Shown here one piece after another: positions 1-52,138 of a stretch of DNA of 52,138 nt. Source of the stretch: Girardia tigrina. Lineage: Eukaryota. The stretch spans positions 1 to 52,138 of the forward strand of contig MQRK01251997.1 in NCBI GenBank assembly GCA_001938485.1, in the 5' to 3' direction. Every line of letters starts with the position of its first letter. The stretch's first letter is position 1. The notes under the pieces were generated by a model, which worked only from the letters and a program-made list of their open reading frames with translations, did no database searches and had not been told where the DNA came from. The translations under genes and the position numbers were made by a program.

Positions 1-111
1 TGAAAAATTGATTGATGGAATCTAGTGAAAGCCTTACTGTTGATCATCATAAAGATGATAAAAATTGTGAATATAATAAATGTTCTGACAAATGTGTGAG
101 TTCTCTTAACA
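1..111 (+). mobile_element. 3' end of an LTR (family A); the start lies outside the window
   Basis: Matches the end of the 45645-46106 LTR and stops at the same ...GAGTTCTCTTAACA terminus. No PBS follows. Confidence 0.85.
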
Positions 112-714
112 ATAATATATTAAATTTAAAGTATAATCTTGATCCATTGCAAGTTCATCAATAATTAAAAAAGGTTTCGAGTTTGACAATGTTCGTGAAA
201 ATGATCGAAATCCTCTTGAATATTGAACTAGAACTTTTTCGAGTTTATTCAGTCTGCTGGTAACAATAATTTTTGACCAAGAAGGTTCTATTGAAAGCAA
301 AGTATAAACATCTTTTGTCCAAGTTTGCATGAACATTATAAATTGAGGTTCTAGACCCAAAACTTTTGTATCTTCCCAATATTTGATTCTAAAATCATAC
401 TGTTGATTTGTCTTTAAATGTCGGATTATCACTGTTTTTTCTTTATTATTTAACATTATTTGTCCTAAATTCACACCTTTACTATAATGAAGTTGAAAGG
501 TTTCATTAGTCAAGCCTTGACATTGCCAAATTAATACATTGTAAGATGAATAGACTCGTAATTGATTTAAGAAAAGCAACTCAAATTTTGCTGGGAAATA
601 ATTGATATCCAAAGCTTGAAATAAAGGTAAAGAGAACCAACAAATCCAAGGGATAAGTGATAAATAATTAGTGTTTAGTTTTCCTTGATAAATTAATTTT
701 TTGTTTAAATTCAT
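112..714 (-). CDS. Retroelement ORF3 candidate: signal peptide plus two FN3-like domains, truncated by the LTR-A junction
   Basis: Part of ORF 106..792; ATG at 714 overlaps the end of the integrase. Hydrophobic leader YLSLIPWICWFSLPLFQA. Two repeats carry FN3 hallmarks (VLIW...FQLHY...IIRHLKTNQQYDFRI; VLVQY...IIDELAMDQDYTLNL). The stop codon is supplied by LTR sequence. Confidence 0.65.
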
Positions 715-884
715 TGTTTTGTTTCTTATTTTTGGATCGCAAATTATAACGGGACTCTTCAACTTTTTGAACCCTTTTACATCGATTAGCATGTATCACA
801 ATTATTTCAGCATTTTTATAATTAACAGCCTGCAATCTTACGTTTGTTGCTGTTATTCCACAAACACGATAAGGACCTTTATGT
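668..884 (-). mobile_element. Ty3/Gypsy integrase C-terminus (GPY/F module)
   Basis: KGPYRV...VIHANRCKR...RYNLRSK in ORF 668..940. Confidence 0.8.
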
Positions 885-1426
885 GGGCCTCCCATCTCTT
901 TCGAATGGTATTGAGCCTCTAGGCTCTTTAGAGGGTCCACCCAAACTAAAGAATCACTAGCAGCCCCCCTATAGGCCTCCTACGGGGTCGGATAGTTTCG
1001 GTCTCCGAGATCTTTTCGGCTTCCCTGTGAGAAACGACCACCCATGGGTTGTACAGCAATGGTTCTGCATACCTTTGGCTGTATTCGTGGACTTCGTACA
1101 GCCGCGAAAGGGACATCTGAACTCTCCCCTTACAGTTAGATCTGCAATCCTAAAAGTCAGATGTGTTTCTTCAGTACCTATCGCTTCTTCCACCGCCGTC
1201 GAGATAGTCGGGGGGTCCGTCAAGGATTGAATCTGGTTGCCTGAAATGTTGAGGTTTTCTACGATTCTTTCTTCTGTGGTTGTACTGATTTGCGCTGGTG
1301 TCATTGTGTCGGTTCTCCAATTTCTTCTGTCTCCTCCAATTTATGATCCCGGTAGAGGTGCCTGGTCAGCCACCCCTTCGTTTTGTATGACTAAGGACCT
1401 TTATAAGGTTTTTGTAACTTTGGAGA
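885..1426 (-). mobile_element. N-terminal C2H2 zinc-finger fragment, probably from an RLE-clade (NeSL/R2-like) non-LTR retrotransposon
   Basis: FRCPFRGC-x12-HCCTTH in ORF 969..1304. Homologous to 37005-37290, which sits next to an RLE CCHC/endonuclease segment. Confidence 0.6.
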
Positions 1427-1890
1427 TGTGAGGAATATTTTGTGTGTGGATGTTTTTGTGTAGTTTTTGCATGTTCAAATGTTGTATGTTGATTTGGGAT
1501 TGTGCCTCTCCTAACCAGATGGATTATCAATATTTAATTTTTTTATAATCTGAAACTAATTTATTTAAGTTTAGATTTAATATTCAAATTTTTATTTTTT
1601 ATTATTGCAGCTTTTAAATAATTTTAATGATTTTATTTTTGTAAATTTTTAAATAATTAAAATCAAATTAATGTTTAAAAATGACTATAAAAATATTTTA
1701 TTTCAGCCAATCAAATTTAAATTAAATATTTTTAAATAAAATATTTATTTAAAATAATCTTATCAAGTATAGTTCAGATTATAATGGGAGATATTGAAAA
1801 TTGATTGATGGATCTAAGTGAAAGCATTACTGTTGATCATCATAAAGATGATAAAAATTGTTAACGTAATAAATGTTCTGCCAAATTTGT
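1427..1890 (+). mobile_element. LTR family A copy, missing its last ~15 nt
   Basis: Begins TGTGAGGAATATTT and is nearly identical to the reverse complement of 45645-46106. Confidence 0.9.
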
Positions 1891-2778
1891 TTAAATAAAC
1901 TAAGTCTCCAATTTTTAAATCATGATCTTTAGGTTTTTTATCGTAAGCTTCTTTATATTCTTCTTGATTGTATTTGATTTCTAATCCGGCTTTTTGCCAA
2001 GCTAATTGCATCCTTTCTTGCATTAGAGTTTTATAATCGGGAACTTCCGTAAGATGAGATTTTGGTTGTTCATAATTTAAATCAATTGGCATATTATTGT
2101 GACGAAGGTGCATGAGGTAAAATGATGTTAATGAGAGAAATGTTTGAAATGATTTTGTTATTTTCTCTCATTATTATGCATACTTCTACATGCAAATTTG
2201 GAATATTGTGCTGTTGATGAAATTCTATTTGGAATCAATTTAAATGTTTTGTTCTGATTTTAAAGAAGAATTTTAATCAACAGACAACAATTTATCAATA
2301 TGCACGATTCTGGAATGTATTGGAAATGTTTTTATACATTGATTGCATGAGGTAAAATGATGTTTCACCTGTTGCAGGATGAACGTCATTATTGTAAGCA
2401 TATACACAGGAAGATAAATGAACGTCCCAATCAGTTTGACCACTGTTGACATAAGAAGAAATCATATTTAATAAAGTACCGTTAAATCTTTCTACGAGAC
2501 CTTCCGTTTGAGGATGATAAGGACTGGTATTTAATTTAGTTATTACGAACATTTCGGTAACACTCTTGAAAAAGTCGCTCCTAAAATTCGAGCCTTGATC
2601 CGTTAGTAATTTCATCGGAGTTCCATAACGAAAAATTATTTCTTCCACAAAAACTTGAGCTACTGTTTCTGTTTTTTTATTAGGCATTGGGTTTGCAACA
2701 GCCCATTTCGTTAAATAATCGCAAAAGACTAAAATAAATTTATTTCCTTTGACTGTTACGGGTAATGGACCGACAATT
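1891..2778 (-). mobile_element. Ty3/Gypsy integrase core (rve), split by a ~214-bp insertion
   Basis: IVGPLP...CDYLTKW...LLTDQGSNF...SPYHPQTEGLVERFN. Reads through to ...KIGDLVYL once the insert and one copy of the 21-bp duplication are removed. Confidence 0.92.
2126..2343. mobile_element. Short insertion (possibly a small solo LTR, TGTTAA...TTATACA at 2126-2338) with a long target duplication
   Basis: Exact repeat TGCATGAGGTAAAATGATGTT at 2109-2129 and 2344-2364. Confidence 0.75.
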
Positions 2779-3330
2779 TCTTGGCGAAATGACAAGAAGC
2801 AAGATCTGGCCAGAAGATGAAGTGACCAGCTGGGTATTTCTCATTCAGATAAGGAGGCAAACGCTTCGTTAAGCACTCGGAGATATAAATATCCGAATTA
2901 GAAGCTACAGATTTCCATTTCCTGATGTACAGGTTTGAAAGGCCTCGTCTGGAAACAGTTGCCAAAACCAAAACTTTTACTGTGAATTTCTCTCGAAATT
3001 TAAGGCGAATATTATCAGGTACATCACCGAACGTCTTTTGGTCCACATAATAACCCGATGTCATTGCTCCGGTGAGTGTAAAATACGACTCATCATCAAG
3101 TACAAAGTCGGTTTTGGTCTTTTCCACAACAATCTTAGAGAGATTTTTCAACCTGGCTTTCTGGCGAATAATCTGTGTCGGAGTAACCTTTGGGGCTTCT
3201 TTCCTCTGTCGAAACACTATGTTAGTAGTCTTGAGCATATTATGCACGTAAGACTATGAAACATTCATTTCTCTACCTAACTTTCTCACACTTTGTCCAA
3301 CTGTATGATCCAACTTTGTATGATCTGTAA
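2779..3330 (-). mobile_element. Tc1/mariner-superfamily transposase fragment, ITmD37E-like
   Basis: FVLDDESYF ... IYISECLTKRL ... FWPDLASCH in ORF 2756..3247. No TIR at the junction. Confidence 0.85.
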
Positions 3331-3437
3331 GTTGACGTTACTTGCGATGGAGTTTTTTGTGAATGTAGGGGAGTATATGTTGTTAGTGAGTGTTTTTGGA
3401 AGGGAGATATTTTGTGTGTTCTATAGATACGTTAATT

Positions 3438-4470
3438 TTAAGGTGTGGTAACTTGCATCGGTGTCTTGTCGTTTGACTCGCCATCATCGATGAAAAAGGT
3501 TGGTTTGACGTGTGATAGGTGTACGACCGTTACGTTGCCTTCTTTGGCGTTGTGTGAAAACAATTTCAAGATTTTGAACGGCCGTATGTATGATAAGACT
3601 GACTGGACTAAAATAAAGATATGAAATAAAGATATTTTGTGTCGTACACTGATTGGGCAAGTATTGTTTAAAATTATTGAAACCTTGCAATAAGAGTCAT
3701 TGTCTATTATTTCAAAGTGGCGTCCGGCTTTTTGAATGTCGGAGTCAATGAAGCGTTGTTCTGTTCTGTGAGTTCCAAAATGAATCGAATAGAATGGGTT
3801 GGTGATGCGTTGGTGGCTTAGCATGATATGTTGCGCCAACCCATAAGAGACGCAAGGTCGAGCCATCCCTGAGTTTTTTCTGCGAGAATTCGTAACGAGG
3901 TCTTTAAGGTGCGGTGGAAACAGTCAATGGTACTGTTAGCTTGAGGGTGATATGTTGAAGTTGAAAAGTGGGTGGTTCAAAGGTGTTCCACAATATCGTT
4001 AAAAAAACCGGTCTCGAACTGTCTGTCTTGATCTGAGATGAGGTGTTTTGGAGCACCGAAGCAGCAGACCAAAGAGATTAGAAATGTTTTGGTAATTGTC
4101 TCCATGTCAATGTTTCAGAGAGGGACTGCTTCAGACATTTTGGTCGCTCTGTCGATCATTGTCAGAAGGTATTGATAACCGTGGTCTGGTGGTAGTAGTC
4201 CAACGATGCCAATGTTGACCATATCGAACCGGATGAGTTGGGAAAATGGTATATTGGAGGTTTCGGTTTACGATTGGTTTTGTATTTCTGGTATGAGGTG
4301 CATGGAGTGACCCACAATCTGGGTGATGGAGGTTGTTGATGAACTAAAAAACTTGCTTGAGTATCGCATCGCGTAATATGGGTCTTGGTGATCCTGGTAC
4401 CAAGTAATCGAGGTAGATGCCCTCGGCTATGGATCTCTGTGGAAACTTTGTCTGGATTTCGACTTAGAGA
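3438..4470 (-). mobile_element. Decayed Ty3/Gypsy integrase
   Basis: Frameshifted IVGLLPPDHGYQYLLTMIDR...; C-terminal VVHLSHVKPTFFIDD. Same family as 16330-17060. Confidence 0.85.
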
Positions 4471-4649
4471 GTTTAGGTATATATTTCAACAAGTTTAAAT
4501 TTAGAAGTTTTGATAAATATTTTTATTAAAAAAATATATTTTAAAATTTTAAACACAAATAACACCATTTTAATTTTAAATTTTTATTCTAAAACATGTT
4601 TTTAAAAAAAAAAAGAAAAGTTGGACAGAAATATATGTATATTTTAAGT

Positions 4650-4900
4650 GGCTCTTCAGCTGACTCTCAAAGTTATTTTTTGTTTTGATAGTTTGAGGTT
4701 TCCTTTTTTCACAGTTTTTACAGCTCTGTAGTATACTTTTATAATTTATTTCATAGATTCCATATCAAAGTCAACCTGTGTGACGTAAGATTTGATGAAA
4801 TTCATTCAGAAATTTTATTCTCTGGTCTTTATGTATCCAAGGTTTGTTATCTTCGATCTTGCTGCAGGTGTGTTTTCAACATATAAGAGTTTCATCTATA
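4650..4900 (-). mobile_element. Remnant integrase HHCC zinc-binding region
   Basis: Reads RIKFLNEFHQILRHTG ... SILQSCKNCEKRK across stops and frameshifts. Confidence 0.45.
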
Positions 4901-5019
4901 AATAAAGCAATGAAATACCCCTTGAGTCCAAATTGTTTTTAATATACTTTCCCATGATTTTATAACCCTCAATAATCTTATAACCTTTTAATGATGCTAT
5001 GAGATGCATTTAAATTTTC

Positions 5020-5280
5020 TGTTAAAAGAACTCACACAATGATTAGAATTTTAATATATACACCATTTGGATTATCCTTGGAACAATCCACAGTTGAGCC
5101 CGCAATCGTTGAAAAATACCCTTTAAATATTCACCACGAATTTCATTGGTTAAATTAAAATAAATATTAATTATTTAAAAATAATAATTTGATTTAAAAA
5201 TTTAAAATTAAAGCTTAAAAACTTAGTCTCAAATAATAAGAATTAAAATATTATTAAACCATCTGGGTAGAAGATAAATT
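5020..5280 (-). mobile_element. Partial, diverged LTR family A copy
   Basis: TGTGTGAGTTCTTTTAACA terminus and CCCAGATGG motif are shared with the other copies. Confidence 0.65.
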
Positions 5281-6246
5281 ATCGGTCATAGTATATTTAG
5301 TATATTATGTCTGATGTGGATATTAAAACTAGAATTAGCTTACAGAAGACTGAGGAATATTTGTTCGAATAGTGTTTATTTGGAATTAACTTCAACTTCT
5401 GTTAAATTTTATTAAAATTTTATATCGTAACATACCTTACATCAAAAACTCACAAGTGAATTGTTACGTTGACAAAAAAATCTTCAATTTTTTTTCCACA
5501 ATTATCCGAAAATAAAATGAAGTCTTTCATATCTTTCAAATTATTTTCTTGGACAGAATAATAATAATTTTCTATTCTCTAATAAAGTTATCAAGAATAG
5601 AATAAGAATGCATAAAATGAATATTATTGTCATGTGTTTTCAAATTTAAGTTTGATTTTTAAACAATTCCATTCAGCTTCTGTAATTAAATTATTACACT
5701 GTAAATTAAATTATGTAAATTGAAATCTTACTACTTTGTATTTAAAATTTTGAAAAAAAACTACTTATTTGAAAACAATTACAGTTAATGTTTCTAATAC
5801 TTCTGTTTTGTTTTCAAATAACCCGATTTTGCGATCTATAAGTCATGAACACTAACTTATGAGACCTGACTAGTTAATTAAATGATTGTTGATTTTTATA
5901 ACTCACCCAAACAATTAAATCAGAGCTGTGAAAACTACTATTATTCTATGATTTAATAAAAAAACTTAGTTGCGCTACACTTCTGTTGTGATTTATTTTA
6001 GCCACAGCAGCGATTAGTTGCACACGCTATTCTTGTAAATCTAAAATGATATGCGTTATCAATTTTCACAGACATTATTAAGAGAAACTATTTATAGAAA
6101 CGCGCAATCGATTTTTTACTCCAAAAATGTTATTCTACACATCATATTATTACACTAAATGTATAATATTTGTCAAATAATTCATAAATAAAAAAGAAAT
6201 TAAACAGAGACAAAAATCGGTAGAAATTATATTTCAAAGAAAAAAA

Positions 6247-9200
6247 TCAATTGAGCTTTATTCCCATAAGACTGGCAACCCGGGACAGCTTACGATGAAG
6301 CACTGTGACCTCCCGGTCAAGTCCGAGGAAGAAGGGCATTTTTTCTTCATCCGATAATTGATAGTATTCTTTATACAGATCCTGAGACACAGCGACAGCC
6401 GACACAAAAACAATTAATTTAATTGACAACGATTGATAAATAATCGATAGAAAAAAAATTTTAATAATTATTTTGGCTGACATAAAAATTACATAATATT
6501 TATCATATTAAAAGAAAATATGACTTTATTTTTATAAAAAAATAACATTCATTTTCTTAACATAAAAAGAATAGTTTATTCTGTCGAGAAAAAAATCGAT
6601 CGTTGATCATTATCTCAAAACAAGATTTTTCTATTTGTTACCAAGAGCAATCCAATTATTTTAAAATTAGAATTGGTATTTAAATAAATTTAAGTAAGAA
6701 AATCAATGTTAATGATTGTTGAAAAGAAGTTCAGTATTAGATTTCTCTTTAAGATCTCGTTCCAGAATTCCTAAACTTTTTTAATATTGTTGGACACTCA
6801 TTTTCCATATAACATTTTGTGACATCTCGAGCAACAAATAAGAAAATATTAATTTCGAACAGGAATAAAATTTATGACATAAAAATTTTAGATTTTGTAA
6901 AATTTGTACACCTTTGGGCAGGACTTTAACAAGTGCAATTTAAGGGACAGCATTTTTACAAGTGTAATTTTAAGGGCAGAATCTTTACAAGTATAATTTA
7001 AAAGGAAATAAATAATTAAATTTTAATTATTTAATATAATTATTTATTTTAAATTATTTGAAATTTGACCAATTTCAGGTACTTTTTATGAACACACGGT
7101 AAGAAGCCTTTTAAATGTATGTTACCGAATTGATTTTATTCTTTAAATCAAGAGGTATATTACAATCAAGTGTTCTCATTTTCATCAATAAATGGTATGA
7201 ACTAAGAACTAATACTTAGGAGGAATAAGAACACCATACCGTTAATCATTAAGTTAACTTTGCGGAAACAGTTACAGATGTTTTTGGTTAAAATTATTTG
7301 TGTTGAGTGCAGAAGTTTTATAAGTGTGATTTTAGGGACAGGACTTAAAAAAGTGTAATTTAAGGGGCGGAAATTTTACAAGATCCAAAATTTTTTTATT
7401 GCAAAATTTTAATAATGGCCAGAAAATTATTTTATACTTACCAGGACATTTAAAACAATTAATTTTATTTTAGAAAAATATTATCAGTTAAACGTAACTC
7501 TGATGACGAGTTATACATTGAACAGAACACAAACGGATTTCATATGAAAAGACGATTGTAATTGCAATTTTGTGTAAAAACAATTAATATACCTTACGTC
7601 GCTGAAATTAATTACAGCTAAAACTTTTCATTTTCTACGTTTAGTATTGCATTTCTATCATTCGTAAAAATGTTTTTATTTTACTTTTTTAATAAATAAA
7701 CTTGCGAATATAGAAAAAATCACAAAAACATTTCAATATGTCTGGATAGTTTTAATTTGAAAAAAGTAACAAGAAAAAACATTTTGTTAGTAGTAACAAT
7801 TTCAAAAGATAAGAATAAAATAAATTTCAAACAATAACTAAATGTTTATATAATAACACAATTAAAACTAAATAATTAAGTGATATATTAGTCATTTTTT
7901 GTAAAAAAAATGTTTTGAGATTTTTCAATGTAATTTTTTTAATAAAACTTTAAATTTTTGATAATTTTTCGCAATAAATATATTTTTGGATTCCTTATAA
8001 ATTATAGCTTATCTTGCATTATTTTTGTAATGGGGAATTTTCAAAAAATATTGATTTTCAGGTATTGGTGTTTCTAACCTTTTCCTATAATTTTCAAACG
8101 AATTATAACAACTTTATTGATTTCTAGGGGTGAAAACAGCGCTCCGAAGACCGTGCTATACGAATTAGCAATCTGCATCAAACTAATCGGTCAGAAATTT
8201 TCTGGTCCGATCGATTAGTTTTGAATTTCCTTCTTATTCAAACAGTTTGACTATGCCATAATGATTCCTTTAACCGGTCGGTCATTTTGCCATCCGGATT
8301 GGATTGCTCAGACTTGTTCAATTTGTGAACTAAAAATATTGACTCTGAATCGATTATGATTTTTAATAATTTGATAAATTCAGAGTCGAAATCCAGAAAT
8401 CGGCACAATCCAATCCTTTTAAGTGGGACTTCGACCTCAAAAAATATGTATAATTCCATCTAGTGAAAATTTCAATGGACCACTGCAGAATTAATGGCGA
8501 TATATGAATTTTTTATATTTTAGTTTTTGTTTTAGCCACTTTTTTTAAAAATATTTTTGTTCTTTATCAAATTTAATTTTAAGATTAATCAGAAGATTAA
8601 AATATGGAATAGTAAAATAGTAATGATAATTAAAGTCATTTAAAATTGATTTGGTATTCCTATTTTGTAAATCAACCAATGATTTCAATACTATTAGATC
8701 AATAATGATTTCAAAAGATAAGAATTTGTTTTTTAGTATTTTAAAGTGATAAAAAAATCAACAAAGAATATTCATTGGTAATTTATTTTTTAATCATTTC
8801 TTAAAATAATTAAAATCGTTATTAATTGTAATTAAAAGTATTTTAAAAAAATTATAATTTCTAAGAAATTTTTAAGAAGAAATCAAATCTCACAGAAATC
8901 TCTCGTTCAGTTTTACTGGCTTCTGCGCGCGCTTTCAGTTCATCCCTCTTGTGTCGATACCTTTCATAGTATTCCATACATTCGACAAATCTCTCATACG
9001 ACCGATACGCCTCCTCAATGAATGCCTCACTGTCCACGTCCGTGAATCTGAGCTCTTCCACCGGATTCTCGTCTGGCTTAAACGAAATAGTGGTTGGATC
9101 GATAATCAAATATCGAAATGGAGAAGATGGCCGATTATCTTCTTTCTCTGGTTTCTTCTGACAATTATTTATATCAACGATCGATTCTTTTTTTATTGGC

Positions 9201-10201
9201 TTCGTGATATTTTTCACTACCGGTTTTTCTTTCGGTTCATTTAATCGATTATTGACTGCCTGATTATTAACCGATTGATTATTGCTCGATCGATTATTGA
9301 CTGACTGGTTATTGATTGTTTGGTTATTTATTGATTGATTATTGATTTTATTTGTGTTAATATTATTATTAGTTGTCGGTTTTTTAGGGATGGAATTTTG
9401 ATCAGATCGACGTACAGTATTTTGATGGTTGTTGGGCAACTGAAGGCAAATGTCAGGAAAATCAATTGCTATTTTCCGATCGGGCTCCCCGCTGAAAATC
9501 AATTTTCCGTTTTCTTGTCGAATATCGAAGTCCAAGTTGAAAACTGATTTTCGATTATTATGATCAATTATCGGCTTTATTGATTTTTGATTAGTGATTA
9601 TAGACTTTTGATCATTTATTGATTTTTGACTATTGGCCACTGATTTTTGATCAATTATTGTTTTTTTATCAGAAATAAATTTTTGATTATTAGTTATTGG
9701 TTTTTGATTAATTATTGATTTCTCTGAATTTTCTATTGGTTTTTTTTCGATTTTTACAGATTGATTGTCGGATTTGTTAATAGATTCGATAAATTGTCGT
9801 CGAATTTCAGCCTCATTTTGACGGAATTTTTCAATCATTTCTTCAGAAATGTTAAATTCGTTTGAAAGTTCTTTGATCGATTTTCCAGAATTCGATTTTA
9901 ATTTGTCCAAAATTGCAATTTTTTTAAGTGTAGGAAACGATTTTGTTACTTTTGGCCGTGTTGCAGATCGATACGATGATTCATCTGCATCGATTGGTGA
10001 TTCCTTTTTATCAATCGTTGATACGATCTTTGGTTTTTTCTTTTCTGGTTGATAATTATCAATGATTTGATTTACCGGACGCTTTTTTGATTGGTTCGCA
10101 CTCCTTTCAATATCATCGAAGATATTGACCGAATTCGATTTATTCTGATTTTTATTGCGATAATTCTCTTTCACAATGATTACTTGATCGACTCGACCCA
10201 T
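6247..10201 (-). CDS. Two-exon gene (10201-8894, 6381-6247; ~480 aa): CENP-B/psq-type HTH, low-complexity repeats, HMG-box-like C-terminus
   Basis: Intact 436-codon exon 1 ends TCT|GTGAGA; phase-0 acceptor TCTCAG|GAT at 6381. HTH: TLKKIAILDKLKSNSGKSIKELSNEFNISEEMIEKFRQNEAEI. The splice joins REIS|DLYKEYYQLSDEEKMPF. Confidence 0.8.
6890..7386. mobile_element. MITE with ~29-bp subterminal tandem repeats (Mutator/foldback-like), intronic
   Basis: Termini AGATTTTGTAAAATT / AATTTTACAAGATCC; AAAATTTT on both flanks; GGGCAG..TTTACAAGTGTAATTT repeats near both ends. Confidence 0.7.
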
Positions 10202-11779
10202 TTTCGCTAACTGCCTATCACTTTTTCGTATTTAATACAAATATTCTACTCCAAAATCGACTTACTTTCGGTTTACATAAATTATGTTGTCGATAGAATT
10301 TGTATTGTCGAGTAAATGACTATTATTTTTGTTATTTACATTTATATTAAAAATAGTTTCATTTTCATTGAACATTTTTATAATCTAAAAAAACGGGATT
10401 TGAATATTTAATAAATAATCGATTTATTTATGAAATTCTTCAGTATTCAGGATCCAACAAAAAAATTTCGAATTTGTTTTTTTTTATAATCATAAAGAAT
10501 ACTTTTCGATCAAAGATGATCTGACAATGAAATATAACAATATTACTGGAAAAAATTTCAATTATAAAAAGATTATGTTTTAAATAATGCATTCAATTGA
10601 AAAATTATTGAGATTGAAGTGTTTAATAAAATCAGTTGACCTGAAAATTAATATTCAAGACTAAAATTTGCTAAATATCCTAAAATATGAATTTTTCGAC
10701 ATTATTTAGCCGAAAAGCTAATGTTACTTTTCTAGCTGCTTTCGGTGAGGACTCGTACGAAAAATGAGACAAAATTGTGTATCATACAAACGATACACAT
10801 ACATTAAAACTGAAGCATAAACTCAACTTCATACAATTTTACATTATCTAAATTTTTAATTTCAATCAACTATTCGAACGCACAATTGATAGCGATAAAC
10901 ATATCTCAGTTGTGAAAGATGTGCATCGCTGAGTTGATTAGATTGGAACCATGTTGTGGTACGGACAGGAACTGAAACGGTTTTGAATGTTGATCTTGTT
11001 GAAAAAACGAATGAAGATAATCAAGTATTAGACCGTAACGTATTACACGAAAAAAATCTGTCAGTCGAGTCCCGATTAATCGATTTTATATGACTCCGAT
11101 CATGTGTCGCGGGTTACTGTCGTATCCCAAGCATATTCAAAAAGTACAAAATCGATGAATATTTTACAAAATTATTAAATATCATTGACACATCAACTGA
11201 ATATTTTATTGTCATCAAGAATAAGATTTGAGACAAAAATTGTAGATCACTAGGACATCGGTAAATAGTAGAAAAATCGATAGCAAAATTTGAAAAAAAG
11301 TTTTTTGAATAATATATTGAATAATATATAGTATAATACCTTTAAATTAATTAAAATAAATAATTTTAATATATTTTTAAAATACTTTTAATATATTATC
11401 AAATCATAATTTTGACTATTATTGTTTGGTACAAACTCTTATTGAGTCTTGTGAACGCTAATTTGATATTTTGAAAAATAATTTTAAAGCTCTTTATAGA
11501 AAATTGATTATTGTATATGTTTCATAATTTCATTTTACAATTATAATTTATGTAAATTAATTGGGATCAATTCCGTAAATATTTTATTTTTTTAAGATTT
11601 TGGTAAATTTTAAACATTATATAATCTTACACATTACATTATAAATGTGGATGGAAAATGAAATTTCGAAAAATGCGAAGTAATAAATTTATTAAAACAG
11701 TTTTAATAAATTAAAAATCAAAATAAATATTGGATCTTTTAAAAGAATTTTGTATAATATTCAATTTTAATATTATAGC

Positions 11780-12260
11780 CTTTTTTATTAAAAAATTCTA
11801 ATAAAAGAATTATGAAAAAAATGTTTAAAATTAATAAATATATATATATATATAGAATACAAATAAAACGATGCGTCTCAAGATCACCAGGTTAATCCAC
11901 AATTTGTATTCAACTAATACAAAAAATAGAAAACATTTTACCAATAAATAAAATAGTATAAAAATGAATTTATTTCATAATTCTTAAAATTGAGGCAAAA
12001 ATACATTAAAGACGATCAATTCAATTCTCGAAAACTAACCATTGACAGCTATCAATTGTTGTTTTAGAAAACAATATTTAGGTTCAATACATGATAGTGA
12101 CATTTTTATCTCGAAATACATCGTCTTATTTTTATATTTTTTACGTAGATTTTACTTTTCGATTTACGTATTTAACATATATATTTTGAAATACAAAATA
12201 TATACGAAACATATATTCTAATTGAAGCAGTTGAATAAACTACTTTAAATGTTTTTTAAA
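11780..12260. repeat. Copy 1 of a ~480-bp repeat with inverted, decayed hammerhead arms
   Basis: Colinear with 12560-13030. Confidence 0.8.
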
Positions 12261-12559
12261 AATTATTTTCGTTCTAATATATTTATATATATTAATATAT
12301 TTTGTTCTAAAAAATATTCTAAAAATGAAAACAAATATTGGATATTTTAATACTATAACTACCAACAATTTTTATTTTGACCGGTTTGATATTGGGGGGA
12401 ATTAAAATAATATTATTAAATATTTAAAATTTAAAAAGTCATGATATTCTCATGAAATATTAAAATAAATTTAGAGAGACATCTTGCAAACAATTGATAT
12501 AACCGGTCGGTAGTCTAGTGTTAAATAAATTTTGAAGAATATGAAATTTTAACACTACA

Positions 12560-13030
12560 GTTTTTTTCGCATTAAAAAATTCTAATAAAATAATTATGAA
12601 TAAAATGTTTTAAATGAATCAATACATATTTATAATGAATTTAAATTAAACAACGCGTTTCCAGATAAAAATCTCATCATCAGGTTAATCCATGTCATGT
12701 ATTAAACTAACACAAAAAATACAAAACATTTAATCAATAAATCATTGTATAAAAATTTATAATTCTTATAAGTTAAAAAAACAAACGCAATCAATTCAAT
12801 TCTTGTAAACTAACCATTTCTTTGAGAAATGGATAGGTTTAGTTTAATACATGATGTGGATTAACCTGATGATGGTATTTTGATCTTAAAACGAGCTGTT
12901 TTATTTTTATAATTTGAATATAGATTTTAATATTCGATTTACGTATTTAAAAATATTTATTTTAAATAAAAAATGTATAGATAACATATATTCTGGTTGA
13001 AGCATTCGATGAAACTAATTTAAATATTTT
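12560..13030. repeat. Copy 2 of the ~480-bp repeat; Penelope pseudo-LTR-like inverted pair
   Basis: Inverted arms at about 12647-12709 and 12840-12902. Confidence 0.8.
12645..12690 (-). ncRNA. Minimal type I hammerhead ribozyme motif (Penelope-like)
   Basis: Minus strand reads ATTAAC CTGATGA T GAGAT TTTT ATCTG GAAAC GC GTT GTTTAAT: core boxes, stem II, palindromic stem III and stem I pairing. Confidence 0.7.
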
Positions 13031-16000
13031 TTTATTAAAAAAAGTTTATTTTCGAAAAAAACGATACAAAATAAAGTTTTAAAATAACTACAAATAGTAA
13101 TTAAATATAAGAAAAAATATATTTCTGTCAAAAAAGTTTTTTAATATTTTTTTAAATGAAAAGACAATTTCTTTGTAAAAAATCAAATTAATTGATTGAA
13201 AAAATATTTTTATTTTGGATCAATAGAAATACAGAAAAACTTCAATTGTGATTTTTAGTTTAGTTTTTTATAGACAAAAAAATTATTTACTCTATGATCG
13301 AAATCTAATTCGAATTTATCGACTGAATCCGATTGTAAAATTTGATAGAAATCATCTGCTAATACAAAAGAATAGAAATCGAGATCTGATTGTTTTTCAA
13401 TTATATGGTAATCCAAAAGCGGACTAAGCATTTCTGAATAATAATAATTTGAAAAAAAATCGAGAGAAAAAATAATTCAGAAAGTAAAATTAATATTATT
13501 TAAACAAATTTGCTACATAATTATGTTAACATTATAATTATAGCAACCATTAAATTTCAGTTCTAGATAAAATCATTATTTAATTTTTTTGTCAACTTTA
13601 ATAAAAATATTAAAATTGCAAAATATTACTAAATACTAAAAAATAAGTAATGGTTATTTCTTTTATTATCAGACTTCTAGATTTTGTATGTATTTTAAAT
13701 AACTTTAAATATTTTTATAATTAATTTCGAATGGGAATAGATTCATTTTTAAGAATTTTTATTAATTTTAAAAACAAATTAATCCTTAATAGTTGTATTG
13801 AAAAATATAAGGGAAGTGGTTTTGAGGAAAATAAGTTTCATGTCTAAATACATTACAAGTATTTCATATTACTGGAAAATTGTCAGAAGAGTTATTTATA
13901 ATCAGATGAATTTTGGTTAAAGCATTAGTTGTAAATGTTAATGCTTATAAAAACTTATTTGAATTTTAATTTTTAAATTATTATCTTTGAAATTATTTTA
14001 ATCAATGAAAAGAAATCACAAAAATTATGTTATCTTTTCTATCCTGATTTACTCATCCTAGATAGTTTTACAATATGAAAAAGCAATGAAATTGCATGAA
14101 ATTTTAATCATAATTATAATTTTTTACATTTCTAAAAATAGCTCTACTTATTTTTCTGAATATATTTTTTACTATTTACAATTTTCAATGATCAGAATAA
14201 TGTACTTTTATAGTAAAAATTATATTGACACCACTTAAAAATTATAGAAATTCTTTTCAAGCTTAAATGTAGGACAGAATTTCTTCTAACTGTTACGTAT
14301 GGGGATATATTTAAATGAGATAGAAAACAAAAAGATGTTTTATTTGCTAACTGGTTTATCATTTAATATTCTTATTCAAAGGTATGTTCGATTAATAAAA
14401 ATTTTACTTTAAAATGTAGAAACCAGATGTTCAGTTTATTTCAAATCAATTAAACGACTATAATTTCAAAATAACTATTTCGTTTTACAAAAATTACAAA
14501 AGTATTTATAATGATATATGATAGAAAGAACAATAGCCTAACGATTTTAGGATTTTTATTTTCTTTTTGAATGGAGAGACGCGCTCTTTGCTGTGAGTTA
14601 TACGTGTAATTTGATTTTAATTATAAATAAAATATATAACTTTAATTATGAATACCAAGTTATTAAATGTTCAAACTAAAAATTTAAAAATTTTATGTAA
14701 TATGAATAAATTTAAAAAAATAATCGCAATTTTTCTAAAACAAACGCCATTTCAAAATATTTTATGGTAATATTGTTGAGGTTTAATTATTTAAAATTAT
14801 CTTTAATTCAATTATTCACTTTTTAAAACACAAATCTTAAATCTCTATCTTTAATCGTAAATCTCTTTTCTTAATTCTTTAATCAATAATCTTTAATCAA
14901 TAATTCTCAATCAATAATCTTTTGATCTGACTCCAATTATTCAGAAAGGTCTTCCAACATAATTATATGAATAATGAACACAAATTCTTTTATCAAACTT
15001 TATTTCAAATAACAAATATCAACAAGTCACAAATAATAATAATAATTCAATTCTTTGATGACAGAATACACATACAATCAATATTTCGTGCGAGTTAACA
15101 GATTACAGTAAAAACTGTGAATCTCCCAAAACGAACGATGCTTTGATTTAAACTTAGGACTTTTCTATAAACCTTGTTCTCCCATACAGGGTACTACAGG
15201 TTTTATTCAGCTTTGAAAAATATAAAGTAAATATTAATAATAACTCTACTTACGAACAATTCTCTTCAGTTAAAATTTCTTGCAAATATTTTTGGGCAAA
15301 CTAAAACTGAATTTGATGTTGTTTATATAGTAATTTTCCTCAGCCTTGAAAATTGATGAGATAAAACAAAGAGTAAAATATTTATAATTTTTGATGAAGT
15401 AAAACAAATATTTATAATTTTAATTCCAAGTTTTGTTAACTAAATATTATTTTATTTGAAATTAATAATTTTACTAAAAGAATTATTTAAAAATTTTCCT
15501 TAATAAAATTTTATCAAAAGTGTTCACATGTATTTTTCGGAACCCTAACAATATATATCCACGAATTTACCGTCATCTTCAGATCACTGATGTTATGCTT
15601 TTTTATTGCTTATATATACGAAGTTGATGATTATGCAACCTATTATGTAAAATTAACGGAAAACTCTTATCAAATTGATTGAGTGATGTTAGAACATTAA
15701 TTTTAGGATGACGATACCTTATTAACAAAGCTTCACATAACACTCTCTTCCCATAAATTTTAAAATAATTTCAAAGAATTTAAAAATCTTTTATATTCAA
15801 ATTTAATTTAAATATAAAATTCTAGCGGTAAAATTAATTTCATTGAACCTTAACTTCCTTTACAAATAAAAGCCTTTAAACATGGGTCAACAACTAAATT
15901 CTAAATACGCTTCGACTTCCACGGTTAATAGTTAATTTCTAAACCTTCTTGTGAAATTTATTATTTATCAATCTCCTTCAACTTGAGATTAAATGAAAGT

Positions 16001-16329
16001 AATGCTTAATGAATAATGCTAAATGAAAGTAATGTTTGCTACGCGTGCGCTCAGTGTTTTTGATGCTGTCATTTAGAGGATTTTGTTTTTCTTAAAAAAA
16101 ACGACATTTCGATCATTTTAATATTTTATTAATTAATAAATTAAAACAGCACCGTTTTTAAGACATTCTTTTTTTATACATTGGTGTATGGTGTCCTGGT
16201 CAGTGTTGCTTTGTTGTGTTGGGAAATTTTAGGTTGTTGTGGCAGGTGTTTTTATTGGTGCGGCCAGAATGTCGGTTAGAATGCTCAGGTTGTTGTGTTG
16301 GGGCGATGAAGCGAGCGGGATTAATTTTT

Positions 16330-17060
16330 CTATGGAACCGTCATCATCTATGAAAAAGGCAGGTTTAGTGTTGGACAGGTGAAAAATTATTTCTTTGTTG
16401 TCTTTTAGTATTTAGGCATTATGGGAAAAGAGTTGCACGATTTTGAAAGGGCCGGTGAATGATGGAGCTTAACCGGATGCGTGTTGGCCTTTTAACCAAA
16501 GATATTTGGTGTTCTATAGTGATTTCGGCAGGTGCGGCTTTAAATTGTTATCTGCCTTGCAATAATAATCGTTCTCTAAGGATTCAAAGTGGAGTTTTGC
16601 TTTTTAGATGTCTGACTCGGATGTTGGGGCGTTCTGATCGATGAGTTCGGCGAGGAAACGTGTGGAATGACAGAATAAGGTCTGGGTGGGTGAATGGTTG
16701 ATGGAAGAACAAGATGTGTTGGGCCAACCTAAAAGTACGAAGGGTTACAAATCGATCCAACTATTGATTTTTTCGGCGAGGATTCGCATTGATGTTTTGA
16801 AAGTGTGGTGAAAACGTTCGATTGCACCATTGGCTTGGGGATTATATGCTGAGGTTTGGATATAAGTGGTGCCGACTATATCTTTGAATAAACCGGCCTT
16901 AAATTGTCTTCCTTGGTCGGAGATTAGATGTTTATGGGCACCGAAACGGCAGACCCACGTGGATAGGAACGTTTTGGTGATCGCTTCTGAGTCGATGTTG
17001 CGGAGTGGGACTGTTTCAGGCCATTTGGTGGTTCTATCGATCATCGTTAAAAGATATTAG
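16330..17060 (-). mobile_element. Decayed Ty3/Gypsy integrase
   Basis: IDRTTKWPETVPL...ISDQGRQF...SAYNPQANGAIERFHHTFK. Confidence 0.9.
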
Positions 17061-17081
17061 TAGCTGTGATTTGGTTGTAAG

Positions 17082-17605
17082 TGTTACGTTCGAGATTCTG
17101 AACTACCCAATACGCCATCACCTCACACGCCTGGAGCCTTTGAGAAGAGCGCACATGCACGATCCCGAAATCTCAGACGACTTTTGTGCCTGACAGGGTA
17201 TAAATACCCGACACAATCCGCACACAGAGGCACCCATTAATTTATAATATTTTACTCGTTTGGTACATCATTTATAAATTTTACATCTTTACATAACTTT
17301 ATACGTACTTACATAAATTTTGCTATTCACAGTTTTCCTATAATCGAAAGGTATGGATTGATCGTTTTTAGCTTTCTTTATATTTTATTATTTTACTGAG
17401 TATTGTAGTTTTGATCTATTCATTAATTATATTATTTTCTTTGATGGTTTTGATTTTATTATTTGAATTTTTTACTAAAGTATTAACGTGTGTATAAACG
17501 TTTGGTTGTCTTAATATATTTTTTGCATGTCTTATTTGATTTGTTTTCTATTTAATTTATGATCCTTATTTGATTCTTTATTTAAATTTATTAAAAATCG
17601 TAACG
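17082..17605 (+). mobile_element. LTR-like segment
   Basis: Inverted termini TGTTACG...CGTAACG and an internal TATAAATA; no TSD found. Confidence 0.45.
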
Positions 17606-18469
17606 CTTGAATTTTGTGTATTAATTGTGTCGACTCATTAGAGCAATTCTTGATCGGAGAGGATTTGAGGAATAGGCAGCTAAGGGTCTGTCGGTTGAGC
17701 GGAGATTATAATGGTGGGGGGGAAGATGCGTGTAGGAGAAGGTAGCGTACCCATCGTGATGATGACCGTAGCGTGAAAGTTAGGACGCTGCATGTAAATA
17801 GTGTACATTGGTGGTCACAGAGAGCTATTCTAGCCTTTTAATTTAATCTAATCCAACTTTATCTTAGTTTTCTTCTTTCGTATTAATACATAATTTAATA
17901 TATAATATATATAATTTTATAAATAATTTTACCAAAGATTATACATTAAACTAAAAATTTTCTTTTTTTGTTTTGTTTTTATAAATAACTTTATAAATCT
18001 TGTATAATTTTGTGATTCTGTATTTGATGTATAATTTCGACGACTGTTTTGTATAGTCATGCTAAACATTTTGTCTCTCCATGTTCAATCGATAAATCGC
18101 GTGTATACTTCTATATTTCGCTATTTAATCCTGAGTGTCGGTTTAATAAATTATACTTGTTCAATTAATTTTCGGTTTCTGAACCTTCTGAAAGTCAAAG
18201 TTTATTGAATTATTACATTAGTTGTCAGAATATGTTTGTCATTAATTCTACTGAATATAAATATCAAAAGAATATGTAGAATATAATATTTTTTTATTAT
18301 TGTTTGCCATTAATTTTGCTGAATTTATTCAACTATAAATAAGAAAAACGAAAGATAGAATATAATGTTCTAAATCTCTTGGAGTCCGTGATATGAAAAG
18401 TCAATAGAGAAAGTTTGACAAGAGAGGAAGCTCATTTGTATCTCGTTAAAGCCTCGTTTGTTCCTCATT

Positions 18470-19302
18470 TAGAAATAATTGTAAAGTATAAATATTCCTT
18501 GCGTGAATGAAGTTAACAATCTTATCAAGGCATCATGGGAAGAGATTGATTCTACAAAAATTGAACACTGTTTCCAACATGCAGGTATAATTTGCATTAA
18601 ATTTAACATCGGTATCATATAAACATATTCTAATTGCGCTCTTGTTGTTCTTTTCTGTCTATTTAAGGATTCAAAGCTCCTCATGGCCTTGATGAGTTGG
18701 CACCTTCTTTCAAAATGAATTTCAGCCGAGAAACGATGAAATAGATAATATTTGATAATGGTTACAAGTGGCAGGACTCATTCCAGCTACACTTACGGTT
18801 AATGAATATAATAAAGGAACTCATCACAACTTCCAATTTTTACGGTAATGTACTAGACCTTGTCGAGGAGGAATATGAAGATGATGCAGATGATATTGAA
18901 TTAACTCCTCCCACTATTACTGAATGTATCACTTGTTTGGGTAAAATTCGACATTATATGCAATGCACACTGGGCTTCGATGATTCCACAATGAACCATT
19001 TGGACAAGTTGGAAGAGGAAATTAGATCAAATGCGTTGAAAAGACAGAAACAGAAAAAAATAACGGACTACTTCACTCATTAAAATTTGTACGTTGTATT
19101 CATATATACTGTACTGTATATGCCGCATATTTAATACTCAGAATGTGTTCACTAGAGAATATTTTAACCATACAGTGTTTGTATTGTACTTTTACATTGG
19201 AAAATAGAAAGTACTTTTTCTCACATTGTCTATTGTAAAACATCGTATAATGTAAAATATTTCTGTAGTCCCCAGCGCTTTTACATTATCCCGTTTCGAC
19301 TG
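18470..19302 (+). mobile_element. 3' part of a pogo/Tigger DNA transposon with an 83-nt intron in the transposase
   Basis: ASWEEIDSTKIEHCFQHAG|FK across GT-AG 18585-18667; C-terminal KQKKITDYF; terminus ...GTTTCGACTG followed by TA. Confidence 0.85.
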
Positions 19303-20150
19303 TAATTAACTAGGAATACAATTAATAAATTACACAACAGTACCTTTCCAATCTAATAAATTAACAAGAATTGATAACAAAATAATCAAAGTTCAAAATT
19401 CGCTGATTAAATTAAAATTCATGTGCTGATAAATATTCAATTATGTAATTATTATTGTGGTAGTTCTTTTTTTGGACTGCCAAACTGCTGCTATATTTAT
19501 AGCAGCCTAGTTACCTAGGGGGCCGATATATCCGACAGTTTTACGTGTGGGAGGCAGTACCATATCTTGGCTTCATCGGGTTGGTTACTAAAATCAACGA
19601 TTCCACCAATGCCGATTATAGGTGTTTCTGAGACAGAGAAAATTATTGATTATTCTCAGTCGGGTTTTCACAGTGAATCTGTTGTTTATTTTAAGTCTGG
19701 TCAGCGCTCGGGTGAATGTGGTTTCATCATTATATTGTAGGTTTATTTCTAGACCGGCGTGGTTAATTGTTCTTTCTGCTAGATGTTGTTACGTGGTTTT
19801 GCTGACACATTTGGGTAGTATTTCATGTGGGTGGTTAATATTCATTGCTTTTCTAAGCTTTATTATTGTACAGTGGCGTACATTAACTCTGGATGATTGT
19901 GGAGTGTTTGTATTCTATGACTTCTGCACGGCAGGACGGAGAATCACGCGGTGAATTTATTGTTTTTCATTGGTTTAAGGATGACTTTTTTTGTAGGTAA
20001 CGTGGGCTCGTGTCATGGACTTCTACGAAATGTCTCTAAAGTCAGCAGGTTGCTGATTCAGGGGCTAATCAGTCCACCATTTATTTTTAGAAACACTTCG
20101 TAAGAATTTTTAATTAATTAATTAGGTAAACTACTAATTTTTGTTTTCTT

Positions 20151-20400
20151 TTACAGGATCTTCACAGGTCGCTGCTGATCTTTCAGAGTCAATTTCGAGT
20201 GTACGGAGTACAGCAGGGTATGAAAAAAGATGGACTCTATCAGGGGGTATGCCTTTGGTCGGGAATATTCTTGTAAGTCGATCATAAATCTTCTTTTAAA
20301 ATTTTTGGCGATTATTTTAGTTGACATGGAGTCGCTGACCCCAGGAAACTCAGATATGTCCTGGCAGACCATTTCGGTGTCTCTCATGTGAACGTCTTCT
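20151..20400 (-). mobile_element. Possible LINE (L2/CR1-group) RT C-terminal remnant
   Basis: EFPGV...IESIFFHTLLYS...TLKDQQR pattern; weak. Confidence 0.4.
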
Positions 20401-20439
20401 CATCTTATCATCCCCTGTGCATATGGGACTTGTTAAACT

Positions 20440-21541
20440 TAAACGGGAATAGTCGAGTTTGACTATGCCCACTCTATTTCTTATACAAAGTTTCTATGTG
20501 AGTGGGGTGTTGTAGATGAAAGAACGGTCTTAAACACTGTTACATCGGAACAGGTGGATATTATGGATACCGATAACATTCAAGGAGCCACATTACAAAC
20601 TTGCAACTTTGTGCATTCACGCAGCGTCGGCACCCCACATAATTGGGGATTTAGACATTCCATTGCAATAGAGATCACGGATAATTTGGACGATGAGGTT
20701 GTTGAAAAGATTAACGACATTTATTTGTCATCCTCACAGCAAGTTGCTGTTTTCACAGTCGAATTTTTCTTACAGGATGACGTACAAACCACTTTCTTTT
20801 AAATTTTCCATCTAAAAATAAATTCTGATTTTTAAGTTAGTGAAAAATCTGTAGCTCTGAGAGCGTCCTTTTTGAGGAAACATCTGTCTCTGGAGGATTA
20901 TCGATCACGACTTCAATTTTAGATGGAGAATTCGTCAAAGATATAGATAAAAAATACCACGAAGCTGCAATAACACTTCTAGATTATAATGAGAAAGTTT
21001 TTATTAATACTCGTGTATAAAGTTACTCGTGTTATAAAGTGATCGCCGAGTTACATAAGAACTTGTATGGTAACATCCTTATGGGTCACGATCTGCAAAT
21101 GGAAATCAGGGCCTTGTCCATACCCCCTCACACCTTGTTAGGTATTCAAGATACGACAACAGCGAAAGTTTTTGATTTATTCTCCATAGAGAAAAAAGGG
21201 AATTTATGTGGACTCCGTACTTTAGCTTACACGTGTTGCGAAAGAATATAAAAGTTTAGGACAACTCTTCTAGGGAAGACACACACGCCTTGTTACAAAT
21301 ATACCGCAAGTTTGAACGCAATTGGGTAGATACAATATCAGCCACAAGTGCGGCGCAACTCTTTCAGAATTCGTTACCTCAAACAAATGGCCCACCATCT
21401 TCTACCGTAAGTAAATGGCTAGAAACCAATTACTGGAAGATGCTTAATAATCATTACTCGAATAATTTTAATTCATCTTCAGTTTCCTCCTTCCACTCAG
21501 CAAAAGAGCAATTAGATACACACGATGCTGAAGAGAGATAA
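20440..21541 (+). pseudogene. Decayed ~1.1-kb coding-like sequence of unknown identity
   Basis: Successive same-strand ORF pieces (20554, 21039, 21290), few stops, GC above background. Confidence 0.4.
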
Positions 21542-21682
21542 ATTTTTATTCGAAATCAATACACCATTCTAAGCAAAATGCGAATGAATTTGACATTCGT
21601 ATTAATAATTGTACTACAAAAACTATTTTCTCTAAAAAGTATGAATGAAACATATTGATGTTGAACACAACATGACACGGTC

Positions 21683-22068
21683 TATTAAGAACACCAATCT
21701 GACTTTTCATATTTTTATTTACACAATTTTGATTGTCCTTAAGACAATCATTGTCAAAACTTTCGTACGAGTGCATTCCAACTAAATTCATTAAAAAATT
21801 GATTCTTATTATTTTAAGTAAATAGAGAAATAAATAATTTATTAAAATATTTACTCAAAACTTATTGGATAAAAATTCAAATAAATATTAATTATTTAAA
21901 AAATAATTATTCGATTTATTTATTAAAAATTAATTAACTTATTTAAAATTATTTTAAATCAAAAATAAATTTATACATTACATATCAAATATTAATCATC
22001 CATCTGTGTAGGAGAGACACAATTCCAAATCAACATTCAAACACAAAACATTCAAAATATTCCACACA
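21683..22068 (-). mobile_element. Solo LTR, family A (diverged)
   Basis: TGTGTGGAATATTT...GTTCTTAATA; flanks CGGTC / CAGTC (4/5 TSD). Confidence 0.8.
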
Positions 22069-22519
22069 CAGTCCATAAAAATGAAATAACATTCTTTCTA
22101 GCACAAATACAATTCCTTAAATAATTTTGACAATCAAAAATTAAATTTTCATAATCGGAGTAAAAATCTTTGGTGTATGAGAATCTTAACCATTTGTGAT
22201 TTCATGAAAATAAAAAAAATAATTTAAGAATTGTTATTTTACTGATAAGGTGTTTTTTTCGTATATTATTTTTTAAATAATAATCAATTTTAATTGAATT
22301 ATAAAAAAATAGTTAAGATTTGGAAGGATATCCAACACATATCCATCAATACATTGACACATCAAGTAAAAATGACATGAAAACCAATCAATCGATATTT
22401 TTACCCAATAATACGAAAGTGTCGAAAATTATTTTAACAAAGAATAAGATCTATTACAAACATATTTGTAGTTATTTATCAATCGATTAGCAAACAATGA
22501 CAAAGAGTCAGGGTCAGAG

Positions 22520-25500
22520 TCAAGCTAAACTCTGCAGCGCCTTTTGGTACGATTGATAGATTTCCTCGGGGAATGAAGTTTTCTCTTGATCAACAGCGGG
22601 CAGTGACGATTTGTCGAGACCGGTGCTGAAATAACGATGATAGAGAGCGTCCAGAGTAGTTATTCGATCAGCCGGTACATAAGTGAGCATTTTCTGTATT
22701 AAAACACACGTATGAATCAATAAATCACGATTTAATAATCATAATTCAATCGATAATCCAATAATAAATTCAAATCGATATAATAATATATCAATTTATC
22801 TATGAAATTCGTCTTTAAATCTATATAACTCCAACATAAATTCACAAGTAGGATGCAGTTTGAATAAGTCAAAATAAAATTCATTTCAGTATTCATTTTT
22901 CATGGATATGTCGTCAGAAACAGTAAATCGCGAATAAATTATTCGTTTATTTCAAGAAAAACCACAATCAAGTTAGAAAAATTAGAAAGAAGAAAGGGTT
23001 TTTCGTGTACATAGAATGTGAAGAAACTAGAGGCTCTGTTAGAGAGAAATCGTCGTCTATCAAATCGAAAACTGGCGGTAAAGACAAACTGTAGCGAGAA
23101 AACAGTTCGGAAAATTAACAGTCTGTGGATGTAAAACCGTATAAAGTTCAAATAGTACCAGACCAGAACGCTAGCAAGAACGTAAAGGCGCAGCAGCGAG
23201 CCAGAAAGTTGAAATTTGGTTTTCTTGCGAAGAAAAAATGTTGCATTATGGATAATGAGACTGATGCACTTTGTGAGTTTTCCCAACTACCCGAACAAGA
23301 ATTGTACTGTGCAACTAAGAGTAGTTGAAGAAAAATTTAGAAGTAAGAAAAATCTAAGTTTAGCAAAAAATCTCTTGTTTGGCAGGCTATATGTGGATGG
23401 GGAGAAAGGAGTAAATGCTTTGTCATATCTGGCACAATAAACACAGAAGTCTATGTGAATGAATGCTTGCAAAAGCGTTTATTACCATTCATAATTCAGC
23501 ACGGTGGCCTTACTTTCTTTTGGCCGGAACGAAGACAATAACGTCGATTTGGTGCAAAGAGAGGCAAACCAACCAAATTGTCCAGAGCTTCGCCCAATCG
23601 AAAGATATTGGGCCCTGGTAAAAAGGTAATTAAAGACTACAAACAAAATGGCACAGACGTAGATTTTCGGAACAAGTGGAATAATGCAGTCAAAAACGTG
23701 ACAGAAATTACTACTGCAAGTCTAATGGCAGGCATTTCGCAAAAGCTCGCAGAATTTATTAAAAAAAGAATCTTTCTTAGCTTACTAAAATTATTTTGAA
23801 TTAAACACATTTTTCAAAACAGTCGGTATTTTTTCAATCAAAAAAATGGTTTTGAAGTTGAGGATTTTAAAGTTAGTAATATTTTTCGCACTCAGTCCTT
23901 AAAAACGAAATTGTGTAATTCTTCGTGTAGCTAAATGGATATTTTCGACATTATTACAAGGAATTATCCGTATGAAGTTTGATCAAGGATCTATTATCCA
24001 ATGGCGGCTATAGGCATGTTGCTGAGAAAGCATCACCACTACCCAATTATTCCTGAAACTGTATCTATGGATGTTGAAGCCCTCGATGTCAATGAGACAA
24101 GTCAAAGTAACCCGAAATCTTCTCTCAAACGTCTCTCAAGAGTTGAAAATGACATTAATCAACAGAGAAATAAGTCAATTGCAGTTTTTTGCAACTCAAA
24201 TCAATTTAAAAAATTTTTGAAAATAAAATTTTCTAACGCGAAATTAATGCCGCATTTTTACACAGTTTATTTATCGGATTTTCAAACCGTTCCTGATGTT
24301 GTAGTGAGCTGAAATTTCACATACATGCTCATTTCAATGGCATTAAAATTTTCAAAAATCATTTTAATAATACTCAATGATTTTGGGAAAATATTAATCG
24401 AATTTTTAATATTATGTAAAAATCAGGTGAACATCGACATGTCGGGTACATGACAGCATTTATTCCACTGTGTCACACGTTACCAATAATCGGTCCCCAT
24501 TCTTTCTTCGTTCGATTTTCCGACAAAATTGATATTCAAAACCTTGTCGGTACCGGTAGAAAAAATAGTGCCCATTTTCTAATACCTGCGGTGCATATAA
24601 ATTTTACCACTGCGATATATTCCTAACAGTGAACACCGCAAACGAATACTTCATTTGAATTGAACATTTGGGTTAGGAATTTTTGGGTCAACTTTATACA
24701 AGAGGTAAGATATTTATTAAGAACATTTAGACAAGTCGCGTTTGAACTGTTATTACAATCACATTTAGAGTCATTATGACTCTCAGAAAGTCTTTCATCG
24801 TTTGTCATCCTTCTAAGTGGTTTTCTTAATTCTATTTTTAATCATGATTATTCGAACAATTTTTCTAAATTATTTTTTAAAATATTTAGCCTCTAAAAAT
24901 ATTAATTAAAAAAAATAATAATTTTTACACTTTTTGAATAAATCTTAAAATAATAAAAATGTTATCAAATTATAAAAATTCATTTAATTTAAATTTTACT
25001 ATAAAATATTAATTTTTAAAATTAAAAATATGAACTTATAAAATGATTATTTTAATTATGTTCGAATAGTCAATCACTTTAAATTTAAATAAAAATACAA
25101 TTTCCATCTGGGTGGGAGAATCACAATTCTAAATTCAGCATACTTAAATCAACATTCAGCATCACCACATTTACTCATTCAAACAATTTTAAATATTCCT
25201 CACAATATTGTCAAAATGTTCAATTCCAATGTATTGGGTGTACAACTAATTAATTTCGTATTTTTTTGTTAAAAAACCATTTATTTAAGTATAAAAGTGA
25301 AAAAATATTTTATTCAAAATATTGTCCATTGGAAGCGGCAACTTTTTCCCATCTGTCAGACAATTTATGGATTCCATCCCAAAAAAACTTCTCATCTTTT
25401 GCGCTGAGAAAGTCATCAAGCCATTTTTTAATACCTTCAACATTGGTGAACCGTATTCCAGAAAGGTGATTCTGAATCGACCGAAACAAGTGGTAATCAG

Positions 25501-27392
25501 GAGCTATGTCTGAAATAAGGCGGGTGAGGTAGAATTTCCCATCCGGCATTTTCCAAATAATTTTTGACCGGTATTGCAACATGTGGCCAAGCATTGTCAT
25601 GATGGAAAATCAATTTCTCGTGTCTGGTCGCCCATTCTGGCCGTTTTTCAGCTATTGCTTGCTTCAAACGTATCAATTGTTGCCTGTATAGCTATCCCGT
25701 GATCGTCTGGCCCGATTTTAACAGCTCATAGTACAGTACACCCTTCTGATCCCACCAAATACAGAGCATTACCTTCAAACCATGAATATTCGGCTTTGGT
25801 GTCGATTTGGCTGGTTGGCTTGGCTTCACATATGATCTTTTACACTTTGGGTTGTCGTAATGAATCCCCTTTTCATCGCCAGTGACAATACGATGTAAAA
25901 ACGGTTTCTTTTTGTGGCGATTAAGCAGCATTTCAGACATGCAAAATCGTCTCTCAACGTCTCTCGGCTTCAATTCGTGTGGCACCTAATTTCCTTGTTT
26001 CTGAATGTATCCGGCTGCTTTTAAACGTTTAGAAATGGCTTGTTGAGTGACTTCCAATGTTTTTCCAAGTTCGTCTTGAGTTTGACAAGGATCTTGACCG
26101 AGTAATGCCTCCAATTCTTGTTGAGAGAGTTTGCAGAGAAACAGAATTTCGAAATTAGATTCTCTAACCCATATCATCATAACACAAAAGGACAAATTGA
26201 ACGAGAATTCCGTACGGTAAGAGAATTGATAAATGCAACATTGCATGAAAGAAGTTCGGACTGGGCAGAGATTCTACCGGAGATCGAGTTCTCATTAAAT
26301 GCCACATTAAGGATGACTAGATGAGACAGTTGGATGAGTCCAGCTGAAATCATTTTCGGAAGACGCATAAGCAGGGAGAAATGGGATGGAAAAAATAGTA
26401 AAACATTTCAATATGAGCGGGACCAGGAGGCTATTACGCGAAGACAATTCTTCCCAGGAGATGAGGTATTGATAAAAGTAAAATCTAGAACAAAAGATCA
26501 AGGGAGATACGATGGGCCATATACAGTCATTCGAAAAGTACATGATAGAAGATATGTTCTTGAAGATTTGTTTGGTAAAACATGTGAAAGAAATGTGGAG
26601 AAAATTAAAATCTTGCGTGCGTGGGTGTAATTGAGTGTTGTTGTTAATTTTCAGAAATAGAAAATTCGATTTTTTAAAAATTTCGAATTATAATCGAAAT
26701 TAAAAAAAAAGAAAATAAAAAAATGAAAATTTGTTTAAATAACAAATTTAACCCTTTGTAGATTTTGAATAAATTTTGCAAGTTTTAATTTCTTTTGATT
26801 TAGAATAGAAGATAATTCCCAACTTAACAAGACTCATATCTCATCTTGTGTGATCCAACATTCCATGCAGTCTTCTATAGAAGCTGATTGTGTCGATGAC
26901 ACAGGTAACATGGTCAAATGTGTTTTATATCTAAACAGAACACAACCTTTTTAAGAATTGGTGAGCCATATCCTTTGTCAGATTGGTCGCTTCTACTATC
27001 TGGCAAAATGACTGTTTGGGCTGTGGCTGACTCATATTTCTAATAAAGTCAATGGATCCACCAATACTGAAGAATGGTGTTCAGATCTTTCAGAATATGA
27101 AACGTATTCGCTTTCCTACAAGGAATGCTTTGTGCGAGAGGAAAATGGTTGACTGATATGGAAAATTATCAAAGTAGGCACGCTGAAAATGCCTAAATAT
27201 CTTGAAGGAGATTCACCTCGAAAAAATCTGCTAAACATGGTCACGTATGTGTTCATGATGGCATTGAAATCGTTACAATTACGAAAATTGAGTGATATAA
27301 ATATAATATGGCTCATATCATGCACTTTTTTATAGGCTGTGATTCATTTAGGAGCGCTGATTGAAAAGATTTACAAAGAAATTATTTAATAA

Positions 27393-27442
<50 letters not shown>

Positions 27443-30400
27443 NNNNNNNNNNNNNNNNNNNNNNNNNNNNNNNNNNNNNNNNNNNNNNNNNNTATATATA
27501 TATATCGGTCAAATAAAATAATTTTTGAAATTAAATTAAATAAGACACTTACACCGATTAAATCAATACAATCATCATCAGTAATAGAGGGCGCTAGTTG
27601 CTCCTTCAATCTATATCGCCATACTGGAAAAGCCGGGTTCCATCCGGTCAAGTGATGTAACCCTGCCCAGGACTGTTCGTTAGGGGTGCCCAGCACCTTG
27701 AAGATTGAGAATAGCTGGTCTATCTCAGAGTCGCCTTGAAACAATGGTCGCCCTGAGCTCATTTCCACGACAATACACGCCACACTCCACACATCGATTG
27801 GACACGAATAACGCGACGCACTTAACAATATTTCAGGCGCCCGGTACCACAAAGTCACAACCTGAAGTATCCAAAAATATTCTTAATAACAAACAAAACC
27901 CATGCTTACACACGCCATACATCAGTATATCTTCGCTACAAGAATGATTTATAAATTTGTTTATATTTTTGAAATATTTTTTTATAAAAATAAATCCATT
28001 TTAAATAAAATCTCAAAAGATTTTTAACTATTTTTGATTGAAAAATATTTTAAAGCATTAAATTCTAGAAAGTATTGTTTTGGATATTTTTTACTAATTT
28101 ACAGGGTTGTCAACTAAGTTTTTTTCCGATAATAACAAACTATCAAATATAATGTCCAATCATTCATCATCATCAGCCAAGTGTTCAAAATAGCAGCCAT
28201 TAGTGTCAATGCAACGTTGCCAACGTCCTGGCAACTTATTTATACAATTCTTGAAGAAGGATCCGGCCTTGGTGTTCAACCACTCCTGATGTTTCTCCTG
28301 AACCTCCTCAGAATCTGCACCTTTCAAAGCTCCTTTCATTGGTGAAAATAGATAGTACTGAAGGAGCCAGATCCGGTGAATAGGGGGGATGTGGCAGGAT
28401 GTTTAGATGCATTTCGGCAATCTTGGACTGGGTGAGATGAGCCGTATGTGGACAAGCGTTGTCCTGAAGAAGGTACAGAAAACCGTCCGTGGTTTTCCGT
28501 CGTCGTTTTACCAGGATAGCTATCTTCAGCTTTTCCAGCAGTACAGTAGTCTGTTACCGTCATGGTTTTTCCATTTTCTAACACATCCATCAAGATCACA
28601 CCTTTCGAATCCCAGAAGACGGTAGCCAGATGCTTCTTTGTAGTTAACCTCACTTTGGATTCTGCAGCAGGCGCATCGCCACTTCCACGCCAAGATTTGT
28701 GAGTGTATGAGGATGTATTCTCCCAGAATACCCACATCTCATCCACAGTCACTATACGGTGCAGGAAATTGTTTCTGCGGTACATAGCCAGCAGTTTTTC
28801 ACACAGAGACACTTTTTTCCTTAGCAGCTTCTGTTAAAACATGTGGAACCCACACGTTGGCGAGGTAACGTTTGTTCATTTTCATGAGATTCTGACTCAC
28901 TGCTTCGTGGCCAATTCCAATTTCTTGGACAATGAATCTCGTTGTGGCAAATTTGTTTTCCTCTAGAATTCGTTCTATATCTGCAGCCACCTCATAAGAA
29001 GGTCGCCCACTGCGAACTTTTTCATTTACCTCGCAGTTAACGTTCTCGAATTTCTTTACCCAGTTAAAACATGTACGTCACGTAGTTGTTTCTTCTCCCA
29101 GTGTGTTGTTTATATCTTTTGCAATGTCTACAGCTGATAATTTACGATTCCAACAATAGAAAATAAGCTTTCTCACGTCTTTTCTGTTGAAATTCATCGA
29201 TTACTTTGAAAGATGGCAAAAATATTGTAATATCGTATTACTCTAAATAAACAATTTTTAATTTATTGCATTTTTATTATGTAAACTGAAATAAATATTA
29301 ATAAACTTTTGATAGTTATAATGTGTATTAATCATACAATATACACACCAAATTTGGATTTCTTAGCGGTCATAGATCTCCAGATACAACGACAAATGCA
29401 TTGGAAAAAACTTAGTTGACAACTCTGTACCAGGTATGTAAATATGATTTTGTTTGGTAACTAAAACTCGTTTATTAGATAAAAATTTTATTTGATTCTC
29501 ATTACTACTAAATGTTTATTCCCAACTGTTTAGTAAGTTGTGGATTGCACACCAAAAAATGTTGCTAATTTAGACCAAACCATTATCAAGACATTATATT
29601 AAGTGAAGCACTGCTCAGATAGTGTATTCCATGATGCAAATGATAATCGAATGGAGCCAAGTTTAGTGAGTAACCAGCTGGCGAAAGTATTTTTCAAAAA
29701 GTATCTCATTTGTTTCCATCACAAATTGTATTGTGTGACGTTGTCTTATCATGTATTATTATTACCTTTTTGTGTTATTGCATTTTTTTCACATTGTGGT
29801 TGTTTTTTCACACAAAGCTTGTTTCAAATCAATTATTAATTGTCTGTAGCGTTAAGTGTTACCAGTTTCGTCCTGTTTCAGCAGATGATAATAGATCCCA
29901 CTCTTACGATACCACCAAGCACAGAAGATTTGGCCATACAGACGATGTTAAAGTCAGAGCCTTGAATAACCCATGATCTTTGGTGAACTTATTTTTCGAT
30001 TCCTGATCGTTTCCATGGATTTTTAACGAATGGATATATATACTTTCCCCATGGCTCAGGACTTATATTACTGACGTCATAATTCCTACTCAAAATCGTT
30101 AGACCCCCAAAGCACGGTAATTTACCAAGACAGTGCTTTCTGTAGGCTTCGACAGTATTTGATCTAATTCTGCAGCAATTTTCTTTAAATGGTAACAGGA
30201 AATTAATGCTTTCCGATAATTAATAGATTTCAACAAAGCCAATGTATTGACGGTAAATAGATTTACAGCTAGCGTCCAGTTTCATATTTACAGACCTGGT
30301 AATTGGTGCCATATTCCATAAAAATTCCACTGAAAATTATGTTAAGAAATTTATTAAAAGATCATTAAAAATTAATTTTATGTCCTTAAATTAAGTAACT

Positions 30401-33400
30401 TCAAATAAAATTAAGTTTAATAAACATTTGAAAAATTCTTTATTTGTTTATGGAACTAACGAATAATTTGAAATACATTAACAATTGATTTCTCAGTGCA
30501 AAGATATACGTAATGTAGCTCTAATTGTCGTTAATTTCCACCTCGTGCGTAAGCGGTTTCACAGGAGCCCCATATGTCCTCGCGAGCCCAAAATCCGCGA
30601 TTTTGATTATTTGCTTGTTAATATCTATTAACAGATTTTGGGGCTTCAAGTCACGGTGAATGATACGTCTCAAGTGGCAATACAAGAGTCCTTGTAAGAT
30701 TTGATAGGTGTACCGTTTCAATAGCATCTCATCAATCGCACCCGGATTATTATCCAGATATCTTCGTAAATCCATACTTAAAAACTCAAATACCAAATAT
30801 AGCTTTCCCTTTTCCATCATCGTTTGATTTAAACTGTACAGAAAATTAGATGAAATTTTATTTTAAGCTTTATAAAATTCTTTATTGCTGCCCAAAATGA
30901 ATGATTTTATCTGTCATATTTAGAATTTGTTTTTTTTTCATTTGATCAACACAAATTGTTTTACAAATAAAAATTTATTTCGATTTACTTGAGATTGACT
31001 TTTATTGTGCCATGAAATATATTATAAGTTATTCATAATATATAAGCAACCCTTTGTAAAAATACCAAAATAATTAATAGATAAAAATCTGAGGCCCATT
31101 GGATGATATTCTTAGAATTGAACACGACAAAACACAGTCACTTTATTCCCTTTTTCACTTGTATTAGGTGTATAACTTAGTTATTTGGATTTTTTTGCAG
31201 AACAGACAAGTTTATTTATATGACATAATAAGTTTTATTCTAATCAAAATATTTTCCATCGTTAATTATGACTTTCGACCATCTTTCAGGCAAATTATGA
31301 ATTCCATCGAAATAAAAGTTTTGGTCTTTTGATGCAATCCATTGTTCCAGCCATTTTTTATATGTTCCTGGTTTCTGAAGTGCTGTTCCCGAAGAGCGCT
31401 TTGCATTGATCGGAACAGATTATAATCTAATGGGGCACAATCTGGTGAATAGGCAGCATGCGGTAGAATTTCCCATTTAAGTGCTTCCAACGTGTTTTTT
31501 ACTTGTTTTGCGACATGTGGCCGAGCATTGTCATGGAGCAAAATCACTGTGCGCTGTTTTTTGGCTGGAATAGGACGTTTTTCCTTCAATACATTGTTCA
31601 ATTTCATTAACTGTTGTTGCTAACGTTCTGCATTAACAGTTTCATTCGAATTCAGCAGCTCATAGTACAGTACACATTTCTGATCCCACCAAATGCACAA
31701 CATAACCTTGCTTCCATGAATGTTTCTTTTTGCTGTTGACGTGGACGGTTCGCCGGGATGAACCCACGATTTGTTGCGTTTAGAGTTAACATAATAAATC
31801 CATTTTTCATCTCTAGTCACAATTTTATGCACAAACGACCATCTTCGTTGTCTTGTAAGCAATGAATTGAATATCAGTAATCGACTTTCAATGTTGGCTT
31901 GATTCAATTCATGTGGTATCCATTTTCCTTCTTTTTGAATCATNNNNNNNNNNNNNNNNNNNNNNNNNNNNNNNNNNNNNNNNNNNNNNNNNNGTTTACT
32001 TATGGCTGCTTGAGTAACATTTAACTGTTTTGCAAGCTCTTTCTCTGTTTGAGTAGAATCTTCCTTCAGTAATGATTCCAAATCTTCATCTTCGAATCTT
32101 TTTGGTTGACCTCTTTGTCACTTGTGTCGAAATCTCCACTTTTGAAGCGTTTATATCAGTTCTCGCAAGTCTGTTGAGTTGGTGCATGTTGACCATAAGT
32201 TTCTTCAAGAAGCCGAAAACTGTCTGCAGCTTTTTTCTTTTGATTAAAGCAAAACAATAGTACTTCCCACAAATGCTGTTTTGTTGGTATGAAAGTTGTC
32301 ATGCTAAAACGTGATTAAAAATATGTTTATGACGCATTTAAGGTCAACGACCTACTTAATTTTAATGCCTCGATTTCAGCACTTTAAAAATCTGTACGTA
32401 CGACTGCAAAATAATGCTTATTACAAAGGTTACACCATCTCTTAGAAAATCCAAAAAAACTAAGTTATAAACCTAATACTACCGCTGAATGTCCATTTTA
32501 AATTAAAAGTATGGTTTTAGTTAATAATTACATAAACACAGACTTTCTAAAACTCAAAACTTTAATTTTTATTCATAAATAATTGGTTTTCAGAGAAGAT
32601 TAAGTGTTAAAGAAAAAATCTTAATTATTTTTGATAAACAAATAATGATTAATAATTTAAAATATAATTTTAAGTCTTATAAACGCTAATTTGATATGGT
32701 TTTTTTATTGTGAGGAAGGTTTTAAGTTTTTTGTTGTTTTATATTTTGCATGTTGTATGTTGATTCGGATGGTTGATTGATATTTTTCTTGGATTCCTAC
32801 TAATTGAAAACAATTTAATTTTTAAGTAAAAAGATTTACAATATTTTTCAAATGTAATAATTAAATTTGAATGTAATTTAAAATTTTAATTTATTAATTT
32901 AATTGGTACTTATTTTAAAATATTTAGATTAAATTTTAACTAATTAGAATCTTTATAATTAATATTAATATTTTTCATTTATGCACAAAATTATGATGAA
33001 TTTCAGAAATATATTAATTAAGAAAAATGTCGAAAAGCGAAAGTGGTTTGAATAATTGTTGTAATGACAATTCTGTTTGTGATATTAATAAATGTTCAAA
33101 TGTTTGATGTTTTAATACTTATAATTTATATCTCGTGTTAAAATACAATCAATTGACATGTTTTAATGTTCCATATTATATCAACAGAAATCATAACTTT
33201 TTTGACAAAAATTTAAATGAAGACCAAAATGATAGAATAAAAATAATTAACTATACTTTATCGAAATATTATTGCCTAATAATAAATAAATATTCGAATT
33301 AATGAATTAATATTTTGATAAAGTACAATTAATTACTTTTATTATTTTTGATCTCTTGATATATTTGTGTATTGGTCCCCACCGAAATTTTAAAATATAT

Positions 33401-35603
33401 CATCAAAAACATCGAGAAAAACGGTAGATAAATAATCAGCAGTTCAGATTCGGCCAGAAACTATGAAATAAAATTTTTTTAACTAAACAACCAGAATAGA
33501 GAAATCACCCCCATTTATTTTCTTCATTGTATAATAAAAATAAATGTTCTATGAGAAAACATCACAGGTCAAAACGTTACAAAGAAGTTCTGCATAATTA
33601 TCAAAGGTACACGTAATAGAGAATCGTAATTTCAACCTAATTTATGGAACAATTATGACAATGCATTAGAAAAATCATCCAAAATAACTAATTGTTTCGA
33701 ATGGTAGCATAATTCACTGAACTATTTATTTAAGTGCAGCCACTCTATCATTTGGAATTTAATTGATGGATTAAAGAAAGATATTGTTTGTCAACAGCTT
33801 ATGTTATCAAAGGTTCGATCAGGTCAGTGTTAAGTGACAGAGAAAGTAAATAATACAGTACAAACATTCATACAACATTCAACAAAAGAAGCTGATACTG
33901 AGTGTTTCGTGGTCTGTCGCAGGTGTAATCTATTATTACACAATGAAATCTGGTTCGTCCATCATAGCAGATGTTTACTGCAACCAATTTTAAGATATGA
34001 TACTGAAACTCAAAGAAAATAACCGCGTTTGGTAAAGAGGTCGACTTGCATCCTGCTTCACGACAATGTAAAACTACATGCTGCACTTAAGACCGTGGCT
34101 AATCTAATATGAACTTGACTTGGAACTTCTTCATCATCATCACCTTACTCATCAGACCTATCCAAAACTGACTATCGTTTCTACCTCAATTTGAGCAAAC
34201 TTTTTTAGAAGATTTAATTTAGAATTTTTTTTCAAAATACATTTAGTGACTATGGAAGCTCCAATAAGAATGATTCGAAATAATGAACAAAGACGAATTT
34301 TTTCAAATGTAATCAAGTTTTGACCCTTGAAGAATCGAATTCATTTCATACAAAATAACGTGAAAATTATCAGTCATTTTTTGTTGGAAGTAATCTTAAA
34401 ATATCTTCCAATATTGAGACCCGGTTTCTCGTGGATTATTAAATCCAACCAGTCTTGATAGACATGGGTTTTCGATGAGTCGGACGACTGGATATGTTCC
34501 ACATGATAAAATCGCTCATTAGGATTAAAATCCACTGCAATAAATTCCATAAAATCTCTTCTAAGCGCTAAAGCCAATATGTAGATTGTGGAAAAATATG
34601 TGGGATATGTGTCTTGTCCTTTACTCCAGCTCCAAATTGCTTTACTGTACGAGTTTATTATGTAGGACATACAAAGTAACGGATACAACAATTTAAAACC
34701 ATACTACCACCACGTGAAAAATTTTTCCAGATTGCTTTTTGAAAAACAATATTATTATAGATTAATTTGTACATTTTTCAAATAAATATTTCGACTTTTC
34801 ATTAGATTTCATTAAAAAATAAAGATATACCGGTTATTCTTTTAATAAATGACTTTATTCTATTATTAAATGAGATAGACAAGTAAATTCTCACCCACCA
34901 ATTTTTAATTCAAATGGTCTCAATAGACTGTCATTCATATGCCAAAAGTGTCAATAATATGGGTACATATTTTGATGAATGACAAATATTTTTATTAGTA
35001 AATTATCCATAAACTTTGACTTGAAACAGTGCATGAAATGTATTTGAAAAAACTAAACTAAAAATTTAAGTCTATAGAAAAATTAAATGAAAAAGATTAA
35101 TTACAAAAAATGTATGTTAAAAGTAGTCTACCATAAAAACTTGAATTCGTGAAGTAGTATAACAAAGAAATTGTAATTCACGTTGAAATTACTATTATTA
35201 AAGATTACCACATGAATAATATTAAGAATTTACTCTTAATTGCAAAGAAGCGAAAATACATTTTTCCCATTGTAATTGAGGCAATATAAAAGAATTTCAT
35301 TTTTATAAAACAACTCTTTTTTAATACTTTACCTAACGATATTCGGATGATCTAGTTCTTTTAAAATCGAAATTTCACGTAATGTTGTCGATGAAATACC
35401 ATCTTCATCGTTATCGGAGCGGATTTTTTTAATTGCTACAAATTCATTGGTTATTTTATTGCGACATTTGTAAACTACTCCATAGGTTCCTATGGAATAT
35501 TAATTAGCCAAAGTGTACATAAAATTATCTGGTTAAAAATTAAATGATTATTACCTTCTCCAACCTTCTCTACTCGAATAAAATCTTTTAACTCGAAGGG
35601 CAT
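22520..35603 (-). CDS. CDK1: Cyclin-dependent kinase 1-like, 5 exons: 35603-35555, 35489-35333, 30833-30542, 27861-27553, 22693-22520 (~326 aa)
   Basis: [68 protein letters not shown]. All four introns are GT-AG with compatible phases. CDK1 is preferred over CDK2 from [20 protein letters not shown] and the LDKSSLP tail. Confidence 0.93.
22960..23899 (+). mobile_element. Decayed ITmD37E-like transposon in CDK1 intron 4
   Basis: [39 protein letters not shown]; putative terminus ...GCACTCAGTCCT followed by TA. Confidence 0.85.
24715..25204 (-). mobile_element. Solo LTR, family A subfamily
   Basis: 5-bp TSD ATATT at 24710-24714 and 25205-25209. Confidence 0.88.
25234..26119 (-). mobile_element. 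5'-truncated mariner (DD34D)
   Basis: [25 protein letters not shown]; TA followed by TIR TTGGGTGTACAACTAA. Confidence 0.95.
26118..26630 (+). mobile_element. Ty3/Gypsy integrase C-terminal half
   Basis: [14 protein letters not shown]...DWAEILP...SPAEIIFGR...RYDGPY. Confidence 0.9.
26626..26829 (+). mobile_element. 3' LTR (family B)
   Basis: TGTAATTGAGTG...CAACTTAACA directly after the integrase; homologous to 37766-37998. Confidence 0.85.
27397..27503. repeat. (TA)n microsatellite spanning an assembly gap
   Basis: Direct observation. Confidence 0.95.
28102..29427 (-). mobile_element. Full-length defective mariner in CDK1 intron 3
   Basis: TIRs CAGGGTTGTCAACTAAGTTTTTT / AAAAAACTTAGTTGACAACTCTG; TA TSD; WVPHVL and IVTVDEMWV motifs. 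Confidence 0.95.
29520..30020 (-). mobile_element. Highly decayed mariner remnant
   Basis: [12 protein letters not shown]-like and LAPFDYH-like segments across frameshifts. Confidence 0.6.
31164..32476 (-). mobile_element. Full-length defective mariner in CDK1 intron 2
   Basis: TIRs TTAGGTGTATAACTTAGTT / AACTAAGTTATAAACCTAA; TA TSD; [13 protein letters not shown] and [10 protein letters not shown] motifs. Confidence 0.95.
32709..33117 (+). mobile_element. Solo LTR, family A (old)
   Basis: TGTGAGGAA...ATGTTTTAATA; flanks TTTAT / CTTAT. Confidence 0.7.
33540..34200 (+). mobile_element. Decayed mariner remnant
   Basis: [21 protein letters not shown] and [11 protein letters not shown] segments. 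Confidence 0.75.
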
Positions 35604-36213
35604 AAGAAGAAATTTTAAAAATTGAAATTAATGCTCTATTAAAACAACTGATAATAAAGAACGCTGTAAATAATATTAATTCTTTAAGTATTATAATTAT
35701 AATTTATAACAATTATTAAGAAAATCTCAATGCGGTTTTTAATTTTAATTATTTTATAATTCAAATTTTATAAAATTCCCATGACAAGCTAAATTGATTT
35801 GTAAGATTTTTTAAAAAAAATTTTACTGAATAATTTAGAAATAAGTAAAAGAAATGATAGTGAAGTGAGATAAATCCAAAAGATGAAAACCGTTAAATAT
35901 ATTTTTGTAAAAATTTGATACATTAATAGACTAAATAAAATTAAAATTTGATTAAAAAATATTTAAATCAGGTACCAAAAATAGTATGGAAACTTGAAAA
36001 AAAATTGTTATCTCATTTGTAAATTTTTTTATATAGGCGATTATAAGTGATTCCCTTTAGGCAAAAATGTTATTAAACAACGTTGATTGAAGATATTTTT
36101 AAAATAATATTTTTCTATAGACACGGGTAATTTTGTTTGTAGTTTTTTTATTATTTTTTTAATATGATTAATCAATTTTGCTTGTAATCAATCCGTGTAA
36201 AAAGAAATAAATA

Positions 36214-36419
36214 CCGTAATTTCCGCACTATAAGGCCTATTATAAGCCGCACATTGCCTGTTTTTCTCAAAAAAAACATTATAAGCTATTACATTATATA
36301 AAAAAACATTATAAACATTATAAAACAAATAAAAACATTATAAAAACGTATAAGCCGCAACTCTTAAATTATAACTCATTTCAGGGTTTTAGGTGCGGCT
36401 TATAGTCCGGAATTTACGG
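36214..36419. mobile_element. 206-bp MITE with CCGTA termini (pogo/Tc2-type), upstream of CDK1
   Basis: TA-CCGTAATTTCCGCACTATAAG ... CTTATAGTCCGGAATTTACGG-TA. Confidence 0.9.
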
Positions 36420-36984
36420 TATATTAATTATTAAAATGATATTTCAGTAATTCTTAATTTAAATATTGAAATTATTATTTAGTTGTACTATGAATCTGAT
36501 GTGATTGTAAATCAAAATGATCCGATGAATATGAAGATTTCTTTTTCGTTTCATAAACAGTTTGAATTGCTTTTTTTACCACGCTAATGTTTTTAAAAAA
36601 ATTTTACTGAATAATTTAGAAATAAGTGAAAGAAAAGAATACTAAAAAAAATCACACTCGGAATACTTATCGCTATCATCACATAACTGGCAAACACTTC
36701 GAGATAGAGTCTTTCATTAGAGTGCATTACTCGCCCGCTCTCTCTACCGTACTGCTGAAGCATCTGCCGCGACCGTTGCAGAAGTAACAGTTGCTGCACG
36801 TAACCTGAGGGGTACAACAGGTCGGTGCTGTGTTTGGACCATGTCGAAGTACAATACACACGCGTCTCAGATTTTTTGCTGTCTCTGAGAGCTTTAATGT
36901 TTTGAGTATTGTTTTGTTTTTACACGGCCAGGAACCCAAGAAACTCACCAAAAGGATGTTCAGTCGAACTGTCAATTCTTTCTG

Positions 36985-38230
36985 ATGTTTTTTGGTTTCC
37001 TCTTTGGGCCTCCCATCTCTTTCAAAAATGGTATTGAGCTTATAGGCTCTTTAGATGGTACACCCAAACCAAATAAGTCTATAAGCTCCCCGATAGGCCT
37101 TCTACGAGGACGTCAGCCTTTCGCTTCCGCGCACGCTTGGATATCCAGTCTGAAACGATCATTCATGGATAGTAGTCCCATGATTCTGCATCCCTTTAGC
37201 TCTGTACGTGGACTTTATACATCCGAGAAACGGACATCTAAAGGTTCCTTTAACAGTTAGATCTGTAAGGCGGTAGTTCAGATGGGTTTTTAAAGGACTA
37301 GTTTTTGACTCTCCTGTCGAAGCAGCATTCAGATCGAAAATTGATACTTGAGTTGCGTTGTCTTCTGGTATCGCGTTCAGTGGTTGATTCCCTTCTTCTG
37401 ATTATCTGGATTGATTAGTTCTGCTCGGAAATATTTGGTCTAATTGTTTTTCTTCAATATTGTGCACTGTTTTGAGATGTCTATTTTATCTTTATATTTC
37501 GTCTCATAGTCTTTTCTTACTTTGCTTAGAATTTTAACCGTGTCGCACGGTGTTTTCTCATCGATCAGCCCGACTTTTTTGTACCCTTATTATATATTTG
37601 TAAGTCAACTCTGTTTTTCGAGTCAGTCCTCGAGCACTCATGGTCTTTACTTGTTTGTAAAATTGGTTTTTCTAATTTTATTGCTTCTCGACGGTTTTCT
37701 CGGACAATACTCATCGGACTATTTCTTTTACAGAGACACAATACATGCATCTGTGTCTCTGTACCTGTTAGGTTGGGAAATATCTTCCATTCTAAATCAA
37801 AACAAATTAAAAACTTGCCAAAATTTATTAATCTACAACAGTTTAAATTTGTTATTTAAACAAATTTACTTTTTTTATTTTCTTTTTTTTATTTCTATTT
37901 TCTATTATTTTTTTTAATTTCGATTATAATTCGAAATTTTTAAAAACCAAAATTCTTATTTCTGAAAATTAAAAAATTAACAACAACACTCTCTTACAGT
38001 ACCTTTGCCACACAATCCACAGAGTGTTTCATTGCGTGGTTTTCTCTGTTTATAATTAGTTGGGAGACTGTTGATTCGTGCGCTGTGAAAGAATCACCAT
38101 TCTTTGTTTGTACTGTTTTCATTGTACATGACACCAACACTATCCTTGTTGTCCGCAATCGCAACTGTAGAGATTCCAACTATCCCTTGTTTGCTCAACT
38201 TTGTGAATTTTAGTTTTGTATACAAACGAT
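36985..38230 (-). mobile_element. RLE-clade non-LTR retrotransposon fragments: CCHC knuckle and restriction-like endonuclease, followed by an N-terminal C2H2 finger
   Basis: Removing the solo LTR gives FFHSARINSLPT...CGLCGKGTETQMHVLCLC...RVDL...IDEKTP...KY; this is followed by FRCPFLGC...NHGTTIH. Confidence 0.8.
37766..37998 (-). mobile_element. Solo LTR (family B)
   Basis: Perfect 5-bp TSD GTACC at 37761-37765 and 37999-38003; TG...CA ends. Confidence 0.92.
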
Positions 38231-39479
38231 AGTGTTGATCTTTAAGCAGATTCCAAGTTCGTTCGTCGTGAATGAAGAAGCCGAGATGGAAGAGAGTCCT
38301 GGCCCGCGTGAGAAACCAAGCCTTGAAAGAGATCAGGACAAATCCAGAGTTTAGGATGAGCAGCACTCAGTACGAGAACGAGTTTAATACATTAATGGAG
38401 AAGTTTGAAGCCCTGATGACAGAGATGTTGAAACGCTGTTTTTATTACTATTCAAAAATGTTACAAAGCTAAACTGATCTAACAACCTATCTACGAATTG
38501 TGTTAGACCAATTTAGTTATCAAACCAATCGAAATAACAGAATTATAGCAACAATGATTATATTGGTAACTATTTAACGGAAGGTATGACAAAAAGAAGG
38601 TCTTAATATTTGATCACACAAAAAAAAGAATATGAGGTAGTTTAAAAGAGAATGTCGCAAAACAATCAAAAATACTGTCAATTACTTCGAAGTCCAGTAT
38701 AGAGTAGAAGCGTTTGATTGCTCGGGTGATTCGTACACAAGTCACTAACAATGCGTAGAGATTATTCTTATACGTTTCCCTGGATGGGATAATGAGAAAT
38801 CGAGTAGATATCCGAGTTGGTCGAAGAGGTATCGAAGAATTGTCAAGTTTTTCTTTTGTCTTCAGTTGCTGCAGTTGGCTTGTTATTACACGGCGTTATT
38901 CATTTATTAGTACACGGTAAATAATTATTATTTTTGAACTGGATCAATTTCTGTATTGATTTTTTTATATAATAATATAATATGATATTATATTATTATT
39001 TATAATATCATAATGATAATAAGCAAGAAATTCCAAATGTGATTTTATTTGAATTCTTTTCTTCTTTATAATTTTCTTTTTGAGTCATTTTATAAGACGA
39101 AATCGATAACGAAGACTAAAATACATTGTTTGTCATTTTAGAAATCGGAGGTTGTTGTTCCTGATTATCAAAATATTGTAGGTTTCTCGTCTTAAATAAT
39201 GTAGGCAGAACTCCTCGAAAAGATGATAAGACCAGTCACAAAGTTCCTTGACGATCAAATTGTTACTTTCTTATTAAACGTCAACAAGAAAAATCAACAA
39301 TATATAAAAAAAACATTAATTCAAAATACAGTTCATACAAGACATAAAGTGATCAAAACATTACGCATACATGTACATCAGTAAGTAGCGTTCCGAACTC
39401 ACCAATCACACACTACGGCTAACACGAGAATAATAAATGACAAACGTTCTCTTTGGATAATCAGAACATTGTAGGGATT

Positions 39480-40040
39480 TTACAGTAGGAGAAGAATAGG
39501 ATCACCAAAATGATGTGTTGATATTACAAAAAGAAAAGGAAGAGATAGAAGAAAAGTAGGAAGAGTTTCGTAAGATACGTGAAGAGTGAATAATGGAGGA
39601 ACTGGAGATCCCAGGAACTCATAAAGGAATATATTTTAGCGCAAGTAAATAGAATTCTTTGAGGCCATCAGAGTTACCAAGATTTGGAGGGGTCCAAAAA
39701 AAATACGAAAGTGAGCGAGGAACGATTCAGGTATGTGTTGAAGGAAGTAATGTAATTGGAAAAGAAAAATTGTTATATTTGAGGCAAAATTTGATGGGGG
39801 GCCTTGATTGATAATTGTAAATCTCGGTTTTCATGATGGGGCGTTCGACAAGGCTCTTGAATGTCTAGAAGAGAAATACAGAGGGAAGAAAGAAATATTC
39901 CTAACGTATTAAGAGAGATCCAAAATTTGCACGCAATTAAGGAAGATCTAAAGTCAATGAACAAAGTATTTAAGACAAAGAAGAAAGGAGAGCTCGGCCA
40001 AGGAGCCTTCTATAATATTATCCCCAGGAAGTTCTCGCGG
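39480..40040 (+). mobile_element. BEL/Pao gag fragment (DUF1759-like)
   Basis: ELPRFGG...KEKLLYLRQNLMG...FDKALECLEEKY. Confidence 0.75.
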
Positions 40041-40044
40041 CGGT

Positions 40045-40510
40045 TTATTTATTCCCCCGATGATATAAACTCATCATTGAAGTATGAGTTGTGTTTTCTG
40101 CAATACTAATATACGTCCGGCTCACTTCCACTATTTCACTCCATTCTCGGACTCCTTGTTTCTCGATTTCCAAAGCGATTTCTAGATTGTCGACCGTTTT
40201 TGCCAATTTCGACACTTCAGTGCTGAAATCTGAATATTTAATACACTGTAATTTACGATACGCCTCTCGCAGTTTCATACCAAACGCTGCATTCAATACT
40301 CGAAAAACTTCATCAATATTCGCTTGTTGCTTCTCTGACATCTCCTTGTATATATTGAGGGCCGATCCACTAAACACGAACGACATCAATACAAATACAT
40401 CCTTTATCTGCTGCATTGATGTCACTAAAACGAACTACTTCTTCCACAGTTTCCATCAATGATTCCCATTAAATTTCTCGAGACAATCGAGGATCAATTT
40501 CATGTTCGAC
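40045..40510 (-). mobile_element. Ty3/Gypsy-type gag fragment
   Basis: LEKFNG..WKLWKK...SGSALNIY...VFRVLNAAFG. Confidence 0.65.
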
Positions 40511-40749
40511 ATAGCCTGAATAGCTTGTTGTAGAGAATGACAATGAATAACAAGTTCCTAAATTGTATTTGTTGTGTACCACAACAATTAAAAAAAATAT
40601 TTTTGATGCGTGTACATAAATTATTAATTATTAATGTCGAGAAATAAAGAATTGTTTAAATATACTAACGTTTTAATGAAATAAACATAATTCGAATTTT
40701 TTTCTCATTTCACTGTTGTTCAAACTTTCTGTTCGACACTTTCTAATAA

Positions 40750-41324
40750 ATAATTCTAGAAAACCGCTCGTTCTCTTTCTCTTGTTTCCGTTGGCATTTA
40801 TCAATGAGTCCACAATTTCTGCATCCCGGGCGTCTTTCCCGTCCAATTCGCGGAAGGTGATAACTTTAGCGTCAATGCAATGAAATTGACGAGTCCAAAG
40901 ACAAAATTGCCGTACGCGCATTGTTCGCCTCGATTCTGCAAGTCAAAAGGCGGCCTGATGTACTCATCGGAGAACCCGAGCAAGATCTTACGCGGGGACC
41001 ACATCATGAACACGCCCTATCGGATCAAGATGCTCGAGAAGATTGTTTGCTCGATCGTATGTGATGCCATCACTCTCAGCAAGTAGGAGTCCGAGCAGTT
41101 CCACAAGCGGATCGAGAAGCTGTATTCCGTTCATCTGCTGGTGGACAATCTTTCTGTGGCGACTCACTACACAATCGGACAAGTCGTCCAATAGGAGCAC
41201 GGATTTCGTCCTGGATTCACCTCTAATAAAAAAGGACGAAGATGAAAAATACACGATAGTCGGATTTGAAATCGAACTGATCAATGTCAGTCAAAAATCA
41301 AGAGAGAAGCCCTCACAGTATTAA
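40750..41324 (+). pseudogene. TM9SF4: Intronless disabled copy of the N-terminal luminal part of a transmembrane 9 superfamily gene (TM9SF4/2-like)
   Basis: FCIPGVFPVQF..NAMKLTSPKTKLPY..ILRGDHIMNTPY..VHLLVDNL..EHGFRPG..IVGFEIE, with two TAG stops, frameshifts and an internal deletion. Confidence 0.85.
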
Positions 41325-41426
41325 ATAGAAGAAAACGCGTTTTTCGCAATTAACGGAATATTCAAACAAAATATAAAAATCGAATTAACAAGATTATTAT
41401 TTTCGATTATCATCTCATCCCACATT

Positions 41427-41920
41427 TGTCACGACCCTTCTGAGCTATAACATTCTTGAACGCTCCTGAGCCCCTAGTGGTTATTAAGGGTCAACCACAA
41501 CCCAATGAAACTTTTTAAATTTATTTTTATCTGCATGCGAAGGTGTCGGACGCCTCCCTTTACTTGAAATCTGACTAGCAGTGCCAAGCTCAGAGGGCTG
41601 CGGGTTCGTTTCAAAACAGGACGGGCTGTGGGCCCCCGCCAAGCTCAGCACCGCTCGGGGCTGATTTTTTGTTGTGTAATTTTATGTAATCACATTATTT
41701 ATTTATAGGTTATTTGCGCTTGTCATATGTACGCCTCTCTTGCTTGTTAAGCCACTGTATATGTCACTAGATCTGTAGCATTGTATCAGACGAAAATCTT
41801 GTATAGATTTATAGTTTTTTATGTTGTCTCGACGGATCATTTCACCGTATGTGTCTCAAACAAATTTGTCTAAAGAACTATTAATAATTTAGTTTAATTC
41901 CCAGTACAATTTCATGACCA
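41427..41920. mobile_element. Probable solo LTR
   Basis: TGTCACGA...TCATGAC(C)A inverted termini and a GC-rich core; TSD unclear. Confidence 0.55.
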
Positions 41921-42448
41921 ATGAGAAATTATTTTTATCAATTTACTTCTTCATACCGACAATATCTGAAATGTATCTGTTTATTGTTTACAAATTTACA
42001 AAAGAAAATGATTTTTAATATATTTGCCTCTATAATGATTCGTTCATTTAAATATCCACCTCTAAAAGGATTCATTCACTCAATTATATATTTACACATT
42101 TACAGACATGATTATTTCTCTACTCGGCATCACTGACTAACTGTAACTGTCCCCTCTCTCTAGCCCAGTTAGTGTGCTATTAATATCGACACACGCCAAC
42201 TTCTCCGCTCTCACCCGATAAGTAAAGAATTTCGCTCTAGGTGGAGTTTTCATTTTTGATGCTATACTTCCTCTCAGGGAATGTTCGGACGATTTCTTAT
42301 TACTGATGGTCCGTGTACGACATTTAAAATTCATTTGGATTTACTCTAACGATCAAGAACGATGGCAACGACGACTGGGGTAGAAATTTCTCTAACTTTG
42401 TATAATAGAAAAACTGAAAACTAAATGTTAAGGTTAAAAATAAATTAA

Positions 42449-43349
42449 GGTTATCAAAAAAGTTGAAGACAAAGAATTGAAGGCATTACTCGATCAAGAT
42501 CCATGTCAAACTCAAGACGAACTTGGAAAAGCATTGGAAGTCACTCAACAAGCCATTTCTAAACGTTTAAAAACAGCCGGATACATTCAGAAACAAGGAA
42601 ATTGGGTGCCACACGAATTGAAGCCGAGAGACGTTGAGAGACGATTTTGCNNNNNNNNNNNNNNNNNNNNNNNNNNNNNNNNNNNNNNNNNNNNNNNNNN
42701 NNNNNNNNNNNNNNNNNNNNNNNNNNNNNNNNNNNNNNNNNNNNNNNNNNNNNNNNNNNNNNNNNNNNNNNNNNNNNNNNNNNNNNNNNNNNNNNNNNNN
42801 NNNNNNNNNNNNNNNNNNNNNNNNNNNNNNNNNNNNNNNNNGTGTGCTGTACTATGAGCTGTTAAAATCGGGCCAGACGATCACGGGAGAGCTATACAGG
42901 CAACAATTGATACGTTTGAAGCAAGCAATAGCTGAAAAACGGCCAGAATGGGCGACCAGATATGAGAAATTGATTTTCCATCATGACAATGCTTGGCCAC
43001 ATGTTGCAGTACCGGTCAAAAATTATTTGGAAAATGCCGGATGGGAAATTCTACCTCACCCGCCTTATTTCAGACATAGCTCCTGATTACCACTTGTTTC
43101 GGTCGATTCAGAATCACCTTTCTGGAATACGGTTCACCAATGTTGAAGGTATTAAAAAATGGCTTGATGACTTTCTCAGCGCAAAAGATGAGAAGTTTTT
43201 TTGGGATGGAATCCATAAATTGTCTGACAGATGGGAAAAAGTTGCCGCTTCCAATGGACAATATTTTGAATAAAATATTTTTTCACTTTTATACTTAAAT
43301 AAATGGTTTTTTAACAAAAAAATACGAAATTAATTAGTTGTACACCCAA
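42449..43349 (+). mobile_element. 5'-truncated mariner (twin of 25234-26119), spans a gap
   Basis: WVPHEL and HDNA motifs; TIR ...TTAGTTGTACACCCAA followed by TA. Confidence 0.95.
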
Positions 43350-44574
43350 TACATTGGAATTGAACATTTTGACAATATTGTGAGGAATATTTAAAATTGT
43401 TTGAATGAGTAAATGTAGTGATGCTGAATGTTGATTTAAGTATGCTGAATTTAGAATTGTGATTCTCCCACCCAGATGGAAATTGGTATTTTTATTTAAA
43501 TTTAAAGTGATTGACTATTCGAACAAAATTAAAATAAGCATTTTATAAGTTCATATTTTTAATTTTAAAAATTAATATTTTATAGTAAAATTTAAATTAA
43601 ATGAATTTTTATAATTTGATAACATTTTTATTATTTTAAGATTTATTCAAAAAGTGTAAAAATTATTATTTTTTTTAATTAATATTTTTAGAGGCTAAAT
43701 ATTTTAAAAAATAATTTAGAAAAATTGTTCGAATAATCATGATTAAAAATAGAATTAAGAAAACCACTTAGAAGGATGACAAACGATGAAAGACTTTCTG
43801 AGAGTCATAATGACTCTAAATGTGATTGTAATAACAGTTCAAACGCGACTTGTCTAAATGTTCTTAATAAATATCTTACCTCTTGTATAAAGTTGACCCA
43901 AAAATTCCTAACCCAAATGTTCAATTCAAATGAAGTATTCGTTTGCGGTGTTCACTGTTAGGAATATATCGCAGTGGTAAAATTTATATGCACCGCAGGT
44001 ATTAGAAAATGGGCACTATTTTTTCTACCGGTACCGACAAGGTTTTGAATATCAATTTTGTCGGAAAATCGAACGAAGAAAGAATGGGGACCGATTATTG
44101 GTAACGTGTGACACAGTGGAATAAATGCTGTCATGTACCCGACATGTCGATGTTCACCTGATTTTTACATAATATTAAAAATTCGATTAATATTTTCCCA
44201 AAATCATTGAGTATTATTAAAATGATTTTTGAAAATTTTAATGCCATTGAAATGAGCATGTATGTGAAATTTCAGCTCACTACAACATCAGGAACGGTTT
44301 GAAAATCCGATAAATAAACTGTGTAAAAATGCGGCATTAATTTCGCGTTAGAAAATTTTATTTTCAAAAATTTTTTAAATTGATTTGAGTTGCAAAAAAC
44401 TGCAATTGACTTATTTCTCTGTTGATTAATGTCATTTTCAACTCTTGAGAGACGTTTGAGAGAAGATTTCGGGTTACTTTGACTTGTGGTCTCATTGACA
44501 TCGAGGGCTTCAACATCCATAGATACAGTTTCAGGAATAATTGGGTAGTGGTGATGCTTTCTCAGCAACATGCC
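42472..44574 (+). repeat. 2.1-kb composite block, inverted duplicate of 24013-26119
   Basis: Near-identical, with scattered substitutions and a 3-nt indel. Confidence 0.95.
43379..43869 (+). mobile_element. Solo LTR, family A subfamily
   Basis: 5-bp TSD AATAT at 43374-43378 and 43870-43874. Confidence 0.88.
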
Positions 44575-44576
44575 CA

Positions 44577-45644
44577 TGATTGGTTTTAATATTGGTTTCT
44601 AATGAAGCACACTGATCACCTCTCCTTGTGATCGTGCGTCCTCGTTTCCCTGTTCGTCTCCGGATCTTCTTTTACCTCTAGAATAATCTCTTGTTATATT
44701 CTCTTCTCTTCTATCAGACATTTCCGATCTCCTGTCTATTTCATCATCTCTGTCGTCTAACTCCGCCAAGTGTTGTTTCTTATTCATATATGCCGGTCGT
44801 TCTCTATATCTCTGATTAGAATAATCTCACCTGTCGTTCCTACGATTTCTATTATTGTCCCATTTCCGTTGGTCACGTTCTTTAAACCTATTTGGGTTTT
44901 CATAACATTGTGTTCGTAGATGTCCTCTTCTTTGACAGTGACTACACTTAACGTTCGGACATTCTCTTCTAACATGACCTTCCTCATGGCAGGCCCAACA
45001 AATTATTTTTCTGACTTTATAGTTTCGACTTGTACCGTCTCTCTTTACATCGTCGTTCCGTAGTTTTGGTGTTCTTCTTTTATGTTCCACCGTTTTCCAA
45101 TCGTTTTCTTTCCTTGTGTTATATGCTGCAATCGGTGAATTTCTTTTCTTTTTCCCGTATTCATACATCCTCATTTGTATATTTTCGATTTCCTCTGCCT
45201 TTGTTACACCTCAAATCGCTATCTCTTGATCGACGTTATCATCATCAATCATATTAGCATAGACCAATTTTGATAGTTCTTTCTTACCCAACTTTTTCTC
45301 TACTAATTTTTCGATTATCTCATCTGCTTTGCGGAACGCAAGTGACGGGTCACCACAACCTACTCTTAACTCAATGAGATCTTTCATCAAATCCAAAATA
45401 GATTTCTCTTTTGAAAATGCTGCTCGAATTTTCTCTTTGCAAGTACTCCCAGGGGCCTTCTCGTATCTCAGAATCGCATCTGGAGTCAGGTAGGGTGTTA
45501 CCAGTAGGATTTTTCTCTCCTTTGATAATCCCATAATCTTTGAATACCTGTTAAAACTTATCAGGAATTCTTCTAACTTGTGCTCGGATCCATCGAATGT
45601 TTCTGGACCTTTGATGTTCGGAGTCATGTGGTGTGAAGTCGCCA
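44577..45644 (-). mobile_element. Ty3/Gypsy gag with two CCHC knuckles; frameshifted and truncated before the protease
   Basis: PETFDG, CWACHEEGHVRREC, CSHCQRRGHLRTQC. Confidence 0.9.
45635..45644 (-). promoter_or_regulatory. Primer binding site (TGGCGACT..., tRNA-Arg-like)
   Basis: TGG immediately follows the LTR terminal CA. The tRNA assignment is from memory of Arg tRNA 3' ends. Confidence 0.65.
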
Positions 45645-46106
45645 TGTTAAGAGAACTCACACATTTGACAGAAGATTTATTACATTCACAATTTTTATCA
45701 TCTTTATGATAATAAATATTATTGCTTTCACTAGAATCCATCAATCAATTTTCAATATCTCCCATTATAATCTGAACTAACTTGATAAGACTATTTTATT
45801 TAAAAATATTTAATTTAAATTTGATTGGCTAAAATAAAATATTTTTATAGTCATTTTAAACATTAATTTGATTTTAATAATTTAAAAATTTACAAAAATA
45901 AAATCATTAAAATTATTTAAAAGTTTCAATAATAAAAACTAAAAATTTGAATATTAAATCTAAATTTAAATAAATTAGTTTCAGATTATAAAAAATTAAA
46001 TATTGATAATCCATCTGGTTAGGAGAGGCACAATCCCAAATCAACATACAACATTTGAACATGCAAAAACTACACAAAAACATCCACACACCAAATATTC
46101 CTCACA
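45645..46106 (-). mobile_element. 5' LTR, family A (462 bp)
   Basis: TGTGAGGAA...CTCTTAACA, followed by the PBS and gag. Confidence 0.92.
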
Positions 46107-46329
46107 AGGCGTGTATATTTTTATTAATATTTTAATAAAAATATTTTCACAATTCTTGTTTTGTCAATTGATTTCGATTTAATTAATTTAATCTTTAAAC
46201 AATTAATTGACTTAACTGAATCACAAAATAATCTATTTAATATATTCAGTTATAATTTAAATCTAGAAATTTTATTCCATAAAATCTCTTTTGTTAGCAC
46301 AAATTGGTCATTAAATCCTTTTGGCCCTT

Positions 46330-46675
46330 CGTATCTAACACTTTATTCATTAGGATTAAAATTTTAAAAAATTTAAATTAAAATTTTTAGATACAACTCA
46401 ATAATTTTTAATGGTAATTATTTTTCATTTTTAAAGTTTTTCGTTCTCTAATAAATATTTTGAAAACTTGCTCTCTTTTCTTAACAATTTTCTAGTTTTC
46501 CTTCGGTAAACAATCAATTTCGTAATATCAAAAATTATGTATAATTATATCCCTGAGATAAAGTAGGGGAAATGGAGGGGAAATAACAATTTTTGGGTAG
46601 ACTTGTGAGTGACATGGCATAAAAAAGTTGACACACTGATGTATAATGTGTTCTGATCGGAAAATAAGAACGGAA
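46330..46675 (-). repeat. ~350-bp repeat, inverted partner of 48105-48443
   Basis: Colinear reverse-complement match with moderate divergence. Confidence 0.9.
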
Positions 46676-46680
46676 CATTT

Positions 46681-46928
46681 TTTTGAAGTGGTGGAATATA
46701 ATGGTTGAAAAACAAGAATATGTAAACAACAATATTTTTATGAATAAAATGTATATTTGCAGTTGGAAAATATTTTTTTATATATTTCAGTTAGATAGCA
46801 TTAAAATTATTTGTTTAAAATAAAATTTTAATAAAATTTTAATTTTAAAAATTAATAAGAGTTTTAAACACGATATTTTGAAAAAAATTAGTTTTTATTT
46901 TTTTTCATTATGTTCCGCCACTTCAAAA
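46681..46928. mobile_element. Small MITE-like element
   Basis: TTTTGAAGTGGTGGAATATAATG / CATTATGTTCCGCCACTTCAAAA. Confidence 0.6.
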
Positions 46929-47501
46929 CATGAAAAGAATTCTGAATGTAAAGGAGTAAAAAGACATTTTCTTAAAAAAATTGGCGGTGGACACTTTTCA
47001 AAAACGAGGTCAAAAAATTGATTTTAATTTTATTTGATTTTTTAAAAATCGACTTTTCACATAAGATTTATAGTAATATTTTTGTAAATGTCTTTTACTC
47101 CTAAGAATTAAGAAAGAAATCGTTATTGATTTATTTAGAATTTTACAAGTAAAAAAATTAAATCGAAAAACGGCTTTCTTTAAAATACTCGAAAATCGTT
47201 TGGGATAAAAAGCTGAGAATTTGGCTGAATTATCTTTATATAATGTCAAAACGATTCACCAAATACAAGTCGAAAAACCCGGGGCAGATCTCCCTTTTAA
47301 ACCCTTTACAATTAAAAAAAAATTTCTAGCTCTATACTTTTCAACATTTCTTTAAATTAATAACAGAAACAATGTTTTGTTTTAAAATTGATTATTTATA
47401 GTTACATGCTGTTACCAATTTAAATTAATCTTTATTTTATTTCAAATTATAAAGTGTTTTAGAGTCACTTTAACTATTATAAAACGATTAAACTTGACGA
47501 A

Positions 47502-47820
47502 ATGTCTAAGCAACTTTACGACGTGTTATGGCAAGACAGAGACATTCAATTTGATTGTTCCATCGCGTTCGAACAATAAATGATTGACTTTAATGTCATT
47601 TTGACATTATTTTCATTTCAGTGATATTAGAAATCGACCGGGAGAAAAAATAATCGATTCGTTAGATTCGGTTGAGGATACCAAGGGTAACAATGGAGAG
47701 AAAGGTTGAATTAGATGCGATTTCAAAAGTCGATTAAAGAAAATTTTGAATTAGGGCGACTGATTGTGACGAATCTGAGACTGATCTGGCACTCACACCT
47801 GTATCCCAAGATTAATTTAT
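47502..47820 (+). CDS. BBS5: Bardet-Biedl syndrome 5 (BBSome), coding exons 1-3: 47502-47566, 47622-47704, 47755-47820; the remainder is not seen in this window
   Basis: [60 protein letters not shown]; GT-AG introns of 55 and 50 nt; third donor GTGAGT at 47821. Confidence 0.93.
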
Positions 47821-48104
47821 GTGAGTTCACTTCTGAGATCAGATTTTGTGTTGTAATCACTCAATAGGAATGATATTTAACAATATTTTTAATGATTTTT
47901 TCATTAATTTCCACAAAAAATATCAAAAATTCTTTTACACCTTTGTAATATAAATAATTTAGTTTTTATATTGTTTCTTATTCCATTGTTAACCCTTTGA
48001 TATCGTATTTTTTAAATGACCTTTTACTAACTCCTTAATTAATTTACAAAATAAGTATAAAAAGTACTCTAAATGAAAAATTAAACAAAACTTTGTCTCT
48101 TTTC

Positions 48105-48443
48105 TCCGTTCCAGTATTTTCCGACCAGAACACACTATACATCAGTGTTTCATAACCTTTTTGTGCCATGTCCCTCACAAGTCTACCCAAAAATTGTTAT
48201 TGCCCTCTCCATTTCCCCTTCTTTTTCTCAGGAATATAATTATACATAATTTTTGATATTGGGAAATTGATTGTTTACCGAAGGAAAACTAGAAAATTGT
48301 TAAGAAAAAAGTGCAAATTTTCAAAATAAATATCAGAGAACGAAAAACTTTAAAAATGAAAAATAATTACCATTAAAAATTATTGAGTTTTATATAAAAA
48401 TTTAAATTTAAATTTTTTAAAATTTTAATCCTAATAAATAAAG
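48105..48443 (+). repeat. ~350-bp repeat, inverted partner of 46330-46675
   Basis: Colinear match; contains a hAT-like CAGTGTTTCATAACCTTTT motif at 48143. Confidence 0.9.
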
Positions 48444-48738
48444 AAATTCTATGAATATTAAATTCTTGTATTATTTCATTTTATAAACTTATTATTAAAT
48501 TATTATCCTGATTCACTGAGTTTGTGAGGAATAAAAACAACGACACTTTTTCCAGGTGGAAATCCAGCAGAATACTTCTCAAGAAGAATATCAGAAGATG
48601 GAAACGTGAAAGAGTCGACAATGACGGAGAAGGAAAACTGAAGGAGCTCACTACGGAACTACGTATCCTCTGTAAATCACAATCCGAAAGATGTACTTTC
48701 TTTGACGCCGTCCGCAGTGGCAGATATCGGCATGATAA

Positions 48739-51318
48739 GGTTCCCGACAAAATAGCGATGATAGAAATAGCGCTAATATTTATCAATTATTAAAATTTTA
48801 GCTTTGTATATTATTAACATGGCAAGAAAGTTTTTCCGTTACTTTCCACTTCTAAATAAGAAAGAAAATTACCATTCTAATGCTATTTTTTGTTAATTCA
48901 TGTTTATAAATATTTTTTGGCAAAAAAATCAATCGATATATATATATTAATTTGTGTCATGTGATCACTTTTCATATTGGATTTAAAAGGTTGTCGGTAA
49001 AAATGGAGTTTTTAAAATCTAACAGTCGATTCTATGCATACGTTGAGTGGAAAAATGGAACGACTGCAGCTGAAACATATAGAAAGTTGTTCAGTGCCTT
49101 CCCTGATGATTACCCAACGGAACGCACAATAAGAAACTGATTCTCTGATTTTACCTCAGGCAAGCGGCTATCGTGGACGTCCTTCAGCAACAACAACCGA
49201 TGATTTGATTGAAAAAGTTAAGAACATAATTTAGCAGGATGAAAGAATGTCTTTAAGACACAAGTGAAATGCTTGATGTCAACAAAGAATCAATAAGGAC
49301 AATCCTCCATGAAAATTTGAACAGGAAAAAGATTTTCAGCATCTGGGTGCCTTATCAACTGACTGATGATCACAAACGACAACGTATTGAATCCTCAAGA
49401 ATTTTTTTGCAACTTGTGCAACAATATGGGAAAGAATACTTGATGAAACGATAGATAACAGTTGATGAAACGTGGATATCATTTTCCCCTACATTATGGA
49501 GATCCGGCTTACGAATATGGGCAAATGGAGATGATCCTCGACCACGTACTGTTCAAAACAAAAAATTTGGACGAAGAACAATGCTTATTTTGGCATTCAC
49601 AGCTGATGGTAAGTTTCACATCGAAGTAACAAAATCTGGTGAGGCTATCAATTCTGAAAGATATACAGAATTCATTCAAAATAGTCTTACGAAGTTTAGT
49701 AAAGACAGACGACGAGTGAATATGCGAGAAATTCTTTGACAGTATGATAATGCTCGACCACATTCATCGAAGTTTACCACTGAGTTTTTTTCAGAAAAAA
49801 ACATGTTCAATTGATTAAACAAGCTCCATATTTGCCTGATTTAAATCAGTGTGACAAATGGCTATTAAAATTTTTAAAAGGATCACTAAGAACAACATCA
49901 TTTGCAAGTGAGGAAGAGATCTTAGAAGCGGTCAGTGATATTATGAGGAATCTCTCACGAGAAAAACTTTCACATGAATTTGATAAACTTTTTTACACAT
50001 GCTGAAAATGTTATTTGTTGTAATGGTGAATATACTGTTGTGTAGAAATATATATTTGTTGTTTTATATTTGTTTTATTTAGAAATTAAATACAGAGGAG
50101 TAACGGAAAAAACTTTTTTGCCATATTAATATTTGTATATTATGTACGGATGGGGAAAGATAACAAGGACGCAAATTCGATCGATTTCAAATGGGGAGAG
50201 CCCAATGGGATCGCCAGGAAGTGGCGATTTCGACGAGCGGGACCGATGGGTCGGTGGTTTGATCTCGGAGGTGATTCGGAAGATCGGGATGGACGGCAGT
50301 TAGGGACGCCAGGACGCTCCGCTGATGGGGTTCGATAGTGGATGCATCTCGACGTTTTTTATCAAAGCAGACAGGGACGTGAGGTTCGAGTTGGACGTGT
50401 ATATTCTGTTCTTGGAGAGGATCTCGAGGGCCATTCGTGATAGTGGCCGAAAGCGTGGACGGAGAGGCGTTGATGGCGCTCGTGCGCAGCCGCTGGGACT
50501 CGGGCAGCGAGTTTGCGTTTTGAAAGCGCCCGGGTTTTGCGACAATTTTGAGAATAAGCATAAGAACATAGCGACAGCGATCGTGTTTGAGGACGAGGTG
50601 GACACGGAAATAATCGAGAGTCGGGTCGTGGACGATCAAGAGGCGGAAAGTGAGCTTGCTCTACTGCAAGGTGGCGGTGGGCGGGTGCATGTCAAGGACA
50701 GCCTGCTTGATTTGCACTTCTCGCGTGACGTGAAAAAGTTTCTGGTGGTCGTGGCGGAGACGATTAAAAAAACCTAGGTGTTGATCGAGCAGGTGTGGGT
50801 GGGGCTTGAGGGACACTAGGGCAGCAAAGGCGAGAGTGAGTGCTCAAACGGGACCAGAGGCGAGCAGCAAGTCACCATATTGCAGGTTTATGGCATGGTT
50901 TTCGGGCAGGTGGGCAGCAACATCAGCGGTTGTACCCTTGTCACTGGTCACTGAAATTTGGGAGCAGGCTGAACTCGGTGACTTGCAATGCGGTCCAAGG
51001 GCAACAATTGAATTGTCTTACTACCCTTGCTGAATCAATGAATGTACCTTGATCAATATATTTTATATTTTTTTATAAATACAGTTATAAAATTTATAAA
51101 CTTTTATTTAAAAAAAATCAAATTAAAATAATTTACTGGATTTATTTTATCAAAAAGTCAAATTGAAAGCGTTTGTTAGAGGTAGATTGTCCTATACTCG
51201 ATATCGGAAGTTATTTTTTACTTTTTAAATGAAAATAAAAAAAAACAATGGTCGGCGCTATTTAGTTATCGCTATTTTGTCGGTGCTAATTTTTCGTTCG
51301 CTATTTTGTCGGGTCACC
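48739..51318. mobile_element. Mutator-like (MULE) non-autonomous element with a nested mariner and GC-rich cargo
   Basis: Termini GGTTCCCGACAAAATAGCGA / TCGCTATTTTGTCGGGTCACC; perfect 9-bp TSD GCATGATAA (48730-48738, 51319-51327); GCTATTT subterminal repeats. Confidence 0.9.
48814..50129 (+). mobile_element. Full-length defective mariner nested in the MULE
   Basis: TIRs TTAACATGGCAAGAAAGTTTTTCCGTTAC / GTAACGGAAAAAACTTTTTTGCCATATTAA; TA TSD; WVPYQL, TVDETW, YDNARPH and PDLNQCD motifs. Confidence 0.93.
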
Positions 51319-51941
51319 GCATGATAATGTTATTGAATCCTCCGGCCGGCGACAATTTCAATGTCAATGTATTAATGATATCGGTGGCTTTTAGATTTAA
51401 ATACATTGCGCCGACGGCGTCAAACAAAACACAGCTTAAATCACCATATAATTTTGCATGTTTATTTTTAGATGAGTCAACTTTCTAATTACTCCTCTTA
51501 AAAACCAAATTGCCCCAGGTAGGACGTGCACCCCACGTTAGGAAATACTGTTATATAGTCTCTATGTTTCTTATCAAAAAAAATAAAATAAGTTTTTTTC
51601 ATGTTATGTCACTTGAGAACAATCGACTTGGTTTTTGTAATGGTTTTTGTAAATCTCCAATACATCAATACATCTCTAAATTTTCTGTGGGTTATTTTTT
51701 TGTTTTCCCTCGCCGCGTAATCCTTATAATAAATGATTTAATAATATAGGTTTCCAACCCCTAGAAAATAATTTCTTCAACTATTTCAAACTTTTCCGTG
51801 TAAAACAATATGATTTTTCATATTGGTCGGGGACAGCCACTCTACCCATGTTTTTATTGTAATCTAAATATGATAGTCAGCCTGCCAGTTTCGTCTATTG
51901 TACCTCTTCCAGCTGTAGCTCTAAATTATTTTTTCAAAATA

Positions 51942-52138
51942 CAGGGTGCGGCAGCTATTTGAGAACAAAATGACATAAAGTTCAAAAAATGAATATACAA
52001 CAGAAAAATAACATTTATGACAATTTAAAATTTTACATATATTAACACGTACATAAAGGACTACATCATTCAATGAAACCGCCATTAGCGGCAATAACGG
52101 CCTCTACACGTCGTCGAAACCGACTGCAGGCAGTAATT
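51942..52138 (-). mobile_element. 3' end of a Tc1/mariner-superfamily element (maT/DD37D-like)
   Basis: TA-CAGGGTG terminus; C-terminus ACSRFRRRVEAVIAANGGFIE* (stop at 52066-52068). Confidence 0.85.

What the first reader, a model, noticed from the sequence alone, without database searches (positions are those of the whole stretch)
112..884. Gypsy retroelement with a secreted-type tandem fibronectin-III ORF in the env slot
Seen: on the minus strand the integrase GPY tail (...RYNLRSK..., stop at 668) overlaps a second stop-free frame of ~200 codons. That frame has a hydrophobic leader ending ...PLFQA|LD and two ~90-aa beta-type repeats with the FN3 pattern (strand-B Trp in repeat 1, strand-C Tyr, LxxxxxY tyrosine corner in both). 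It is intronless and is cut off by an LTR at 111. Known: the position just downstream of pol is where errantivirus-type elements carry env. I know of no Gypsy env built from FN3 domains. Inference: this is a retroelement lineage with an adhesion/receptor-binding FN3 surface protein, captured from a host gene, in place of or as part of a fusogen.
Basis: partly seen in the sequence, partly recalled or inferred. Interest (0 to 1): 0.85.

Follow-up and report, generated by a model that had tools for sequence, protein, structure and literature searches.

The report
Gypsy-type retroelement with FN3 membrane-protein gene
A dead 3' fragment of a Ty3/gypsy-type retroelement carries, right after its integrase, a conserved gene for a secreted, membrane-anchored protein built of fibronectin-III-like domains, a kind of "env-slot" gene not described before, though its function is untested.

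Summary
On the minus strand, a Ty3-type integrase tail overlaps a 201-codon open frame. That frame has a signal-peptide-like leader and two repeats that fold (AlphaFold2, pLDDT 69) into tandem FN3 sandwiches; all 50 listed Foldseek PDB hits are tandem-FN3 proteins.

Sequence evidence for FN3 is only marginal: Pfam is below threshold, and the best profile hit is the CD45 FN3 domain at E=0.0013.

The gene belongs to the element. Three independent metagenome contigs, 22-49% identical in this protein, have the same integrase tail directly followed by the same ORF. One is full length (410 aa): leader, three FN3-like domains, glycosylated stalk, one transmembrane helix, short tail. pN/pS is 0.46-0.71.

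No fusogen hallmark or viral-fusogen likeness was found.

The LTR that bounds the ORF is not the element's own. It is the end of an inverted LTR of another family copy, so about half the gene is missing here. The integrase is also broken (a 5' truncation and three insertions).

"Captured from a host gene" and "fusogen" remain unshown.

Verdict: a new variant of a known kind. The window copy is dead, the host was not identified, and the function is inferred.

The parts
112..714 (-). Post-pol ORF ('ORF3') of the retroelement: secreted FN3-like membrane-protein gene. It is incomplete here (one truncation; no internal stop or frameshift). The mechanical ORF from the ORF listing is 106..792.
   Evidence: It is 46-49% identical to the first 196 residues of the 410-aa P0001. 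pN/pS against relatives is 0.46-0.71.
610..714 (-). Signal-peptide-like leader of ORF3: basic start, hydrophobic core, small residue at -1.
   Evidence: The same features occur at the aligned place in L001 and L002. AF2 puts a short helix there in P0001. No dedicated signal-peptide predictor was available.
313..609 (-). FN3-like domain 1 (complete).
   Evidence: AF2 gives a seven/eight-strand sandwich, block pLDDT 62-77. Foldseek PDB hits are all tandem FN3. Pfam fn3 scores E=0.19, below threshold. It aligns in register with a true FN3 repeat of P0003.
112..312 (-). FN3-like domain 2. It lacks its last strand because the gene is cut short by the neighbouring LTR.
   Evidence: AF2 strands, pLDDT 66-80. 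Pfam Fn3_ELFN scores E=0.012, below threshold. The internal repeat with domain 1 scores z=5.5.
668..714 (-). Overlap of the end of the integrase frame with the start of ORF3, in a different frame.
   Evidence: L001 has an 8-nt overlap of the same kind. In L002 the two are in one frame.
668..2795 (-). Integrase gene of the same element, broken and listed as one part. Its 5' end is missing (zinc-binding domain and start of the catalytic core). Three foreign or extra stretches lie inside it: a solo LTR of the same family as the LTR at 1-111, a piece of an unrelated repeat, and one short extra stretch. No stop or frameshift was seen within the retained pieces.
   Evidence: Pfam rve 8.5e-8 and rve_3. 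All pieces match, in order, the unbroken integrase C-half on contig L003. Ty3 Gag-Pol is the best PDB match of that C-half.
1..111 (+). Last 111 nt of an LTR in plus orientation, that is, inverted relative to the integrase/ORF3 strand. It is the neighbour that cuts ORF3 short. The rest of this LTR lies off the window.
   Evidence: 91% identical to 45752->45645(-), the gag-proximal end of the LTR at 45.6-46.1 kb. No primer-binding or gag-like sequence follows it.
44827..46106 (-). Reference copy that fixes the LTR's orientation: an LTR (46106->45645) followed by gag-like ORFs with CCHC knuckles. This is the 5' part of a minus-strand LTR element.
   Evidence: zf-CCHC 2.4e-6.

Best explanation
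Bases 112-2795 (minus strand) are a dead 3' fragment of a Ty3/gypsy-type LTR retroelement.

Shown. Directly after, and slightly overlapping, the integrase gene the element carries a third gene. This gene stays linked to that integrase in diverged relatives and is under purifying selection. It encodes a protein with a signal-peptide-like leader followed by tandem FN3-like beta-sandwich domains. In the one full-length relative there are three such domains, six N-glycosylation sequons, a Ser/Thr-rich stalk, one transmembrane helix and a 21-residue tail, which together make a type I membrane glycoprotein. In the window the gene is cut after about half its length by the end of an inverted LTR from another insertion.

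Inferred. The protein is made from a subgenomic (probably spliced) message, as other post-pol genes are. It enters the secretory pathway and is displayed on the cell or particle surface. There its FN3 array acts as a binding or adhesion module that helps particles pass between cells. That would make it an env analogue for attachment rather than a classical membrane fusogen. The FN3 module is most likely of cellular ancestry, but no donor gene was identified.
For: ORF, leader and repeats.

Relatives: a search of 1.84 billion representatives found only four clusters. P0001 (E 4e-50), P0002 and P0004 all lie on contigs where a homologous integrase tail comes immediately before the ORF. The fourth cluster is a cellular multi-FN3 protein (Pfam fn3 1e-121) that aligns in register with both window repeats.

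Fold: the window's two domains give mean pLDDT 69, and the top 50 Foldseek PDB hits are all tandem-FN3 proteins (DCC, Tie2, neogenin, contactin, tenascin, NCAM, fibronectin), E 3e-6 to 6e-5. The same holds for the full-length relative.

Sequence profile: a profile of eight stacked domains hits CD45 FN3 at E=0.0013, then ELFN1 and tenascin FN3.

Membrane features: transmembrane helix, sequons and absence of a furin-type site.

Selection: pN/pS 0.46 (bootstrap 0.37-0.57), 0.57 and 0.71, against 0.17-0.24 for the integrase tail.

Integrase type. LTR orientation.
Against: FN3 is not reached by sequence alone. Pfam scores are 12-16 bits against cut-offs of 25-27. Pfam finds nothing in P0001, P0002 or P0004. 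Whole-length family profiles find no FN3 in the PDB.

The AF2 alignments hold only four sequences. The third domain and stalk of P0001 are modelled at pLDDT below 35.

The family is known from four fragmentary copies. No full element with gag, RT and its own LTRs was seen, so env slot rests on position after integrase alone.

The copies on L002 and L003 each look slightly damaged (one in-frame stop; one probable frameshift or missing leader).

No expression data exist, and the function is wholly inferred. The host organism is unknown.
Confidence: 0.6

Rival explanations
1. The gene is element-borne but is not for transmission. It is a captured receptor- or adhesion-like cellular gene that acts as a decoy or modulator of host signalling or defence, or blocks re-entry, as large DNA viruses do with captured receptors.
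For: The best Foldseek matches of the full-length relative include cytokine-receptor ectodomains (TSLPR/IL-7Ralpha, IL-2Rgamma) and CD45. There are no fusogen features. LTR elements are known to capture varied non-env ORF3s (PMC5408684).
Against: No specific cellular donor or ligand-binding motif was identified. The cytoplasmic tail has 21 residues and no recognisable signalling domain. The position and the overlap with integrase are those of env genes.
Confidence: 0.22
2. It is a divergent all-beta (class II-like) fusogen whose domains merely resemble FN3. Class II fusion proteins also have three beta-rich domains, an Ig/FN3-like domain III, a stem and a C-terminal anchor.
For: The layout is three beta domains, then a roughly 45-residue stalk, then a transmembrane anchor. 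The third domain and stalk are poorly modelled, so their fold is open.
Against: No class II protein appears among the listed Foldseek hits in PDB or BFVD. The domains are sequential internal repeats, not the interleaved domains I/II of class II proteins. The ectodomain has only 3 cysteines. No hydrophobic loop is evident.
Confidence: 0.08
3. It is a one-off junction: an exon of a host FN3 gene that happens to lie beside a decayed integrase.
For: The window is a dense nest of transposon fragments, so chance juxtapositions are common there.
Against: The same integrase tail followed by the same ORF recurs on three other contigs from three different samples, at 22-49% protein identity. The frames overlap in the same manner. 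No free-standing cellular homologue was found among 1.84 billion representatives.
Confidence: 0.03
4. It is a chance open frame or a long-dead pseudogene with no protein product.
For: The window copy is truncated and sits in a dead element. Two relatives carry one defect each.
Against: The chance of an open frame is 2.5e-8 here and 7e-16 for the 410-codon relative. pN/pS is below 1 in at least 98% of bootstraps for every pair. The leader, domain hallmarks and anchor are coherent.
Confidence: 0.02

Closest known systems
Env-carrying Ty3/gypsy elements of metazoans (errantivirus-type; F-type or HSV gB-type env; PMC13524379)
   Same: Ty3/gypsy-type integrase. An extra gene lies directly after pol, with a signal peptide, an ectodomain and a C-terminal transmembrane anchor. 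The gene and pol stay linked over long divergence.
   Different: Those env proteins are class I (F-type) or class III (gB-type) viral fusogens with trimeric helical cores, fusion peptides or loops, and often furin sites. This protein is about 410 aa, all-beta and made of tandem FN3-like domains. It shows no such feature and no sequence or fold match to them.
Bdelloid rotifer LTR retrotransposons with varied captured ORF3s (Vesta, TelKA and others; PMC5408684)
   Same: The principle is shared: LTR elements capture diverse third ORFs, some of them small membrane proteins with no likeness to known env.
   Different: The ORF3 types described there are a paramyxovirus-F-like env, short two-TM proteins, GDSL esterase and DEDDy exonuclease. 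None has FN3 domains (no occurrence of 'fibronectin' or 'FN3' in the text).
sORF2 of MDG1-group gypsy elements (FAST-like small membrane protein; PMC11952523)
   Same: An envelope-independent, element-encoded membrane protein proposed to mediate cell-to-cell passage. It shows that non-classical surface proteins can serve transmission.
   Different: [quoted passage not shown] The protein here has a roughly 330-residue folded ectodomain. No homology was tested or implied.
Cellular type I receptors and adhesion molecules with tandem FN3 ectodomains (DCC/neogenin, Tie2, contactins, NCAM, cytokine receptors, CD45)
   Same: Predicted fold and overall layout: leader, FN3 array, stalk, single transmembrane helix, cytoplasmic tail.
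   Different: Sequence likeness is marginal (8-16% identity in the Foldseek alignments; Pfam below threshold). The gene is intronless, overlaps an integrase gene and travels with a retroelement.

Membership tests
Ty3/gypsy (Metaviridae-type) LTR retroelement | Retroviral-type DDE integrase core | tested here: met
   Pfam rve E=8.5e-8 (32.8 bits, cut-off 32.6) and rve_3 on the largest piece. The second Asp and the Glu of the triad lie in the retained part, read by eye from the translation; the first Asp lies in the missing 5' part.
Ty3/gypsy (Metaviridae-type) LTR retroelement | Integrase closest to the Ty3/gypsy lineage, with a GPY/F-type C-terminal module | tested here: met
   Ty3 Gag-Pol (7q5b) is the best PDB match of the relative's unbroken C-half, at 1.8e-11. 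The GPY-type tail is seen. The next-nearest integrases (about 40% identity) carry chromodomains.
Ty3/gypsy (Metaviridae-type) LTR retroelement | Gene order gag, PR-RT-RH-IN | not testable with these tools
   Everything upstream of the integrase core is missing from the window copy, and the related contigs are at most 2.8 kb.
Ty3/gypsy (Metaviridae-type) LTR retroelement | A pair of the element's own LTRs in the same orientation | tested here: not met
   The LTR that abuts the ORF is inverted. The element's own LTRs are not in the window. L001 shows no recognisable LTR in the 410 bp after the ORF.
Env-carrying (errantivirus-type) gypsy elements | A post-pol ORF with a signal peptide and a C-terminal transmembrane anchor | tested here: met
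   The leader is present in the window copy and two relatives. The anchor is seen in full-length P0001 (Kyte-Doolittle above 1.6 for windows starting at residues 357-375; AF2 helix 351-393). The anchor region is missing from the window copy.
Env-carrying (errantivirus-type) gypsy elements | Env homologous to a viral fusogen (F-type, gB-type or other) | tested here: not met
   No Pfam family in P0001, P0002 or P0004. The listed Foldseek hits (top 50 each in PDB and BFVD) hold FN3 proteins and phage or giant-virus FN3 proteins, and no fusion glycoprotein.
Env-carrying (errantivirus-type) gypsy elements | Fusogen hallmarks: furin-type cleavage site, fusion peptide, heptad or coiled-coil helices | tested here: not met
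   No R-x-K/R-R motif in P0001. The AF2 model has no helix outside the leader, anchor and tail. The model of residues 234-358 is of low confidence.
Env-carrying (errantivirus-type) gypsy elements | Expression from a spliced subgenomic RNA | not testable with these tools
   No transcript data. An alignment of the integrase-end/ORF-start region of four copies shows no obvious shared acceptor.
Fibronectin type III domain (Pfam PF00041 and relatives) | Score at or above Pfam's gathering threshold | tested here: not met
   fn3 scores 12.4 bits (cut-off 25) and Fn3_ELFN 15.9 bits (cut-off 27). There are no hits in the relatives.
Fibronectin type III domain (Pfam PF00041 and relatives) | Seven-strand beta sandwich of FN3 topology | tested here: met
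   AF2 gives mean pLDDT 69 for the window's two domains. The top 50 Foldseek PDB hits are all FN3 pairs, probability 1.00, E down to 2.7e-6. Caveat: the alignment has four sequences, and TM-scores are 0.3-0.4 because the inter-domain angle differs.
Fibronectin type III domain (Pfam PF00041 and relatives) | Sequence-profile likeness to solved FN3 domains | tested here: inconclusive
   The stacked-domain profile hits CD45 FN3 at E=0.0013, ELFN1 at 0.13 and tenascin at 0.22, all in register. Whole-length profiles find nothing significant.

The most novel reading that the evidence does not exclude
A lineage of Ty3/gypsy elements uses, in place of any virus-derived fusogen, a type I membrane glycoprotein made of three FN3 domains of cellular ancestry as its surface or transmission protein. 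This would be an independent, non-viral route to an 'envelope', distinct from the F-type and gB-type env genes and from the small FAST-like sORF2.
Probability: 0.3. Interest if true: 0.8.

Novelty: new variant of a known kind. Interest (0 to 1): 0.62.

Why it matters
Current surveys describe only virus-derived fusogens (F-type, gB-type) as env genes of metazoan gypsy elements, and recently a small FAST-like protein. A conserved FN3-array membrane glycoprotein in the same slot would add a new, apparently cell-derived class of retroelement surface protein. It would widen the known ways in which LTR elements acquire a cell-surface interface. It also gives a concrete sequence family to look for in invertebrate genomes. 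The family is almost absent from public protein sets (four clusters among 1.84 billion), so it is easily missed by annotation.

Tried and rejected
Searches for more copies found nothing:
- Pattern scans of JGI metagenome contigs with the ORF family, and then with the integrase.
- A scan of IMG/VR with the ORF family.
- Word-indexed protein searches with P0001 and with the family alignment, which returned only the members already known.
- Exact look-ups of two window ORFs, meant to identify the source genome.

The three closest integrase relatives (L004-L006) either end before the ORF slot or are decayed there, so they count neither for nor against.

Whole-length family profiles against PDB sequences found no FN3.

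The strong E-value of the hit to P0003 (4e-13) was discounted. It sums five near-identical repeats; a single domain gives about 33 bits.

I considered that the LTR at 1-111 is the element's own 3' LTR and rejected this on orientation.

I considered that the LTR pair 1.8 kb apart frames one small element. I rejected this because no primer-binding or gag-like sequence follows the first LTR, and because what lies between matches the integrase/ORF3 of L003 and L001 in antisense.

Rfam and tRNA scans of the window found nothing.

Sample accessions were not found in the paper library. The host organism stays unidentified.

The kinase gene's exons were scanned one by one only.

N runs were left untouched. 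I did not take the window for human (GC 20-40%, invertebrate-type transposons).

Full report
**What is in the window**

The window is AT-rich eukaryotic DNA (GC 20-40% in 2-kb steps). It is crowded with transposon pieces:
- mariner-type transposase fragments, partly N-masked;
- Tc1-like and integrase-like remnants;
- an LTR followed by gag ORFs with CCHC knuckles;
- exons of a CDK-like kinase gene.

I did not take it for human. I could not identify the organism: two exact look-ups of window ORFs found nothing. The N runs were left alone.

**The observation**

On the minus strand, the ORF listing gives ORF 668..940, whose product carries a GPY-type integrase tail and the quoted ...RYNLRSK.... 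It overlaps ORF 106..792 in another frame.
- From the ATG at 714 the second frame runs 201 codons with no stop. At 28% GC the chance of that is about 2.5e-8.
- Two units of about 67-97 residues follow, and they resemble each other more than shuffles do (z=5.5; 1 of 2000 shuffles reaches the score).

**The LTR**

Bases 1-111 are 91% identical to 45752->45645 on the minus strand. There an LTR of about 460 nt (46106->45645) is followed by gag-like ORFs, the second with a CCHC knuckle (zf-CCHC 2.4e-6).

Position 111 therefore corresponds to the gag-proximal (3') end of an LTR lying in plus orientation. That is inverted relative to the integrase and the ORF. No primer-binding or gag-like sequence follows it.

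It is thus the end of another insertion, a 3' or solo LTR whose body lies off the window. It cuts the ORF short and is not this element's own LTR.

**The integrase**

The largest piece passes Pfam rve (8.5e-8). A 1.2-kb metagenome contig (L003) holds an unbroken integrase C-half. All the window's pieces match it in order, at about 60-78% identity by tblastx. Its best PDB match is Ty3 Gag-Pol (1.8e-11).

The window's integrase (668-2795, minus strand) is therefore one gene, and it is broken:
- its 5' part is missing;
- three foreign or extra stretches lie within it: a solo LTR of the same family as the one at 1-111, a piece of an unrelated repeat whose other copy is at 37005-37289, and one short stretch;
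- I saw no stop or frameshift inside the retained pieces.

The window copy is a dead 3' fragment.

**Is the ORF part of the element?**

An exhaustive HMMER search of 1.84 billion representatives with the 228-aa product found only four clusters.
- P0001: 410 aa, E 4e-50, 46% identity.
- P0002: 133 aa.
- P0004: 230 aa, 22% identity.
- P0003: a 1484-aa cellular protein with twelve Pfam FN3 stretches.

The first three come from three different metagenome samples. On each contig a tail homologous to the window's integrase tail stands immediately before the ORF. It overlaps the ORF by 8 nt on L001, lies in the same frame on L002, and stands about 100 nt upstream on L003. Counting the window, adjacency holds in 4 of 4 copies that reach this region.

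The three closest further integrase relatives (L004-L006) stop short of this region or are decayed there, so they say nothing.

Non-synonymous differences are well below synonymous ones:
- ORF3: pN/pS 0.46 (bootstrap 0.37-0.57), 0.57 and 0.71;
- integrase tail: 0.17-0.24.

Synonymous sites are near saturation, so these are rough figures. The ORF evolves faster than integrase but is constrained, as env-slot genes usually are.

One relative has one in-frame stop (L002). Another lacks an in-frame leader, probably through one frameshift or a low-coverage error (L003).

**What the protein is**

Full-length P0001 shows:
- a leader;
- three domains of about 90-99 residues (domain 1 against domain 3, z=6.2);
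- six N-x-S/T sequons;
- a Ser/Thr-rich stalk;
- one strongly hydrophobic segment, with 19-residue windows of Kyte-Doolittle above 1.6 starting at residues 357-375, predicted as helix 351-393;
- a 21-residue tail.

AlphaFold2 on the window's two domains with the three relatives as alignment gives mean pLDDT 69, with seven or eight strands per complete domain. Foldseek against the PDB returns tandem FN3 proteins only in its top 50 (DCC, Tie2, neogenin, contactin, tenascin, NCAM, fibronectin, L1CAM), E from 2.7e-6, probability 1.00. The lower-confidence model of P0001 (mean pLDDT 48) gives the same kind of list, headed by cytokine-receptor ectodomains.

By sequence the case is marginal:
- Pfam fn3 and Fn3_ELFN hit one repeat each but below threshold.
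- A profile of eight stacked domains finds CD45 FN3 at E=0.0013, then ELFN1 and tenascin FN3.
- Whole-length profiles find nothing.
- The P0003 hit aligns both window repeats in register with one true FN3 repeat, at 25-33% identity. Its database E-value is inflated by five near-identical repeats.

I conclude that these are FN3-like by predicted fold and highly divergent by sequence.

**What it is not**

P0001 has none of the following:
- a furin-type motif;
- more than three cysteines in the ectodomain;
- a predicted helix outside leader, anchor and tail;
- a Pfam family;
- a viral fusion glycoprotein among the listed Foldseek hits, top 50 each in PDB and BFVD. The BFVD hits are mostly phage tail and giant-virus FN3 proteins.

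It therefore fails the homology and hallmark tests for F-type and gB-type env. According to the 2026 survey (PMC13524379), those are the env types of metazoan gypsy elements. The domains are sequential internal repeats, which speaks against a class II architecture. The third domain and stalk are too poorly modelled to exclude it.

**How it most likely works**

Shown: a conserved, element-linked, secreted-type FN3-array protein with a membrane anchor in the full-length form.

Inferred: it is expressed from a subgenomic message and displayed on the cell or particle surface, where it serves in attachment or cell contact that aids intercellular passage. That makes it an env analogue without a classical fusion machine.

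The main rival is a captured receptor-like gene that modulates the host. Both readings fit the data. Cellular ancestry of the FN3 module is likely but no donor was found.

**Novelty**

Full-text searches found no paper combining retrotransposon ORF3 or env-like genes with fibronectin type III. The rotifer ORF3 survey (PMC5408684) and the sORF2 study (PMC11952523) describe other kinds of gene. I rate this a new variant of a known kind: an LTR element with a post-pol membrane-protein gene.

**Limits**

- Only four fragmentary copies are known.
- No complete element was seen.
- The structure alignments are shallow.
- There are no expression data.
- The host is unknown.

BLAST tables printed imply them too. 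I stopped once I noticed, have not repeated them here, and have deleted nothing.

Pieces were compared apart.

Noticed in passing
L001:1813-2778 (+); window 21033-21200 (+): On the contig with the full-length ORF3, about 410 bp downstream on the same strand, lies a 322-aa ISG20/REXO-like DEDDh exonuclease ORF (Pfam RNase_T 7.8e-7; PDB ISG20 3.8e-7). Its GC is 0.40 against 0.28 for the element. A 56-aa piece 39% identical to it lies in the window near LTR-like fragments at 21842-22040. Whether it is a host gene or transposon cargo is open.
   Followed up: partly
window 37005-37289: This is a copy (74% identical) of an unclassified repeat whose minus-strand frame carries a C2H2-like zinc-finger motif. 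Another piece of the same repeat is one of the insertions inside the integrase gene. Its class is unknown.
   Followed up: partly
window 44827-46106 (-): 5' part of a minus-strand LTR element: an LTR of about 460 nt, then gag-like ORFs with CCHC knuckles. Further downstream on that strand (at lower coordinates) lies a mariner-type insertion, at about 42.5-43.3 kb. Its LTR family supplied both the LTR that truncates ORF3 and a solo LTR elsewhere in the element. Whether this family is the same as the integrase/ORF3 element cannot be told from the window.
   Followed up: partly
window 3440-4330 (-) and 16498-17079: An older, GC-richer, heavily decayed integrase-like stretch, related (67%) to a second stretch at 16.5-17.1 kb. 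It belongs to a different, more ancient retroelement family.
   Followed up: no
window 28336-28812, 31266-32081, 42477-43273: Mariner-type transposase fragments (Pfam Transposase_1 7.5e-12; DDE_3). Two of the three are interrupted by N runs, which I left untouched.
   Followed up: no
window 8861-10201 (-): A 446-aa intronless ORF rich in Asn/Gln/Lys/Ser with short tandem repeats. It has no Pfam family and no exact match on record.
   Followed up: partly
window 27397-27858 (-) and 22520-22720 (-): Exons of a CDK1/2-like kinase gene (Pkinase 2.1e-13) separated by kilobases of transposon-filled intron. This is probably the host gene in which much of the nest sits. The exons were scanned separately only.
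   Followed up: partly
P0001 C-terminus (L001, end of gene 167-1399): The cytoplasmic tail of the full-length relative ends in a Ser/Thr-x-hydrophobic motif that looks like a class I PDZ-binding ligand. This rests on a single sequence, so conservation cannot be judged.
   Followed up: no
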